In this document: one piece after another, positions 1 to 64,000 of the stretch
How the letters are laid out: the number at the start of each line of letters is the position of its first letter
Position numbering within the stretch: the stretch's first letter is position 1
Assembly (NCBI GenBank): GCA_947626085.1
Contig: CANQQU010000005.1
Location: 3,342-67,341, forward strand
Source: an uncultured Oscillospiraceae bacterium
Lineage (GTDB): Bacteria; Bacillota; Clostridia; Oscillospirales; Oscillospiraceae
Direction: 5' to 3'
DNA: 64,000 nucleotides
The notes under the pieces: model-generated
Seen by the model: the letters and a program-made list of their open reading frames with translations, nothing else
Told to the model about the DNA's origin: nothing
Database searches by the model: none
Translations under genes and position numbers: made by a program

Positions 1-239
1 TCCGCTCTCTGGCGGTGCTGGAGGAAAAACTGCGGGGACGTGGCCTGAATCCCATCATTGTCACCGGGCATACCGGGTGGACAGACAATATGGACTTTGC
101 TTTTGCCCACAAGGACAAGGTTTGTAACGCCTGGTGCAGACAAAAGCCTCATGATCCCACCGCTCCTTATGACGGCTATGACGAATCGGATGACACCGAG
201 GATAAGGCTCGAAATATCCGCTTACAAAAAGTGAGGTAA
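1..239 (+). CDS. 3' end of an unidentified CDS entering from upstream of the window
   Basis: The frame is open from base 3 to TAA at 237-239. The composition is protein-like, but I recognise no motif. Confidence 0.25.
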   Translation, partial: RSLAVLEEKLRGRGLNPIIVTGHTGWTDNMDFAFAHKDKVCNAWCRQKPHDPTAPYDGYDESDDTEDKARNIRLQKVR

Positions 240-580
240 TTTCTATGACAGCAGTAAGTGAAAACAGCCTGTTCCGTATGAAAACGGACTGCTTCCATGC
301 CGAACTGTTTTGTCCCGCCCAGAACGCATATCCGAGAAAAGTGCTGATCTGTTTTACGGGTAGTGATGGCATGTCAACGCCACAGAATGTGACGCACTTT
401 CCGTGGAAATCGTGCCATGTGAGCATAAGGGTTCTTTGGATTCCTAAAGCAGAAATAGAAGAGGATAATAGATGGGAACGGAATTTGCTTTAGCAGGACT
501 ATTTACAGTAGGCGTACTTCTGCTGTGCGAAGCAGTCAAAAGGCTTTGCAGAAATACACTCAGAGGGAGAAAAACGAGCT

Positions 581-2317
581 ATGATGATCGATAAGCGGCT
601 CTTGGGGCTTTCGCCTGAGAGCAAAAAGTATATTGCAGGGAACGTATTCCTGCAATGGCTGTCTCTGGTGGCCAACATTTGCCTGATGACGGCCATTGCC
701 CGGCTTTTGGCGGGACTGTTCACGAAGACGGCGGGACAGCGGCAAATTTCACTGACCGTTCTTGCGGCGGCGGTCTGTGTGGCAGTGCGGTTTTTCTGCA
801 CTGTCGGCGCCAGCCGCATGAGTTACCTGTCCAGCAAGGCGGTGAAGAGGACCCTGCGGGAGAAAATCTATGGAAAGCTCCTGCGCTTAGGGGTCTCCTA
901 CCGGGAGCGGGTCGCCACCAGCGAGGTGGTACAGGTATCCGTAGAGGGTGTGGAACAGCTGGAGACCTATTTCGGCGCGTATCTGCCTCAGTTCTTCTAC
1001 GCCATGCTGGCCCCGCTGACGCTGTTTCTCTATCTCAGCTTCGTGAGCCTCCCGGCGGCCATCGTGCTGCTGGTGTGTGTGCCCCTGATCCCCGTGTCCA
1101 TCGCGGCTGTGCAGACCTGGGCAAAGAAGCTGCTCTCCAAATACTGGGGCCAGTACACCGCCTTGGGAGATACTTTTCTGGAGAATTTGCAGGGTCTGAC
1201 CACACTGAAGATTTATCAGTCCGACGGCTTTAAGAACGAGGAGATGAACGCCGAGGCGGAGAAGTTCCGCAAAATCACCATGAAGGTGCTGACCATGCAG
1301 CTCAACTCCATCACCATCATGGACCTGATCGCCTACGGCGGCGCGGCGCTGGGGGTCATCCTGGCGGCTACGCAGATGCGCTCAGACAGGATCGACATGG
1401 CCGGGGCACTGCTCATCATCCTACTGGCGGCGGACTTTTTCCTTCCCATGCGCCAGCTGGGCTCCTATTTCCATGTGGCTATGAACGGCATGGCGGCCAG
1501 TGGGAAGATTTTCAAGCTCCTGGACCTGCCGGAGCCGGAGGAGCGGACAGAGTCCGTCCCTGCGGACTGCTCTATCGCCTGCAAGGACCTTTCCTTTTCC
1601 TATGACAAGGAGCGGGAGGTTCTGCATAGTGTCGATTTGACTTTCCCCAAAGGCGGCTTTACCGCCATCGTGGGAGAGAGCGGCTGCGGCAAATCCACCG
1701 TGGCGGGCATCCTTATGGGCCGCAATCAAGGCTATACCGGCTCCGTCACCGTGGGCGGCGTGGAACTGTCTAAAATCAACGAGGCGGATCTGCTGCGGAG
1801 CTTCACATACATCAGCCACCAGAGCTATCTCTTCAAGGGCATCGTCCGAGACAATCTGCTCATGGGCAGGCCAGACGCCTCCGACGGGGAGCTGTGGGCC
1901 GTTCTGGAGCGGACAAAGCTGGCGGATTTCCTGCAAGGTGAAAAGGGTCTGGACACCGCTCTCCAGGAGCGGGGCTCCAACCTCTCCGGCGGCCAGTGCC
2001 AGCGGCTGGCCTTGGCGCGGGCCCTTCTCCACGACAGCCCGGTCTACATTTTCGACGAGGCCACCAGCAACATCGACGTGGAGAGTGAAAACGACATCAT
2101 GGCGGAGATCCACCGGATGGCTGAGACGAAAACAGTCATCCTCATCTCTCACCGCCTTGCCAATGTGGCTGCGGCGGACAACATCTACGCCATGGAAAAC
2201 GGCTGTATCGCCGAGAGCGGGACGCATGAGGCGCTTCTGGCGCGGGGCGGCGTGTATGCCGACCTCTGGAACGCCCAGCAGGCCCTGGAAAACTACGCGA
2301 AGGAGGCGAGCGTATGA
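581..2317 (+). CDS. cydD: ABC transporter fused permease/ATPase, CydD-type thiol-reductant exporter subunit
   Basis: 578 aa with an N-terminal multi-TM domain. Walker A is GESGCGKST, the ABC signature is LSGGQCQRLALARAL, and Walker B is IFDEATS. An ATGA overlap couples it to the next gene. Confidence 0.7.
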   Translation: MMIDKRLLGLSPESKKYIAGNVFLQWLSLVANICLMTAIARLLAGLFTKTAGQRQISLTVLAAAVCVAVRFFCTVGASRMSYLSSKAVKRTLREKIYGKLLRLGVSYRERVATSEVVQVSVEGVEQLETYFGAYLPQFFYAMLAPLTLFLYLSFVSLPAAIVLLVCVPLIPVSIAAVQTWAKKLLSKYWGQYTALGDTFLENLQGLTTLKIYQSDGFKNEEMNAEAEKFRKITMKVLTMQLNSITIMDLIAYGGAALGVILAATQMRSDRIDMAGALLIILLAADFFLPMRQLGSYFHVAMNGMAASGKIFKLLDLPEPEERTESVPADCSIACKDLSFSYDKEREVLHSVDLTFPKGGFTAIVGESGCGKSTVAGILMGRNQGYTGSVTVGGVELSKINEADLLRSFTYISHQSYLFKGIVRDNLLMGRPDASDGELWAVLERTKLADFLQGEKGLDTALQERGSNLSGGQCQRLALARALLHDSPVYIFDEATSNIDVESENDIMAEIHRMAETKTVILISHRLANVAAADNIYAMENGCIAESGTHEALLARGGVYADLWNAQQALENYAKEASV

Positions 2318-3972
2318 AACGCAGAAGCGGATTTGTTATTATGGCCCGGCTCATCGGACTGGTAAAGCCGCTGACCGGATTTATGGTGCTGGCTATTATC
2401 ATGGGACTCATTGGAAACCTGTGCGCGTCCTTCATCACCATTCTGGGCGGATATGCGGTACTGAACGTTCTGGGCTTTGAGACGTCTCTGGCCCTGGGCT
2501 GGATATTTGCCGCCGTCCTGATTTTTGCGCTGGTACGGGGCGTGCTGCGCTATGCGGAGCAGTCCTGCAACCACTTCATTGCCTTCAAGCTACTGGCCAT
2601 CATCCGGGACAAGGTGTTCCAGGCGCTGCGGAAACACTGTCCGGCGAAGCTGGAGGGCCGGGACCGGGGCGACCTGATCTCCGTGATCACCTCGGACATC
2701 GAGCTTTTGGAGGTATTCTACGCCCACACCATCTCGCCTATCGCCATCGCGGCGCTCTTTACCGCTGTGATGTGCCTGTTCATCGGCTCTTTCCACTGGG
2801 CGCTGGGGCTGCTGGCGCTGTGCGCCTATGCCGTGGTGGGCATCGTCATCCCCATAATTACCTCCCGTCTCAGCGGGGACGCCGGGATGCGGTTCCGCAC
2901 CCAGTCCGGGGAGCTGGCGGGGTTCGTGCTGGACAGTCTCCGGGGGCTGGACGAGACTCTGCAATACGGTCAGGGCGAAAAGCGTCTAACAGAGATGAAT
3001 GCACGCACTGATGCCCTCTCTAAAGACGAAGCCAGCATGAAAAAGACCGCCGGGCGAAACGCGGCGGTGACGAATACGGTGATTTTGATTTTTGACCTCG
3101 TAATGCTCTTTGTGAGCGCCTCGCTGTATCAGGCTGGTGCGGTGGGCTTAAACGGGGTGCTGATCCCGACCATCGCCCTGTTCTCCTCCTTTGGCCCGGC
3201 GGTAGCCCTGGCGGCCCTGGGCAGCACCTTACAGAGTACCTTCGCCGCCGGGAACCGGGTGCTGGACATTCTGGACGATACTCCGGCAGTGGAGGAGGTC
3301 ACAGGCAAGGCGGCGGTGACCTTTACCGGCGCGTCCGTGGAGAACGTGTCCTTCTCCTACGGCGGCGAGGAAGTACTGCGGGATGTGTCCCTGACCGTTC
3401 CGGAAGGGGAGATCGTGGGTATCACGGGCCGGAGCGGCAGCGGAAAGTCCACGCTCCTAAAGCTCCTGATGCGTTTCTGGGACGTGCAGAAGGGGAGCGT
3501 CAAGGTCTCCGGCGTGCCGGTTCGTGAGATCGACACAAGGAATCTCCGGGAACTGGAGAGCTTCGTCAAACAGGAGACGCACCTGTTCCATGACAGCATC
3601 AAGAACAACCTGCGCCTGGCCAAGCTGGACGCCACGGACGAGGAAATTGTGGCTGCCTGCAAAAAGGCGTCGGTTCACGATTTCATTATGACTCTCCCAA
3701 AGGGCTACGACACTTCGGTGGGAGAGTTGGGGGACACCCTTTCCGGAGGGGAGCGTCAGCGGCTGGGCCTGGCCCGTGCGTTCCTTCATAATGCGCCGTT
3801 GATGCTCCTGGACGAGCCCACCAGCAATCTGGACAGCCTCAACGAGGCGGTGATTTTGAAATCCCTCCGGGAGGAGCGGGAGAAGAAAACCGTTGTTATA
3901 GTGTCCCACCGTGCCTCCACCATGCGGATCGCTGATACCGTAATTTCCGTGGAGAGCGGGAAGGTCAGCTGA
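2314..3972 (+). CDS. cydC: ABC transporter fused permease/ATPase, CydC-type partner subunit
   Basis: 552 aa with a TM domain followed by GRSGSGKST, LSGGERQRLGLARAF and LLDEPTS. It is translationally coupled to cydD. No cydAB is present in the window. Confidence 0.7.
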   Translation: MKRRSGFVIMARLIGLVKPLTGFMVLAIIMGLIGNLCASFITILGGYAVLNVLGFETSLALGWIFAAVLIFALVRGVLRYAEQSCNHFIAFKLLAIIRDKVFQALRKHCPAKLEGRDRGDLISVITSDIELLEVFYAHTISPIAIAALFTAVMCLFIGSFHWALGLLALCAYAVVGIVIPIITSRLSGDAGMRFRTQSGELAGFVLDSLRGLDETLQYGQGEKRLTEMNARTDALSKDEASMKKTAGRNAAVTNTVILIFDLVMLFVSASLYQAGAVGLNGVLIPTIALFSSFGPAVALAALGSTLQSTFAAGNRVLDILDDTPAVEEVTGKAAVTFTGASVENVSFSYGGEEVLRDVSLTVPEGEIVGITGRSGSGKSTLLKLLMRFWDVQKGSVKVSGVPVREIDTRNLRELESFVKQETHLFHDSIKNNLRLAKLDATDEEIVAACKKASVHDFIMTLPKGYDTSVGELGDTLSGGERQRLGLARAFLHNAPLMLLDEPTSNLDSLNEAVILKSLREEREKKTVVIVSHRASTMRIADTVISVESGKVS

Positions 3973-4217
3973 TGGACACCCAAACAAAACGGGAGCGGGA
4001 AAGAGCCATGGTGACGAAAATGATCGCCCTTGGTTGCCTGGGGCTGGGTTCGGGAGCAGTGGTGGCTGTGCTGTCCATCTTACCCACCGTACCCTTTCTC
4101 TTACTGGCGGCGTTCTGCTTTGCGAAAAGCCCTGAACGCTTACATACTTGATTCATCGGCACAAAACTCTACAAGAACAACCTGGAAAGCTGGGCTCGCG
4201 GCCAAGGCATGACCTGA
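3972..4217 (+). pseudogene. DUF454/YbaN-family inner-membrane protein gene, nonsense-mutated and 3'-truncated
   Basis: The ATG overlaps the cydC stop (TGATG). The translation ...LPTVPFLLLAAFCFAKSPERLHT*FIGTKLYKNNLESWARGQGMT* matches the YbaN core (PF-LLAA-CFA-S-R-H-W). TGA at 4149-4151 sits where the family has a conserved Trp. The frame dies at the intron boundary, about 40 codons short of normal length. Confidence 0.6.
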
Positions 4218-7011
4218 TAGCGATAGGTGAGTCTTTGATGCTATCTCCAACTTTTCCCCCGCTTCACACCGTACATGCGACTTTCACCGCATACGGCGTT
4301 CCATCGTTGTTACTTTTTACTCATCTGTACAAACAAACATAGGTGATTATAATGGTTGAGTTGGTTGCTTTGTGCGGTCATATTTCTTCAAGGTCGGCCA
4401 GCTTGCGTAGCTTGTTCAGCTTTGCTAGTTGTTCGGCGCTTAGCTTTAGCAGGTTCTTGTAATACTGGATCGTTTCCACTTTCTGAGCATGGATCAGCCT
4501 GTGTACCAGATCATGGACCAACACCAGGTTTTCATATGCGTCAGATCCACCTTTGGAGCGGGGCTCCTTATGATGGCAGTGGATATCTTCCAGATCTTCA
4601 AAGGGCGTTCCCATGACAGCGCATTTGCCCCATTGCGCGGAGAACAGGGATATGCGGTTGTCCGCATATTCCACGCTCCTGTGCCACAATGGTTGCCACA
4701 TCATAGCCAGCATCAACCGCCGGTCCAAGCGCAAATCCTGGTGGATTTCCGTCCGCCCTTGTGGCGTGTACTGGTTGACGCTGCGTTTCTTTGCCATGGG
4801 GTACTTGTGCTGCACATATCCTACGGGATAGATAGGTTCATCCGAGCCAGATACATATCTTAGCATTTCAGACTTTCCATATCTCTTTTTCTCGTAGTCT
4901 GTTAGCTCTCGCCCTTTCCTTACAAGACGGCCTCCTTTCTGGGTGGATAGCCGATTTTTGAAAATCGTCATCACCGCCCTATTCAGCCTGCCGCAGTCGA
5001 GGCTTATTTCCGTGGCAATGCAGTAGTAATTCTGCATCCCCATGACCTTCTGATTGTAGAGCAGAATTTCCTCCCGCTCTGTTCTTCCGGCCCTAGGTCT
5101 TGCCACGTTTTTTGCCTGCTCCGTCAGCTCCTGCTTTTGCTTCTTAAAGGCTTTATCGCACATATGAGATTTTGCGACCCATTTGTTTCCTTTAGGTCTG
5201 AGTTTATACTTAAACCCAAGAAACTCTGAGTTGCGGCGTTTGACATTGACGATTCTCGTTTTCTCCTGCGAAACTTCCAGTTTCAGCCGCTCAGATAGCC
5301 ATTGCGTAACCGCAAATTTCGTTCTGATGGCGTCACTTCTGATTCGACAAAATATACGGAAATCATCAGCATATCGTACAATATACATCTCTTTTAGACC
5401 AGTTTTTCTCATGGCCGCATAGCCATGTCCGAGATTTTCTGATCCATTATCGTTTATATTAACAGAATATTTTCTTGCTACCGGGTTATTCTGCCATTGA
5501 CTCTCAATCCAACGGTCCAACTCATTCAGCACGATGTTTGCCAGCAGGGGAGAAATAATCCCACCCTGGGGCGTTCCCTTTGTAGGGAACATCATCGTAC
5601 CATCTGGCATTTTAACCGGAGCTTTCAATATCTGCCGTATGACATAAATGAGATGCTTGTCGTGTATGCCCATTGCCCAGATTTGCCGTATCAGCTTGGG
5701 GTGGTTCACGTTATCAAAGAAACCCTTGATGTCAAATTCTATCACCTGCGTTAGGTGGGCTTGATTCACCAAGAACATTGTTCTTGAAATAGCGTTTTCC
5801 ACACTTCGCTGGGGCCGAAATCCATAACTGTTATCACTGAATTTGGCCTCGCAGATCGGCTCCATGACCTGTTTGATACATTGCTGCACCAGTCGGTCCC
5901 ACATACATGGGATACCGAGGGATCTGGTGGAACCGTTGGGCTTTGGAATGTCCTTGCGCCTTACCGGTTTGGGCCGATAGCCGTGGGCGCTGCCTGCGAC
6001 GATGAACCTTACCTTGTCAACGACTTCTTCCGGCGATAGCTTTCCAATGTCTTTGATGGTAACGTGATCCGTGCCTGGGGTATGGCTTCCACTGTTGGTT
6101 TTGATATTCCGGTATGCCAGCAGGATATTTTCTCGACTGAGAATAATATCCATAAGGTCCTCAAAGGTTTCCCTTCTCAGACTCCTGGCGTACAGGTCAT
6201 CGAATACCTCCTGCATGGCGTAATACTCCGCATGGCGTAGATCATCAACGCACAGGACTTTTTCTTTAATCACCTTTGCCGTAGGAATCACCTCTTTCCA
6301 ATGAATTGAGTGACCCTCTTGGTCGTACTCGTAATCCTACGTTGTTTGTACGACTTTCATCCATAAACAATGACTCGAGGCCATTCCTCCTTTTCCCATT
6401 ACAGGAGCTATCAACAGTTCGACCTCTGCTTTTCAGCACCGGTTCAGCGTCTTATTGTTCTTCGTCCGCTTATGCTTTATATAATGTATATAAAGTACCC
6501 GATACCTTTCCTTGTTCCGATAATCCTATCTGTACATATACCTTTAGGCGCTTGCTTTGAGCCTGTCAGCTTGAATTGCCCCGCCACCTTTGCAGGTTTC
6601 GGCAATTATGGTCTTTCATAGTTCTCATTTTTACTCAACCACACTGACTGTGCTGTAACAACAGACGTACATTTCTATACGACTCCTTTTTTAGACCCGT
6701 ACTTCCGCAAGTTCGTCAGGCGTCTCCGCCATTCTCGCCATGGGTATTTTATAGACCTCCGACATATAGGCGCCACCATCCACCGCTGGACAGCTTTCGT
6801 GATGTTGCTTCCGCAGCCACCTTACGGGCACTCTCTGCCGACTTCACCGGGCTTCTGACGGTCAGCGTTTCCGCTTACACCGCCAGCCGGAGTATCAGGG
6901 TAGGCGCTTCAGGGCGTTACTCCTTCATTTCACCTATCGGATTATCAGTTCGCTGGTTTGGACCCAGCGCCGCTTTTCGTCATTTCTGACTTGTAGCGGA
7001 ACAAGTCGCAC
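4209..7011 (-). mobile_element. Group II intron, full length (ends +/- ~10 nt)
   Basis: On the minus strand the 5' end reads GTGCGAC starting at 7011. A domain V-like hairpin GCCGTATGCGGTGAAAGTCGCATGTACGGTGT lies at about 4264-4297. A short domain VI region then ends near 4209-4215. The intron-encoded ORF sits in domain IV. Confidence 0.85.
4378..6291 (-). CDS. Group II intron reverse transcriptase/maturase with C-terminal HNH endonuclease domain
   Basis: 637 aa. It carries RT motifs including RYADDFRIF (YADD), a maturase X region, and the HNH-like CHHKEPRSKGGSDAYENLVLVHDLVHRLIH. Confidence 0.9.
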   Translation of the reverse strand: MIPTAKVIKEKVLCVDDLRHAEYYAMQEVFDDLYARSLRRETFEDLMDIILSRENILLAYRNIKTNSGSHTPGTDHVTIKDIGKLSPEEVVDKVRFIVAGSAHGYRPKPVRRKDIPKPNGSTRSLGIPCMWDRLVQQCIKQVMEPICEAKFSDNSYGFRPQRSVENAISRTMFLVNQAHLTQVIEFDIKGFFDNVNHPKLIRQIWAMGIHDKHLIYVIRQILKAPVKMPDGTMMFPTKGTPQGGIISPLLANIVLNELDRWIESQWQNNPVARKYSVNINDNGSENLGHGYAAMRKTGLKEMYIVRYADDFRIFCRIRSDAIRTKFAVTQWLSERLKLEVSQEKTRIVNVKRRNSEFLGFKYKLRPKGNKWVAKSHMCDKAFKKQKQELTEQAKNVARPRAGRTEREEILLYNQKVMGMQNYYCIATEISLDCGRLNRAVMTIFKNRLSTQKGGRLVRKGRELTDYEKKRYGKSEMLRYVSGSDEPIYPVGYVQHKYPMAKKRSVNQYTPQGRTEIHQDLRLDRRLMLAMMWQPLWHRSVEYADNRISLFSAQWGKCAVMGTPFEDLEDIHCHHKEPRSKGGSDAYENLVLVHDLVHRLIHAQKVETIQYYKNLLKLSAEQLAKLNKLRKLADLEEI

Positions 7012-7027
7012 GAAAACAAAGATCCAT

Positions 7028-7258
7028 ATGCTGGACAAGCTCCTTCAATCCCTTTCCGTGCTGTCTGAGGATGAGCGGAATTTGATTCACGCTTTATTCT
7101 TTGACGGAATGACGGAGCGGGAATACGCGGCCCGGGAAGGCGTCTTTCATAACGCCATTCACAAGCGTAAGACGCGGATTCTCAAAAAACTAAAAAACTT
7201 ATGGAAAACTAATTTTTCAAGGTGTGCGGCCCCCTCGCTTTTTCGGCATGGAAAGTGA
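7028..7258 (+). pseudogene. C-terminal (region 4 HTH) fragment of a sigma-70-family factor of the kind carried by conjugative elements
   Basis: LSEDERNLIHALFFDGMTEREYAAREGVFHNAIHKRKTRILKKLKNL is a region-4 helix-turn-helix. No regions 2-3 lie upstream, and the fragment starts directly at the intron 5' boundary. Confidence 0.5.
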
Positions 7259-7498
7259 GGGGGCCGTGGACAATATCGGTAAAGAGCAAAACGATTGATA
7301 CGATAAGGCGGCCGTATGCGCGAATGGGGATCGCTTCTTTTTCACGCCATACGGCTGGGGTGCTTTTTATAGGTCAGCAGGCTGACGGAGACCAGCAGGA
7401 CCAGGCAGACCGCCGCGCCGGGCAAGGTCGGCCCCAGACCCAGCGGGGACCCGGCCGTCCGCCATAGGGCGCAGGTGAGGAATCCGCCGGAAAATGAT

Positions 7499-7814
7499 CC
7501 TTTTGTAAAAATCGGAAGGGTCTCGCCCGAAAAGCGTCGAACACCCGCTCCGACTGCCCGGATAGATAGATCAGCACCGCTTCCGGAAGAGCGTCTCCCA
7601 GATGGACCCCCAGCTCGATGCCGTCCAGCCCCGGCATATCCACATCCAGCAGTACCAGATCGAACCGCTTTCCCGCCTGGACATCCTTCCATAGCGCGGC
7701 AGGGTCGGTGTAGCTGGCAATCTCCGACTCGGCGCCCAGGTCGCTGGCGAGCAGCACCTGCCGGGCGGCGGCAATGGCGACGGCCTCGTCGTCGCAGATG
7801 GCGATTTTCAGCAT
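7499..7814 (-). pseudogene. Response-regulator receiver-domain fragment (LytTR-family type), lacking the DNA-binding domain
   Basis: MLKIAICDDE...DLVLLDVDMPGLDG...AFRARPFRFLQKD is a complete REC domain. Downstream the frame becomes low-complexity nonsense, while a different frame (7342-~7490) carries the hydrophobic tail of some membrane protein. This looks like a deletion junction. Confidence 0.55.
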
Positions 7815-7900
7815 ATGGCCGTCCCCTTCCTAAATAGATAAAAAATACTTATTTATTGTAATAAAAAATTTGCCCTAATCAAGTGGAAAGGAGTGTGGGC

Positions 7901-9662
7901 ATGAAACGAAGAATATTTGCCCTTTTTCTTGCCTGCATGTTCCTGACCGCCTGCACCCCTACCACGATTCGGACCGACATTCAGGTGTATATCCTTCCTG
8001 GAGAGGGCGTGATCGTTCAGAACAACGGCCTCTGGATTCAACCCGGTGCCGATGCGGTCTTCCGGCTCCACCTCCGGCAGGGCTATGAGATCGCCGAAGT
8101 GGACTACTGGGGAGCGTATGACCTGATTCTGGAGAATGGGACCTACCTTCTGACCCTGCGGGGAGTGGCCTACCCCACCGGGGTGGCGGTTACGGCGGAA
8201 AAGGCCCCCGACGCCGGACCCCGCGCCATCGTCTACCAACCCAACGGCGGGGAGGGAGAGCCGGTCCAGGTCCCTGTTTTCTCTCAGCGGCGGCCAAACA
8301 CCCAGACAGACCTCTTTGCCGACCGGGATTCACGCTGACGGGCTGGAATACCGTCCCCGACGGCTCTGGCATTGCCATTGGCCTAGGCAGCCGGGTCACG
8401 GTGGAGGATTCGGGCCTGACCCTCTATGCCCAGTAGGCGAAGTGGACGACGCGGAGGAATTTACCTATGAAGAGACGGATTCGGGCGTCATCTTGACCGG
8501 TTATTCGGGGGATGAGGCCCAACTGGTCCTGCCCGCACAGATCGACGGCCTGCCCGTCACCGCCATCGGGGAGGACGCCTTCCAAAACTGTCCCGCCATA
8601 GAGATCATTTTCCCAAACACCCTCCAAACCGTGGTGGAAGGGGCCTTCTCCGGGGCAAAACTCACGGAGCTGACGCTGTTTGACAATTTGGAGACCATCT
8701 CTAACGCCGCCTTCGCTGGGGCGGAGGCGCTTCAGACCCTACATATCAACGCCATCGAGGACCCCTATGGCTATCAGTACCGCCGAGAGAGCTTGTACGC
8801 CGACAAGGTGGACCTGCTGATCCAGGTCCAGGGGCAAAAGAAGCTGATCTTCTATGGCGGCTGCTCCATGTGGTACAATCTGATCGGGGAGGAGGCGGCC
8901 CACCGGTTCGGGGATACCTATACCGTCATCAATCTGGGTCTTAACGGCACCGTTAATTCCCTGATGCAGATGGAGATCCTGGGGGCCTTTTTGGAGCCGG
9001 GGGACATCGTTTTCCACGCCCCGGAGCTATCCAGCCCCTACCAGCTTTTAACCTTTACCGACATGGGGGAGGGAGACAGGCCCCTCTGGTGCGGCTTGGA
9101 GTATAACTACGACCTGTTCTCCCTAGCGGACCTGCGGGACTTGGAGGGCGTTTTTGACAGTCTGTCCCTCTACTGGTCCATTAAACAGCCCGGCGGTAGC
9201 TATGATGACACCTATACCGATTCCAGCGGCCGGGTCTATCTGGATTATACCGGCAGCTTGCCGCTCCTGCGGACCAAGGGGAGGGCGGATCTGGCCGACA
9301 CCGTCACATTGGACCCCGATCTGCTTTCGGACGGCCTGCCCCTGCTCACCCAAATGTACCGGCGCTATTTGGCCAAGGGTGCGGAAGTGTACCTCTCCTA
9401 CGGCTGTGTGGACGTGGACGCCCTACCGGATGGGGAGCGGGACAATGTGGAGAAAATGGACGCCCGGTTTCGTGAGATTACGCAGGCCGCTGGAGCAAAG
9501 GTGATCTCCCAGCTGAAAAACTACCTCTACCACACAGAGGACTTTTACGACACCCACTACCATCTGCTCACACAGGCGGCCTATCGGAACACGGAAGCCT
9601 GGCTGAAGGACCTGGAAACCCAGATGGTGCTGGACGGACTTTGGGAAGGAGCCGCCCCATGA
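7901..9662 (+). pseudogene. Surface lipoprotein (Flg_new/InlB B-repeat + BspA-type LRR + DHHW/SGNH-like acyl-transfer domain) broken by two frameshifts
   Basis: There is a lipobox (FLTAC) after the RBS. Frame 2 ends at 8338. Frame 1 continues as RPGFTLTGWNTVPDGSGIAIGLGSRVTVEDSGLTLYAQ and stops at TAG 8434-8436. Frame 0 then continues as EVDDAEEFTYEE...LRR...FYDTHYHL to 9662. The shifts lie near 8320 and 8430. Confidence 0.6.
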
Positions 9663-10704
9663 GAAATCTCTCTGAATACCTGATCCAATATGCTGCCGCC
9701 CATCCCCAGGCAAGCTCCTGGGCAAGGGTGACCAATGGCTCTCCGCCGCCCAGGTCCGCCGCCTGACGGACAACACCGCCGCCGAAATGGCCCGGCTGGG
9801 GCTGAAACAGGGGGATCTGGTGGTGGTCCGCACAGACCAGAGCGTCCGCACGGCGATTATCCTCTTTGCCGTGGCGCGGATTGGGGCCACGGCGGCGCTT
9901 CTGGACCCCAGGGCCGACTTGGACGCCGCCCGCTTTGGAACGCCCATGATCATTGGAGCGGGGATCTGCCGGACAGCGGCGGGGACCTTTCCCCTGGACC
10001 CAGCGGCTCTGCCCGATGCCCTTGCGGGGGACAATTCTACTGACCCCAACGGGCCGAGCTTTGTGCTGCTCACCTCCGGTTCCACCGGGGAGCAGAAGGC
10101 GGTGGTACTGAGCCAGGCCAATCTGATCGAAAATCTTTTGGAATCGGCCCCCCTGGGGGACTACCGGCCCGGCGACCTAGCCCTGGGGGCGGCGCCCATG
10201 GACCATGTCTTTGGCCTGGTACTGCTGTTTGGCACAGTGGTGTTGGGCTATGGGCTGTACCTGCTGGCGGAGAAGGAGGCCGGGGCCGTACTCGCCGCCA
10301 TTGAGAAGCAGCGCCTCACGCGGATGAACGGGGTGCCCTCCTTGTACCTGGCCATGGCCGAGCATCGGACGGGGTACGACCTGGGAAGTCTGCGCTGCGG
10401 CTTTATTGGCGGCGGCCCCTGGACGGCGGAGGCATTATGGGGCGCGGAAGCGCTGGTAGAGCTGCGGATCCCGGCCACGGTGGAGAGCCTGCCGGGACGG
10501 GTGTTTGCGGGCGCACCCAATTTGACCCGCTTGATTTTGGAGCACACGGATCGCGTCGTTACCATCCAGCCGGACACCTTTGCCGGGGCGGAGCAGGTGA
10601 AGATTTATGTTCCGTCGATTGCCTATCCGCTCTACCGGAAGGTCCCCGGCTGCGAGGTTTCTCCATGGGCGGAATACTGGGATCGGATCGTGCCGATGGG
10701 ATAA
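9659..10704 (+). pseudogene. AMP-dependent synthetase/ligase (DltA-like) fragment, frameshifted at 5' end and fused at about 10440 to an LRR C-terminal fragment
   Basis: The ATG at 9659 (ATGA overlap with the previous ORF) gives MRNLSEYLIQYAAAHPQ. A shift at the C-run 9704-9707 then leads into GKLLGKGDQWLSAAQVRRLTDNTAAEMARLGLKQGDLVV... The AMP-binding motif LLTSGSTGEQKAV is present. The enzyme stops after GGGPWTAE, and the frame continues as the LRR text IPATVESLPGRVFAGAPNLTRLIL. Confidence 0.6.
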
Positions 10705-10721
10705 ATTTGCAGACAAAAACC

Positions 10722-10845
10722 CGCCCATAGAGGGAAGCGCTTTGCCGGAAGAAATGCTGTGGATATAACTGTTGCTGTGACCCAGATCAATACTCATCTT
10801 ATATTCTGAAATGTTTTTCTTGGTCCTCAACACCGAAATTGCGCC
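10722..10845 (-). pseudogene. XRE-family helix-turn-helix fragment
   Basis: The minus-strand translation ...ISVLRTKKNISEYKMSIDLGHSNSYIHSISSGKALPSM resembles an XRE HTH. There is no ATG, and the C-terminus is lost into the preceding gene. Confidence 0.4.
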
Positions 10846-10995
10846 AGGTGCCTCCGTGTATCAAAAGACAGCCTTTCCTTAATTCTACCCATTCGATTGG
10901 ACCGTTTCTGTGATAGACTATCCTCCGATGGGGGCTTGCAAGCCCTTCCAGAAAGCGCTATTCTACGACCTGTTGAGAAAAAGGAGAGATTCACC

Positions 10996-11286
10996 ATGCC
11001 CACGTCCCACACCATGCGATATTATCAAGACCAGGAAATCAAAGTATTCCGGACTATTCCCGGAATGGACGCCTTGATGCAAAACCCCGCCCTGGAAGCG
11101 AAGTTCCCGGATGTGGCCTTTGCTCTGGAAATGGCGAACAGCCTTTCTACCGGGGACAATGAACAGAACGCCATTCATCAGCGGGCCTATCTGGCAATCC
11201 TTCACGGTGAAAGCATCGCCGCGGTCCAGCATCGGTATAAGCTGGACATGGAGAGATATGTGGAACGGCATATGTGGGATGATTAA
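10996..11286 (+). CDS. Hypothetical protein (96 aa)
   Basis: The RBS AAGGAGAG lies 7 nt upstream of the ATG, and a stem-loop follows. I recognise no family. Confidence 0.45.
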   Translation: MPTSHTMRYYQDQEIKVFRTIPGMDALMQNPALEAKFPDVAFALEMANSLSTGDNEQNAIHQRAYLAILHGESIAAVQHRYKLDMERYVERHMWDD

Positions 11287-11289
11287 AAA

Positions 11290-11310
11290 GGAGCCGCTTT
11301 CCACGGCTCC
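11290..11310. terminator. Stem-loop GGAGCCG-N7-CGGCTCC; the T-run is only on the minus strand
   Basis: A perfect 7-bp GC-rich stem. The minus-strand reading is followed by TTTTTAATC; the plus-strand reading is followed by TTAAAAC. Confidence 0.5.
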
Positions 11311-11586
11311 TTAAAACATATTCTGGTGGGACGAATGCGCCCGCTTTCGCGGCGCCATGTTGGTTTTTCTGGCCAATCTTAGCAATGATGGCGGAGCGGT
11401 CTTCCTCGGGAATGCCCAGAAGCTCATAGCCTTTACTATGCGTAGACTCTGAATCTGCCTTTTCATTTTTATTTTCCGCCAATGGGGTTCTCTCCTTGCA
11501 TTTGTTCCATTCTTGGATTATAATCAAAAAAGGAAGGAAATCGGTAGGCACATTTGACATCTATAAACAAAAAATGGAGGGATGCT

Positions 11587-13065
11587 ATGCTTTACATCGG
11601 AATCGATCTGGGTACCTCCGCCTTAAAGCTGCTGCTGGTGGATGAGACCGGCCGCGTTTGCCGGGAGGTCAGCCGGACCTATCCGCTGTCCTTTCCCCAT
11701 CCGGGCTGGTCGGAGCAAAACCCGGAGGACTGGTGGAACGCCTGCCTGACGGGCATCCCGGAGCTTCTGCAGGGCTTTGACCCGAACCAGGTGGCGGGTA
11801 TCGGCGCCGGCGGCCAGATGCACGGTCTGGTGGCGCTGGACGAGCAGGATCGGGTGATCCGCCCGGCGATTTTGTGGAACGACGGCCGGACGGAGCGGGA
11901 GGTGGAATATCTCAACGAAAAGATCGGCCGGGAGACCCTCTCCCGTTACACCGCCAACATCGCCTTTGCTGGGTTTACCGCCCCGAAGCTGCTGTGGATG
12001 CGGGCCAACGAGCCGGAGAATTTCCGCCGCATCCGTAAAATCATGCTGCCGAAAGATTATGTAAACTATAAGCTCACCGGCGTCCACTGCTGTGACTATT
12101 CGGATGCCTCCGGGATGCTGCTGCTGGATGTGGCCAACCGGCGCTGGTCTGAGGAGATGCTTGCCATCTGCGGCGTGACTCTGGCACAGATGCCCCGGCT
12201 CTTTGAAAGCTATGAGACGGTGGGCTGCCTGACGGCGGAGGCCGCCCGGGCGCTGGGCCTGCCCCAAAGGGTTCGAGTGGTGGCCGGGGCAGGGGACAAT
12301 GCCGCCGCCGCGGTAGGGACCGGCGTGGTGGGGGCCGGGGGCTGCAATATCTCCCTTGGCACCTCCGGCACGATCTTCATTTCCAGCGATACCTTCCGGG
12401 TAGATCCCAACAACGCCCTGCATGCCTTTGCCCATGCGGACGGCGGCTATCACCTGATGGGCTGTATGCTGTCCGCCGCCTCCTGCAACAAGTGGTTCTG
12501 CCAGGACATTCTGGGTACGGCGGATTTTGGGGCGGAGCAGTCTGCCATCCGGCAGGAGGCGTTGGGGCACAATCGGGTGTTTTTCCTGCCGTATCTCATG
12601 GGCGAGCGCAGCCCCATCAACGACACCAACGCCCGGGGCGCCTTCATTGGCATGACCATGGACGCCACCCGGGCCGACCTAGTTCAGGCGGTGCTGGAGG
12701 GCGTGGCCTTCGCCATCCGGGATTCCTTTGAGGTGGCGAGGGGGCTGAGCATCGACATTCCCCGCTCTATGCTCTGCGGCGGCGGCAGCAAGTCGCCCCT
12801 GTGGCGGAAGATCTTTGCCAATGTGCTGGGCATTCCGCTGGACCTGCCCAAGACGGAGCAGGGCCCAGGCTATGGCGGCGCCATGCTGGCCATGGTGGGC
12901 TGCGGCGCGTTTCCCACGGTGCAGTCCGCTGCGGACGCGCTGGTGGAGATCGCCGGCACGGTGGAGCCGGAGGCGGCGCTCACCGGCCTGTACGAAGCCC
13001 GCTACCGCCAGTTCCGGCAGATCTACCCGGTATGCAAGGCGCTGTTTCCCGCGCTGCGCCAGTGA
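11587..13065 (+). CDS. xylB: Xylulokinase (FGGY carbohydrate kinase)
   Basis: The start is MLYIGIDLGTSALK after the RBS GGAGGG. The C-terminal motif GGGSKSPLWRKI is present. The length and motif order are typical of XylB. Confidence 0.85.
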   Translation: MLYIGIDLGTSALKLLLVDETGRVCREVSRTYPLSFPHPGWSEQNPEDWWNACLTGIPELLQGFDPNQVAGIGAGGQMHGLVALDEQDRVIRPAILWNDGRTEREVEYLNEKIGRETLSRYTANIAFAGFTAPKLLWMRANEPENFRRIRKIMLPKDYVNYKLTGVHCCDYSDASGMLLLDVANRRWSEEMLAICGVTLAQMPRLFESYETVGCLTAEAARALGLPQRVRVVAGAGDNAAAAVGTGVVGAGGCNISLGTSGTIFISSDTFRVDPNNALHAFAHADGGYHLMGCMLSAASCNKWFCQDILGTADFGAEQSAIRQEALGHNRVFFLPYLMGERSPINDTNARGAFIGMTMDATRADLVQAVLEGVAFAIRDSFEVARGLSIDIPRSMLCGGGSKSPLWRKIFANVLGIPLDLPKTEQGPGYGGAMLAMVGCGAFPTVQSAADALVEIAGTVEPEAALTGLYEARYRQFRQIYPVCKALFPALRQ

Positions 13066-13092
13066 ATAAAAACAAAATAGGAGGAATTATAT

Positions 13093-14580
13093 ATGTTTCA
13101 AAACATTCCCCAGGTGAAGCTGGGCATCATTGCTGTCAGCCGGGACTGCTTCGTGATCTCTCTGTCCCAGCGCCGGCGGAGCGCCGTCGCGGCCGCCTGC
13201 GCCGAAAAGGGGCTGTCCCTCTACGAGGCCCAGACCACCGTGGAAAACGAGAAGGATATGGAAAAGGCCGTGGCGGAGGTCCGCTCCGCCGGGTGCAACG
13301 CCCTGGTGGTGTTCCTGGGCAACTTCGGCCCGGAGACGCCGGAGACCCTGATCGCCCAGAAATTTGACGGCCCGGTGATGTACGCCGCCGCCGCGGAAGG
13401 GGACGGCGACCTGATCAACGGCCGGGGGGACGCCTTCTGCGGGATGCTGAACTGCTCTTATAATCTGGGCCTGCGGAAAACCAAGGCCTACATCCCGGAG
13501 TACCCCGTGGGCACGGCGGAGGACGTGGCGGAGATGATTTTGGACTTCGTGCCTGTGGCCCGGGCGCTGATCGGTCTGAAAAACCTGAAAATTATCACTT
13601 TCGGCCCTCGGCCCCAGGACTTTTTCGCCTGCAACGCCCCCATTCAGGGGCTCTATGAGCTGGGGGTGGAGATCGAGGAAAACTCCGAGCTGGACCTTCT
13701 GGTGAGCTACAAGGCCCACGCCGGGGACCCCCGAATCCCCGAAGTCTGCGCCGATATGGCCGCCGAAATGGGCGAGGGAAGGTACTATCCCGAGTTGCTT
13801 CCCCGGATGGCCCAGTTTGAGTTGACGCTGCTGGACTGGGCGGAGAACCACAAGGGCGCCCGAAAGTTTGTGGCCTTCGCCGACAAGTGCTGGCCCGCGT
13901 TTCCCGAGGCCTTTGGATTTGAGCCATGTTATGTCAACTCCCGCCTGGCCGCCCGGGGCATTCCCGTGGCCTGCGAGGTGGATATTTACGGCGCGCTGAG
14001 CGAGTACATCGGCGCCTGCGTCTCTGCCGACGCCGTGACCCTGCTGGACATCAACAACTCCGTGCCAAAATCCCTGTATGATTCCGAAATTGCCGGAAAA
14101 TATAGCTACCAGCTCACCGACACCTTCATGGGCTTCCACTGCGGCAACACCCCGTCCTGCAAGCTCTGCGCGGACCGGGCGGTGAAGTACCAGCTGATCC
14201 AGCACCGGCTGCTGGAGCCCAAGGACTCGGAGCCGGACTTCACCCGGGGCACCCTGGAGGGGGACATCGCCCCCGGGGCCATCACCTTCTACCGCCTCCA
14301 GTGCGACAGTGAAGGCAATCTCCGGGCCTACATCGCCCAGGGCGAGGTGCTGAACGTGGCAACAGGCAGCTTCGGTGGAATCGGCGTCTTCGCCATTCCC
14401 GAAATGGGCCGGTTTTACCGCCACGTCCTCATCCAGAAGCGCTATCCCCACCACGGGGCCGTTGCCTTCGGCCACTACGGCAAGGCCCTGTTTGAGGTGT
14501 TCAAATTCCTGGGCATCCAGGACATCTCCTACAACCAGCCCAAGAGCCTGCCCTATCCCACGGAGAATCCCTTTTGCTAA
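13093..14580 (+). CDS. L-fucose/L-arabinose isomerase-family protein
   Basis: 495 aa after the RBS AGGAGG. The N-terminal MFQNIPQVKLGIIAVSRDCF... and overall layout fit the FucI-like family. It lies in an operon with xylB and GH43. Confidence 0.7.
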   Translation: MFQNIPQVKLGIIAVSRDCFVISLSQRRRSAVAAACAEKGLSLYEAQTTVENEKDMEKAVAEVRSAGCNALVVFLGNFGPETPETLIAQKFDGPVMYAAAAEGDGDLINGRGDAFCGMLNCSYNLGLRKTKAYIPEYPVGTAEDVAEMILDFVPVARALIGLKNLKIITFGPRPQDFFACNAPIQGLYELGVEIEENSELDLLVSYKAHAGDPRIPEVCADMAAEMGEGRYYPELLPRMAQFELTLLDWAENHKGARKFVAFADKCWPAFPEAFGFEPCYVNSRLAARGIPVACEVDIYGALSEYIGACVSADAVTLLDINNSVPKSLYDSEIAGKYSYQLTDTFMGFHCGNTPSCKLCADRAVKYQLIQHRLLEPKDSEPDFTRGTLEGDIAPGAITFYRLQCDSEGNLRAYIAQGEVLNVATGSFGGIGVFAIPEMGRFYRHVLIQKRYPHHGAVAFGHYGKALFEVFKFLGIQDISYNQPKSLPYPTENPFC

Positions 14581-14607
14581 AGACTGCTAAAATTGGAGGC
14601 GTATCGG

Positions 14608-16047
14608 ATGAAAAATCAGGTTTTTAACCCCTACCTCCCCAGTTGGGAGTACATTCCCGACGGGGAGCCTCATGTGTTTGGCGGTCGGGTCTATGTCTAC
14701 GGTTCCCATGACCGGTTCAACGCCCCTATTTTCTGCGTCAACGACTATGCCTGCTGGTCCGCCCCGGTGGAGGACCTGTCCGATTGGCGGTACGAGGGCG
14801 TCATCTACCGGAAAAACCAGGACCCCAAGAATAAACTGGGCCTGCGGCTGCTGTTCGCCCCGGACGTGTGCCGGGGGCCGGATGGGCGGTACTACCTCTA
14901 TTATGCCTTTGATTTCATGGGCGTCATGGGGGTGGCGGTGTGCGACACCCCGGCGGGGCAGTATGAATTCCTGGGCCATGTCCACTATCCGGACGGCACG
15001 GTCTGGGGCCGGCGGAAGGGGGACCAGTTCCCCTTCGACCCCGGCGTCCTGGCGGATGACGACGGGCGGATCTGGCTCTACTCCGGCTTTTACACCCCCA
15101 CCCCCGCCATCGTCACCGGCGGGCGGAAGCTGCGCAACGACGGCGGCGTGGTGCTGGAGCTGGAGCCGGACATGGTGACCATCAAGACAGAGCCCAAGGT
15201 GATTTTCCCAAAAGAGGGCCCCGGGTCTTTCCCGAACCACGAATTTTTCGAGGCCAGCTCCATCCGCCGGGATGGGGACCGATACATTTTCGTCTACTCC
15301 TCCCGGCACAACCATGAGCTGTGCTACGCCGTGAGCCACCGCCCCGACGGGGACTTCACCTTTGGCGGCACCCTGGTGGACCAGGGGGACCTGTTCCTGG
15401 ATGGGAACGAGGACGAAAGCAAGGCTGTCAACTACCTGGGCAACACCCACGGCGGCCTGCTGCACCTCGGCGAGGACTGGTACATTTTCTACCACCGGCA
15501 GACCAACCGCCACTCCTATTCCCGGCAGGCCTGCGCGGAGAAGCTGACCCGGAATCCGGACGGCTCCTTCCGGCAGGCAGAGGTCACCTCCTGTGGCTTA
15601 AACGGCGGGCCCCTGGAGGGCCGGGGATGGTACGAGGCCCGGATCGCCTGCAATTTGTGGTCGAAGGATGGCGTGGGCCGGTACGACGGCCCTAACCCCC
15701 AAAAGCGCCTGGCGGACCACCCCTATTTTACCCAGACCGGGCCGGATCGGGAGGACCATGGGGACCAGTACATCGCCAATATGCGCGACGGCGCGGTGGC
15801 GGGCTTTAAATATTTCACCTTCGACGGGCCCCGGACCCTGACATTGGAGCTGGGGGGCGCCGGGCGGGGGGAGATGCGGGTGTCCGCCTCCCCGGATTTT
15901 GAGACCGGCTGCGTGATCCCAGTGGAGACCGCCGGGCATAAGGACCGGTTCGTCGGCACCCTGGATGTGGGCAGCGGCGTCAAAGCCCTGTACTTCCGGT
16001 TCCAGGGGGAGGGGACCGTGGATTTCCACGCCTTTCTTTTGGAATAA
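14608..16047 (+). CDS. Glycoside hydrolase family 43 (beta-xylosidase/alpha-L-arabinofuranosidase type)
   Basis: MKNQVFNPYLPSWEYIPDGEPHVFGGRVYVYGSHD... matches the GH43 five-bladed propeller N-terminus. A C-terminal beta-sandwich follows. There is no signal peptide. Confidence 0.75.
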   Translation: MKNQVFNPYLPSWEYIPDGEPHVFGGRVYVYGSHDRFNAPIFCVNDYACWSAPVEDLSDWRYEGVIYRKNQDPKNKLGLRLLFAPDVCRGPDGRYYLYYAFDFMGVMGVAVCDTPAGQYEFLGHVHYPDGTVWGRRKGDQFPFDPGVLADDDGRIWLYSGFYTPTPAIVTGGRKLRNDGGVVLELEPDMVTIKTEPKVIFPKEGPGSFPNHEFFEASSIRRDGDRYIFVYSSRHNHELCYAVSHRPDGDFTFGGTLVDQGDLFLDGNEDESKAVNYLGNTHGGLLHLGEDWYIFYHRQTNRHSYSRQACAEKLTRNPDGSFRQAEVTSCGLNGGPLEGRGWYEARIACNLWSKDGVGRYDGPNPQKRLADHPYFTQTGPDREDHGDQYIANMRDGAVAGFKYFTFDGPRTLTLELGGAGRGEMRVSASPDFETGCVIPVETAGHKDRFVGTLDVGSGVKALYFRFQGEGTVDFHAFLLE

Positions 16048-16147
16048 CCATTGCAGCACCCTGTCGAAAATAGGGCGGTCCAGTCAAATGCAGGCCCGAA
16101 AGGTTTCCTTTCGGGCCTTAGCATGTCAAAAAAGCCTTGCAGAGTTT

Positions 16148-16170
16148 GACGCCCTGGGGGCGTCGATTTT
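16148..16170 (+). terminator. Likely intrinsic terminator of the xylB-GH43 operon
   Basis: GACGCCC-TGG-GGGCGTC is followed by GATTTT. It is flanked by two further strong hairpins at 16092-16118 and 16169-16193. Confidence 0.45.
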
Positions 16171-16196
16171 GCCCCCGGGAAGTCCGGGGGCAAAGC

Positions 16197-16260
16197 TTGT
16201 GCGGCAGGAAGGAAAGGTTGTGCGGTTTTCCTTTCTTTGTATCGGCGCGGGTGCTAAAAT
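16197..16260 (+). promoter_or_regulatory. Box A: direct repeats TTGTGCGG (16197-16204, 16218-16225), then TAAAAT -10 at 16255-16260 with upstream TG
   Basis: The repeats are exactly 21 bp apart. A 29-nt gap separates the proximal repeat from the -10. The -35 is poor. The box lies upstream of GH78. Confidence 0.6.
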
Positions 16261-16291
16261 AACAATGGAAAAAAAGAAGGAGGAGAACCCT

Positions 16292-18691
16292 ATGAACAAA
16301 CGGATCGCCCGCGTTTTCAGTCTGCTTCTGGCGGCGGTGCTGCTGCTGACCGCCTGCAATGTTCAGCAGGGCCCCACCCAGACTACCGGTGGGACCACTG
16401 CCGGGACAGAGCCTGCCCAGCCCGCCGGGGTGCCGGAGCGGGGCCAGCCCGATAAATCGGACCTTCTTTACACCGCTGCCATCGACAGCTATAAGAAAAC
16501 CGATTGGACCGCCAACTGGATCTGGACCAAGAGCAGCTCAGACGACAGCTACGTTGCTTTCCGCAAGACCGTCAACCTGGACGCCGATACTCAGGCCACG
16601 GCCTATATTTCCGCCGTGGACAAGTACACCCTCTGGGTCAACGGGGAAATGGTGGTGCTGGACGGTTCGCTGAAGCGGGGTCCAACGCCTTATGACAGCT
16701 ATTATGACACCGTGGAGCTGGACCTGAAGGCCGGAGAGAACGTGATCGCGCTGCTGGTGGCCTTCAATGGCCGCTCCGGCGACGGCTCCATCGTCCCCGT
16801 GGCCCAGGACGAGGAGGGAGACGACTACAACCAAGCCGGCCTGCTCTTTGAGATGGAGGCCGACGGCCAGACGATCGTCTCCGACAGCTCCTGGAAGGCC
16901 ATCCGCCACGCCGCCTATAAAAACCGGGTCACCGCCGGGGCCGACTATCCTGGCTATGACCAGTCCTCCATGCTGGCGGAGCGGAACGTGTATTTTGCCG
17001 CTGCCGACGACATCGGACCCTTTATGGACGTCGGGTACGACGACAGCGCCTGGGAAGACGCCACCCTGGTGGCCAAGCCCGGAGATCTGCCCTTTGGCGA
17101 CCTGTACAGCGCCATCATCCGGCCCATCAAATTTGCCGGGATCACGGATTTTGAAAATTCCGCCGACTATGTGGGCCAGACCCTGACTTCCGATACGGTC
17201 CTGGAGCTGGAGCTTCCCGGCAACATCCAGTTCACCACCTATTTTGAGCTGGAAGCCCCCGCCGGGAAAAAGCTGACCTTCTACACCGATTCCTACACCG
17301 ATCAGGACGGCATGGCCAACTTCAAAGATACCTATGTGACCAAGGACGGGGCCCAAAGCTATGAAAACCTTCCCTGGCGCAGCGGCAGCAAGCTCTACAT
17401 CGAGGCGGAGGCCGGGGTGACCTTCACCGCCCTGGGCTACCGGAAGAGTGAATTCAACGGGACCTGGGCCGGAAGCTTCACCTCCTCCAATCCGGAGCTG
17501 GATCAGCTCTGGCAGGAGAGCCTGAACACCGTGGCAATCTGTATGCGAGACACCTTTATGGACTGCCCCGAGCGGGAGCGGGGCCCCTACATGGGCGATG
17601 CTTCCAACCAGATCGACGCGGCCCTCTACGGCTATGACCAGGGGGGCTACGACATGACGAAAAAGGCGATCCTGGCCTGTGTCGGCTGGACCACCGCTTC
17701 CGGCGCGATCCCCAGCCGAGCCCCCTCTGTCAAGCCCCAGGAGATCCCCAACCAGAGCCTGGCCTTTATGACCAGCGCCTATCACTACTATCTCCACTCC
17801 GGGGACGCCGAGACCATGCGTTCCTACTACACCGCCTTTATAAACTATCTAAAGCTCTTTGAAATGGCCGACGGCCTGCCGGTATACCGGGAGGGCTCCT
17901 GGACCTGGAACGACTGGGGCGACCGGATCGACGCGGACCTGCTCCAGGTGGGCTTCTACTATTACGCCCTGCGCCTGACCAAGTCCCTGGCGGAGAGCCT
18001 GGGCATTCCTGACGATCTGCCCTTCCTGACGGAGCGGATGGAGTCCATCCAGGGCGCCTACCACGACGCCTACTATACCCCCGAGGGCTTCAAGTCCCCC
18101 GATAGCAAGTATATCGACGACCGGGCCAACGCCCTGCTGGCGCTGTCCGGCCTAGCGGGGGAAGAGGACTATGATCTGATCTGCCAGGTGATCATGAACA
18201 CCTATCAGGCCAGCCCCTTCTGCGAAAAGTACATTTTGGAGGCTCTGTGCGTCATGGGCCGGGAGGACCTGGCGGTGCAGCGGATGCTGGACCGGTATGG
18301 CTTCATGCTCACCGACGACCACGACACCCTCTGGGAGCAATTCACCACCGACACCGGCACCTTTAACCACGGCTGGTCCGCCGCGCCGATGTATATCCTG
18401 AGTAAATATGTGGCGGGCATCCGTCCCACCGAGGCTGGGTTTGCCGCCTATGAGATCGCACCCTCGGACCTACTGGAGAGCTTCAGCTGCACGGTCTATA
18501 CCCCCAAGGGCAACATCACCGTGGTCAAAGAGGGGAACACCCTCACTGTCACCGCCATTGACAGCCCCGCCATCGTCTATCTGCCCGCCTCCTTTGGCTC
18601 TGCCGCCGTCTCCGGCGGGGAGTACACCGTGGCGGAGGACGGGAGCATCCTCCTGCCCGGCGCGGGCACCTACACCTTTACTGCCAACTGA
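16292..18691 (+). CDS. Lipoprotein, alpha-L-rhamnosidase-like (GH78-type six-hairpin) glycosidase
   Basis: The ATG follows the RBS GAAGGAGGAG. There is a signal peptide and lipobox (LLLTAC). The motif FMDCPERERGPYMGDA and the N-terminal beta-sandwich region are typical of bacterial rhamnosidases. Confidence 0.6.
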   Translation: MNKRIARVFSLLLAAVLLLTACNVQQGPTQTTGGTTAGTEPAQPAGVPERGQPDKSDLLYTAAIDSYKKTDWTANWIWTKSSSDDSYVAFRKTVNLDADTQATAYISAVDKYTLWVNGEMVVLDGSLKRGPTPYDSYYDTVELDLKAGENVIALLVAFNGRSGDGSIVPVAQDEEGDDYNQAGLLFEMEADGQTIVSDSSWKAIRHAAYKNRVTAGADYPGYDQSSMLAERNVYFAAADDIGPFMDVGYDDSAWEDATLVAKPGDLPFGDLYSAIIRPIKFAGITDFENSADYVGQTLTSDTVLELELPGNIQFTTYFELEAPAGKKLTFYTDSYTDQDGMANFKDTYVTKDGAQSYENLPWRSGSKLYIEAEAGVTFTALGYRKSEFNGTWAGSFTSSNPELDQLWQESLNTVAICMRDTFMDCPERERGPYMGDASNQIDAALYGYDQGGYDMTKKAILACVGWTTASGAIPSRAPSVKPQEIPNQSLAFMTSAYHYYLHSGDAETMRSYYTAFINYLKLFEMADGLPVYREGSWTWNDWGDRIDADLLQVGFYYYALRLTKSLAESLGIPDDLPFLTERMESIQGAYHDAYYTPEGFKSPDSKYIDDRANALLALSGLAGEEDYDLICQVIMNTYQASPFCEKYILEALCVMGREDLAVQRMLDRYGFMLTDDHDTLWEQFTTDTGTFNHGWSAAPMYILSKYVAGIRPTEAGFAAYEIAPSDLLESFSCTVYTPKGNITVVKEGNTLTVTAIDSPAIVYLPASFGSAAVSGGEYTVAEDGSILLPGAGTYTFTAN

Positions 18692-18716
18692 TCATTTCCT
18701 TCCTTTTCTTCCTCAC

Positions 18717-18753
18717 GGCAAGGTCCCCGGCGAATTTCGCCGGGGACCTTGCC
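18717..18753. terminator. Bidirectional stem-loop between the convergent GH78 and kinase genes
   Basis: GGCAAGGTCCCCGGCG-loop-CGCCGGGGACCTTGCC forms a stem of about 16 bp. Confidence 0.6.
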
Positions 18754-18785
18754 ACTTCTAAAGGAGGATCTGCGCTTTAGCGCGT

Positions 18786-20135
18786 TTAGGCGGGTTTTTG
18801 GGCAGGGAAGTGGATACTCAGGAAGAACATATCCTCCTGCACCGCTGTCTCCACCGTGCCGCCATACTGGGCGGCGATGTATTGGATGCTCTTGATGCCG
18901 AAGCCGTGGCGGGCCTGATCGGGCTTGGTGGTGTCCAGGGCGTCCCGGTCCGTATGGAGTACCCCGTCAAAATAGTTGGAGGTCTCGATCTCCAGGCCGC
19001 CGCCGGTGCTTTGCAGCGTCAGGGTGATGACCTTTTTCTCCTGGTCCGGCAGCTTCTGTACCGCCTCCACGGCGTTGTCGATCAGGTTGCCGAAGATGGT
19101 GTAGGTCTGCACCGGGGTAAGGAAGGAGAAGGGCGCCCCGCTGCCCATGCAGGTGAACTGGATGCCGTTTTTCTGGCACAGCAGGGATTTTTCGCACAGC
19201 ACCACGTCCAGTACCTCGTTGCCGGTCTTAATATTGGCGTCATAGAAGGTGATTGCCTCCTGGAGCTGGTCCAGCTCCTCCTGGTTCAGCTTGCCTTCGA
19301 TCCGGCGGAAGATGTGCTTTAAGTCGTGGCACTTCATATTGATGGCGTCCATGCTGGCCTTCACCGACTGGAACTGGGCCTGGTCCTGTTTCCAGAGCTG
19401 CTGCAGCACCTCCATCTGGTGGTCCTGCTCGTTCTGATGGAACACAAAGCCGCACAAAAACAGGATCATGGCGTTGATATCAATGCTGAAGGCCTTGATG
19501 AGCATACTCACCGCCATGCTCTCCGACTCATAGACCCGGCCCAGGCAGATCAGCACATTCACGGTGATCACCATGAAGACCGAAAGCAGCGCCACGTTCC
19601 GTTCCGTCCGCTTATTCCGGACCACCTTTCCCTTGGGGCGGAAGAAATAGGCCAGCAGCAGGAAGGCGGCGATCCGAAAGACGTAAAACAGGACCCATTC
19701 CCATTCCTGGAGGGTGGTGTAGTCCGGGTGGATCAGGGAAATGGTGAGCTTGTCGTTGATCCCCAGCAGGTTCTGAATGAGCGGATAGAGCTTGTTCACC
19801 ACCTGATAGGTGGCGGTACCGGCGCAGACCACCAGCAGCACGCCCTCCAAATTGTCCTGGAAGCAGCCGTAGGTGAAGACCAGGCAGTATGCGGTCACCG
19901 CCAGGTAGCACAGCACCCGAATCCAGATGGCAGGGTAGTTAAAGTAGATCACGCCCAGGCCGTAGCTCATTACGATCCCCAGGATCCACATCAGCCCGAT
20001 CCGCAGGAAGAAGTGCCGCCGCCGTCCTAAGTGCCGGGCAAACAGGGCGATGCACAGCTGGGTCTCCAGAAAGGTCATGATCAGGGAAAAGGAGTCGAAA
20101 ACCGAGGGCCCCAGCAGGGTGAAAATCTTATCCAT
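18786..20135 (-). CDS. AgrC-like (HPK10-type) membrane sensor histidine kinase
   Basis: The start is MDKIFTLLG (an 8-nt overlap with the regulator stop). The N-terminal region of about 200 aa has multiple TM segments. The H-box is CHDLKHIF, the N-box GNLIDNAVEA and the G-box GFGIKSI. Confidence 0.8.
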   Translation of the reverse strand: MDKIFTLLGPSVFDSFSLIMTFLETQLCIALFARHLGRRRHFFLRIGLMWILGIVMSYGLGVIYFNYPAIWIRVLCYLAVTAYCLVFTYGCFQDNLEGVLLVVCAGTATYQVVNKLYPLIQNLLGINDKLTISLIHPDYTTLQEWEWVLFYVFRIAAFLLLAYFFRPKGKVVRNKRTERNVALLSVFMVITVNVLICLGRVYESESMAVSMLIKAFSIDINAMILFLCGFVFHQNEQDHQMEVLQQLWKQDQAQFQSVKASMDAINMKCHDLKHIFRRIEGKLNQEELDQLQEAITFYDANIKTGNEVLDVVLCEKSLLCQKNGIQFTCMGSGAPFSFLTPVQTYTIFGNLIDNAVEAVQKLPDQEKKVITLTLQSTGGGLEIETSNYFDGVLHTDRDALDTTKPDQARHGFGIKSIQYIAAQYGGTVETAVQEDMFFLSIHFPAQKPA

Positions 20136-20847
20136 ATTTTTTACTCCCTGAAAATTCCTCGAACCGGCGGGTAAATTCGTTCTTCCGGGGGTGGCTGATC
20201 TGCAGCTCCGTGTCCCCCACAAAGACGCTCATGCCCGCGATCCGGGTCACATGGGCCAGATTGACCAGCAGGAAATTGTTGCACCGGGCAAAGCCGCAGG
20301 GCTCCAGCAGGGCCTCCACGCTTTTCATGGTCTGGTACTGCCGGAACTCGCCGGAGGCGGTGTGGTAGACGCAGTGGTGGGCTCGGACCTCTACATAGGA
20401 GATCTGCCGGGAGAAGAGCCGGACCACCCCGGTTTCCGTCTTGACCAGGATATCTACGCTGCTGGGCTTCCGGGACTGGAGCCGCTGGAAGGAGCGGGTG
20501 AATTTCAGCTTAAATTCCGGGTACCGGATCGGCTTGACGATGAAATCCGCCGCCTCCACCTCATAGCCGTGGATGGCGTACTGCTGCATACTGGTGACGA
20601 AGATCAGCATCACCTGCCCGTCCTTCTCCCGGAGGATTCGGGAGGCGTCCAGGCCGTTCATCAGGGGCATCAAAATGTCCATGAACACGATGTCCCACTC
20701 GGCGGTGTACCGCTCCAGGAAGGGCACGGCGTTGTAAAAAATGGAAATGTCAAAGGGCAGCTTGTACTCGGCGGCATACTGCCGCAGGGCCGCCTCCAGC
20801 TGGGCGGCGGCGTCCTTACTGTCCTCCACGATGGCGATTTTATACAA
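20128..20847 (-). CDS. LytTR-family response regulator
   Basis: A TTG start follows the RBS GGGGGA. The receiver has DIVFMDILMP, and the C-terminal LytTR domain contains ...ISYVEVRAHHCVYHT... Confidence 0.85.
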   Translation of the reverse strand: MYKIAIVEDSKDAAAQLEAALRQYAAEYKLPFDISIFYNAVPFLERYTAEWDIVFMDILMPLMNGLDASRILREKDGQVMLIFVTSMQQYAIHGYEVEAADFIVKPIRYPEFKLKFTRSFQRLQSRKPSSVDILVKTETGVVRLFSRQISYVEVRAHHCVYHTASGEFRQYQTMKSVEALLEPCGFARCNNFLLVNLAHVTRIAGMSVFVGDTELQISHPRKNEFTRRFEEFSGSKKYG

Positions 20848-20878
20848 GCGGCATCCCCCCGTCGATCATTTCATTTTT

Positions 20879-20907
20879 ATTATAACAAGCTCGTCCAAAA
20901 GAGTCAA
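20879..20907 (-). promoter_or_regulatory. Near-consensus sigma-70 promoter of the regulator-kinase operon
   Basis: The minus strand reads TTGACT-17 nt-TATAAT. Confidence 0.6.
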
Positions 20908-20932
20908 TTCACCGACTGAGAAAAAAGTAAAT

Positions 20933-20996
20933 TTGTGCGGTGGGAGAGCAAGGTTGTGCGGTTTTCCTTGTATTGCGGTTGGCGGGGGAGTATGCT
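20933..20996 (+). promoter_or_regulatory. Box B: direct repeats TTGTGCGG (20933-20940, 20954-20961), then TATGCT -10 at 20991-20996
   Basis: It has the same 21-bp phasing and 29-nt gap as box A. It is divergent from the regulator promoter and lies upstream of the lipoprotein-GH3 operon. Confidence 0.6.
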
Positions 20997-21050
20997 GAAA
21001 CTGCCAATAAAAGGGCCTCCGGCCCGGACTACTTTAAGGAGGAAACCCAA

Positions 21051-21668
21051 ATGAAAAAGACTATCAGCCTTCTGCTCACCGCCTGTCTGGTGGTTTGCCT
21101 GCTCTGCGCCTGCGACAGCGGCAGCTCCGCCGGCGGCAAGATCACCGGGATCTACCTGTCCCCGGCGAACCTGTCCTACCAGAATATGCGCCCCCAGTAC
21201 AACTACTATCTCACCACCTTCACCCAGCAGGAGCTGACCCTGATGGACGACAACACCTACTGCCTGGTGATCTCCGCCTCCACCTTCTCCGCTCTGGAGC
21301 TGGCCGAAAGCACCAACGATGCCAAGGGCAACGAGCGGGAGAACTACATCACCAAGATCTACGGTACTTACACCAGCGCCGTCAATGACCTGGACGAGGA
21401 TCTGCTGGATGTGACCCTGTCCGCCCCCACCCGGGTGGTCAAGAGCTACGACCAGACCTATTGGCTGGACACCGACGCCTGGACCGACAACATGGGCAAG
21501 CTGGTAGTGCCGCCCACCGGCTATGACGACAACGGCCAGCCCATCCGGGACGAGAACGCCACTCCCTGGACCGCTCAGCAGTATCTGGAGAGCGTCACCC
21601 TGACGACCACCACCATTCAGGTCAACCAGAAAACCGCCAGCTTCGACTTTACCGACTTCGGCGTGTAA
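21051..21668 (+). CDS. Lipoprotein of unknown function (205 aa)
   Basis: The RBS is AAGGAGG. The start MKKTISLLLTACLVVCLLCAC carries a lipobox. No family recognised. Confidence 0.7.
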   Translation: MKKTISLLLTACLVVCLLCACDSGSSAGGKITGIYLSPANLSYQNMRPQYNYYLTTFTQQELTLMDDNTYCLVISASTFSALELAESTNDAKGNERENYITKIYGTYTSAVNDLDEDLLDVTLSAPTRVVKSYDQTYWLDTDAWTDNMGKLVVPPTGYDDNGQPIRDENATPWTAQQYLESVTLTTTTIQVNQKTASFDFTDFGV

Positions 21669-21692
21669 GCCTCTGCCTTTGGAGGAATCGCC

Positions 21693-24584
21693 ATGGGAAA
21701 GAGTAATCTATGGCGGGGCATGACGGCGCTTTTGGCGCTGATCGTGTGCCTGACCAGCTTCGGCACCAGCCTGGCCTTCACCCGGGAGGGAGATGTGAAC
21801 CTGTTTTTGGGCACGCTGCCCCCGGCGGCGGCGGTGACGGACGACACCAATTACTATAAGTCCAGCTACGCCAGCATGGACGAGATGCGCCAGGCCCAGC
21901 AGGACTACCTGATCGAGAGTCAGATCGAAGGCTCCGTGCTGCTGCGCAACGAGAACGCCGCCCTGCCCCTGGCCAAGGATGCGGCCGTCACCCTCTTCGG
22001 CTTTGCAGCCGCCACCCCCGTGTATCATGGCGGCTCCGGCGGCCCCCCCAACACCGGCATCAACCTCTACGACGCCCTCAAGGCCGAAGGCGTCCGGGTC
22101 AACGACACGGTGTACAACGCCATTGTGAACACCCCCTCCGACCGGACCAAGACCGGTCTGATCGGGGAGATCCCCGCCTCCGCCTACGCCGGCACCGAGA
22201 GCTCCTACGCCTCCGACTACAATGACGCGGCCATTTACGTCATGAGCCGGTTCGGCGGCGAGGAAGGCGACCTGAACCACGGTCTCCAGGGCGACTGGCA
22301 GGAGGGCCCGGCGGACATCCCCGAGCTCAAGCTCCATCCGGAGGAGCTTGACACCCTGAACCTTATCAAGAATTCCGGCAAATTCGACAAGATCATTGTG
22401 GTTCTGAACTCCGGCTACGCCATGGAGCTCCAAGAGCTGATCGACCTGGGGGTGGACGCCATCCTCTGGATCGGCTATCCCGGCAACTACGGCATGACCG
22501 GCGTGGCAAAGATCCTCAACGGCCAGGCAGACCCTTCCGGCCGGAACGTGATCACCTATGCCGCCGATTCCCTGTCCAGCGCCGCGATGCAGAACGCCGG
22601 AGACTTCACCTTCACCAACCTGACGGGCCTTTACAAGAACAAGTACCTGGTCTACGCCGAGGGCATCTATGTGGGCTACAAGTACTATGAGACCCGGTAT
22701 CAGGATGAGATCCTGGGCCTGCACAACGCGACCTCGGAGAAGGGCGTCTACGCCTCCCAGAACGGGGCCTGGAACTATGCCGACGAGATGGTTTACACCT
22801 TCGGCGCGGGCCAAAGCTACGCAAGCTTCACCCAGGAGCTTCTCAGCGTCAACTGGGACAAGACCGCGCACACCCTCACCGCTCAGGTGAAGGTCACCAA
22901 CAACGGCGGCTTTGATGGCAAGTCCATGGATGTGGTCCAGCTCTATGTCCAGCTCCCCTGGCAGGAGGGACAGACGGAAAAGAGCGCCATCCAGCTCGTG
23001 GACTTTGCCAAGACCGGCCCCCTGGCCTCCGGTGAGAGCGAGACCGTGACGCTGGAGGTCTCCGACTATCTGTTCGCCGCCTATGACGCGAACGCCGTCA
23101 ACGGCGCGGATGGGACCAAGCAGGGCTGCTACGTCTTCGACGCTGGGGATTACTACTTCGCCATCGGCAGCGACGCCCACGACGCCCTGAACAATGTCCT
23201 GGCGGCCCAAGGGGTCACCGGCATGTATGACGCCGAGGGGAATCCAGTCTCCGGCGACAAGGCCAAGGTGGTCAAGGACACCCTAGCGGCCCTGGACAAC
23301 ACGACCTATGCCGTGTCCCAGCGCACCGGCGCGGTGGTTTCCAACCACTTCGAGGACCGGGACATCAACTATTTCCTCCCCGGCACCGTTACCTACCTGA
23401 CCAGGGCGGATTGGAACACCTTCCCCGACACGGTGGCCACCCTCACCGCCAACGAGGAGATCACCGACCTGATGGAGAACTTCCAGTACGAAAAACCCAG
23501 CGACGCCCCGGATATCTCTGCCTATAAGTATAAGCAGGAGAACGGCATCAGCTTCATTGACATGAAGGACGTGCCCTTCGACGATCCCATGTGGGACGAC
23601 TTCATCGATCAGCTCACCGTCACGGAGCTGGCCCAGATCACCGGCGACAAGATGGGCCTGGACAAGATCGAATCCATCGATATGCCCAGCTATGCCGGCG
23701 GCGACGGCCCCGACGGCCACCAGGCCGGCACCCTGTTCAACGCGGAAATGCTGGCGGCCTCCACCTTCAGCAAAGAGATGCTCCGGCTCCGCGGTGACTT
23801 CCTGGCGGAGGAGAGCTACTACATCGGCTTCCGGCAGATCTACGCCCCCGGCGGCAACATCCACCGCACGCCCTACTCCGGTCGGAACTTTGAGTACTAC
23901 TCCGAAGATTCTATCATGAGCTACCTGTGCGGCGAGGTCCAGACCCTGGCCATGGCCCAGAAGGGGTGCGTGGGCACCTTCAAGCACTTCTGCGGCAACG
24001 ATCAGGAGACCAACCGCCACGGCGTGGCCACCTTCATGACTGAGCAGACCTACCGGGAAGGACCCTTGAAGGGCTTCGAGGGCGGCCTGCAGGCCGGCCA
24101 CTCCATGGCCACCATGACGGCATATAACCGGATCGGCTGCATCCCCACCGCCTCCGACTATGCCACCATGACCACCGTCCTGCGGGAGGAGTGGGGCTTC
24201 ACCGGCATCAACATGACGGACTCCTCCAAGGACTCCGCCTCCTACATGGGCACGGCCGACGCCATCACCGCCGGGACCAACCAGTTCAACAACGACCCGG
24301 GCCGGGTGCCCGAGGTGTCCAACCTGCTGACCAAGGACCGGGACGGCTTCATCTGGGGCAAGCTCCGGCAGGTAGCTAAGTATTACCTGTACACCATGAG
24401 CCGGTCCAACCTGGTGAACGGCCTGGCCAAGGAGGTCCCCGTGGCGGACTACACGCCCTGGTGGAAGCCGGCAATGCTGGCTCTGGACGGGGTGCTGGGC
24501 GTCCTCACCGCTGCCAGCCTGGTGCTGTTCCTGGTAAACACCTATGGAAAAAAGAGGAGGAAAAACGATGAAAAATCTGCTTAA
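21693..24584 (+). CDS. Glycoside hydrolase family 3, permuted domain order, N-terminal signal-anchor and C-terminal TM anchor
   Basis: The GH3 C-domain text (VLLRNENAALPL...VGYKYYETRY) and an Fn3-like segment (VVQLYVQLP) precede the GH3 catalytic barrel. The barrel shows HRTPYSGRNFEYYSEDS, KHFCGNDQE and the nucleophile motif GFTGINMTDS. The C-terminal hydrophobic helix is followed by KKRRKNDEKSA. Confidence 0.85.
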   Translation: MGKSNLWRGMTALLALIVCLTSFGTSLAFTREGDVNLFLGTLPPAAAVTDDTNYYKSSYASMDEMRQAQQDYLIESQIEGSVLLRNENAALPLAKDAAVTLFGFAAATPVYHGGSGGPPNTGINLYDALKAEGVRVNDTVYNAIVNTPSDRTKTGLIGEIPASAYAGTESSYASDYNDAAIYVMSRFGGEEGDLNHGLQGDWQEGPADIPELKLHPEELDTLNLIKNSGKFDKIIVVLNSGYAMELQELIDLGVDAILWIGYPGNYGMTGVAKILNGQADPSGRNVITYAADSLSSAAMQNAGDFTFTNLTGLYKNKYLVYAEGIYVGYKYYETRYQDEILGLHNATSEKGVYASQNGAWNYADEMVYTFGAGQSYASFTQELLSVNWDKTAHTLTAQVKVTNNGGFDGKSMDVVQLYVQLPWQEGQTEKSAIQLVDFAKTGPLASGESETVTLEVSDYLFAAYDANAVNGADGTKQGCYVFDAGDYYFAIGSDAHDALNNVLAAQGVTGMYDAEGNPVSGDKAKVVKDTLAALDNTTYAVSQRTGAVVSNHFEDRDINYFLPGTVTYLTRADWNTFPDTVATLTANEEITDLMENFQYEKPSDAPDISAYKYKQENGISFIDMKDVPFDDPMWDDFIDQLTVTELAQITGDKMGLDKIESIDMPSYAGGDGPDGHQAGTLFNAEMLAASTFSKEMLRLRGDFLAEESYYIGFRQIYAPGGNIHRTPYSGRNFEYYSEDSIMSYLCGEVQTLAMAQKGCVGTFKHFCGNDQETNRHGVATFMTEQTYREGPLKGFEGGLQAGHSMATMTAYNRIGCIPTASDYATMTTVLREEWGFTGINMTDSSKDSASYMGTADAITAGTNQFNNDPGRVPEVSNLLTKDRDGFIWGKLRQVAKYYLYTMSRSNLVNGLAKEVPVADYTPWWKPAMLALDGVLGVLTAASLVLFLVNTYGKKRRKNDEKSA

Positions 24585-24975
24585 AGACAGACGCTTCGGA
24601 TTTTACCTCTCCGCCGGCAGCGCCGCTGCCGCCGTCATTGGCGCGGTGGTGTATGTGATCGTGTACATGGTCACCGCCGGGCAGACTGTGGACCGGGTCT
24701 TCGACTGGATGACCTTCGGCTTTGCCCTGGGCGGCGGCCTGGTGGGCCTGGCCTGTGAGATCTTCCGCCTCCGCTTCGGACCCATCCTGGCGACGTGCTG
24801 CCTGAGTGTGGGACTGGCCATTCACCTGGTGGAGTCGGCCTACCCCCTGGCGGATGTACTCACCGGCGTACCCTTCTTCGGGGGCAATTTCACCCTAGCC
24901 CTCATTTTCGCGGTCGTGTTTGGCCTGGCTACCCTTGTACAGGTGGCCGCGGCCTTCATGGAACACAATAAATAA
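24568..24975 (+). CDS. Small 4-TM membrane protein of unknown function
   Basis: The RBS is GAGGAGG. It overlaps the GH3 3' end by 17 nt and has four hydrophobic segments. Confidence 0.6.
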   Translation: MKNLLKDRRFGFYLSAGSAAAAVIGAVVYVIVYMVTAGQTVDRVFDWMTFGFALGGGLVGLACEIFRLRFGPILATCCLSVGLAIHLVESAYPLADVLTGVPFFGGNFTLALIFAVVFGLATLVQVAAAFMEHNK

Positions 24976-24994
24976 GAATTGGAGGAAAATCACA

Positions 24995-26350
24995 ATGAAA
25001 CTGCGTAAACTCCTGGCTCTGGTCCTGGCGGCCGTGATGCTCATGGGCATCTTGGCGGCCTGCGGCCCCACCGAAAACACCGACGGCACCAAGGAAAACA
25101 CCAACGGAAACACCAACGGTACCGAGGCCCCCGCTTCCAACAAGTCCTATCAGCTCTACGGCAAGTACGAGGAGGAGGGCGAGTTCGCCTCCATGATGAA
25201 CATGGCCTTCCTGCTGGATCTGAACGCCGACGGCACCGCCGTTTGCGACCGGTACTCCTTCGGCCAGTACGACGCCTCTCCCGCCGATTCCAACCCCTCC
25301 TACACCCAGAGCTACCTGTCCGGTACCTGGAAGGAAGTGGAAAAGGACGGCGTGCCCTGCCTGCAGATCAAGATCGCCTATGTGGACGAGGCGGGCAACG
25401 AGTCCAACAACCAGACCGCCTACGCCTACGAGGTGGCCGGTACCTACAGCTTTGAAATGACCTTCCCCGTGGTCCCCGGCATGTCCTACACCCGGAACGT
25501 GACCATGGAGGGCACGGAAAACAAGACCTACGCCACCGACGACGACTTCATCGCCGCCTACAAGATCGAGTTTACCGCTCCTGAGAACATCGGCTCCTTC
25601 GTGGACGCCGAGAACAACGGCACCGCTTATCTGCAGGCTGACGGCACCCTGCTGCTCTACGCCGGTTATGATAAGTTTGCTGACGGCAAGTGGACCAAGA
25701 CCGACGACGCCATCACCATTTCCGTGGGCGGCGAGGCCGTGGAAGTGACCATGGATGGCAATAAGGCCTCCTTCTCCTACAGCCGCAGCCTGGATGGCTC
25801 CAACACGGTGGATTACACCTTCGTCTGCGAGGACATCACCGCCATCGCCGCGCCCGAAGTGGGCGAGGACACCCCCTACACCGCTTCCGTTGACATGGGT
25901 GGCAACGAGACCACCGCGGAGCTGACTTTGGCTTCCGACGGCACCGCCAACCTGAAGGTCTTCACCGACATCCCCTGCACCTACACCCAGGTGGGCAGCG
26001 TGGTCATTCTGGAGGCTGCCGGGGAGCTGGAAGGCTACGCCGCTCAGATTTGGCCCGGCGTCAGCCATGCCTACATCCTCAACGAGGACCGGAGCATGGT
26101 GGGCGTGGTCAACGCCTATGAGGCCGGCGATCTGGTGCTGATCCTCCTGGACGAGACCAACATGAAGGTCTGCTTCCCCTCCTACGGGATGGAGCGGGAC
26201 GGCTTCACCTACACCCTCAGCGAGGACGGCACCGCGCTGACCGTCACCGCTCCCAGTGAGGAAGAGCTGGGCGCCTTTGCCCAGATCTGGGCCGGCGTCG
26301 GCGCTGAGAACTGGACCATCGACGGCAACACCGCTACCAAGGCGGAGTAA
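24995..26350 (+). CDS. Lipoprotein of unknown function (451 aa)
   Basis: The RBS is GGAGGA. The start MKLRKLLALVLAAVMLMGILAAC carries a lipobox, and an Asn/Thr/Gly linker follows. No family recognised. Confidence 0.7.
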   Translation: MKLRKLLALVLAAVMLMGILAACGPTENTDGTKENTNGNTNGTEAPASNKSYQLYGKYEEEGEFASMMNMAFLLDLNADGTAVCDRYSFGQYDASPADSNPSYTQSYLSGTWKEVEKDGVPCLQIKIAYVDEAGNESNNQTAYAYEVAGTYSFEMTFPVVPGMSYTRNVTMEGTENKTYATDDDFIAAYKIEFTAPENIGSFVDAENNGTAYLQADGTLLLYAGYDKFADGKWTKTDDAITISVGGEAVEVTMDGNKASFSYSRSLDGSNTVDYTFVCEDITAIAAPEVGEDTPYTASVDMGGNETTAELTLASDGTANLKVFTDIPCTYTQVGSVVILEAAGELEGYAAQIWPGVSHAYILNEDRSMVGVVNAYEAGDLVLILLDETNMKVCFPSYGMERDGFTYTLSEDGTALTVTAPSEEELGAFAQIWAGVGAENWTIDGNTATKAE

Positions 26351-26367
26351 TTCAGAAACTCATTCAC

Positions 26368-26393
26368 AAGGCCCCGGCAACCGCCGGGGCCTT
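26368..26393 (+). terminator. Stem-loop AAGGCCCCGGC-AACC-GCCGGGGCCTT (weak T-tract)
   Basis: A perfect 11-bp stem lies directly after the lipoprotein gene. Confidence 0.45.
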
Positions 26394-26419
26394 GCCATTC
26401 CAAACAGGAGATTCAGAAA

Positions 26420-27418
26420 ATGAAAAGAATTAAGTGGATCGCGCCACTGATTTTGGCGGCGCTCCTTCTGACCGCCTGCGCCGGCGGCGGGCAGGAGCCT
26501 CCCACGACCACCGCCGGGCAGGTGGTCAAGCTGATCGTGGACCAGAGCCCAGATCAGGTGGCCTATGTGGAAGGGGAGACCTTCGACCCTGCCGGAACGG
26601 TGATCAACGCCCAGCTGTCCGACGGCTCGATCCTGGAGGACGTGCCCTATACCGTCACGGTGGACACCCCCCTGACCCGGACTACGCTGTATGCCGAATT
26701 TGCCTACGGCGGCAAGACGGTGAGCATCCAGCTTCGGATCACTCTGGCGGGCAACGGCCCGGAATATACCTGTGAGAATACCCCCTTTGTCCCCGGCAGC
26801 CCTCTGGAGGGCAAGGTCATTTACTTCCTGGGCTCCTCCGTCACCTTGGGTGCCTATTCCGGGAATGAATCCATGGCGGACTACCTTGCCAAGAAGGATG
26901 GGGCTGTGTGCATCAAGGAAGCCGTGTCCGGCACCACCTTGGGGGATTTTAAGGACGGCAGTTATGTGGAGCGGCTGAATGCGTACCTGGCCTCTCCGGA
27001 CCGGGCGGAAAAGCTGGACGCCTTTGTGGTTCAGCTCTCCACCAACGACCGGAAATCCCCCAACCGCTACGGAGCTGTAACCGGCCCGGAGGTGCGGGAC
27101 CCGTCGGCCTTTGACATCACCACCTCCTTTGGCGCCATGGAGTATATCATTGCCACCGTCCGGCAGACCTGGGCTTGCCCGGTCTTCTTCTACACCAACC
27201 CGCCCCTGGACGAGGACTATGCAAAATTAGTGGAGGGCCTGGCTCAGATCGCGGAAAAGTGGAAGATCGGTGTGATCGATCTGTACCATGACCAAGCCTT
27301 CAACGACCTGACGGAGGAGGAATACGCCCTGTACATGGCCGACGAGGTCCATCCCACCAAGGCTGGCTACCGGGACTGGTGGCTACCGAAATTTGAGGAG
27401 GCACTGGCGGGGATCTGA
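26420..27418 (+). CDS. Lipoprotein with Ig-like domain and SGNH/GDSL-type hydrolase (carbohydrate esterase) domain
   Basis: The lipobox is LLTAC. Block I is FLGSSVTLG and block V is DEVHPT. Confidence 0.75.
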   Translation: MKRIKWIAPLILAALLLTACAGGGQEPPTTTAGQVVKLIVDQSPDQVAYVEGETFDPAGTVINAQLSDGSILEDVPYTVTVDTPLTRTTLYAEFAYGGKTVSIQLRITLAGNGPEYTCENTPFVPGSPLEGKVIYFLGSSVTLGAYSGNESMADYLAKKDGAVCIKEAVSGTTLGDFKDGSYVERLNAYLASPDRAEKLDAFVVQLSTNDRKSPNRYGAVTGPEVRDPSAFDITTSFGAMEYIIATVRQTWACPVFFYTNPPLDEDYAKLVEGLAQIAEKWKIGVIDLYHDQAFNDLTEEEYALYMADEVHPTKAGYRDWWLPKFEEALAGI

Positions 27419-27436
27419 GACAGCCCACCGTGAAAT

Positions 27437-27500
27437 CTGTGCCGCCGGATGGCAAGGTTGTGCGGTTTTGGTTGCATCACACGGCGGCAAATTGTACATT
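27437..27500 (+). promoter_or_regulatory. Box C: CTGTGCCG (27437-27444) and TTGTGCGG (27458-27465), then TACATT at 27495-27500
   Basis: It has the same 21-bp phasing and 29-nt gap. It lies upstream of the second GH3. Confidence 0.6.
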
Positions 27501-27536
27501 GTGTATGTTAAGACTACTAAAGGGAGGAAAACCGAT

Positions 27537-30500
27537 ATGAGCAAGAACCCTAAGAAAAAAGGCACGCTGTGGGCGGTCCTCACCGCAGCGCTGGCGGTTT
27601 TTCTGGCAGTTCTCATCGCGGCAATCCCGGTGACGGCCTATTATGAGACCATGATCAACGCCGCCCTGAATGCACGGACCCAGAAAATCATCCCCGGGGA
27701 GGATTCCAGCATCTTCTATTGGACGGAGTATGAGACAGAGGAAGCCCTGACGGAAAATGATTTTGATATTTGCCGTCAGGTGATGGCGGAGGGGGCGGTG
27801 CTCCTGCTCAATCGGGATCAGACCCTGCCTCTGCCTGCGGAAACAAAATTCTCCCTCTTTTCCCAGTCCGCGGCGGACCCGGTGCTCACCGGCACTGGCT
27901 CGGCTTTCATGGCCACCGGCGACGCCGTGAGCTTTTACGGAGCCCTGGAGGACAGCTTCGCTCCCGGCTGCGTCAACCAGGAGGTGTGGAAATTCTACAA
28001 GACCTCCGGCTATAAGCGGGTCAACGCGGATCTGGCTGGCGGCGGCCCGGAGCAGTACCGGATCAACGAGGTGCCCTGGGAGAAATACCCCGAGGCGGTT
28101 AAGGCCACTTTCTCCGATTTTGGGGATGTGGCGCTGGTGGTGCTGTCCCGCTCCTCAGGAGAGGGGGCGGACCTTCCCAGCGGTCTGCCCGAGCTGGAGG
28201 AGTATATGACGGACGGCGACTACCTCCGGCTCTGCCCGGAGGAGGAGGAACTGCTGGAAAACCTGCGGCAGCTCAAGGAGGACGGTGTATTCCGCCGGAT
28301 CGTGGTGCTGCTGAACTCCTCCAGCACCCTGCAGCTGGATTTTCTGGACAAATATGAGATCGATGCCCTGCTGTGGGTGGGCAATTTGGGGCTGAACGGC
28401 ATTCCAGCGGTGGCGGACATCCTGGCGGGGAAGGTCAATCCCTCCGGCCGGATCGTGGATACCTTCCAGAAGGACAACCACGCCGCCCCCGCCATGCAGA
28501 ACTATGATGCCTTTCCCTACACCAACGCAGAGGAGCTGGGCCTGGAGTTCGCCCAGAACAACAACGCCCCCGGGATCGAAAAGTGCAACCGGAATTATGT
28601 GGTCTACCAGGAAGGCATTTATGTGGGCTACCGCTATTTTGAGACCCGGTATGAAGACTACGTTTTGAACCAGGGCAATCCGGGGGACTACCGCTATGAC
28701 GAGCTGGTGGCCTTCCCCTTTGGCTGCGGCTTGAGCTATACCACCTTTGAATATTCCAATTTTGCCATCTCCGACCTGGGCGACGCCATCCGGGCGGAGG
28801 TGGACGTGACCAACACCGGCAGCGTAGACGGAAGCCACACAGTGCAGATTTATTTCCAGTCCCCCTACACCCAGTATGACCGGGAAAACGGGGTGGAGAA
28901 GTCCGCCGTGGAGCTGTGTGGCTTCGACAAGAAGCTGATACCCGCCGGGGCCACAGAGCATTTTTCCATCGAGATTGCCAAGGACGATCTGACCAGCTAT
29001 GATGCCAACAACGCCAGGACCTACATCCTGGACGCGGGAGACTACTATTTTACCGTGGGGACCGACGCCCACGACGCCGTCAACAACATCCTCACCGCCA
29101 AAGGTGCGGACCCCTCCCGCATGAGCGGCACGGGGAACGCCTCCCTCGCCGCCAAGTGGACCCTGGATGCCCTGGACAACACAACCTATGCCGTTTCCGC
29201 CTACACCGGCGTGGCGGTCACTAACCGCTTCGACGATGCGGACCTGAACAAGTACGAGGGGGCGGAGGGCCAGACCGTCACCTATTTGACCCGTTCCGAC
29301 TGGACTGGCACCTTCCCCAGTCCCCAGATCCTGTATGTGACGGATCAGATGTGGGCGGACGGCCTGACCCACAACGAGGACGAGCGGGCCGCCATCGCGG
29401 AAAAGATGAAGGCGCTCTACTGGTCCGACGCCGCCCTGGCTCCCAGCGGCGTGGCCGGGGACGGGAAGGCCATCGATTTTGTGGAGACGTCCTATGATAA
29501 CCCCGCCTGGGACGGCCTCATCAGCCAGATCCCCTATGGTGATATGCTGGACACCATCTACAACGGTGCTTACAACACCCACGCCCAGCCCGCCATCAAC
29601 CTGCCGGGGACCTCGGAATCCGACGGCCCCACCGGCTACACCAAGAGTCTGATGGGCGGTGCCAGCGGCATGGCTTTCCCCTCCGAGGACGTTTTGGCCG
29701 CCTCCTTTGACCGGGAGCTTGCCAAGCTGGTGGGCAAGTGCATGGGGGAGGATATGCTCCACAGCAACCAAAACAGCGGGGAAACCACCATGGCGGGCAT
29801 CTACGCCCCCGGCGCCAACATCCACCGGAGCCAGTATCTGGGCCGCCATAACGAGTATTATTCCGAGGACGGCTGGCTCTCCGGCGAGATCTGCGCCGCC
29901 CAGGTCCAGGGGATCCGGGACCGGGGGATGCTTGCCTTTGTGAAGCACTATGCCCTCAACGATCAGGAGGAGGGCCGATACGGCATCAGCGTCTGGGCCA
30001 ACGAGCAGGCCATCCGGGAACTCTACCTGGAGTCCTTTGAAGGTGCGATTCGGGGCGGTGCCATGAACGTGATGACCAGCTTCAACCGAATCGGCGTGGT
30101 CTGGTCCGGCAGTCACTATGGCCTGATGACCGGCATCCTCCGGGATGAGTGGGGGATGCAGGGAGCCGCCGTCACGGATATGTCCATGAATGCCAAGTGG
30201 ATGGATTACCGCCTTGGCATCCTGGCAGGCCAGGACCTCTGGTGCGGCCAGAAGGGGACTATGGGCACCCTGGACGGCAGTGAGAACGATCCCGCCATCA
30301 CCAGCGCGGTCCACCGGGCTATGAAAAACATCGTCTATTCCGTCACCCGCACCAACGCAATGAACGTAGGCGATGCCACCGTCATTGCAGTGACGCCGGA
30401 GTGGAAAATCGTCCTGTATGCCGCCACGGCGGTCACCGCCGTACTGACCGCCTTGTGCGCCGGCTTGTGGATTCTCCGCCGGTGGGCCGGAAAACAGTAG
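27537..30500 (+). CDS. Glycoside hydrolase family 3, permuted, doubly membrane-anchored (paralog 2)
   Basis: The start is MSKNPKKKGTLWAVLTAALAVFL (signal anchor). It carries KHYALNDQEEGR and the nucleophile motif GMQGAAVTDMS. The C-terminal TM helix is followed by RRWAGKQ. Confidence 0.85.
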   Translation: MSKNPKKKGTLWAVLTAALAVFLAVLIAAIPVTAYYETMINAALNARTQKIIPGEDSSIFYWTEYETEEALTENDFDICRQVMAEGAVLLLNRDQTLPLPAETKFSLFSQSAADPVLTGTGSAFMATGDAVSFYGALEDSFAPGCVNQEVWKFYKTSGYKRVNADLAGGGPEQYRINEVPWEKYPEAVKATFSDFGDVALVVLSRSSGEGADLPSGLPELEEYMTDGDYLRLCPEEEELLENLRQLKEDGVFRRIVVLLNSSSTLQLDFLDKYEIDALLWVGNLGLNGIPAVADILAGKVNPSGRIVDTFQKDNHAAPAMQNYDAFPYTNAEELGLEFAQNNNAPGIEKCNRNYVVYQEGIYVGYRYFETRYEDYVLNQGNPGDYRYDELVAFPFGCGLSYTTFEYSNFAISDLGDAIRAEVDVTNTGSVDGSHTVQIYFQSPYTQYDRENGVEKSAVELCGFDKKLIPAGATEHFSIEIAKDDLTSYDANNARTYILDAGDYYFTVGTDAHDAVNNILTAKGADPSRMSGTGNASLAAKWTLDALDNTTYAVSAYTGVAVTNRFDDADLNKYEGAEGQTVTYLTRSDWTGTFPSPQILYVTDQMWADGLTHNEDERAAIAEKMKALYWSDAALAPSGVAGDGKAIDFVETSYDNPAWDGLISQIPYGDMLDTIYNGAYNTHAQPAINLPGTSESDGPTGYTKSLMGGASGMAFPSEDVLAASFDRELAKLVGKCMGEDMLHSNQNSGETTMAGIYAPGANIHRSQYLGRHNEYYSEDGWLSGEICAAQVQGIRDRGMLAFVKHYALNDQEEGRYGISVWANEQAIRELYLESFEGAIRGGAMNVMTSFNRIGVVWSGSHYGLMTGILRDEWGMQGAAVTDMSMNAKWMDYRLGILAGQDLWCGQKGTMGTLDGSENDPAITSAVHRAMKNIVYSVTRTNAMNVGDATVIAVTPEWKIVLYAATAVTAVLTALCAGLWILRRWAGKQ

Positions 30501-30551
30501 ATTTCAGCGCCGGGCTTTGGCCCGGCGCCTTTCCGCAGCCCAACATGAAAT

Positions 30552-30615
30552 CTGTGCCGCCGGATGGCAAGGTTGTGCGGTTTTGGTTGCATCACGCGGG
30601 GAAAAATTGTACATT
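30552..30615 (+). promoter_or_regulatory. Box D: CTGTGCCG (30552-30559) and TTGTGCGG (30573-30580), then TACATT at 30610-30615
   Basis: It is a near-identical copy of box C and lies upstream of the third GH3. Confidence 0.6.
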
Positions 30616-30651
30616 GTGTATGCTAAGACTACCAAAGGGAGGAAAACCGAT

Positions 30652-33621
30652 ATGAGCAAAAACCCCAAGAAAAAAGGCACGCTTTGGGCGGTCCTCACCG
30701 CCGTCACCGCCGTGCTGCTGATCATTTCCATTGTGGCGATCCCCATCACCAACTTTTTCTCCACCGCCATCAACGTGGCCCTGGGGGCCGTGACCCAGAA
30801 GGTGGTCCCCGACCCCGACGCAAAGATCTACTTCTGGTCCAACTACGACAGCGAGGAGGATCTGGTGGCTTTCGAGAAGCAGCTCTGCCGGGACATCGAG
30901 GGCGAGGGCGCGGCCCTGCTCGTGAACCGGGACAACACCCTGCCCCTTCCAGAAGGGACCAAGTTCACCCCCTTCTCCCAGTCCTCCTTTAACCTCCTCT
31001 ACGGCGGCACCGGCTCCGGCCAGGTCTCCGCCGATGACGCGGTCTCCCTGAAATCCGCCCTGGAGGAGTCCTTCGGCGAGAATACGGTGAACCTGGACCA
31101 GTGGAAATTCTACGCCACCTGCGGCTATGCCCGGGTCAATGCGGACACCACCGGCGGCAACCAGGCCCAGTACCGGATCAACGAGGTGCCCTGGGAGAAG
31201 TACACCGACGCCCTGCAGAGTACCTGGAGCGACTACGGCGACGTGGCCCTGGTGGTCCTGGCCCGGTCCGGCGGCGAGGGCGCGGATTTGCCCAGCGGCC
31301 TGCCGGAGCTGGAAGAGTACATGACGGATGGCGACTATCTCCGCCTGAACCGGGACGAACTGGATATGTTCGAGCATCTGGAGCAGCTGAAGAACGAGGG
31401 CGTCTTTAAGAAGATCGTGGTGCTGCTCAACTCCTCCAACACCCTGCAGCTGGACTTCGTGGACGACTATGGCATCGACGCGGTGCTGTGGATCGGCGAT
31501 GTGGGCATGACCGGTATCAACGCTGTCGCGGATATTTTGGCGGGCAAGATCAATCCCTCCGGCCGGATCGTAGACACCTTCCTGAAGGACAACCACTCCA
31601 GCCCCGCTATGCAGAATTTCGGCGCGTTCCCCTATACTAACGGAGCGGACTACAATGTGGCCACTGCCCAGAACAACACCGACCCTGGCATCAACAAGTG
31701 CAACCGGGACTATGTGGTCTACGCCGAGGGCATCTATGTGGGCTATCGGTACTATGAGACTCGTTATGAGGACTTTGTGCTGAATCAGGGCAACGCCGGG
31801 GACTATGACTATGACTCCGATGTAGCCTTCCCCTTCGGCTTTGGTCTGAGCTACACTGATTTCGCCTACTCTAATTTTAAAGTGGAGGATCAGGGCCAGA
31901 CCTTCCAGGTGGAGGTGGATGTGACCAACACCGGCGCGGTGGACGGCAAGCACACGGTGCAGATCTACTTCCAATCCCCCTACACCCAGTACGATATTGA
32001 CAACCAAGTGGAGAAAGCCGCCGTGGAGCTGTGCGGCTTCGACAAGAAGATGATCCCCGCCGGGGAAACCGAGCATTTCACCATCACGGTCAACAAGGAA
32101 GACCTGACTTCCTACGACCATATGAATGCCAAGACCTACATCTTGGACGCCGGGGACTACTACTTCACCGTGGGCAAGAATGCGCATGACGCGGTAAACA
32201 ACATCCTGATGGCCAAGGGCGCGGACGCGAGCCGCATGAGCGGTACCGGAGACGCCTCTCTGACCTACAAGTGGACTCTGGACGCTCTGGACAGCACCAC
32301 CTATGCGGTTTCCAGCAAGACCGGCAAGCCCATTACGAACCTCTTTGAAAACGCGGACCTGAACAAGTATGAGGGCGCCCAGGGCCAGACGGTCACTTAT
32401 CTGACCCGTTCCGACTGGACCGGCACCTTCCCCCAGACAGTGACCCTTTCCATCACCGACCAGATGTGGGCCGACGGCCTGACCCATGAGGAGGCAGGCA
32501 GGGTCGCCATCGTGGAGAAAATGAAGAGCCAGTATTATCCCGACGCTACCATGCCCGCCATGGGTGTGTCCGGCAGTCTCACCGCCGGCCAGTTTGCCGA
32601 GAAAGCAGCCGATGATCCGGATTGGGACCAGCTCATTGCCCAGATCCCTTATTCCGAGATGACCAACGTTATTTACAACGGCTTCCATCTGACCCAGCCG
32701 GTGCCCTCCATCGGTCTGCCCGGCACCAACGATGAAAACGGACCCCAGGGCTTCACCAAGAGCCTGGTGGGCGGTTCCTCCGCCATGGCCTACACCTCCG
32801 AGGATGTGATGGCCGCCACCTACAACCGGGAGCTCATTGAGAACATGGGCAAGTGCATCGGCGAGGACTTCCTCCACGCCACCGACGGCTCCGGCACCGT
32901 GTTCTCCGGCATCTATGGCCCCGGCGCCAACATCCACCGCACGCCTTACTCCGGCCGGAACTTTGAGTACTACTCCGAGGACGGCTGGCTGGCCGGGCAG
33001 GTCGCCTCCGTGGAGGTGGCCGCCATTCAGGACCGGGGCGTGTATGTGTTCACCAAGCACTTTGCCCTGAACGATCAGGAGGAAGGCCGCTACGGCATCT
33101 CCACCTGGTCTAACGAGCAGGCCATCCGGGAATTGTACCTGGAGGGTTTTGAAGGCAGCGTGAAGAACGGCGGCGGCATGGGCGTCATGAGCTCCTTCAA
33201 CCGGATCGGCGTCACCTGGTCCGGCGCGCACCACGGCCTGATGACCGGCATCCTCCGGGATGAATGGGGCATGACCGGCGCGGCCATCACCGACTGCTCC
33301 GTCATGGCCAATTACATGGACTACCGTATGGGCGTCCTGGCCGGCCAGGATCTTTGGGACGGCTATAGCAGCGGCATGGCCACTCTGGACGGCCTGGACA
33401 GTGATCCCGCCATCGTCACCGCGGTGCAGAACGCGGTGAAGCACATCACCTATTCCATCAGCCACAGCCACGCCATGAATGTGGGCAACGCCACCGTGGT
33501 GCTGGTAACGCCGGCATGGCAAATGGCCCTGTATATCCTGACGGGTGTGCTGGCAGTCCTCACCGCCGGATGCGCCGCGATGCTGGTGATCACCCGCCGG
33601 AAGGCCAAAAAGAACCAATAA
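30652..33621 (+). CDS. Glycoside hydrolase family 3, permuted, doubly membrane-anchored (paralog 3)
   Basis: It has the same architecture as paralog 2: MSKNPKKKGTLWAVLTAVTAVLL, KHFALNDQEEGR and GMTGAAITDCS. The C-terminal TM helix is followed by TRRKAKKNQ. Confidence 0.85.
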   Translation: MSKNPKKKGTLWAVLTAVTAVLLIISIVAIPITNFFSTAINVALGAVTQKVVPDPDAKIYFWSNYDSEEDLVAFEKQLCRDIEGEGAALLVNRDNTLPLPEGTKFTPFSQSSFNLLYGGTGSGQVSADDAVSLKSALEESFGENTVNLDQWKFYATCGYARVNADTTGGNQAQYRINEVPWEKYTDALQSTWSDYGDVALVVLARSGGEGADLPSGLPELEEYMTDGDYLRLNRDELDMFEHLEQLKNEGVFKKIVVLLNSSNTLQLDFVDDYGIDAVLWIGDVGMTGINAVADILAGKINPSGRIVDTFLKDNHSSPAMQNFGAFPYTNGADYNVATAQNNTDPGINKCNRDYVVYAEGIYVGYRYYETRYEDFVLNQGNAGDYDYDSDVAFPFGFGLSYTDFAYSNFKVEDQGQTFQVEVDVTNTGAVDGKHTVQIYFQSPYTQYDIDNQVEKAAVELCGFDKKMIPAGETEHFTITVNKEDLTSYDHMNAKTYILDAGDYYFTVGKNAHDAVNNILMAKGADASRMSGTGDASLTYKWTLDALDSTTYAVSSKTGKPITNLFENADLNKYEGAQGQTVTYLTRSDWTGTFPQTVTLSITDQMWADGLTHEEAGRVAIVEKMKSQYYPDATMPAMGVSGSLTAGQFAEKAADDPDWDQLIAQIPYSEMTNVIYNGFHLTQPVPSIGLPGTNDENGPQGFTKSLVGGSSAMAYTSEDVMAATYNRELIENMGKCIGEDFLHATDGSGTVFSGIYGPGANIHRTPYSGRNFEYYSEDGWLAGQVASVEVAAIQDRGVYVFTKHFALNDQEEGRYGISTWSNEQAIRELYLEGFEGSVKNGGGMGVMSSFNRIGVTWSGAHHGLMTGILRDEWGMTGAAITDCSVMANYMDYRMGVLAGQDLWDGYSSGMATLDGLDSDPAIVTAVQNAVKHITYSISHSHAMNVGNATVVLVTPAWQMALYILTGVLAVLTAGCAAMLVITRRKAKKNQ

Positions 33622-33656
33622 ACAGCTTCCAATCCTCCTCGTTTCTTCCTTAAATA

Positions 33657-33687
33657 GGGACCCGTCCATCGACGATGGGCGGGTCCC
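33657..33687 (+). terminator. Stem-loop GGGACCCGTCCATCG / CGATGGGCGGGTCCC
   Basis: A long GC-rich hairpin lies after the third GH3. Confidence 0.5.
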
Positions 33688-33719
33688 GCCCTATATTTGA
33701 ACAAAGGAGACAAATTTCG

Positions 33720-34565
33720 ATGATCAAAGCGGTCCAACAGTTTATGCTGGGAACGGTGACAGGCCGGGAAAAGCAGGCCCGGCAGACCCTGGAAGCCATG
33801 GCGGCGGCAGGGTATAATGGGATCGAGCTGTGCGGGTTTATGGTCCGCCCGGCTAATCTGGCGGTGCGGCTGCTGACCTCCGCCGCGGGAATGCCCGTGG
33901 GCGGCGGAGGCAAGCTGGACTGGGCGAAGCTGACCCGTGAGGCGAGCCTTCAGGTGGTGAGCCTTCACCAGGACCTGGACACGCTGGAGAAGGACCCTGA
34001 CGCGGTCCTTCAGCAGGCGGAGCGCTACGGCACCCAAACAGTGGTCATCACGGGAATGTACGGCTTTGACTATGGCAGCAGGGAGCAGGTGGAGCGCCTG
34101 GCGGACCGCCTTAACCGGGCGGGGAAGACCCTGGCGGAGCGGGGAGGGGAACTGCTGTACCACAACCACAACTGCGAGCTGCAAAAGCCCATCCCCGGCG
34201 TCACGGCCTATGAACTGCTGATGGACCGGCTGGATGAAAATTATGTAAACTTCGAGTTTGATTCCTACTGGTTTGCCGAGGGCGGCGCGGACCCCCTGGC
34301 CTGGATGGTCAAGCTGGGCAGCCGGATGAAGCTCTGGCACATCAACGACCGGGGCACCCGGCACACTGGCCCAGCCGTGACCCCCATCCTCAAGACCGAC
34401 AGTATGGAGCTGGGGGATGGCAATCTGGACCTGGATGCCCTGACCCGCCAGGCCAAGGCCGTCGGCATCCGGGCGGTGATTCTGGAGAGCCACCGCAACT
34501 GGGTGGACGGCTCTCCCGTCAAGAGCTTCCAGCGCAGCGCGCAATATTTGAACCGGCATTTTTAG
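33720..34565 (+). CDS. Sugar phosphate isomerase/epimerase (xylose-isomerase-like TIM barrel)
   Basis: The RBS is AAAGGAGA. The text MIKAVQQFMLGTV...GYNGIELCGFM...LWHINDRG... is typical of the AP-endonuclease-2/TIM family. Confidence 0.7.
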   Translation: MIKAVQQFMLGTVTGREKQARQTLEAMAAAGYNGIELCGFMVRPANLAVRLLTSAAGMPVGGGGKLDWAKLTREASLQVVSLHQDLDTLEKDPDAVLQQAERYGTQTVVITGMYGFDYGSREQVERLADRLNRAGKTLAERGGELLYHNHNCELQKPIPGVTAYELLMDRLDENYVNFEFDSYWFAEGGADPLAWMVKLGSRMKLWHINDRGTRHTGPAVTPILKTDSMELGDGNLDLDALTRQAKAVGIRAVILESHRNWVDGSPVKSFQRSAQYLNRHF

Positions 34566-34577
34566 GAGGAAGAAGCC

Positions 34578-36974
34578 ATGCGTCCGATCTCATTCAACGA
34601 TGGCTGGACCGTCCGCCATGTGGAGGAGGACGGCCCCGGGACAGCCGTCCGGCTGCCCCACGACGCCATGCTCTCTGAGCCCCGAAGCGGACAGGCCGAA
34701 GGCGGGACGAATACCGGCTGGTTTGCCGGAGCGGATTATCTGTACACCAAGACCTTTTCCTTCGACCCGGCCTGGGCGGGGAAACGGCTGATCTTGGAGC
34801 TGGAGGGGGTCTACCGGAATGCCGAGATCTACCTCAACGGTCGGAAGGCCGCCTTCCGGCCCTATGGCTATACCAATTTCTATGTGCCGCTCAACTGCTT
34901 CCTCCGGCCGGGGGAGAACACCCTGGAGGTGGTGGCCCGGAATGCGGACCAGCCCAACAGCCGCTGGTATACCGGCGCGGGGATCTACCGCCCGGTGTGG
35001 CTGTGGGTCGGCCCGGAGGCTTATATTCCACCAAACGGCGTCCGCATCCGCACCCTCTCCCTGGACCCGGCCCGGGTGGAGGTGACAGTTCGCGCCTCCC
35101 AGCCCGGTCAAGTCCAGGTAGAGATTCTGGACGGCGGCAGTCTGATCGCGTCGGGAGCGGGGGAGGAGCGAATCGAGCTGACCATTCCGAATGCCCGGTC
35201 CTGGTCTCCTGAGGAACCCCAGCTCTACACCTGCCGGGTGACCTTCGGGGAAGACAGTTGGGAGGGAACCTTCGGTCTCCGCACTTTGGAATGGGGGGAG
35301 GACGGCCTGCTGCTCAATGGGCGGCGGATTCTTCTCCGGGGCGCCTGTGTCCACCACGACCTGGGTCTGCTGGGCGCGGCCTGTTGGCAGGATGGGGAGG
35401 ACCGACGAGTCCGGCTGCTAAAGGAGGCTGGCTACAATGCCCTCCGCTCTGCCCACAACCCCTGCTCCAAGGCCCTGCTCTCCGCCTGCGACCGGTTGGG
35501 AATGCTGGTGATGGACGAATACATCGACCACTGGTACATCCACAAGACCCAGTATGACTATGTTCCCTACTTCGATTCCTGGTATCGTCAGGACCTGACG
35601 GATCTGGTGGACAAGGACTATAACCATCCCTCGGTGATCCTCTACTCCACCGGAAACGAGGTTTCCGAGACGGCTCAGCCCCGGGGGGCGGCCCTGGCCG
35701 GGGAGCTGACGGAGCTGCTCCACCGGCTGGACCCCACCCGGCCGGTGACCTGCGGGGTAAATCTGTTCTTCAATTACCTGTCCAGCCTGGGCTTTGGGGT
35801 GTACAGCGACGAAAAAGCGCGAAAAGAGGCCGCCCGGGCGGAAAAACGGAAATCCGGCGCCCCAAAAAAGAAAAAAGCGGTGAGCAGCCAGTTTTTCAAC
35901 GACCTGGCGGGCCTGTTGGGGGCGAATTTTATGAAAATGGGAGCGGCCCTCCCTGGCAGTGACGCCAAAACCCGGGACGCCTTTGCCCTGATGGACGTCG
36001 CCGGGTATAACTACGGCATCCGCCGCTACCAAAAGGACCTGAAAAAATACCCCCGCCGCCTGATTTTGGGCACGGAAACCTTCTGCCAGGATGCCTGGGA
36101 ATTTTACGAATTGGCAAAAAATCAGCCCCGGCTGCTGGGGGACTTTGTCTGGACCGGAATGGACTACCTGGGGGAGGTGGGCATCGGCGCCTGGGAGTAC
36201 CGGGCCTACGCCCCGGACTTTTCCCATGGCCCCGGGTGGATCGCGGCAGGTAGCGGCCGCCTGGACCTGACGGGCCGGGCCTGGGCGGAAATGGCCTATA
36301 CCCGGGTGGCCATGGGTCTGGAGGACGGCCCCCGGATCGGGGTACGGCCGGTGTGCTTTTCCGGCCAGGCCCATTCTCCCTCCGCCTGGAGAATGACCGA
36401 CGCCATGGAGAGCTGGTCCTGGCGAGGGTGCGAGGGGAAAATGGCCCAGGTGGATGTCTACGCCCGGGCCCCGTCGGTAGCGCTGTTCCTGAACAGCCGC
36501 GTTGTGGGGAAAAAGGTCAAAGGAAAAAATGGCCGCTTCTCCTTCCACATCCCCTATGAAAATGGGACATTGGAGGCGGTGAGCTTTGATGAAAATGGCA
36601 TGGAAACCGGCAGAACTGCCCTGAAAACCGCCGGAGAGGAGCTGTTTCTCCGAGTCGAGCCGGAGGAAGCTTCCGTCCGGCCCGGACATCTGGTCTATTT
36701 CCGCCTGCGGTATACCGACGGCGCTGGCGTCCTCCAGCCCATGGCCCGGGGCAGTCTGCACCTCCAGGTCCAAGGCGGTGTCCTTCTGGCCGCCGGCAGC
36801 GCCAGTCCCTATTACCCGGACAGCTATCTGGAGCCTGCCGCCGAAACCTACTACGGCGAGGCCCTGGCCATTATTCAGGCCGGGGAAAGGGAGAAGGTCC
36901 TTCTCACCGCCACCGACGGGACCCGCACCGCCCAGGGAACCATACCGGTATGCGGTTGCGGTGCGGACAACTAA
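34578..36974 (+). CDS. Glycoside hydrolase family 2 (beta-galactosidase/beta-glucuronidase type)
   Basis: It has the sugar-binding N-domain, AHNPCSKALLSACDRLGMLVMDE, and the acid/base motif NHPSVILYSTGNE. Confidence 0.8.
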   Translation: MRPISFNDGWTVRHVEEDGPGTAVRLPHDAMLSEPRSGQAEGGTNTGWFAGADYLYTKTFSFDPAWAGKRLILELEGVYRNAEIYLNGRKAAFRPYGYTNFYVPLNCFLRPGENTLEVVARNADQPNSRWYTGAGIYRPVWLWVGPEAYIPPNGVRIRTLSLDPARVEVTVRASQPGQVQVEILDGGSLIASGAGEERIELTIPNARSWSPEEPQLYTCRVTFGEDSWEGTFGLRTLEWGEDGLLLNGRRILLRGACVHHDLGLLGAACWQDGEDRRVRLLKEAGYNALRSAHNPCSKALLSACDRLGMLVMDEYIDHWYIHKTQYDYVPYFDSWYRQDLTDLVDKDYNHPSVILYSTGNEVSETAQPRGAALAGELTELLHRLDPTRPVTCGVNLFFNYLSSLGFGVYSDEKARKEAARAEKRKSGAPKKKKAVSSQFFNDLAGLLGANFMKMGAALPGSDAKTRDAFALMDVAGYNYGIRRYQKDLKKYPRRLILGTETFCQDAWEFYELAKNQPRLLGDFVWTGMDYLGEVGIGAWEYRAYAPDFSHGPGWIAAGSGRLDLTGRAWAEMAYTRVAMGLEDGPRIGVRPVCFSGQAHSPSAWRMTDAMESWSWRGCEGKMAQVDVYARAPSVALFLNSRVVGKKVKGKNGRFSFHIPYENGTLEAVSFDENGMETGRTALKTAGEELFLRVEPEEASVRPGHLVYFRLRYTDGAGVLQPMARGSLHLQVQGGVLLAAGSASPYYPDSYLEPAAETYYGEALAIIQAGEREKVLLTATDGTRTAQGTIPVCGCGADN

Positions 36975-37198
36975 AATAATTGCGGCACTGCTTCTGCGGC
37001 GCCGCAATTACAAAACGGCCATGAGGACAGTCTTATTGCTTCGATGTGGACGCGAGCAAGCAGCTTCAACAGACTTTCTCTAAAAAAGACGAACTCCGAA
37101 AGTACAGTGCTATTTCTTGTTGGAATTTGACAAAATTGCCGGCGTTTCGACGGTTTTTCTACTGTTTCATACAGTATACTTTCTCCATCGATTAATTT

Positions 37199-37232
37199 TA
37201 ATGGGGAGAGTTATATAAATCTGTCATACTGT
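37199..37232 (+). repeat. 34-bp direct repeat, left copy: TAATGGGGAGAGTTATATAAATCTGTCATACTGT
   Basis: It matches 41513-41546 at 32 of 34 positions in the same orientation. It lies in the convergent, AT-rich intergenic region between GH2 and the LysR gene. Confidence 0.8.
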
Positions 37233-37459
37233 GCATAAAGCATAACAACAACATCAGCGGTGCGGAGGTAATCGGAAATCCAAAATATAAGACCAAACGC
37301 CCGTTTCCGGCGGCTGGAATCTATTAGCCATATTGGAGACGGGCGCTTTATTTTGAGTGGCTTATGCAGGAGCATTTGTCCTTGAAATTCTCTCCAAAGA
37401 CACCAATATAATCACACGAAGGATCCGACAGCAGGATGGAAACCTGAAACCATTAAAAT

Positions 37460-38335
37460 TTATGCAAATCTATCTTTCAATTCCACAAGCAGACGTTCCG
37501 CGATAGGCGTAAATGCCTGATACTTTCTCCAAATCAAGTACATCTTTGCCTCCAATTTCGGTGAAAGCGGTCGGAACACAAGTCCGCTTCCCGGACTCGT
37601 ATCAATCAAATGGTCAAAGGTCAGCAGGAACCCCAGACCCTCCTTAACAAACAAAGACGCGTTATAGGACAGACGAAAGGAGCCTTCCAGACGTAGCTTG
37701 TCCATTTTTTCTCCGGCCCAGCGTGGGATGTCGCGTTTCCACCCTTGCTCCGAGCAAAACAGTGGCAGCCCGGCAACGTCATTCACAAGGACGCAGTCCT
37801 TTTTCGCCAAAGGGTGATCCACAGGTATGACGAGCCCCCATACGTCCGCCTCCGGGAAGGTGAGATAGTGATACTTCGCTGTATCCGGCTCCTCCGCAAG
37901 TACGGCAAAGTCAAGAATGCCCTTGTCCAGCTTTTCTGTGACCTGTTCCGTATCCCCACTGCTGATGTGATAGCGCAGTCCTGGATAAATCTCTTTGAAA
38001 CGCTTGATCTCCTGCGCAAGGTAACGAATTTGATAGGATTCAGCCAGCCCAAAATAAATATCTCCGCCGGTTATATCGTCCAAAGACACAAATTCGCCGA
38101 TGATCTTATCCGCCATCGAAACTAAATCTTCCGCCCGCTTTCTTAGAAGGATTCCTTCCTCGGTCAGCGAAATACTGAAGCTGTGCCGGGTAAACAGCTT
38201 TTTCCCCAGCTCGTCCTCTAATGCCCGCAGCGTCTTGGAAAGAGTGGGCTGCGTAACGTGTAGGATCTCTGCAGCTTTGGTCATGTTTTCTTCTCTTGCA
38301 ATGGCGAGAAAATATCTTAAAGTACGAATTTCCAT
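37460..38335 (-). CDS. LysR-family transcriptional regulator
   Basis: MEIRTLRYFLAIAREENMTKAAEILHVTQPTLSKTLRALEDELG is the LysR HTH. A substrate-binding domain follows. Confidence 0.85.
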   Translation of the reverse strand: MEIRTLRYFLAIAREENMTKAAEILHVTQPTLSKTLRALEDELGKKLFTRHSFSISLTEEGILLRKRAEDLVSMADKIIGEFVSLDDITGGDIYFGLAESYQIRYLAQEIKRFKEIYPGLRYHISSGDTEQVTEKLDKGILDFAVLAEEPDTAKYHYLTFPEADVWGLVIPVDHPLAKKDCVLVNDVAGLPLFCSEQGWKRDIPRWAGEKMDKLRLEGSFRLSYNASLFVKEGLGFLLTFDHLIDTSPGSGLVFRPLSPKLEAKMYLIWRKYQAFTPIAERLLVELKDRFA

Positions 38336-38352
38336 ATTGGTGTCCCCCATTC

Positions 38353-38389
38353 AATATCGTGATATTCGCCATAAGAATATCACGATATT
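38353..38389. promoter_or_regulatory. Perfect 15-bp inverted repeat AATATCGTGATATTC-N7-GAATATCACGATATT, candidate LysR operator
   Basis: It lies in the divergent intergenic region immediately upstream of the LysR start. Each arm contains an ATATC-N2-GATAT dyad, and the dyad centres are about 22 bp apart. An extended -10 (TGCTATACT, 38422-38430) follows for the plus-strand operon. Confidence 0.55.
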
Positions 38390-38471
38390 CATTATAACCA
38401 TTAGCGATGGGTATGTCAACGTGCTATACTGTAGATGTCATAAAAAAGTCGGACTCGGAAAGGGTGAGAGA

Positions 38472-38699
38472 ATGAGCGAACAAACAGAGAGTCTGCTTAC
38501 GGGAATGGCCGACGCGGGATGCAAAGCGGAGGAAATCGAGAAGGCCGGGCGTATTTTGCAAACGGGCAGCCTGAGCGAACTGACAAAATTCCTCAAGCAA
38601 TGCCGCTGCGGCCTGCTTGACCGGATGCACGAAAGCCAACAGCGGGTAGACCTAATGGATTATCTGATACGGAAGACCGAAAAACAATCAATAAAATAA
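38472..38699 (+). CDS. Small hypothetical protein (75 aa)
   Basis: The RBS is AAAGGGTGAGAG. It is the first gene of the operon divergent from the LysR gene. No family recognised. Confidence 0.45.
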   Translation: MSEQTESLLTGMADAGCKAEEIEKAGRILQTGSLSELTKFLKQCRCGLLDRMHESQQRVDLMDYLIRKTEKQSIK

Positions 38700-38706
38700 C
38701 GAAAGG

Positions 38707-39717
38707 ATGGCAAACATCATGAAAAAAGAAGACCTGAAACTGACGGCGGAATGGGATAAAACCTTCCCAAAGAGCGAGAAGGTAGACCACAGCAAGGTGA
38801 CCTTCGTGAACCGTTACGGCATCACCCTGGCGGCGGATTTATATGTGCCGAAAAATGTGGTAGGCAAGCGCCCGGCCATTGCCGTCTGCGGCCCCTTCGG
38901 AGCGGTGAAGGAGCAGGCGGCGGGACTCTATGCCCAGACCATGGCGGAAAGAGGATTTCTGACGGTTGCCTTTGACCCCTCCTTTACCGGCGAGAGCGGA
39001 GGAAATGTCCGTTACATGGCGTCCCCTGACATCAATACTGAGGACTTTATGGCGGCGGTGGATTTTCTGTCGCTGCACGATAAAGTTGATCCTGACCGAA
39101 TCGGCATCATCGGTATCTGTGGCTGGGGCGGCATGGCGCTGAATACGGCGGCGCTGGATACAAGAATCAAAGCGACCGTCGCCTCCACCATGTACGACAT
39201 GACGAGAGTAAACGCCAACGGCTACTTTGACGCCGAGGACAGCGAAGAAGCCCGGTATCAGAAAAAAGCGGCTATGTGCGCACAGAGACTTGCGGACTTG
39301 AAAGCGGGAGACTACGCTCTTGGCGGCGGTGTCGTCGATCCGCTGCCGGAGGATGCGCCGTTCTTCGTCAAGGATTATTACGATTACTACAAAACCGAGC
39401 GGGGATATCATCCCCGGTCCCTCAACTCCAACGGCGGCTGGAATGTGATCGGCTGTGAATCTTTTTTGAATCAGCCGATTCTCCAATACAGCAACGAGAT
39501 CCGCAGCGCCGTGCTGATCATGCACGGAGAGAAGGCCCACTCCTGCTATTTCAGCAAAGATGCCTATGCAGCTATGACAAAGGACAGCAAGTATACGGAC
39601 AACAAAGAACTGCTGATTATCCCGGACGCCGTTCACACTGACCTCTATGACGGTGGTGGGAAGAATGCAATACCGTTTGACAAGCTCACACAGTTTTTCA
39701 CAAAATATTTGAAGTAA
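38707..39717 (+). CDS. Alpha/beta-fold hydrolase (dienelactone-hydrolase-like)
   Basis: 336 aa. The nucleophile elbow GICGWGG follows the G-x-C-x-G pattern. The C-terminal region reads HGEKAH...DAVHTDLY. Confidence 0.75.
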   Translation: MANIMKKEDLKLTAEWDKTFPKSEKVDHSKVTFVNRYGITLAADLYVPKNVVGKRPAIAVCGPFGAVKEQAAGLYAQTMAERGFLTVAFDPSFTGESGGNVRYMASPDINTEDFMAAVDFLSLHDKVDPDRIGIIGICGWGGMALNTAALDTRIKATVASTMYDMTRVNANGYFDAEDSEEARYQKKAAMCAQRLADLKAGDYALGGGVVDPLPEDAPFFVKDYYDYYKTERGYHPRSLNSNGGWNVIGCESFLNQPILQYSNEIRSAVLIMHGEKAHSCYFSKDAYAAMTKDSKYTDNKELLIIPDAVHTDLYDGGGKNAIPFDKLTQFFTKYLK

Positions 39718-39743
39718 AATATCAAGAGTACAGAAACGGAGGG

Positions 39744-40256
39744 GTGAAGGTGAAACGTCTGATTTCGGTGGTTCTCATATTGGCGATGATTTTCTGCTGT
39801 GCCGCTTGCGGCGGCAAGGACGGGCCGGCAGCGCCTCCAGAGGCGGCGATAATCGAAGAAACCGAGGCGGAAGCTCCGGCAGAATCAAAATACGAGGAGG
39901 AGAATACCTTGAAAATGACCATTGGCGACACAGACGTGACGGTAGTGTGGGAGCGCAACGAGTCTGTTGCCGCCCTAAAGGAATTGGTGAAGGGCCATCC
40001 GCTCACGGTGCGGCTATCCATGTACGGTGGCTTTGAGCAGGTGGGCTCTCTGGGGACGGAGCTGCCCCTGAGCGATGAGCAAACCGTGACCCAGGCCGGG
40101 GATATCGTGCTGTATTCCGGCAACCAGATCGTGGTGTTTTACGGCTCCAACTCCTGGGCTTACACAAGGCTTGGACATATTACGGACAAGACCGCTGAGG
40201 AGTTGGCGGCGCTTCTTGGGAACGGGGACGTCACGCTTATATTGTCGGCAGAATAA
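39744..40256 (+). CDS. Cyclophilin-like-fold lipoprotein
   Basis: The signal and lipobox are AMIFCCAAC. The text TIGDTDVTVVWERNESVAALKELV...GDIVLYSGNQIVVFYGSNSWAYTRLG is typical of the cyclophilin-like superfamily of unknown function. Confidence 0.6.
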   Translation: MKVKRLISVVLILAMIFCCAACGGKDGPAAPPEAAIIEETEAEAPAESKYEEENTLKMTIGDTDVTVVWERNESVAALKELVKGHPLTVRLSMYGGFEQVGSLGTELPLSDEQTVTQAGDIVLYSGNQIVVFYGSNSWAYTRLGHITDKTAEELAALLGNGDVTLILSAE

Positions 40257-40280
40257 CAGAGATCATTTACGGAGGTACTT

Positions 40281-41366
40281 ATGGAATATCGTACATTGGG
40301 CGGCGAAAAAATCAGCGTGATCGGACTTGGCGCGGGAAGTCTTTCCGGCACCAAAGAGGAAATGGTCGCGGTTTTGAATGCGGCCATAGAAAACGGGATC
40401 AACTATTTTGACCTGGCTCCTTCAGTGGAGGCGCCTTGGTATGCCTATGGGGAGGCATTCGCCGGGCGGCGGGAGCAGATTCTGACCCAGATGCACTTCG
40501 GCGCTATTTACAAAAGCGGAAAATACGGCTGGACAAGAAACCTGGCCGAGATCAAAGAGCAGATTTCATGGAATTTCAGAATGCTGAAAACGGATTACAC
40601 CGACATGGGGTTCATTCATTGTGTGGATGATGAAGAAGACCTGAACGAAGTGATGAACGGCGGCCTGTGGGAATATATGAAATCCCTCAAGGCGGACGGA
40701 ACCATCCGGCATCTGGGCTTTTCCTCCCACAATCCCGCTATCGCCAGACAGATCCTCGATACCGGGCTTGTGGACCTGTTCATGTTCAGTATCAACCCGG
40801 CCTACGACTACCAAAAGGGGGAGTACGCCATTGGCGAGGCGGCGGAGCGGGCCGCGCTGTACCGGGACTGCGAAAAAATGGGCGTGGGCATATCAGTGAT
40901 GAAGCCCTTCGCCGGCGGGCAGCTTCTGGACGCCAGGCGGTCTCTTTTCAAGCGGGCCCTCACCCATACCCAGTGCATCCAGTATGCCCTGGACCGCCCC
41001 GGGGTGGTGACGGTCCTTCCGGGCGTCCGCGACATGGACGACCTTCAGACCGTGCTGGCCTATGGGAACGCCTCTCCGGAGGAACGGGACTATTCCGTGA
41101 TCGGAGCGTTTACGCCCCAGGACGCCGACGGGATCTGCGTCTACTGTAACCACTGCCAGCCCTGCGCTATGGGGCTGAACGTGGGCCTCATCAACAAATA
41201 TTATGACCTGGCCCTAGCCGGGGACGAGATGGCGAAAGGTCACTATCAAAAGCTGCCCGTCCACGCGGATGCGTGCGTCCAGTGCGGCCACTGTGAGCGC
41301 CGCTGCCCCTTCCATGTAAAGCAAGAGGCGCGGATGAAGGAAATCGCCGCTTATTTTGGGAAATAG
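40281..41366 (+). CDS. Aldo/keto reductase with C-terminal 4Fe-4S ferredoxin-type domain
   Basis: An AKR barrel at the N-terminus is followed by the Cys clusters CVYCNHCQPC and CVQCGHCERRCP. Confidence 0.8.
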   Translation: MEYRTLGGEKISVIGLGAGSLSGTKEEMVAVLNAAIENGINYFDLAPSVEAPWYAYGEAFAGRREQILTQMHFGAIYKSGKYGWTRNLAEIKEQISWNFRMLKTDYTDMGFIHCVDDEEDLNEVMNGGLWEYMKSLKADGTIRHLGFSSHNPAIARQILDTGLVDLFMFSINPAYDYQKGEYAIGEAAERAALYRDCEKMGVGISVMKPFAGGQLLDARRSLFKRALTHTQCIQYALDRPGVVTVLPGVRDMDDLQTVLAYGNASPEERDYSVIGAFTPQDADGICVYCNHCQPCAMGLNVGLINKYYDLALAGDEMAKGHYQKLPVHADACVQCGHCERRCPFHVKQEARMKEIAAYFGK

Positions 41367-41423
41367 TAGGCAGTATTTCTTCGCTCCGGGTGAAGAGGCT
41401 AATTCCTGCCGTGGGGACAAAAA

Positions 41424-41468
41424 CGAAAAACCTTCCTCTGGCGAATAAAGCCAGCGGAAGGTTTTTCG
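41424..41468 (+). terminator. Long hairpin CGAAAAACCTTCC...GGAAGGTTTTTCG after the reductase gene
   Basis: A 13-bp outer stem encloses an inner CTGGC/GCCAG stem. Confidence 0.5.
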
Positions 41469-41512
41469 TGTCTTATAGTTTCGCTGGCTTTACCCACTCG
41501 ATCGACATGTTC

Positions 41513-41546
41513 TAATGGGGAGAGTTAAATAAATGTGTCATACTGT
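41513..41546 (+). repeat. 34-bp direct repeat, right copy: TAATGGGGAGAGTTAAATAAATGTGTCATACTGT
   Basis: It matches 37199-37232 at 32 of 34 positions in the same orientation. Confidence 0.8.
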
Positions 41547-41852
41547 CCCCAAAAGGGGATATTATGCTGCATAGAAAGACAGACTGCCACATAAGGCCGC
41601 CCAAGAATTATTTAAATCGCGATCTACATACTGCAGTCCTCAAGGGGATTGCGGTATTTTTTGTTCGACACAAAACCCCAGAAAATATTATACATCGCCT
41701 GTTTTCATACTCCATTCGACGAAGAGCGCACCCAATAAAAACTGGGTGCGCCTCTTTAATGGAGGCGAAGGGAATTTGTGAAGGTTTTGATTGACGATTT
41801 ACCCAAATTCAGCTAGTATAGTAGCAGAATTAAAAACACGGGAGGAACTTTG

Positions 41853-42416
41853 ATGACGGAGCTTGAAGTTATGCGCAGGGCCAAGATGTACATCGATCAT
41901 ATGGCCAATGGGGTCAACCCCATCGACGGCGCCCCTGTGCCGGACGGGGATATTCTGAATAACGTGCGGATTTCCAGGTGCCTGTTTTATGTATCCGATA
42001 TTTTAAGGCAGGTTATTGAAAATAACGGAGTTATTGGCAGCCATCAGACCATCCGAAAGGCATATACCATTCCGGATGTGCGGAAATTTGCCCTTTCTGA
42101 GACGCCGATCCCTGTAAGCGAGATTGCCAAACGGTTAAACGACACCATCGATTTGGAGACATGCCGCAAATTCAGCTACACAGTCATCACTTCCTGGCTT
42201 CTTGAAATTGGGGCTTTGGAGGTAAGTAGTACCGCGGAGGGCAAAAACGCCAAGCGACCCACCTCCCAGGGAAACGCTCTGGGGATATCGGAAGAATTGC
42301 GAACAGGCGCAAAAGGAGAATATACGGTCGTCGTCTACAACAGAGAAGCCCAGCAGTTCCTCTTGGACAATATCGAATCCATCGTCGGCTCCGCAAATAC
42401 CCCAGGGAAAAAGTAG
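41853..42416 (+). CDS. Hypothetical protein (187 aa)
   Basis: The promoter-like TTGACG-17-TAGTAT lies at about 41792-41820 and the RBS is GGGAGG. No family recognised. Confidence 0.55.
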   Translation: MTELEVMRRAKMYIDHMANGVNPIDGAPVPDGDILNNVRISRCLFYVSDILRQVIENNGVIGSHQTIRKAYTIPDVRKFALSETPIPVSEIAKRLNDTIDLETCRKFSYTVITSWLLEIGALEVSSTAEGKNAKRPTSQGNALGISEELRTGAKGEYTVVVYNREAQQFLLDNIESIVGSANTPGKK

Positions 42417-42559
42417 ATCACGCAGACGGCAAAGCGCCATAAAACGCGGTGAAAAGGCCGCTCCGGCGGAACCACCCCGTTTCGGGCCCGCGCCGTGGGG
42501 CATGGACAGTGAATAAACTTTCAAATTACCGGCAGTCCCAACAGACCAAAGCGGCGGGA

Positions 42560-43291
42560 TCAGTCCCGCCGCTCGTTTTCGTTTTCATACCGCTCCCGGA
42601 ACCGGGCGGAGAAGGCCGGCTCCTCGCCGGCAGCGTAGAGATGGGAGATGTCCCCAAAGGCGCTCATCCGGAAATAGGCCAGCCCCTTCCGCCGTTCCTC
42701 CGTCACCAGGGTGGTCACCGACGAGGGGGCGGCGCAGAGCCCATGCCACAGCGGCATGGGGGAGATGTTCAGCAGGTGGCTCAGCAGCACACACTCCACG
42801 CCAAAGTGGCAGAAAAAGGCCAGGGTGTCTCCGTTTCCCGCCTCTGTCCGGTACAGCTGCCCCGCCCGGACGTAGCCGTGTTCCGCCAGGACCAGGTCCA
42901 AGCCCTGGCAGACCCAGTCGTAGGCCTGTTTGACCCCGCCCGCCTCCATGGCCGGGTGGCGATACCACCGATCCGGCAGGAAAAAGTCCGGCTCCGCCGT
43001 CCAGTCCCCAGGAAGCCAGTCCCAGGGCACCATGTCCCGGTCCGGGGCGTCGGGGCGGCGAATGGGGGCCTGAAATTCCCGGAGCCAGGGCTTGACCTCC
43101 GCTTCCCGATTTAGTTTCTCCAGGGTGGGGGCGGCGGTATCCCGGGCACGGCCCAATGGAGATGAATAAAACTTCCGTATTTCCAGAGCGGAAAGCCGGG
43201 ACGCCAGGAGCCAGGCTTCCCGGAAGCCCTTGGGTGTGAGAGAATCCCGGGCGTAGTCCGGGTCGGCGTGGCGGATGAGCAGCAGCTTCAT
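42560..43291 (-). CDS. Histidine phosphatase (phosphoglycerate-mutase-like) family protein
   Basis: MKLLLIRHADPDY carries the RHG-type motif. The length is typical of the family. Confidence 0.8.
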   Translation of the reverse strand: MKLLLIRHADPDYARDSLTPKGFREAWLLASRLSALEIRKFYSSPLGRARDTAAPTLEKLNREAEVKPWLREFQAPIRRPDAPDRDMVPWDWLPGDWTAEPDFFLPDRWYRHPAMEAGGVKQAYDWVCQGLDLVLAEHGYVRAGQLYRTEAGNGDTLAFFCHFGVECVLLSHLLNISPMPLWHGLCAAPSSVTTLVTEERRKGLAYFRMSAFGDISHLYAAGEEPAFSARFRERYENENERRD

Positions 43292-43413
43292 AGGGACCTC
43301 CCAATTTTTTGTCCATTATATCAGACCCTTTGGAACTTTGCAAGGGATGGGCAAAAAAGAGCGGGCGGAACGATTCCATCGCCACTTTTCTTCCGGGGAA
43401 AATGAAAAAATAC

Positions 43414-43442
43414 TTGTATATTTCCCAAAAATGTGATACGAT
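43414..43442 (+). promoter_or_regulatory. Candidate promoter TTGTAT-17 nt-TACGAT for the structured RNA
   Basis: The spacing is exactly 17 nt. The predicted start near 43449 coincides with the 5' strand of the closing helix. Confidence 0.5.
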
Positions 43443-43447
43443 ATCTT

Positions 43448-44058
43448 TTAGACGGCGCAGTATCCTAGTCGAAGCGGCCGGTTCCCAAGAAGGGCCTAAA
43501 AATCCTTTGAAGGGCATATCGATGAAGTCCCTGGTGTTTGCTTTTTGCGCCCAGCTTAGGGTGGATGCTGGGGGTTAAGGATCCCGGGCGCACCCCAATG
43601 GCATGGGGTATCCGACCCGGTTTCCGTGGAGACCTTTTCTTGTGCGACGGCGGAAGAGCCCCTGTTGGACCCGTCCGCGTACGAACTAGGTATGAACCTG
43701 CAAGGCGGTGCACAGAATCGTGTGCTGCGTGCAGAGTAGCCTGCCTTGCGTGGGTATGCGGGGAAAGGGGACAGGCGGAACGTTTCATGGCCATGGAATT
43801 TCCGCTATTGCTCCTGGAAACCATGCCTGCAAAAGAGGCTAAGAATCGGATCGCTTCGCAGTGGAAAACACCTAGGCTGTCTTAACCGGGCGGGCAGGGG
43901 ATTGCAGTACGGACTCAGTGGCAATCGGGTAGTCAGAACCGGCAACGCCTGAACAGACGGATCAAACGGAAACGGCCCGCACGGCAACGGCGGGTACCGT
44001 CCGGGGAAAACCAACCCGACCTAAGCCGTAAGATTTATCCTGCCTGCCGCCGTCTTAC
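43448..44058 (+). ncRNA. ole: Candidate OLE (ornate, large, extremophilic) RNA, about 610 nt
   Basis: The stretch of about 600 nt has no credible ORF. A long-range closing helix pairs GACGGCGCAG (43451-43460) with CTGCCGCCGTC (44044-44054), and there are many internal GC hairpins. It lies immediately upstream of a 4-TM DxxxD protein and dxs-tlyA-nadK-argR-recN, the published OLE context. No terminator separates it from the next gene. Confidence 0.6.
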
Positions 44059-44085
44059 TTAAACAATAAGGAGCGTTTCTTCCAA

Positions 44086-44679
44086 GTGGCTAAATCCGAC
44101 CCCGACGCAGGGAAAAAAGAGCGAAATAAGACGATCCGCTGGGTCGTCACCATTTTCCTGGTCACGCTTCTTGTCTCCGCGGTGATTTCCCTGATCTCCG
44201 AGGAGCTTTTGGACGGAAGCGGCATTTTCGCCGCCTTCCTGATCCTGTTTACCATCGTCTTTGTGGGCATCGTCTTTGATATCGTGGGCGTGGCCGTCAC
44301 CTCCGCTGATGAGCGGCCCTTCCACTCCATGGCCGCCAGGAAGGTCCCCGGGGCCCAGGAGGCCATCCGGCTTCTGCGCAACGCCGAGCGGGTCAGCTCC
44401 ATCTGCAACGACGTGGTGGGGGATATCTGCGGCGTGGTATCCGGCGCGGCTTCGGCGGTGATCGCGACCCAACTGATCCAAAATTTCTCCTTCAGCTGGC
44501 CCCGGGCGGCAGGCCTTTTCATGTCCGCCCTGGTGGCGGGTGTGACGGTGGGGGGTAAGGCCGTGGGCAAGACCCTTGCCATCGGCTCGGCCACCCAGAT
44601 CGTCCACCTGGTGGGGCGGCTGATCCACTGGTTCCGCACCTTGCCGGACTTGTTCCGCAAGGCAAAAAAGAAAAGTTAG
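44086..44679 (+). CDS. oapA: OLE-associated protein A-like small membrane protein
   Basis: 197 aa with four hydrophobic segments. It carries the DxxxD motif (NDVVGDICGVVSG) and sits between the RNA and dxs. Confidence 0.6.
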   Translation: MAKSDPDAGKKERNKTIRWVVTIFLVTLLVSAVISLISEELLDGSGIFAAFLILFTIVFVGIVFDIVGVAVTSADERPFHSMAARKVPGAQEAIRLLRNAERVSSICNDVVGDICGVVSGAASAVIATQLIQNFSFSWPRAAGLFMSALVAGVTVGGKAVGKTLAIGSATQIVHLVGRLIHWFRTLPDLFRKAKKKS

Positions 44680-44691
44680 GAAGATTATGCC

Positions 44692-46551
44692 GTGAGCATA
44701 TTGGAAAATATTCAGGGCCATCAGGACCTGCTGTGCCTGAACAATCAGGAGAGGCTCATTCTGTGCCGGGAGATCCGGGAATTTTTGGTCAGGAACGTCT
44801 CTCAAACCGGGGGCCATCTGGCCTCCAATTTAGGCGTGGTGGAGTTGACGGTGGCTTTGGAGACGGTATTTGATACCGCCGTTGACCGCCTGGTATTTGA
44901 CGTGGGTCATCAGTCTTATGTTCATAAGCTGCTGACCGGCCGCCAGGCGGATTTTAAGCGTCTGCGCCAGTTTGGCGGCATGGCGGGCTTTCCCAAGCCG
45001 GAGGAGAGCGATACCGACGCCTTTGTGGCGGGCCACGCCTCCAGCGCGGTGTCCGTGGCCCTGGGAATGGCCCGGGCAAGGACGCTGATGGGGGAGACCT
45101 ACTGCGTGGCCGCTGTTCTGGGGGACGGGGCCGCCACAGGGGGCTTGGCCTTCGAGGGCCTCAGCGATACCGCCGTCAGCGGGGAGCCCATGGTTATCAT
45201 TCTCAACGACAATGAGATGTCCATCGACAAAAATGTGGGGGGCCTTGCCAAGCACCTGGCCCATCTGCGCACCGACCAGCGGTATCTGGACATCAAGCAG
45301 TGGTACAAGCGGGCGCTGCTGAAAATTCCCGGCGGCGCCGCCCTCTATCGGTTTTCGCACAATCTGAAAAGCTGGCTCAAGCGTTCCCTGATCCCCTCCA
45401 CCATCTTTGACGAGATGGGCCTGACCTATTTGGGCCCGGTGGACGGCCACGATCTGCCCGCGCTTATCGCCTTGCTGCAATACGCGAAGAACGCGGAAAA
45501 GCCGGTGGTGGTCCATGTGCTGACCCAGAAGGGCCGGGGCTACGCCCCGGCGGAGCAGGACCCAGCCAAGTTCCATGGCGTGGGACCCTTCGATCCCGTC
45601 ACCGGCGAGGTGCCGGAAAAGGCCTGCGAGACCTTTTCCAAGCGGTTCGGGGAAGTTCTGTGCCATCTGGCGGAGGAGGATCGACGAATCTGCGCCATTA
45701 CCGCCGCCATGCCCGGTGGGACTGGGCTGCTGCCTTTCAAGGAGCTGTTTCCCAACCGCCTGTTCGACGTGGGCATTGCCGAGGGCCACGCCGTTACCAT
45801 GGCCGGGGGCCTTGCCAAGCAGGGCATGATCCCCGTAGCGGCCATCTATTCCACCTTCCTCCAGCGGTCCTATGATATGATCCTCCAGGACGTGGTCATG
45901 CTGGGACTCCATGTGGTGCTGGCGGTGGACCGGGCAGGACTGGTGGGCGAGGACGGGGCCACCCATCAAGGCACCTTCGATGTGGGATTTCTCCGTCAGG
46001 CCCCGGGATTGACCCTATTGGCCCCCGGCAGCCTGCTGGAATTGGAGCAAATGCTGACCTGGGCGGTCAAGGAGCAGTCCGGCCCCGTGGCGATCCGCTA
46101 TTCCCGGGGCGGGGAAGGGTCCTACCGGGATTCCGACTGGGGCGAGGGGCGGGTCTGCCGCCACAGAACCGGCGGGGACGCCGCGATTTTGACCTATGGA
46201 TGCCGGATGCTGGACAACGCCCTGGCGGCGGCGGACCGCCTGGCCGGGGAGGGGATTCAGTTAACGGTGCTGCGGCTGCTGGAGTTGTCCCCGCTGCCGT
46301 CGGAGGAGGTCCTTGCCCTGCTGCCCGACGGGCCCCTGATCATCGCGGAGGAGACCTGCGCCGGCGCCGGGATCAAGGAAGCTCTTGCCTGGGAGCTGGA
46401 GAGGCTGGGATTCGGCGGGACCGTTTTGGGCCTGGATCTGGGGCACCGGTTCATCCCCCACGGAGACATGAAATCCCTCTATGGGATGTGCGGCTTGGAC
46501 GGGGAATCCCTTGCCGCCGCCGTGAGAAAGGCGGTGGGCCGTGAAGATTAA
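44692..46551 (+). CDS. dxs: 1-deoxy-D-xylulose-5-phosphate synthase
   Basis: 619 aa with a GTG start. The TPP motif is LGDGAATGG, and DVGIAEGHAVTMAGGLA is present. Confidence 0.9.
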   Translation: MSILENIQGHQDLLCLNNQERLILCREIREFLVRNVSQTGGHLASNLGVVELTVALETVFDTAVDRLVFDVGHQSYVHKLLTGRQADFKRLRQFGGMAGFPKPEESDTDAFVAGHASSAVSVALGMARARTLMGETYCVAAVLGDGAATGGLAFEGLSDTAVSGEPMVIILNDNEMSIDKNVGGLAKHLAHLRTDQRYLDIKQWYKRALLKIPGGAALYRFSHNLKSWLKRSLIPSTIFDEMGLTYLGPVDGHDLPALIALLQYAKNAEKPVVVHVLTQKGRGYAPAEQDPAKFHGVGPFDPVTGEVPEKACETFSKRFGEVLCHLAEEDRRICAITAAMPGGTGLLPFKELFPNRLFDVGIAEGHAVTMAGGLAKQGMIPVAAIYSTFLQRSYDMILQDVVMLGLHVVLAVDRAGLVGEDGATHQGTFDVGFLRQAPGLTLLAPGSLLELEQMLTWAVKEQSGPVAIRYSRGGEGSYRDSDWGEGRVCRHRTGGDAAILTYGCRMLDNALAAADRLAGEGIQLTVLRLLELSPLPSEEVLALLPDGPLIIAEETCAGAGIKEALAWELERLGFGGTVLGLDLGHRFIPHGDMKSLYGMCGLDGESLAAAVRKAVGRED

Positions 46552-47344
46552 AAAGCGCTTGGACGTGCTGCTGACGGAGCGGGGCTTCGCGGAAAACCGC
46601 ACCAAAGCCCAGGCTGTCATCATGAGCGGCCAGGTCTATGTCAACGGGCAGAAGGCCGATAAACCGGGGGCTTCCTTTGAGGAGACGGCGGCTCTGGAGG
46701 TGCGGGGGGAGACCTGTCCCTATGTCAGCCGGGGCGGCTATAAGCTGGAAAAGGCCCTGGATACCTTCGGCATTGACCCACAGGGCTATGTGTGCAGTGA
46801 TTCCGGCGCCTCCACCGGCGGCTTTACCGACTGCCTGTTACAGCGGGGCGCCAAGAAGGTGTTCGCCATCGACGTGGGCTACGGGCAGCTGGACTACCGG
46901 CTCCGTTCCGACCCCCGGGTGGTGGTGATGGAACGCACCAATATCCGCTACGTCACCCCGGAGCAAATCGGGGAGCAGCTGGATCTGTCGGTGGTGGACG
47001 TGAGCTTTATCTCCTTGAAGCTGGTGCTGCCGGTCATTGACCGGCTTCTGAAGGAAACCGGCCAGGTGGTCTGCCTGATCAAGCCCCAGTTTGAGGCGGG
47101 GCGGGAAAAGGTGGGCAAGAAAGGCGTGGTCCGGGAAAAGGACACCCATTTGGAGGTGCTGCGGGACTTTTTGACCATGGCCCAGGCGCTGGGATTTACT
47201 GTGCTGGGGCTGACCTATTCCCCGGTCAAGGGGCCGGAGGGAAATATCGAGTTTTTGGCGCACCTAAGCAAGCTGCCGGGGGAACAGACCTGCCCGGAGC
47301 CTGCCCAGGTGGTGGAGGATGCCCATGAGGCGCTGAAGGGGTGA
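46541..47344 (+). CDS. tlyA: TlyA-family rRNA 2'-O-methyltransferase
   Basis: An S4 domain at the N-terminus (RLDVLLTERGF) is followed by the SAM motif DSGASTGGFTD. Confidence 0.8.
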   Translation: MKIKKRLDVLLTERGFAENRTKAQAVIMSGQVYVNGQKADKPGASFEETAALEVRGETCPYVSRGGYKLEKALDTFGIDPQGYVCSDSGASTGGFTDCLLQRGAKKVFAIDVGYGQLDYRLRSDPRVVVMERTNIRYVTPEQIGEQLDLSVVDVSFISLKLVLPVIDRLLKETGQVVCLIKPQFEAGREKVGKKGVVREKDTHLEVLRDFLTMAQALGFTVLGLTYSPVKGPEGNIEFLAHLSKLPGEQTCPEPAQVVEDAHEALKG

Positions 47345-48207
47345 AATTGTTGAAAAAGGTGGTCATGACCCCCAATCCCTACCGGGATAAGAGCTTTTCC
47401 ACCGTCCGGGCGGCGATGGAGATCCTCAGAGCCGCTGGGGTGGAGGTGAAGCTCTGCCTGCCCTTCGAGGTGGACCGGAGCTACAGCATGCCCAAGGATC
47501 TGCGCTTTTCCCGGCTGGACCGGGAGCTGCCGGAGGCGGACGCGGTGATCTGCTTTGGCGGGGACGGGACGATCCTGCACATGGCAAAGGCGGCGACCCG
47601 CTGCGGAAAGCCGGTGCTGGGTGTGAACATCGGAACCATGGGCTTCATGGCGGAACTGGAAAGTACCGAGCTGGATCAGCTGCCCCGGCTCACCACCGGG
47701 GACTTTACGCTGGACAGCCGGATGATGCTGGACGTCTCCGTCCAGCGGGGCCGGGACATTCTCTTTCACGATATCTGCCTCAACGACGCGGTGGTGACCA
47801 AGGGCGCGGTGGCCCGGATCATTCAGCTGGCGGTGAAGTGCGACGGGGTGGAGTGCCTGGAATTTGGCGGGGATGGGCTGATCATTGCCACGCCCACCGG
47901 CTCCACAGCTTACAGCCTCTCCGCCGGGGGTCCCATTGTGGAGCCGGAGGCCGCCAACATTCTGATCACCCCCATCTGCGCCCACGACGTGGGCAGCCGC
48001 TGCGTTGTGGCCTCGGATCAGCGGGTGGTGACGGTGAGCCTGGGGAAAAACGCCCGCCGGAACGCCTTTTTATCCGTGGACGGGGGCAAGGCCCTGCGCC
48101 TGGAGGCGGGAGACGTGGCCACGGTGCGCAAGTCGCGGCTGGTGACCAAACTGATCCGTCTGAAAAGCCGGAGCTTTTACGATGTGCTGAATATGAAATT
48201 TAAATAA
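47341..48207 (+). CDS. nadK: NAD kinase
   Basis: It has the GGDGT motif (ICFGGDGTILH) and typical length. The true start may be the ATG at 47365. Confidence 0.85.
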   Translation: MKLLKKVVMTPNPYRDKSFSTVRAAMEILRAAGVEVKLCLPFEVDRSYSMPKDLRFSRLDRELPEADAVICFGGDGTILHMAKAATRCGKPVLGVNIGTMGFMAELESTELDQLPRLTTGDFTLDSRMMLDVSVQRGRDILFHDICLNDAVVTKGAVARIIQLAVKCDGVECLEFGGDGLIIATPTGSTAYSLSAGGPIVEPEAANILITPICAHDVGSRCVVASDQRVVTVSLGKNARRNAFLSVDGGKALRLEAGDVATVRKSRLVTKLIRLKSRSFYDVLNMKFK

Positions 48208-48231
48208 CCAACAGATATAGGGAGGAACAAC

Positions 48232-48684
48232 ATGAAGAATCAACGTCAGGCCAAGATCCTGGAATTGATCACCACCCGCCAGGTGGAGACCCAGGAGCAG
48301 CTCCTCGCCCTTTTGGAGGCGGAGGGGATCCATACCACCCAGGCCACCATTTCCCGGGACGTGAAGGAGCTACGCATTGTCAAGGAGCTGACCGGCTTGG
48401 GCACCTACCGCTACACCACGGCGGACAACGCGGTGTCCGGCAATTTTTCCACCCGGCTCCACACCATTTTCCGGGAGAGCGTTACATCTCTGGACTATGC
48501 CCAGAATATCATCGTCATCCGCACCCTGCCGGGCCTGGCCTCCGCCGCCGGTTCCGCTCTGGACGCCATGAGCCTCAGCGCCGTGGTGGGTACTCTGGCA
48601 GGGGACGACACCCTGATCGTGATCATGCGGGACAGCAATACCGCCGCCTCCTTCTGCGGCGAGATCAAGAATCTGCTGAACTGA
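48232..48684 (+). CDS. argR: Arginine repressor
   Basis: 150 aa with a winged-helix N-terminus and the C-terminal motif GTLAGDDT. Confidence 0.85.
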   Translation: MKNQRQAKILELITTRQVETQEQLLALLEAEGIHTTQATISRDVKELRIVKELTGLGTYRYTTADNAVSGNFSTRLHTIFRESVTSLDYAQNIIVIRTLPGLASAAGSALDAMSLSAVVGTLAGDDTLIVIMRDSNTAASFCGEIKNLLN

Positions 48685-48702
48685 TGGGAAAGGAGCGCCG
48701 GG

Positions 48703-50355
48703 ATGCTGAGTCTTCTGCATATTGAAAATATCGCGGTGGTGGAGCGGGCGGAGATCGCCTTTCACCCCGGTTTCAACGTGCTGACCGGCGAGACCGGCGC
48801 GGGCAAATCCATCGTGATCGACGCCATTTCCGCCATTCTGGGCCGCCGGGCCTACCGGGACATGATCCGCACCGGGGAGAGCCGGGCCAGCGTCCGGGCG
48901 ATTTTCACCCAGGTGCCGGAGCTAGACTGGTTTCAGGAAAACGGGGTGCCCTATGACCCGGAGACGGTGATCCAGCGGGAGATCTACCTGGACGGGCGGA
49001 ACGTGTGCCGTGTCAACGGCAGCCTGGTGACGGTGTCCATCCTCCACTCACTGGGAATCCAGCTGATCAACATTCATGGGCAGCACGACGCCGCCACCCT
49101 CTTTGACGAGGAAAACCACCTGCAATATCTGGACGCCTACGCTGAAAATCAGGCTCTGCGCCAGGACTACGGGGAAAAATACACCGCCCTGGCCGCTCTG
49201 CGAAAGAAAATCGACAGCCTGACCATGGACGAGGGGGAGAAGCTCCGGCGGATGGAGTCCCTGCAATACCAGATCCAGGAGATCACCCGGGCCAACCTGA
49301 CCCCGGGGGAGGACGAGGCCCTGGAGGAGCGGCGCAAGATTTTGCAAAACGCGGAAAAACTGAGCAGCGGGATGGATGCCGCCGTGGAGTGCCTCTACGG
49401 CGGGGAGGATACCGACGGCGCCGCCGGATTGCTTTCGGAGGCGGAGCGGGAGCTGAGCCGCCTGGCCCGGTTCGGGGAGCCCTTCGCGACCCTACACCGG
49501 CAGGTGGCGGACCTTAAATATCAGGTACAGGACGCCGCCGAGGAGGCCCGCGCCGCTAGGGACGATCTGAGCTACTCCGCCGACGAGCTGGAACAGATCG
49601 AGAGCCGCCTGGATGTGATCCACCGCCTTCGGCGGAAATATGGCGCCACTTGCGCCGACATCCTGGAATACCTGGACAAGGCCCAGGCGGAGCTGGACAA
49701 GATCCAGTTTTCCGACGAGGAGCTGGAAAAGTTGAAGGCGCTGCGCGCCGCCGCGGAAAAAGCGGCCCTGGACGCGGCCCAGGCTCTGTCTCAAAACCGG
49801 CAGGAGGCCGGGAAGCGCCTTTCCCAGGCCATTTTGGAGGAGCTGCGGCAGCTGGATATGCCCAGGGTGCAGTTTGCCTGTCCATTCACCCAGACCCCTC
49901 TGGGGCCCAACGGCATGGATGCCGCCGCCTTTTATCTCTCCGCCAACGCCGGGGAGGCGCTGAAGCCTCTGAGCCGGGTGGCCTCCGGCGGCGAGCTGGC
50001 CCGGATCATGCTGGCAATGAAAAATGTCCTGGCCCGGCAGGATCAGGTGGCGACTCTGATTTTCGATGAAGTGGATACCGGCGTCTCCGGCCGGGCGGCC
50101 CAGAAGGTGGCGGAGAAGCTCCGCAATCTGGCCCGGGACAAGCAGGTACTCTGCGTCACCCATTTGCCCCAGCTGGCGGCCCTGGGGGATACCCATCTGC
50201 TCATCTCCAAGTCCGAGCGGGATGGCCGGACCTACACCACCGTTACCCCCCTGGACCGGGAGGGCCGGATCCGGGAGCTTGCCCGGATCATCGGCGGGGC
50301 CAGCATCACCCCCATCACCCTGCAAAGCGCGGCGGAAATGCTGGACCATACTTGA
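48703..50355 (+). CDS. recN: DNA repair protein RecN
   Basis: Walker A is GETGAGKS. A coiled-coil middle region is followed by the C-terminal ASGGELARIMLA and LIFDEVDTG. Confidence 0.9.
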   Translation: MLSLLHIENIAVVERAEIAFHPGFNVLTGETGAGKSIVIDAISAILGRRAYRDMIRTGESRASVRAIFTQVPELDWFQENGVPYDPETVIQREIYLDGRNVCRVNGSLVTVSILHSLGIQLINIHGQHDAATLFDEENHLQYLDAYAENQALRQDYGEKYTALAALRKKIDSLTMDEGEKLRRMESLQYQIQEITRANLTPGEDEALEERRKILQNAEKLSSGMDAAVECLYGGEDTDGAAGLLSEAERELSRLARFGEPFATLHRQVADLKYQVQDAAEEARAARDDLSYSADELEQIESRLDVIHRLRRKYGATCADILEYLDKAQAELDKIQFSDEELEKLKALRAAAEKAALDAAQALSQNRQEAGKRLSQAILEELRQLDMPRVQFACPFTQTPLGPNGMDAAAFYLSANAGEALKPLSRVASGGELARIMLAMKNVLARQDQVATLIFDEVDTGVSGRAAQKVAEKLRNLARDKQVLCVTHLPQLAALGDTHLLISKSERDGRTYTTVTPLDREGRIRELARIIGGASITPITLQSAAEMLDHT

Positions 50356-50380
50356 CAAAACGGTTTTTTTCTGCTAGGAT
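50352..50380 (+). promoter_or_regulatory. Promoter TTGACA-17 nt-TAGGAT
   Basis: It has a consensus -35 and exact 17-nt spacing, and overlaps the recN stop. Confidence 0.55.
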
Positions 50381-50386
50381 ACTACC

Positions 50387-50638
50387 AACGCGATGAAGGG
50401 ATGCTTAGTCGCCCCCAACCCCTCCAGAGAGCTGCCGGTCGGTGCGAGGCAGCGGGGCAGGCGATGAAATTACCTCCCGGAGCGGCCCGCCTGAAAAGTT
50501 GTAGGGCGGGACGGGTCGGCCCGATAGCGCCGGGGTGTGCTTCACACCGTGAGGGCATGGCCGGGAGGCCCTGCCGAATCAGAGGTGGTACCGCGTAAAT
50601 TACGCCCTCTGTCCAATTGGACAGGGGGATTTTCATTT
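50387..50638 (+). promoter_or_regulatory. T-box leader (tRNA-sensing riboswitch), probable Tyr specifier
   Basis: It has the AGAGAG box and a distal GGTGCGAGG loop. GAAATTACC contains UAC. The T-box sequence AGAGGTGGTACCGCG lies at 50581-50595. The terminator CCCTCTGTCC-AATT-GGACAGGGGG is followed by a T-run at 50605-50638. Confidence 0.85.
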
Positions 50639-50651
50639 GGGAGGGAGAAAA

Positions 50652-51287
50652 ATGGTAAACATCACTTATTTGGGCCACGCCTGCTTCCTGCTGGAGGCGG
50701 AGGGCTACCGGACGGTGCTGGACCCATACGCAAACGGCGCCGTGCCGGGCCTTTTGGACCTGGATCTGGCGGCGGAAGCGGTGTATTGCAGCCACGGCCA
50801 CGGGGACCACAACGCCGCGGACCGGGTGAAGCTGACCCGGACGGCTCTCCGGCCCCCTTACACCCTGGCCGAGATTCCCGTGCCCCACGACGACGCCGGC
50901 GGTGCCAAGCGGGGGATGTGTACCGCCCGGGTGTTTGACTTCGGCGGCCTCCGGGTGGCCCACCTGGGGGACATCGGCCGGACGCTGACCCAGGAGGAGG
51001 CGGAAATTTTGGCGGGTGTGGACTGCCTGCTCCTGCCGGTGGGCGGCTTTTTCACCGTGGACGCGGCTCAGGCCGCCCAGATCGTCCGGCAGGCGGGGGC
51101 GAAGGTCGTGATCCCCATGCACTACCGGACGAAAACCACCGGCTATCCCGTCATCGGCAAGCTGGACCGATTCACCCGGCAGTTTGGCGCCGTCTATCAG
51201 GAGGGCGACACCCTGGCCCTGACGGTGGATACCCCGGCGGGGATCCATGTACTCAAACAAAAAATGGCAAAAGGAGAAGAATCATGA
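50652..51287 (+). CDS. MBL-fold metallo-hydrolase
   Basis: It has the HxHxDH motif (CSHGHGDHN). It lies between the T-box leader and tyrS, with an ATGA overlap to tyrS. Confidence 0.75.
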   Translation: MVNITYLGHACFLLEAEGYRTVLDPYANGAVPGLLDLDLAAEAVYCSHGHGDHNAADRVKLTRTALRPPYTLAEIPVPHDDAGGAKRGMCTARVFDFGGLRVAHLGDIGRTLTQEEAEILAGVDCLLLPVGGFFTVDAAQAAQIVRQAGAKVVIPMHYRTKTTGYPVIGKLDRFTRQFGAVYQEGDTLALTVDTPAGIHVLKQKMAKGEES

Positions 51288-52507
51288 AGCTTTACGACGA
51301 GCTGGTGGCCCGGGGGTTGATCGCCCAGGTCACGGATGAAAACGAGATCCGCACCATGATCGACGAGGGCAAGGCCACCTTCTATATCGGCTTTGACTGC
51401 ACGGCGGACAGCCTGACCGCCGGGCATTTCATGGCTCTGACCCTGATGAAGCGGCTGCAAATGGCGGGGAACAAGCCCATCGCCCTGATCGGCGGGGGCA
51501 CCACCATGATCGGAGACCCCTCCGGCCGGACGGATATGCGGAAAATGCTGACCAAGGAGGACATCGACCACAACGCCGCCTGCTTCAAGCGGCAGATGGA
51601 GCGGTTCATCGAATTCGGCCCGGGCAAGGCCCAGATGGTGAACAATGCGGACTGGCTGCTGGATTTGAATTATGTTAACCTTTTGCGGGAGGTGGGGGCC
51701 TGCTTCTCCGTGAACAATATGCTCCGGGCGGAGTGCTATAAGCAGCGGATGGAGCGGGGACTGTCCTTCCTGGAGTTCAACTACATGATCATGCAGTCCT
51801 ACGACTTTTACTACCTGTTCCAGCACTACGGCTGCAATATGCAGTTTGGCGGCAACGACCAGTGGAGCAATATGCTGGGCGGCACCGAGCTGATTCGCCG
51901 GAAGCTGGGCAAGGACGCCCACGCCATGACCATCACCCTGCTCACCGACTCCCAGGGCAATAAGATGGGCAAGACCGCCGGCAACGCCGTCTGGCTGGAC
52001 CCCAACAAGACCAGCCCCTTTGACTTCTACCAGTACTGGCGGAACGTGGGAGACGCGGACGTGATGAAGTGCGTCCGGATGCTGACCTTCCTGCCCATGG
52101 AGCAGATCGCGGAGATGGACGCCTGGAAGGACGCCAAGCTCAACGAGGCCAAGGAGATCCTGGCCTTCGAGCTGACCAAGCTGGTCCACGGTCCGGAGGA
52201 GGCGGAGAAGGCCCAGGCCGCCGCTCGGGCCCTGTTTGCCGGTTCCGGGACATCCGGGGAGATGCCCACCACCAAGATCCAGCCGGAGGCGCAGAAGGAC
52301 GGGAAAATCGGCATTCTGACCTTGATGGTTTCCTGCGGCCTGGCCGCCTCCAACGGCGAGGCCCGCCGCCTGGTGCAGCAGGGGGGCGTGTTCCTGAACG
52401 GGGACAAGGTCCCCGGAGCCGACGCCGCCGTTACCGAGGATCAGCTCCGGGCCGGGGCGGTCCTGCGCAAGGGCAAAAAGGTCTTCCACAAGGCGATCCT
52501 GGACTAA
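51284..52507 (+). CDS. tyrS: Tyrosine--tRNA ligase
   Basis: It has a HIGH-like TAGHFM, the KMSKS variant KMGKT, and a C-terminal S4 domain. Confidence 0.9.
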   Translation: MKLYDELVARGLIAQVTDENEIRTMIDEGKATFYIGFDCTADSLTAGHFMALTLMKRLQMAGNKPIALIGGGTTMIGDPSGRTDMRKMLTKEDIDHNAACFKRQMERFIEFGPGKAQMVNNADWLLDLNYVNLLREVGACFSVNNMLRAECYKQRMERGLSFLEFNYMIMQSYDFYYLFQHYGCNMQFGGNDQWSNMLGGTELIRRKLGKDAHAMTITLLTDSQGNKMGKTAGNAVWLDPNKTSPFDFYQYWRNVGDADVMKCVRMLTFLPMEQIAEMDAWKDAKLNEAKEILAFELTKLVHGPEEAEKAQAAARALFAGSGTSGEMPTTKIQPEAQKDGKIGILTLMVSCGLAASNGEARRLVQQGGVFLNGDKVPGADAAVTEDQLRAGAVLRKGKKVFHKAILD

Positions 52508-52518
52508 ATCCAAAAAAC

Positions 52519-52550
52519 GCGGCTTCCACGCTCGGAAGCCGCATTTTTTT
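52519..52550 (+). terminator. Intrinsic terminator GCGGCTTCC-N6-GGAAGCCGC plus T7
   Basis: A perfect 9-bp stem is followed by ATTTTTTT. Confidence 0.8.
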
Positions 52551-52623
52551 CTGGACATTTGGCAAAAAACCTGTATAATAGAGATATCTAACAAAAAGGA
52601 ACAGGAAAATGGAGGAGAAATTT

Positions 52624-53952
52624 ATGAAACTTGACACAAAACGTACCGTTTTGGTGGGCTTTGCTTTCCTGGCCATCTCCGCCTTCTGGCAGATGTACGA
52701 CAATCTGATCCCGCTGATGCTCTCCGACACCTTCAAGATCAAGGAAACATACGCAGGCTTCATCATGTCCCTGGACAACATCCTGGCCCTGTTCCTGCTG
52801 CCGCTCTTCGGCGGCCTGTCGGACAAGTGCCGCAGCGCCCTGGGCCGGCGGCGGCCCTTCATCCTCTTTGGCACCCTGGTCTCCGTGGCGCTGATGATCC
52901 TGCTGCCCCTGCTGGACAACAGCTACGCCGCCTCTCCGGCTCTGTGGAAGCTGGTGGGCTTTATCGCGGTGCTGGGGCTGCTGCTCATCGCCATGGGCAC
53001 CTACCGGAGCCCCGCCGTGGCCCTGATGCCCGACGTGACCCCCAAGCCCCTGCGGAGCAAGGCCAACGCCATTATCAATCTCATGGGCGCCGTGGGCGGC
53101 GTTATCTATCTGCTGGTCTCCTCGGTCCTCTACCGGCAAAAGCCCGGGGAGCTGGCCGCCCATATCAACTATCTGCCCCTGTTCTCCATCGTGGGCGGCA
53201 TCATGCTGGGGGCCCTGGCCGTGATCATGTTCCTGGTGGACGAGCCCAAGCTGGCAGCCCGGCAGAAGGAATATGAGCAGGCCCACCCGGAGGACAATTT
53301 GGCCGAGCAGACCGAGAACGGCGAGGCCCTGCCCGAGGATGTGAAGTGGAGCCTGGGCTTCCTGCTGGCGTCCATTTCCCTGTGGTTCATCGGCTACAAC
53401 GGCGTCACCACCTGGTTCTCAAAATACGCCACCACCGTATGGAACATGCCCCTGGGCAGCGCCAATACCTGCCTGACCGTGGCCACCGCGGGCGCCATCG
53501 TCAGCTACATCCCCGTGGGCAACATTGCTAGCAAGGTGGGCCGCCGGAAGACCATCCGCTTTGGCGCCTTGCTCCTGGCCGCCTGCTTCTTCGCGGCCTT
53601 CCTGTACACCGTCTTTGCCAAGGAGTTCAGCCCTCTGCTGTATGTGCTGTTCATTCTGGTGGGCATGGCCTGGGCGGCCATCAACGTCAACAGCCTGCCC
53701 ATGGTGGTGGAGATGTGCAAGGGCAGCGAAGTGGGCAAATTCACAGGGCTGTACTACACCTTCTCCATGGCGGCTCAGATCGTCACCCCCATCGTGGCCG
53801 GCTTCCTGCTGGAAAACGTGAGCTACCACACCCTGTTCCCCTATGCCGCGCTGGCGGTGCTGGCCTCCTTCATCACCATGGGCTTTGTCCGCCACGGGGA
53901 CAACAAGGTGGAGGCCAAGAAGGGCCTGGAAGCCTTTGACGTGGGGGACTGA
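52624..53952 (+). CDS. MFS transporter (GPH/SLC45-like)
   Basis: The RBS is GGAGGAG. It has about 12 TM segments and the loop GGLSDKCRSALGRRRPF, typical of glycoside-type MFS transporters. Confidence 0.75.
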   Translation: MKLDTKRTVLVGFAFLAISAFWQMYDNLIPLMLSDTFKIKETYAGFIMSLDNILALFLLPLFGGLSDKCRSALGRRRPFILFGTLVSVALMILLPLLDNSYAASPALWKLVGFIAVLGLLLIAMGTYRSPAVALMPDVTPKPLRSKANAIINLMGAVGGVIYLLVSSVLYRQKPGELAAHINYLPLFSIVGGIMLGALAVIMFLVDEPKLAARQKEYEQAHPEDNLAEQTENGEALPEDVKWSLGFLLASISLWFIGYNGVTTWFSKYATTVWNMPLGSANTCLTVATAGAIVSYIPVGNIASKVGRRKTIRFGALLLAACFFAAFLYTVFAKEFSPLLYVLFILVGMAWAAINVNSLPMVVEMCKGSEVGKFTGLYYTFSMAAQIVTPIVAGFLLENVSYHTLFPYAALAVLASFITMGFVRHGDNKVEAKKGLEAFDVGD

Positions 53953-53955
53953 GCC

Positions 53956-54762
53956 ATGATCTGGGTTCTGATTATCGCACTGGTTCTGGCAGCCGGTTTC
54001 CTGCTGGCCCTCCGGGGCCGGAAGGGGCACCCGGGCTGGAAGGACCTGCTGGGCTGGAACTATGCCCACCGGGGCCTCCATGACGAGGCGCTGCCGGAAA
54101 ACAGTATGGCCGCCTTTCGGGCCGCCCTGGAGCAGGGCTATGGCATCGAGCTGGACCTGCATTTGATCAAGGACGGCTCCCTGGCGGTGCTCCACGACCA
54201 CACCCTAAAGCGTATGACCGGCAGGGAGGGGAAAATTGAGGACCTGACCGCCCCCGAGCTGAAAACCTGCTTCCTCCAGGGCACCCAGGAGACCATCCCT
54301 CTCTTTGAGGACGTGCTGGCGCTGTTCGACGGGAAGGCCCCCATGATTATCGAGCTGAAATCCGACGGGACCAACGTCAGCGCCCTGTGCGAAGCGGCCA
54401 TGGCCGCCTTGAAGGACTACCACGGTCCCTACTGTATTGAGTCCTTTGACAGCCGGTGCCTGATGTGGCTGAAAAAGCACGCCCCCCAGGTGATCCGGGG
54501 GCAGCTGGCGGAGGACTATCTCCATGAGAAAACGATCCTGCCCTGGCCCCTGGCCTTCGCCGTGACCTACAATCTGGAGAACTTCCTGACCGTGCCGGAC
54601 TTCCTGGCGTACCGGTTCAACAACCGGACCCTGCTGCCCAACCGGATCTGCCGGAAGCTGTGGGGCATCCAGGGCGTCACCTGGACCCTGCGGAATAAGG
54701 CGGATTTTGATACCGCCGTGGAGGAGGGCTGGGTCCCCATTTTCGAGGGCTTCCGGCCATAG
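53956..54762 (+). CDS. Glycerophosphodiester phosphodiesterase-family protein with N-terminal TM anchor
   Basis: AHRGLHDEALPENSMAAF...GIELDLH is the GDPD motif. Confidence 0.75.
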   Translation: MIWVLIIALVLAAGFLLALRGRKGHPGWKDLLGWNYAHRGLHDEALPENSMAAFRAALEQGYGIELDLHLIKDGSLAVLHDHTLKRMTGREGKIEDLTAPELKTCFLQGTQETIPLFEDVLALFDGKAPMIIELKSDGTNVSALCEAAMAALKDYHGPYCIESFDSRCLMWLKKHAPQVIRGQLAEDYLHEKTILPWPLAFAVTYNLENFLTVPDFLAYRFNNRTLLPNRICRKLWGIQGVTWTLRNKADFDTAVEEGWVPIFEGFRP

Positions 54763-54780
54763 TCCCAAGTCCTAAAAAAT

Positions 54781-54823
54781 AACAGAACCGCTCCGAAGGC
54801 CCAATCTTCGGAGCGGTTCTGTT
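54781..54823. terminator. Bidirectional 18-bp stem-loop between convergent genes
   Basis: AACAGAACCGCTCCGAAG-N7-CTTCGGAGCGGTTCTGTT. Confidence 0.7.
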
Positions 54824-54833
54824 CGATTGGCGT

Positions 54834-55553
54834 TTAGCGGTTGTGGCCGAATTGGATTTTGGGGTCGGAGAATTCCTTCACTCGCTGATCGAAGGCGGCC
54901 CGGGCCGCCTGGGGGTAGGGGAGTTGGGCCTCCACCCCGGCCAGGCCAAGAAAGTAGGCGCAGAAATCCGGGTTCAGCACCAGCAGGGGACCCAGCAGCT
55001 GGGTGCAGATCAGATTCTTCTTCCGCAGGCCCTCCAGCTTGCTCGCCGGATTCAGGCCCACGCCCCGGACGCACTTGAGAAAATAGGAATCGGTATTGTC
55101 CCCATAGAGGAAGCTGAACTGGCTCTTGAAGCCCACCACGGTCCTGCCGCCCATGTCCCCCAGGACCTTGCCGTTGAACCGGCGGAACAGGTCGGTTTTC
55201 ACCGTCACATCAAAAATGCCCAGGCCCTGGACCTTCACGCCCTCGGTGATAAAGTCGATCTCCCGGGCGAACAGCTCGGAGGCGTTGCCCGTGGCCAGGA
55301 TGGGCACGCCCGCGTCGATCAGCTCCTCCAAGCGGGCCTTGAATGGCCGCAGCTTTTCCAAAACTCGGCGCTGGGCGTCCTCGGTCATGGCGCCGATATA
55401 GAGAAGATCCACCGGATGTGTGGCAAAATAGGGCTCCTCCGTAAAGGGCGTATAGTGAAAGTCCCACTGGGGGCAGGCCATGGCCAAATATTTTCCGTTG
55501 TAAGCATCCCCGTAGAGGCCGCAGATCTCGGGAAATAGAATTTCAGCGGTCAT
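54834..55553 (-). CDS. GatD-like (CobB/CobQ-type glutamine-amidotransferase fold) protein lacking the canonical catalytic Cys and His
   Basis: The start MTAEILFPEICGLYGDAYNG has an ATGA overlap with the upstream ligase gene. It aligns by eye with GatD blocks (LYxDxGN, IGxxxxxxQ, GLGIxD, VGFxxxxG, KNLxxTxLxGP). At the CGG nucleophile position it reads ILATGNASE, and at the HGP position it reads TQLLGP. Confidence 0.65.
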   Translation of the reverse strand: MTAEILFPEICGLYGDAYNGKYLAMACPQWDFHYTPFTEEPYFATHPVDLLYIGAMTEDAQRRVLEKLRPFKARLEELIDAGVPILATGNASELFAREIDFITEGVKVQGLGIFDVTVKTDLFRRFNGKVLGDMGGRTVVGFKSQFSFLYGDNTDSYFLKCVRGVGLNPASKLEGLRKKNLICTQLLGPLLVLNPDFCAYFLGLAGVEAQLPYPQAARAAFDQRVKEFSDPKIQFGHNR

Positions 55554-56920
55554 TTCCCGGCCTCCTTTTCCAGCAGGGCCTTTTTCACGCTCAGCGCCTC
55601 TTTGTCCAGGTACACATCGTACAGGATATAGATATCCCGGCATTTTTCGGTGTCCACCAGATGGCCGCCGCCCTGGAAGGAGGGCCACAGGGCGATCTTT
55701 TCCTGAGGAACCCCGGCGATCAGCGCCCGCAGCTGCTGATCCAGGCACCGGGGCCCGGAAAAGACCAACTGGGAGATGGAGGGATGGGCCAGGGGGCTGT
55801 AATCGCAGTCATAGATCCAGCAGGGATTCTCCGAGCTGCCCTGGCTGTCCCCCTTGTCGTCGATGAGGAAGAACACCGCCTTATTTTCCCCGGGCTGATC
55901 CGCCACATACTGGAAGCTCCGGGCGCAGGCGTCGGGGTTCTGCCCCTTGGCCGACTGCATGGTGATTTTCAGCCCGCCGGATTCCACATGGTCATAGCGG
56001 CTCTTCACGATCTCCACGGTGTCCAGCCCGGCGGCGATCTTCTCTGGGGACAGGCCAAGCCGGGACAGCACCGCCACCACGCAGCACTGGTTGTAGATGT
56101 TCACGATATTGTCGTTCAGGAGCTTATAGGTCTGGGGCTGCCCGTCCTGGGAAATGGCGACCGTTCCCGCCTCCCGGCAGATTTCCGTCACCAGAAAATC
56201 CGGGGCAGGGGAGGCATGGCCGCAGCTGGGGCAGCGCATCCGGCCAATGTGGTCATAGCGCAGGTATTCCGCCTCCAGCTTTCCGCCGCAGTGGGGGCAG
56301 TACACCAGGTCCAGCCCCTCCAGATCGGGCGCCCCTTCGGGGGCCTCCGCCTGAATGCCGAAATAGGTCCGTTCCGCGCACTGGGGCGCCAGCTCGGCGC
56401 AGATCAGATCGTCCCCATTGAGGATCAGCTTGGTTCCGGCGGGGATCGCCTTGTCCAGAAGATAGCGGATAAAGCCGGGGTGGGCGTTGCGCTTGATGGA
56501 GTCCCGCATCACATTGGTGCAGACCAGATAGTCTGGTTTCAGGTCCCCATACACCAGCAGAGAGCTGCGCTCGTCCACCTCCAGCACGGCGGCGTCGGTC
56601 TTTACTCGGCCGGAAAGAGTGGCGTTTTCCAGCAGCGCGGCGACCACGCCGCCCTGAATATTGGAGCCTAGGGCGTTGTTGGCCACCGTGTAGCCACTTT
56701 TCCGCAGCAAGGAGGTGAGCAGGTTGCTCACCGTGGTTTTTCCATTGGTGCCGGTGACGGCGATCACCGTCTTAGGCGGAATGATGTGGGCCAGAATGTC
56801 CGGGCACAGCTTCACCGCCAGCTTTCCCGGCAGATAGGAGGCGTTGCGGCCCAGAAGCCGCATGGCCAGCCTGACGGCCTTGGCCATCCAGAGGGCGAAG
56901 TAAAACCGCAGCTTTTTCAA
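55550..56920 (-). CDS. MurT-like Mur-ligase-family protein (central ATPase domain, 4-Cys ribbon, DUF1727-type C-domain)
   Basis: The P-loop is VTGTNGKTTVSNL and the Zn ribbon is CPHCGG...CPSCGH. The C-terminal CWIYDCDY resembles the MurT block SWIYDADF. Confidence 0.75.
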   Translation of the reverse strand: MKKLRFYFALWMAKAVRLAMRLLGRNASYLPGKLAVKLCPDILAHIIPPKTVIAVTGTNGKTTVSNLLTSLLRKSGYTVANNALGSNIQGGVVAALLENATLSGRVKTDAAVLEVDERSSLLVYGDLKPDYLVCTNVMRDSIKRNAHPGFIRYLLDKAIPAGTKLILNGDDLICAELAPQCAERTYFGIQAEAPEGAPDLEGLDLVYCPHCGGKLEAEYLRYDHIGRMRCPSCGHASPAPDFLVTEICREAGTVAISQDGQPQTYKLLNDNIVNIYNQCCVVAVLSRLGLSPEKIAAGLDTVEIVKSRYDHVESGGLKITMQSAKGQNPDACARSFQYVADQPGENKAVFFLIDDKGDSQGSSENPCWIYDCDYSPLAHPSISQLVFSGPRCLDQQLRALIAGVPQEKIALWPSFQGGGHLVDTEKCRDIYILYDVYLDKEALSVKKALLEKEAGK

Positions 56921-56948
56921 AAGATCACGTCTTCTCTATCCGAAATTT

Positions 56949-58199
56949 TTACAGGATCTCCTGGACCGACTTTTTCAGCAGCTCCAGGCCCCGCAGGAGG
57001 ATCGGCTCCTCGATTACCAGGGGCGGCATCAGCTTGAGGACCTGGTTGTCCCGGCCCACCCGCTCGGCGATCAAGCCGTTGTGGAAGCAGGCGGCCACCA
57101 GGGGCTTGGTCATGTCCTTGCCGAAGGCGCCGAAGTCCACACCCCAGAGAAGCCCTAAGCCCCGGTATTGGATTCGGCTGTCCAGAGGCGCGATCTCCTC
57201 CCGGAGGAAGGCCTCCACCAGCTTGCCCTTTTCCTGGACCTGCCGCTCCACCTGCTCTTCCACCATGATCTCCAGGCCCGCCAGGCCCGCCACCATGGAC
57301 AGCTGATTGCCCCGGAAGGTGCCGGTGTGCTGGCCGGGCTCCCAGAAATCCAGCTCGGGCTTGAACAGCACCAGGCTCAGCGGCATTCCACAGCCGCCGA
57401 TGGACTTGGATAATGTCACGATATCGGGCACGATCCCCGCCCGCTCGAAGGAGAAGAAGGTGCCGGTCCGGCCGTTTCCCACCTGAATGTCGTCCACCAT
57501 CAGCAAAATGCCATACTTGTCGCACAGAGCCCGCAGCCGCCGGAGCCATTCCACCGGCAGCACATAGATGCCGCCGTCGGCCTGCAGGGTCTCGATCACC
57601 ACGGCGGCGGGCTTCTCCGCGCCGGAGTGGTCGTCGGTCAGCAGCCGCTCCATGTAGTCGATGGTGTCCAGCTCCGGGAACATATAGGGGGCGGGGACGT
57701 GGACCACGTTCCCCATGACCGCCCCGGCGCCCTCCCGGCTGGACCGGTCGGTGGTCAGGGCCAGAGCGCCCAGAGTCATGCCATGGAACGCGCCCATCAG
57801 GGCAAAGACGGTCTGCCGCCCGGTGCTTTTCCGGGCGATCTTCAGCGCCGCCTCCACCGCGTTGGTGCCGGTGGGACCGGCGAACTGGATCTTGTAATTC
57901 AGGCCCTTCTTTTCCAGGATGTTCTTTTCAAAGTATTCCAGAAACGCCCGCTTGGCGGGGGTATAGAAGTCCATACCGTGGAGGATTCCATCGTTTTCCA
58001 GATATTCGATCATCCGCTTCTTCATTTTGTCCGGATTGTGGCCGTAGTTCAATGCGCCGGAGCCGGCGAAGAAATCCACATATTCCCGGCCTTCCTCGTC
58101 CCAGATCAGGGCGCCCTTGGCCCGGGTGAGGACGGTGGGGAAGCTGCGGCAGTAGGAGCGGACGTTGGACTCGTAGTTTTCAAAAACCGAGGTGTTCAT
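56949..58199 (-). CDS. Class-III aminotransferase, diaminobutyrate--2-oxoglutarate transaminase (EctB/Dat)-like
   Basis: It reads FENYESNVRSYCRSFPTVLTRAKGALIWDEEGREYVDFFAGSGALNYGHN. The PLP lysine lies in TLSKSIGG. No ectA or ectC is nearby. Confidence 0.7.
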   Translation of the reverse strand: MNTSVFENYESNVRSYCRSFPTVLTRAKGALIWDEEGREYVDFFAGSGALNYGHNPDKMKKRMIEYLENDGILHGMDFYTPAKRAFLEYFEKNILEKKGLNYKIQFAGPTGTNAVEAALKIARKSTGRQTVFALMGAFHGMTLGALALTTDRSSREGAGAVMGNVVHVPAPYMFPELDTIDYMERLLTDDHSGAEKPAAVVIETLQADGGIYVLPVEWLRRLRALCDKYGILLMVDDIQVGNGRTGTFFSFERAGIVPDIVTLSKSIGGCGMPLSLVLFKPELDFWEPGQHTGTFRGNQLSMVAGLAGLEIMVEEQVERQVQEKGKLVEAFLREEIAPLDSRIQYRGLGLLWGVDFGAFGKDMTKPLVAACFHNGLIAERVGRDNQVLKLMPPLVIEEPILLRGLELLKKSVQEIL

Positions 58200-58240
58200 T
58201 TTAAGACTTCCTTATTTTAGGATGGGAAAACGCTACGCAC

Positions 58241-58269
58241 AATATACCACAGCCCGCCCGCAAAATCAA
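58241..58269 (-). promoter_or_regulatory. Promoter TTGATT-17 nt-TATATT for the aminotransferase/ligase operon
   Basis: Read on the minus strand, with exact 17-nt spacing. It lies about 40 nt upstream of the ATG. Confidence 0.5.
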
Positions 58270-58339
58270 GGGTCCAGTTGGGAACAATCGGTGAATCCTG
58301 CAGAATGTGCCGAATTTCAAGCAGTTTGAGAATTGCCTC

Positions 58340-58368
58340 TTGTAAAAATTGCCGGAATGAAATATAAT
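58340..58368 (+). promoter_or_regulatory. Promoter TTGTAA-17 nt-TATAAT for pgmB-glk-GH65
   Basis: It has a consensus -10 and exact spacing. Confidence 0.55.
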
Positions 58369-58433
58369 AGGATGGTCAAAAAGTGGATTCGCCGGGGCAC
58401 CCGGCAAATTGAATGTTTAAGGAGGAATTTTTT

Positions 58434-59078
58434 ATGAAATTTCAAAAGAAAGCCGTGATCTTCGACCTGGACGGGGTCATCTGCTTCACCGACAAGTTCC
58501 ATTACCTGGCCTGGAAGGCCCTGGCGGACCGGCTGGGCATCTATTTTGACGAGAAGATCAACAACCGGCTCCGGGGCGTCAGCCGCATGGCCAGCCTGGA
58601 GATCATTCTGGAGCGGGCCACTAAGGAGTATACCCAGGCGGAGAAGGAAGCCTTCGCGGAGGAGAAGAACAATACTTACCGGGAGCTGCTGAAGAACATG
58701 AGCCCCAAGGACCTGACCGACGAGGTCCGGGACACCCTGAACGAGCTTCGGGCCCGGGGCTACAAGCTGAGCATTGGCTCCTCCAGCAAGAACACCAAGT
58801 TCATCCTGGGTCAGATCGGCCTGGGGGACTTCTTTGACGCCATTGCCGACGGCACGGACATCACCCATTCCAAGCCCGATCCCGAGGTGTTCCTGAAATC
58901 CGCTGAGAAGCTGGGTATCGACCCGGCGGACTGCGCCGTGGTGGAGGACGCCAAGGCCGGCATCCAGGCCGCCAAGGCCGGCGGTATGACCGCCCTGGCC
59001 CTGTTTGGCGACGCCAAGGGCTGCGGCGAGGAGGACTACGACCTTAAGAGCTTCTCCGACCTGCTGAACATCCTGTAA
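58434..59078 (+). CDS. pgmB: Beta-phosphoglucomutase
   Basis: It has the HAD motif I, FDLDGVI, and the text RLRGVSRMASLEIIL. It is linked to a GH65 phosphorylase. Confidence 0.8.
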   Translation: MKFQKKAVIFDLDGVICFTDKFHYLAWKALADRLGIYFDEKINNRLRGVSRMASLEIILERATKEYTQAEKEAFAEEKNNTYRELLKNMSPKDLTDEVRDTLNELRARGYKLSIGSSSKNTKFILGQIGLGDFFDAIADGTDITHSKPDPEVFLKSAEKLGIDPADCAVVEDAKAGIQAAKAGGMTALALFGDAKGCGEEDYDLKSFSDLLNIL

Positions 59079-59095
59079 GGGTGGAGGGACTTTCC

Positions 59096-60043
59096 ATGAG
59101 ACCCTATGGGTTTGGCATCGATATCGGCGGCACCGCCATCAAGCTGGGCCTGTTCCACACCGAGGGGGAGCTGCTGGAAAAGTGGCAGATCCCGACCCGC
59201 CGGAAGGACTGCGGCAAATGGGTCCTGCCCGACGCCCTGGATTCCGTCCGGGCCAAAATGGCGGAGCGGGGCATTGGCTGGGACCAGGTGGAGGGCATCG
59301 GCATGGGCGTCCCCGGCCCCGTCACCGAGGACGGCACGGTGCTGCGGTGCATCAACCTGGGCTGGGACGTGTTCAACATCCCCAACGCCGTGAAAAAGAT
59401 GGAGCCCCATATTGAAAACATCCAGGTCTCCAACGACGTGAACGCCGCCGCCCTGGGCGAGCTGTGGCTGGGCGGGGCCAAGGGCCGCTGGAGCGCCGTC
59501 ATGGTCACGCTGGGCACCGGCATCGGCGGCGGCATCGTGGTAGGCCATAAGATGATCTACGGCAGCGGCGGCGCCGGCGGCGAGATCGGCCATATCTGCA
59601 TCGAGCCCGACGAGCCGGTGCGGTGCAAATGCGGCGGCCGGGGCTGCCTGGAGCAGTACTGCTCCGCCACCGGGCTGCTCCGAGTCACCCGGCAGCACCT
59701 CCACGACCACCCCGGCACCCAGACCGTCCTGGCGGACACCCCGGAGCTGACGGCCAAGGACATCTGCGATGCCGCCCGGGAGGGGGACGCCTTCGCCCTG
59801 TCCCAGCTGGACCTGCTGGGCAAGCGGCTGGGCCGGGCCCTCACCGCCGTGGCCGCCACCATCGACCCCCAGATCTTTGTCATTGGCGGGGGACTGTCCA
59901 ACGCCGGGCAGATCCTTCTGGACCCCATTGAATTTTACTACCGCAAATACGCCTTCCACGCCTTCCGCCATACGGAATTTGCCCTGGCGGAGCTGGGCAA
60001 CGACGCCGGAATTTACGGCTGCGTGAAAATGATCCTATCCTAA
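59096..60043 (+). CDS. glk: ROK-family glucokinase
   Basis: It has FGIDIGGT, the Zn motif CKCGGRGCLEQY and GIGGGIV. Confidence 0.8.
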   Translation: MRPYGFGIDIGGTAIKLGLFHTEGELLEKWQIPTRRKDCGKWVLPDALDSVRAKMAERGIGWDQVEGIGMGVPGPVTEDGTVLRCINLGWDVFNIPNAVKKMEPHIENIQVSNDVNAAALGELWLGGAKGRWSAVMVTLGTGIGGGIVVGHKMIYGSGGAGGEIGHICIEPDEPVRCKCGGRGCLEQYCSATGLLRVTRQHLHDHPGTQTVLADTPELTAKDICDAAREGDAFALSQLDLLGKRLGRALTAVAATIDPQIFVIGGGLSNAGQILLDPIEFYYRKYAFHAFRHTEFALAELGNDAGIYGCVKMILS

Positions 60044-60063
60044 TTTTTACAAGGAGGAAGACC

Positions 60064-62379
60064 ATGCTGCAAATTTTGGACCAAAGCGGCTGGAAGATCA
60101 CCGAGGTCAATTTTGACCCCAACGCCCTGGGAAAGGTGGAGGCCAATTTCTGCCTGGGCAACGGCTACCTGGGCCTCCGCTCCGCCACCGAGGAAAAGTA
60201 CCTGGGGGAGACCCGGGACCTGCTGGTGGCCGGCACCTTCGACCGCTTTTCCCCCGAGGAGGTCACGGAGCTGCCCAACGCCGCCGACGTGACCAACATT
60301 GAGCTGACCCTGAACGGCGCCCGGTTCGACCTGACCCAGGGAACCATCCGGTCCTACCACCGGACCCTGGACCTGAAGACGGGCCTGTTGACCCGGGAGG
60401 TGGAGTGGACCTCCCCCAAGGGCGAGGTATTTGCCCTGAAATTTGAGCGGGTGGTGTCATTGAAGCGGCTCCACACCATCGCTGCCCGGGTTTCCGTCAC
60501 CCCCAAGGCCGGCGCTTCCGTCAAATTCCAGTCCGGCATCGACGGGCGCGTGACCTGCGACGGCTCCCAGCACTTCACCGAGGGCCAGACTCGGTTCTAT
60601 GACAAGAAGTATCTCCAGTTTGTCCCCCGCACCATTCAGTCGAACATCACCTTTGTCTTGGACGCCACCCACCGCTTTGCCGTTGACGGCGCGCCGGTGG
60701 AGCCCAAGAGCGACATCAATATTCTCCGTCGCCGGATGTTCTCCAACTTCACCGTGGAGGTTCCCGCGGGCCAGACCGTGGTGATGGAGAAGTTCGCCAA
60801 CGTCTACACCACCCGGGACAAGGAGGCTGCGAACCTCACCGTTTCCGACATCCAGCGCTACGCCCTGGAGCAGTTGAAGATCGACGAGGCCGACGGCTTT
60901 GACGCCATCTACGCCGAATCCGCTCGAGCCTGGGCCGAGAAGGTCTGGGACCGGGCGCCCATCACCATCGAGGGGCCCCAGTTCGACCAGGTGGCCATCC
61001 GCTTCGCCCAGTACCAGATGCAGCTCATGACCCCGGCCCACGACAACCGGATGAACATCGGCGCCAAGGGCTTCTCCGGGGAGGGCTACAAGGGCCACAC
61101 CTTCTGGGACACGGAAATTTTCCTGCTGCCCTACTTTATCTTCACCATGCCGGAGGTGGCCCGGAGCCTGGAGGAGTACCGGTATCTGTCCCTGCCCGGC
61201 GCCCACGCCAAGGCCGCTCACAACGGCTATCAGGGTGCCCAGTTCCCCTGGGAGTCCGCCTGGCTGGACGACGGCGAGGTGACGCCGGAGTACATGGGCA
61301 CGGACATCGTCACGGGCCAGCTGATCAAGGTCTGGACCGGGTTCATTGAAATTCACATCACCTCTGACGTGGCCTTCGGCGCCTGGCAGTACTACGCCTG
61401 CACCGGGGACCAGGACTACATGGACCGGTACGGCTATGAGCTGATTCTGGACTGCGCCAAGTTCTGGGGCAGCCGCCTGGAGCCCGGCGAGGACGGGAAG
61501 CTCCACATCAACGACGTGGTGGGTCCTGACGAATATAAGGAGCATGTCAACGACAACGCCTACACCAACTACCTGGCCTGGTGGACCATCCGCAAGGCCA
61601 TCGAGTACACGGACCTGCTGAAAACCGAAAAGCCGGCGCTGTACCAGAAGCTGGATCAGAAGCTGGGCCTGGCGGCCTGCTGCGCTTCCTGGAAAGATCA
61701 GGTGGACCGGATTTTCCTGACCCAGCCCAACGAGCAGAACGTCCTGCCCCAGGACACTACTTATCTGACCCTGAAGGACATCGACCTGTCCAAGTACAAG
61801 GCCCAGGCCCATGTGGGCGGCATCTACAAGGACTACAATCAGGAGCAGATCACCAAAATTCAGGTCTCCAAGCAGGCTGACGTGATGGTGCTGTTCTACC
61901 TGCTGGAGGAGCTGTTCCCCCGGGAGGTGAAGCTGGCCAGCTGGAATTACTACGAGCCCCGGTGCCTCCACGATTCCAGCCTGAGCCTGTCCACCCACTC
62001 CGTGCTGGCCTCCGATATCGGCGACCAGGAGCTGGGCTACAAAATGTTCCAGAAGGCCTGCCTCATCGACCTGGACAACGCCAATCCCCACTCCTCCGAC
62101 GCCGGCATCCACGCCGCGTCCTATGGCGGACTGTGGCAGTGTGTGGTCTATGGCTTCGGCGGTCTGCGGATGCTGGGCGGGGAGCTGCGGATCAGCCCCA
62201 ATTTGCCCAAGGCCTGGACCAAGTTGGGTTATACCATTGTCTGGCGGGGCCAGAAGCTCGCCGTCACCGTGACCCAGGAAGACGTGACCATCGAGAACAC
62301 CACCGGCGCCGCCCCCGTGACCCTGGAAATCTGGGGCAAGAAGTACACCCTGGAGGACAAGCTCACCGTCAAGAAGTAA
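60064..62379 (+). CDS. Glycoside hydrolase family 65 disaccharide phosphorylase (maltose/kojibiose/trehalose type)
   Basis: 771 aa. The catalytic-acid context GPDEYKEH is present, and it is linked to pgmB. Confidence 0.85.
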   Translation: MLQILDQSGWKITEVNFDPNALGKVEANFCLGNGYLGLRSATEEKYLGETRDLLVAGTFDRFSPEEVTELPNAADVTNIELTLNGARFDLTQGTIRSYHRTLDLKTGLLTREVEWTSPKGEVFALKFERVVSLKRLHTIAARVSVTPKAGASVKFQSGIDGRVTCDGSQHFTEGQTRFYDKKYLQFVPRTIQSNITFVLDATHRFAVDGAPVEPKSDINILRRRMFSNFTVEVPAGQTVVMEKFANVYTTRDKEAANLTVSDIQRYALEQLKIDEADGFDAIYAESARAWAEKVWDRAPITIEGPQFDQVAIRFAQYQMQLMTPAHDNRMNIGAKGFSGEGYKGHTFWDTEIFLLPYFIFTMPEVARSLEEYRYLSLPGAHAKAAHNGYQGAQFPWESAWLDDGEVTPEYMGTDIVTGQLIKVWTGFIEIHITSDVAFGAWQYYACTGDQDYMDRYGYELILDCAKFWGSRLEPGEDGKLHINDVVGPDEYKEHVNDNAYTNYLAWWTIRKAIEYTDLLKTEKPALYQKLDQKLGLAACCASWKDQVDRIFLTQPNEQNVLPQDTTYLTLKDIDLSKYKAQAHVGGIYKDYNQEQITKIQVSKQADVMVLFYLLEELFPREVKLASWNYYEPRCLHDSSLSLSTHSVLASDIGDQELGYKMFQKACLIDLDNANPHSSDAGIHAASYGGLWQCVVYGFGGLRMLGGELRISPNLPKAWTKLGYTIVWRGQKLAVTVTQEDVTIENTTGAAPVTLEIWGKKYTLEDKLTVKK

Positions 62380-62418
62380 ATTCTAGGCTCGCCGTGGGGG
62401 CGGCAGGAGGACAGGAGC

Positions 62419-62670
62419 ATGAAAAAAGCAATAAACTGGGTGCTGCTCGCCGCGTTTGTCGTTTTTTGTCTCGATTGGGCCGCCCTTGGCGTGAGGCTGC
62501 TAAGCGGGAGCTATGACATTCTGGTGGAGGTGTCCGTTGGGGCCGTTTGCTGGGTGGTCATCATCGTCTGTATTCTGCTCCGCCTCTTTTCCAACAGATG
62601 TCCTCATTGCGGGAAACCGATCGACCCGGCGAGAAATTACTGCCCACATTGCGGGAAGAAGCTGAATTGA
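62419..62670 (+). CDS. Small membrane protein with C-terminal zinc ribbon
   Basis: It has two TM segments followed by CPHCGKPIDPARNYCPHCGKKL. Confidence 0.5.
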   Translation: MKKAINWVLLAAFVVFCLDWAALGVRLLSGSYDILVEVSVGAVCWVVIIVCILLRLFSNRCPHCGKPIDPARNYCPHCGKKLN

Positions 62671-62677
62671 AAATCAC

Positions 62678-62701
62678 CCCGGTTTCCAAGGAAACCGGGG
62701 C
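62678..62701. terminator. Bidirectional stem-loop CCCCGGTTTCC/GGAAACCGGGG
   Basis: An 11-bp stem lies between convergent genes. Confidence 0.6.
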
Positions 62702-62725
62702 GAAATTTCGGTTGAAAGCGTCTAC

Positions 62726-63727
62726 TCAGCCCTTCAGCGCCTCTTCCACGGCCACCGCCACGGAGACCGTCGCGCCGACCATGGGGTTGTTGCCCATACC
62801 CAGGAAGCCCATCATTTCCACATGGGCGGGCACGGAGGAGGAGCCGGCGAACTGGGCGTCGGAGTGCATCCGGCCCATGGTGTCGGTCATGCCGTAGGAG
62901 GCGGGACCGGCGGCCATGTTGTCGGGATGCAGGGTCCGGCCGGTGCCGCCGCCGGAGGCCACGGAGAAGTACTTCTTGCCCTGCTCCACACACTCCTTCT
63001 TGTAGGTGCCGGCCACGGGATGCTGGAACCGGGTGGGGTTGGTGGAGTTGCCGGTGATGGACACGTCCACGCCCTCGTGGTGCATGATGGCCACGCCCTC
63101 CCGGACGTCGTCGGCGCCGAAGCAGCGGACGGCGGCCCGCTCGCCGTCGGAGTACTTGTACTCCTTGACGATGTGCAGCTCGCCGGTGTAGTAGTCGAAC
63201 TGGGTCTGCACATAGGTGAAGCCGTTGATCCGGCTGATGATCTGAGCGGCGTCCTTGCCCAGGCCGTTCAGGATGACCCGCAGGGGCTCCTTCCGGGCCT
63301 TGTTGGCGGAGCGGGCGATGCCGATAGCGCCCTCGGCGGCGGCGAAGGACTCGTGGCCGGCCAGGAAGGCGAAGCACTTGGTCTCGTCCCGCAGGAGCAT
63401 GGCGCCCAGGTTGCCGTGGCCCAGACCCACCTTCCGGTCCTCAGCCACGGAGCCGGGGATGCAGAAGGCCTGCAGGCCGATGCCGATAGCCTCGGCGGCC
63501 TCGGCGGCGTTCTTCACGTTCTTCTTCAGGGCGATGGCGGCGCCCACGGTGTAGGCCCAGGCGGCGTCCTCAAAGCAGATGGGCTGGATATTCTTGGTGA
63601 TGGTGTAAGGATCAAAGCCCTTGGCCTGGCAAATCTCCCGGCATTCCTCCACGCTGGAGATGCCGTACTGGGCCAGGACCCCGTTGATCTTGTCGATTTT
63701 CCGTTCGTAACCTTCAAACAAAGCCAT
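62726..63727 (-). CDS. GGGtGRT-family protein
   Basis: It contains the signature ASGGGTGRTLHPDN. 333 aa. Confidence 0.75.
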   Translation of the reverse strand: MALFEGYERKIDKINGVLAQYGISSVEECREICQAKGFDPYTITKNIQPICFEDAAWAYTVGAAIALKKNVKNAAEAAEAIGIGLQAFCIPGSVAEDRKVGLGHGNLGAMLLRDETKCFAFLAGHESFAAAEGAIGIARSANKARKEPLRVILNGLGKDAAQIISRINGFTYVQTQFDYYTGELHIVKEYKYSDGERAAVRCFGADDVREGVAIMHHEGVDVSITGNSTNPTRFQHPVAGTYKKECVEQGKKYFSVASGGGTGRTLHPDNMAAGPASYGMTDTMGRMHSDAQFAGSSSVPAHVEMMGFLGMGNNPMVGATVSVAVAVEEALKG

Positions 63728-63742
63728 GTCCGCGCCCTCCTC

Positions 63743-64000
63743 TTAGTCTTTCCGGGGGTCGATATACTTATGGGCGTTCTCAAAACGGCCATAGTGACCC
63801 TTCGCTTTTTCCAGAGCGACAGCGGCATCGTCGCCCTTTTTGATAAAGTCCATCATCTTGCCCAGGTTGATGAATTCGTAACCAATGATCAGGTTGTCCT
63901 CGTCCAGGGCACAGCGGGTGACGTAGCCCTCCGCCATTTCCAGGTAACGGGGTCCCTTGAGCTTGGTGGCGAACATGGTGCCCACCTGGCTCCGCAGGCC
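63743..64000 (-). CDS. Hypothetical protein, 5' end probably outside the window
   Basis: The frame is open to the window edge. It lies upstream of and co-oriented with the GGGtGRT gene (15-nt gap). Confidence 0.4.
   Translation of the reverse strand, partial: GLRSQVGTMFATKLKGPRYLEMAEGYVTRCALDEDNLIIGYEFINLGKMMDFIKKGDDAAVALEKAKGHYGRFENAHKYIDPRKD

Follow-up and report, generated by a model that had tools for sequence, protein, structure and literature searches.

Gene content and signals of the operon

The locus lies in a 64-kb window (the whole stretch of DNA that was analysed, 64,000 nucleotides) and forms a single operon on the minus strand (54781-58269), which runs from a promoter-like site through a diaminobutyrate (DABA) aminotransferase, a MurT-like ligase and a GatD-like protein to a strong terminator. 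In the order of transcription its features are:

58241..58269, minus strand: promoter-like site (TTGATT, 17 nt spacer, TG-extended TATATT; sequence scan)
56949..58199, minus strand: gene 1, L-2,4-diaminobutyrate:2-oxoglutarate aminotransferase (EctB/Dat family), 416 aa (Pfam, NCBIfam and PDB EctB matches)
57402-57410, minus strand: PLP-binding SKS of the aminotransferase (from sequence)
55550..56920, minus strand: MurT-like Mur-family ligase, 456 aa, TTG start (Mur_ligase_M and MurT_C/DUF1727)
56732..56752, minus strand: ATP-binding P-loop GTNGKTT of the ligase, invariant in the family
56480..56506, minus strand: ligase loop RDSIKRNAH (canonical MurT: RDQMDRFGE; family signature RDSxxRNA(H/N))
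56222..56299, minus strand: four-Cys zinc-ribbon insertion CPHC...CPSC of the ligase (sequence, domain search)
55802..55831, minus strand: ENPCWIYDCD of the ligase, with Glu364, Asn365 and interface Trp368
54834..55553, minus strand: GatD-like pseudo-glutaminase, 239 aa (weak GATase_3 match; alignment and model on GatD)
55275..55298, minus strand: LATGNASE, nucleophile elbow of the GatD-like protein
55179..55181, minus strand: Arg125 of the GatD-like protein
54987..55004, minus strand: TQLLGP, at the HGP motif of GatD
54781..54823, minus strand: intrinsic terminator (18-bp stem, 10 GC pairs, T-run)

An RBS-like AAGGAAG stands ahead of the aminotransferase ATG at 58199, the ligase gene starts 28 nt past the aminotransferase stop, and the ligase stop overlaps the start of the GatD-like gene as ATGA, the latter being translationally coupled to the ligase gene. 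A 304-aa reading frame for the GatD-like protein was rejected as an upstream extension, as its homologues all begin at the Met of ATG 55553. The shared promoter-like site, and a scan of the operon that found no convincing internal terminator between the three genes, bear out the initial annotation, which had placed the aminotransferase in the same operon as the other two genes.

The aminotransferase matches Pfam Aminotran_3 (8.5e-74), passes the NCBIfam DABA transaminase model PRK09264 (574 bits, cutoff 438) and falls just under the NCBIfam EctB equivalog cutoff (542 vs 552), while its top PDB matches are the EctB structures 9s1q and 6rl5 (E 1e-123; next-best family ~1e-58). By these matches it is assigned as a genuine member of the DABA transaminase family, as had been proposed, and shares this family with the EctB/Dat enzymes of the ectoine, 1,3-diaminopropane and siderophore pathways. 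In contrast to the loci of those pathways, neither the operon nor its vicinity holds an ectA, ectC or DABA decarboxylase gene that could consume diaminobutyrate (for ectA and ectC in the operon the initial annotation had said as much), and the aminotransferase shares its operon with an amide ligase, the MurT-like protein, which is the sole ligase near it at this locus.

Triad loss and ligase motifs in the MurT/GatD-like pair

The second and third genes have in common with the lipid II isoglutaminyl synthase MurT/GatD (S. aureus, S. pneumoniae, S. pyogenes and M. tuberculosis) that they form a coupled two-gene unit, but their products are only ~23-30% identical to the canonical subunits and lie far under the respective NCBIfam equivalog cutoffs (166 bits vs 800 for the ligase and 49.6 vs 450 for the GatD-like protein). 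The best PDB match of the ligase by sequence is MurT 7q8e (E 6.8e-43), and the best folds for its AlphaFold model (pLDDT 84.6) are likewise MurT structures (E 8e-29, TM up to 0.78), with amino-acid-adding Mur ligases also among the fold matches. It is collinear with MurT over its full length, from the N-terminal region through the acceptor-carboxylate Asn and the zinc ribbon to MurT_C, and in addition to the P-loop, Cys4 ribbon and WIYDCD block that the initial annotation had recognised it retains GSN for acceptor binding and EVDE for Mg binding. The P-loop, the GSN Asn, EVDE, a hinge Arg, K..NP, the zinc ribbon and interface Trp368 are invariant across the family, and the hot-spot of the MurT-GatD interface (Trp368 with Gly15) is intact. 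Judged by these motifs the ligase subunit is predicted to be catalytically intact. The RDxxDR block, reported earlier as divergent, is so in part: relative to loop 135-143 of S. pneumoniae MurT, D139 is replaced by Lys and E143 by His, but the Arg, Asp and Arg that matter for function are kept. The model has low pLDDT at residues 140-146, much as S. pneumoniae MurT is disordered in its loop 137-141.

The AlphaFold model of the GatD-like protein (pLDDT 88.9) superimposes best on GatD 5n9m (TM 0.84), with which it shares the fold, an extra C-terminal helix, the N-terminal LYGDxGN and the glutamine-sequestering Arg. HMMER alignment to S. aureus GatD confirms the loss of the catalytic Cys and His from which the initial annotation had started, as Gly89 is found at Cys94 and Leu187 at His189, and Asn90-Ala91 replace the oxyanion Gly-Gly. 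Beyond that earlier observation the third triad residue is gone as well: Asn365 of the ligase aligns with Asp349 of S. aureus MurT and follows a 4-residue insertion and the family-invariant Glu364. Family-wide, Cys has become Gly, His has become Leu or Ile, and the MurT Asp position is variable, while TGNAxE, RDSxxRNAH and the insertion with its invariant Glu are new motifs. In S. aureus the MurT D349N exchange abolishes activity, and GatD C94G/S abolishes glutamine-dependent activity (PMC3266927). As all three triad residues are replaced across the family, the complex is predicted to be unable to draw ammonia from glutamine. The operon would thus not encode a glutamine-hydrolysing MurT/GatD, in line with the earlier suggestion that its amine is not glutamine-derived ammonia, and its ligase is very probably glutamine-independent.

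The former active site has not simply eroded. Arg125, the counterpart of Arg128 that sequesters glutamine in S. aureus GatD, is 95% conserved in the family, which also keeps the canonical GatD residues E58, Q61, E174-G175, N180, T184 and N194 (87-96% for the Arg and pocket residues), and the protein is under strong purifying selection with TGNAxE as a near-invariant motif of its own. Retention of the Arg and most of the pocket, along with this new motif, argues for a ligand-binding role and against the passive scaffold initially suggested, and the protein is not degenerate as it had been called.

Breadth and neighbourhoods of the Cys-less subfamily

The Cys-less pair belongs to a subfamily of 212 clusters (50% identity, E<=1e-30) in gut Oscillospirales and other Clostridia. 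All of the best 150 representatives carry (T/V)GNAxE in place of CGGYQ as well as (L/I)GP, a pattern far beyond chance, and no conserved Cys, Ser or His is present at the elbow across these 150. The two genes are adjacent and coupled in 92/92 loci, natural fusions occur, the reading frames are intact, and orthologues show a mean column identity of 77%. Triad loss is, from this conservation, the mark of a large, old and uncharacterised subfamily and not of decay. Tandem paralogous Cys-less pairs also occur within one contig, which suggests diversified specificity.

A co-directional aminotransferase gene adjoins the pair, with gaps of 25-147 nt, at 34 of the 71 loci with sufficient flank; roughly half of the Oscillospirales loci related to this one, and most of the distant members sampled, have none adjacent. 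Seen from the aminotransferase, the pair is present at 26/80 loci or, after dereplication, in 6 of 29 lineages, and in a further nine of these lineages, which lack the pair, the aminotransferase adjoins ATP-dependent amide ligases of the ATPgrasp_ST or ATPgrasp_TupA type. Relatives of the aminotransferase are thus likewise co-operonic with amide ligases, either MurT-like or ATP-grasp. The three-gene linkage, read initially from this one locus, recurs across five or more lineages and takes four gene orders (AT-pair; pair-AT; pair-AT-alr-flippase; pair-ATPgrasp-yigZ-AT, where AT is the aminotransferase). Linked and unlinked pairs are not told apart by any residue of the two subunits, and diaminobutyrate use would therefore need to extend to the whole family, with the aminotransferase gene located at another site. 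Among distant members ftsW/rodA lies directly upstream of the pair, the alanine racemase gene alr downstream and bacA in the vicinity, which points to peptidoglycan.

Candidate donors and acceptors of the ligase

We favour the reading that the operon combines a DABA aminotransferase with an ATP-dependent carboxylate-amine ligase of two subunits whose ancestor was MurT/GatD. The MurT-like subunit would bind a lipid-linked peptidoglycan precursor and phosphorylate a carboxylate of the stem peptide, most likely the D-iso-Glu alpha-carboxyl as in MurT, and the activated carboxylate would be joined to an amine of non-glutamine origin. The preferred amine here may be L-2,4-diaminobutyrate or a close derivative, produced from aspartate semialdehyde via the co-transcribed aminotransferase. 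The GatD-like subunit would be an obligatory partner, a former hydrolase that no longer hydrolyses but continues to bind a ligand resembling an amino acid; we infer this role of its pocket. The GatD site of the canonical complex lies >40 Å away from the gamma-phosphate of ATP when the complex is open and ~20 Å away in a modelled closed form, so a donor held in the pocket of the GatD-like subunit would be too distant for direct attack. A peptidoglycan precursor, presumably at the D-Glu of lipid II, is the probable acceptor, whereas diaminobutyrate or a derivative as donor is proposed tentatively, and the complete chain, though our first choice, has somewhat less than an even chance of being correct. 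It is supported by the operon structure, the family memberships, the intact ligase motifs, the triad loss, the pocket conservation, the recurrent linkage and the peptidoglycan-type neighbourhoods. On the other hand, the linkage could reflect diaminobutyrate as a peptidoglycan building block installed by MurE or an ATP-grasp ligase. The same fold and acyl-phosphate chemistry serve in MurC-F, the pseudomurein pMur ligases and the M domain of cyanophycin synthetase to join an amino acid, instead of ammonia, to a carboxylate, but these act on UDP-linked or polymer substrates and have no GatD-like partner, zinc ribbon or MurT_C.

The MurT-like ligase might instead make D-iso-glutamine on lipid II from free NH3/NH4+, of which the gut has plenty, with the pseudo-glutaminase as a structural or allosteric partner, perhaps an ammonium entry site, and the aminotransferase linked only via diaminobutyrate as another wall building block or by an accident of gene order. 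Such a use of ammonia is a serious possibility, slightly less probable than the favoured reading. The carriers are anaerobes of the gut and rumen, most of the family occurs as free-standing bicistronic units in housekeeping surroundings that include no gene for amine supply, no specificity residue tracks the linkage, and the ligase machinery and interface hot-spot are intact. An analogue is vertebrate carbamoyl-phosphate synthetase I (CPS1), which keeps an inactive glutaminase-fold domain structurally and uses free ammonia; the human enzyme is among the fold matches of the GatD-like model, but as an unrelated, single-polypeptide synthetase it offers an analogy only. The direct precedent is S. 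aureus, where MurT with GatD C94G, a Gly at the nucleophile position as in the operon protein, amidates lipid II with free NH3 at pH 8.5, and MurT alone is inactive so that the GatD subunit is still needed (Munch et al. 2012, PMC3266927). This makes ammonia a strong rival that would suffice to explain the triad loss. However, the wild-type S. aureus enzyme uses NH3 at pH 8.5 only and not at pH 7.5 (PMC3266927), and C94G, a point mutant made in the laboratory and likewise active with NH3 at pH 8.5 only, retains His189 and Asp349, whereas in the operon proteins all three triad residues are replaced and a new conserved motif has evolved. Ammonia as substrate also leaves unexplained the recurrent aminotransferase linkage, the alternative linkage of the aminotransferase to ATP-grasp ligases and the tandem paralogous pairs, and gives a mere scaffold no reason to keep the Arg and pocket and to gain T-G-N-A-x-E.

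It is unlikely that the ligase acts outside peptidoglycan, on a carboxylate in a different lipid-linked glycopolymer of the envelope or in making a soluble diaminobutyrate-containing metabolite, with the cell wall either served by a canonical murT-gatD at another place in the genome or not amidated. The distance of both proteins from the equivalog cutoffs would fit such a substrate, as would the DNAAD motif implicated in stem-peptide binding, which is not conserved (DDKGD plus an insertion), and the MOP-family flippase (Polysacc_synt) or 'sugar-transfer associated' ATP-grasp in the clusters of some lineages. Against it stand the full-length collinearity with MurT, the ftsW/rodA, alr and bacA neighbours and the very widespread, housekeeping-like family. 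Within the 64-kb window, no second, canonical murT-gatD pair was found.

Very improbable is a cryptic glutaminase hydrolysing glutamine or another amide via, for example, Thr88, Asn90 and Glu93 with Glu364 of the ligase. Although the new motif sits exactly at the old nucleophile elbow, the invariant Glu adjoins the former Asp349 position and the glutamine-sequestering Arg is retained, the gapless elbow alignment and the model would put Thr88 at nucleophile-minus-1, pointing away from the pocket, the oxyanion Gly-Gly is Asn-Ala, and the elbow lacks a conserved Cys, Ser or His in the 150 representatives. To our knowledge class I amidotransferases offer no precedent for such an enzyme. Finally, a non-functional, decaying murT-gatD paralogue, for which loss of the whole triad could speak, is refuted by the intact and coupled frames, the conservation among orthologues, the natural fusions and the same motifs in hundreds of divergent clusters.

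Overall, the observation in the initial annotation is confirmed and its interpretation partly supported, and we found no description of this gene combination in the searched literature; the annotation had known of none either. The chemistry proposed in the favoured reading, transfer of a non-ammonia amine to the alpha-carboxyl of D-Glu while the precursor is a lipid intermediate, does have counterparts. Group B peptidoglycans (positions 2-4 in the Schleifer and Kandler scheme) are cross-linked at this carboxyl via a diamino acid, diaminobutyrate included, and it carries cadaverine or putrescine in Selenomonas and Veillonella and Gly or D-Ala-amide in some actinobacteria. We know of no gene that has been linked to these substitution steps; the searched literature yielded none, nor a report of such chemotypes in Oscillospiraceae or Acutalibacteraceae. 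In Cyanophora the D-Glu alpha-carboxyl bears N-acetylputrescine (PMC3266927), and such substitutions have been reviewed (PMC11382707). If the favoured reading holds, the operon may mark an undescribed cell-wall modification that is common in gut bacteria.

The operon and its gene products

The initial annotation had placed an aminotransferase gene in one operon with genes for a MurT-like ligase and a GatD-like protein, and the layout agrees with this, as the three genes are co-directional on the minus strand within positions 54781-58269, tightly spaced, and bounded by a promoter-like site and a terminator.

Features of the operon
58269-58241, minus: promoter-like site, TG-extended (sequence scan)
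56949-58199, minus: class-III aminotransferase, 416 aa, first gene
55550-56920, minus: MurT-like ligase, 456 aa, with a TTG start 28 nt past the aminotransferase stop
54834-55553, minus: GatD-like protein, 239 aa, its ATG overlapping the ligase stop as ATGA
54823-54781, minus: terminator, 18-bp stem (sequence scan)

A 304-aa ORF for the GatD-like protein is an upstream over-extension, since all of its homologues begin at the same Met. No RNA leader or riboswitch was found in the operon 5′ region at gathering threshold, and a miRNA match there (E 0.64) is due to chance. On one flank lies a gene for a beta-phosphoglucomutase-like HAD protein, then those for a ROK kinase and a GH65 phosphorylase, and on the other a GDPD gene followed by an MFS transporter gene; because these neighbours are unrelated and oppositely oriented, the unit is a self-contained three-gene operon. 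The remainder of the 64-kb window holds carbohydrate-utilisation and housekeeping genes, and no second MurT/GatD homologue was found within it.

Several other features of the window deserve mention. Three large paralogous GH3-type proteins on the plus strand (21693-24584, 27393-30500 and 30517-33621) share a permuted Pfam order (Glyco_hydro_3_C, Fn3-like, Glyco_hydro_3 N-domain) and are part of a carbohydrate-utilisation cluster that also has GH43, GH2, rhamnosidase, FGGY kinase and fucose-isomerase-like genes. The dxs...recN region holds a full-length OLE (ornate large extremophilic) RNA (43436-44069, plus strand, 430 bits), which ends up ∼620 nt ahead of the dxs gene (44692-46551). At 50384-52507 on the plus strand a T-box leader (102 bits) stands ahead of a metallo-beta-lactamase-fold gene (50637-51287), which overlaps by 4 nt a gene that by its sequence looks like tyrS (51284-52507), and appears to control this two-gene unit. 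A group II intron (4217-6953, minus strand; Rfam matches to D1-D4 and D5-D6, intron-encoded ORF 4378-6291) coincides with a low-GC island (0.49-0.51 versus ∼0.61 elsewhere), and near the window end an uncharacterised GGGtGRT-family protein is encoded at 62726-63727 on the minus strand (PF14057, 657 bits).

The first gene had been read as a diaminobutyrate-transaminase-like enzyme unaccompanied by ectA or ectC, and neither gene is present in the operon or among the annotated genes of the window. Its product passes the NCBIfam diaminobutyrate transaminase model PRK09264 (574 bits, cutoff 438) and TIGR00709 (441 bits, cutoff 402) and scores just under the cutoff of the ectoine EctB equivalog TIGR02407 (542 versus 552 bits). 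The PLP lysine in the SKS motif is invariant, and the closest solved structures are EctB enzymes (E 1e-123, the next family at ∼1e-58). From ∼50% identity to characterised EctB enzymes we infer that the product is probably L-2,4-diaminobutyrate.

The ligase aligns with S. aureus MurT over its full length (E 6.8e-43), matches Mur_ligase_M and MurT_C (DUF1727) above the Pfam gathering thresholds, carries a Cys-rich Zn ribbon, and has MurT structures as the best fold matches of its AlphaFold model (pLDDT 84.6). The P-loop, four-Cys ribbon and WIYD block that the initial annotation listed as retained are all found in the alignment, the P-loop as GTNGKTT, together with the GSN acceptor-carboxylate Asn, the hinge Arg, the Mg-binding acidic pair EVDE, K..NP and the interface Trp (functional roles of the MurT catalytic residues are from PMC6085368 and PMC6113224). 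The divergence it had reported for the RDxxDR block is only partial: in the flexible loop, here RDSIKRNAH, two acidic residues are changed and the Arg, Asp and Arg are kept. In S. pneumoniae MurT it is mutation of the Arg, Asp and Arg that is harmful, while mutating the two acidic residues has minor effects (PMC6085368). The stem-peptide-associated DNAAD motif of MurT is not retained, and the protein remains below the cutoff of the NCBIfam MurT equivalog (166 and 146 bits versus 800).

The GatD-like protein had been described as lacking the glutaminase Cys and His, and alignment to S. aureus GatD places Gly89 at Cys94 and Leu187 at His189; its AlphaFold model (pLDDT 88.9) superposes on GatD at a TM of 0.84. 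The loss in fact exceeds this claim, as the Asp349 that MurT supplies to the inter-subunit triad is missing too: its position, variable across the family, is Asn365 in the window, with an insertion of four residues and an invariant Glu ahead of it. A class I Cys-His(-Glu/Asp) triad is not present in the GatD-like protein, whose fold is clearly GatD-like at a Pfam GATase_3 score (22.7 bits) under the 27-bit gathering cutoff; against the two NCBIfam GatD models it scores 49.6 and 32.4 bits (cutoffs 450 and 400). Thr88 as an alternative nucleophile is disfavoured by the ungapped alignment of the elbow, and the Cys residues conserved in the window's clade (C11 and C183) are not conserved family-wide. 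In S. aureus, C94G/S and D349N kill glutamine-dependent lipid II amidation (PMC3266927, PMC6113224), and since the triad is replaced here by substitutions of these types, glutamine-dependent activity is predicted to be absent.

Breadth and conservation of the Cys-less family

For the GatD-like protein, a 90%-clustered database contains 1551 relatives at E<=1e-3. When 1.84 billion representatives at 50% identity were searched exhaustively with a profile, 212 scored E<=1e-30 and 666 scored E<=1e-10. Among the best 150 representatives of the profile search the I-C-G-G-Y-Q site of GatD reads (T/V/I)-G-N-(A/S)-x-(E/D) and its H-G-P site (L/I/V)-G-P, the exceptions being one protein with a Cys and one with a His at the catalytic positions. 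Across 132 full-length representatives (mean identity ∼35%) the nucleophile position is Gly in 89%, and a second group of residues, mostly identical to canonical GatD, is 87-99% conserved: Glu58, Gln61, Glu174-Gly175, Asn180, Thr184, Gly188-Pro189, Asn194 and Arg125. The last corresponds to Arg128 of canonical GatD, which sequesters glutamine and whose replacement (R128A) inactivates the enzyme. With pocket residues conserved and hydrolytic ones exchanged for a new conserved set, the pocket is being maintained, and the alignments show a subunit that would bind an amino-acid-type ligand and has apparently lost its glutaminase. Judged on this pattern, the window's pair is a member of a family and not a decayed gene.

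The ligase partners carry signatures of their own, RDSxxRNA(H/N) and an invariant Glu before a WxY(D/E)xD block. All of the 92 loci have the ligase gene immediately 5′ of the one for the GatD-like protein, and two canonical interface residues are kept, Gly15 of the GatD-like protein in 92% of representatives and Trp368 of the MurT-like protein invariantly. Together with single-chain fusions, this gene coupling and conserved interface mark the intact Mur-type ligase as one that probably needs a GatD-type partner. The MurT-like::GatD-like fusions (698-758 aa) comprise the proteins P0123, P0130/P0301 (L088:5529-7715), P0151 and P0198 (L091:544-2820). One fusion gene adjoins an F420_ligase (PF01996) match and a GerE-type regulator, neighbours which suggest that the family may also occur outside Clostridia. 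One metagenomic contig carries two complete Cys-less pairs in tandem (L089:4629-8797), in which the first GatD-like protein (P0155) reads ITGNAMD and TYLIGP and the second FTGNTIE and TYLLGP, suggesting paralogues with different specificities.

Source labels for family proteins are only 'DUF1727 domain-containing protein', 'hypothetical protein' or 'CobQ-like glutamine amidotransferase family enzyme', and there is no NCBIfam model for the family. A scan of one genome per species gave 128 relatives, the best 80 of which are MAGs of Oscillospiraceae (many of them Faecousia), Acutalibacteraceae and further uncultured Clostridia from gut or rumen; the closest to the window (93-95%) come from rabbit-gut Oscillospiraceae.

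Distant members, where sampled, lie among cell-envelope or housekeeping genes: an ftsW/rodA-pair-HAD order in an abundant gut species, an ftsY-pair-alanine racemase order, a pair near bacA and ahead of rpmG-secE-nusG, and a Peptidase_M50 gene downstream of the pair. The alanine-racemase-family gene beside some pairs is unsupported as a diaminobutyrate racemase, as it passes the alr equivalog (344 versus 168 bits); the copy at the L086 locus is borderline (173 versus 168 bits). A class IV aminotransferase beside one fusion is IlvE (459 versus 307 bits), which rules it out as a D-amino-acid transaminase.

Linkage to a diaminobutyrate aminotransferase

Upstream sequence of 1.5 kb or more was available for 71 pair loci, and in 34 of them a diaminobutyrate aminotransferase gene is adjacent and co-directional, at gaps of 25-147 nt. 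It lies upstream of the pair, as in the window, in all but one of these; the 34th is the distant locus L087 ('Eubacterium sp.'), where it lies downstream and its product shares 57% identity with that of the window and scores above the EctB equivalog cutoff. Linked and unlinked pairs fall in separate sequence clades, and at strict thresholds no residue in either subunit separates them; relaxed thresholds give only weak differences that track the clades and are absent from L087. At ∼20 Faecousia loci besides L084 (7801-11912), and at L084 itself, the aminotransferase is absent, and after the pair come a GtrA-family gene and a type Ic aspartate aminotransferase gene, both convergent, and then a type III glutamine synthetase gene, a neighbourhood that is conserved and on other transcription units.

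In a reverse census, the aminotransferase alignment was scanned against metagenome contigs, yielding 80 loci at 55-73% identity: 26 with a Cys-less pair upstream, 31 with enough flanking sequence and no pair, and 23 that are too short. All pair-linked GatD-like proteins are of the TGNA/xGP type, and the gene orders are pair-aminotransferase, pair-aminotransferase-alanine racemase-MOP flippase and pair-ATPgrasp_ST-yigZ-aminotransferase. Dereplication at 95% aminotransferase identity left 29 lineages. Six are pair-linked (one of them also with an ATP-grasp gene), nine more have the aminotransferase beside an ATPgrasp_ST or ATPgrasp_TupA ligase, and in the remainder it lies by prfA/B, glyS, thiI or sortase genes; it follows that about half of the gut-Clostridia lineages place an ATP-dependent carboxylate-amine ligase beside a solitary ectB-like gene. 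No ectA, ectC or decarboxylase gene was found near the solitary ectB-like genes at the loci examined, and no ligase other than the MurT-like enzyme lies near the aminotransferase in the window or in its relatives. The loci compared show peptidoglycan-type neighbourhoods and a recurrent linkage to what is predicted to be a diaminobutyrate-making enzyme.

The ATP-grasp arrangement is, by its gene content, a putative second and uncharacterised diaminobutyrate-ligase association. In other gut lineages, loci L157/L158/L162 among them, the aminotransferase is co-operonic with a PF14397 'sugar-transfer associated' ATP-grasp gene, sometimes in two copies, or with a PF14305 TupA-like gene; at L104, L114, L117, L118, L119 and L128 the aminotransferase (∼4500-5750) has the ATP-grasp gene just downstream, and L118 holds two aminotransferase copies. 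Loci L130-L145 (e.g. L130:2297-9614), from many human-gut samples, carry an operon of MurT-like, GatD-like, diaminobutyrate aminotransferase and alanine racemase genes, the racemase passing the alr equivalog, with further genes for a MOP-family flippase (Polysacc_synt) and a 355-aa protein without a family match. Non-orthologous displacement of the pair by the ATP-grasp gene at a syntenic site (L128 versus L130) was considered and set aside, as the shared trxB is just 40% identical and synteny is not established.

Candidate reactions and their meaning for the cell wall

Compared with MurT/GatD (EC 6.3.5.13), the window's system is alike on the ligase side and in its adjacent, coupled genes, but none of the three triad residues (Cys, His, Asp) is present, and it falls under both NCBIfam equivalog cutoffs; for these reasons it should not be filed as a glutamine-hydrolysing lipid II isoglutaminyl synthase. 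The acceptor would be, as in MurT, the D-iso-Glu alpha-carboxyl of lipid I/II, and the nucleophile would be something other than glutamine-derived ammonia. Diamines and diamino acids are known to substitute this carboxyl through an amide bond, and we know of no genes assigned to the reaction; a literature search returned no description of a Cys-less GatD family, of a MurT-like/ectB-like link or of genes that would substitute D-Glu with an amine. For genera of Ruminococcaceae and Oscillospiraceae, a recent review lists the peptidoglycan type as undetermined, except for meso-DAP in Faecalibacterium (PMC11382707).

As donor we rank diaminobutyrate or a derivative first, at rather less than even confidence, because it would explain the dead glutaminase, the aminotransferase linkage in multiple architectures, the partnership of the aminotransferase with other amide ligases, and the tandem pairs. 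Half of the loci, however, are without the aminotransferase, and in the canonical complex the GatD site is 20-40 Å from the ligase site (PMC6113224), too far for direct attack by a donor bound at the former. If ammonia itself is used instead, the main rival reading and one that we find real though on balance doubtful, the absence of amine-supply genes near most family members and the ammonia-rich habitats of the carriers would both fit, and there is precedent in S. aureus, where MurT with GatD-C94G keeps NH3-dependent activity and MurT alone is inactive (Munch et al. 2012, PMC3266927). An analogy is offered by CPS1, an ammonia-using enzyme with a glutaminase-fold domain that is among the fold matches. 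Ammonia-dependent amidation leaves both the aminotransferase linkage and the conserved pocket unexplained. A non-peptidoglycan acceptor, to which the loss of the DNAAD motif would point, is improbable. Returning to diaminobutyrate, the specific proposal that the TGNA-type family is the missing enzyme class attaching a diamino acid (here L-/D-2,4-diaminobutyrate) to the lipid II D-Glu alpha-carboxyl, with the GatD-like subunit re-used as an amino-acid-binding module and not an ammonia generator, is rather unlikely. If true, it would give gut Clostridia that are abundant and mostly uncultured either a cationic peptidoglycan decoration or an anchor for 2-4 (group B-like) cross-links, and the paralogous pairs in tandem would attach residues that differ.

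In Gram-positive pathogens MurT/GatD carries out a cell-wall step that is essential and a drug target, and transpeptidation is controlled by whether and how the D-Glu alpha-carboxyl is modified, as is the recognition of peptidoglycan fragments by host NOD1/NOD2. A glutamine-independent sister family that is about as diverse as canonical MurT/GatD and widespread in dominant gut Clostridia would make genome-based predictions of 'amidated peptidoglycan' unsafe for these organisms, and their walls may bear a modification not yet described. With diaminobutyrate as the donor, D-Glu amine substitution would receive its first gene assignment, closing a gap left since the Schleifer-Kandler classification, and the frequent occurrence of solitary ectB-like genes in gut anaerobes would be accounted for; if it is ammonia, the family would represent a natural amidotransferase turned ammonia-dependent with its pseudo-enzyme subunit conserved. 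This family of dominant gut bacteria bears on the structure of NOD1/NOD2 ligands.
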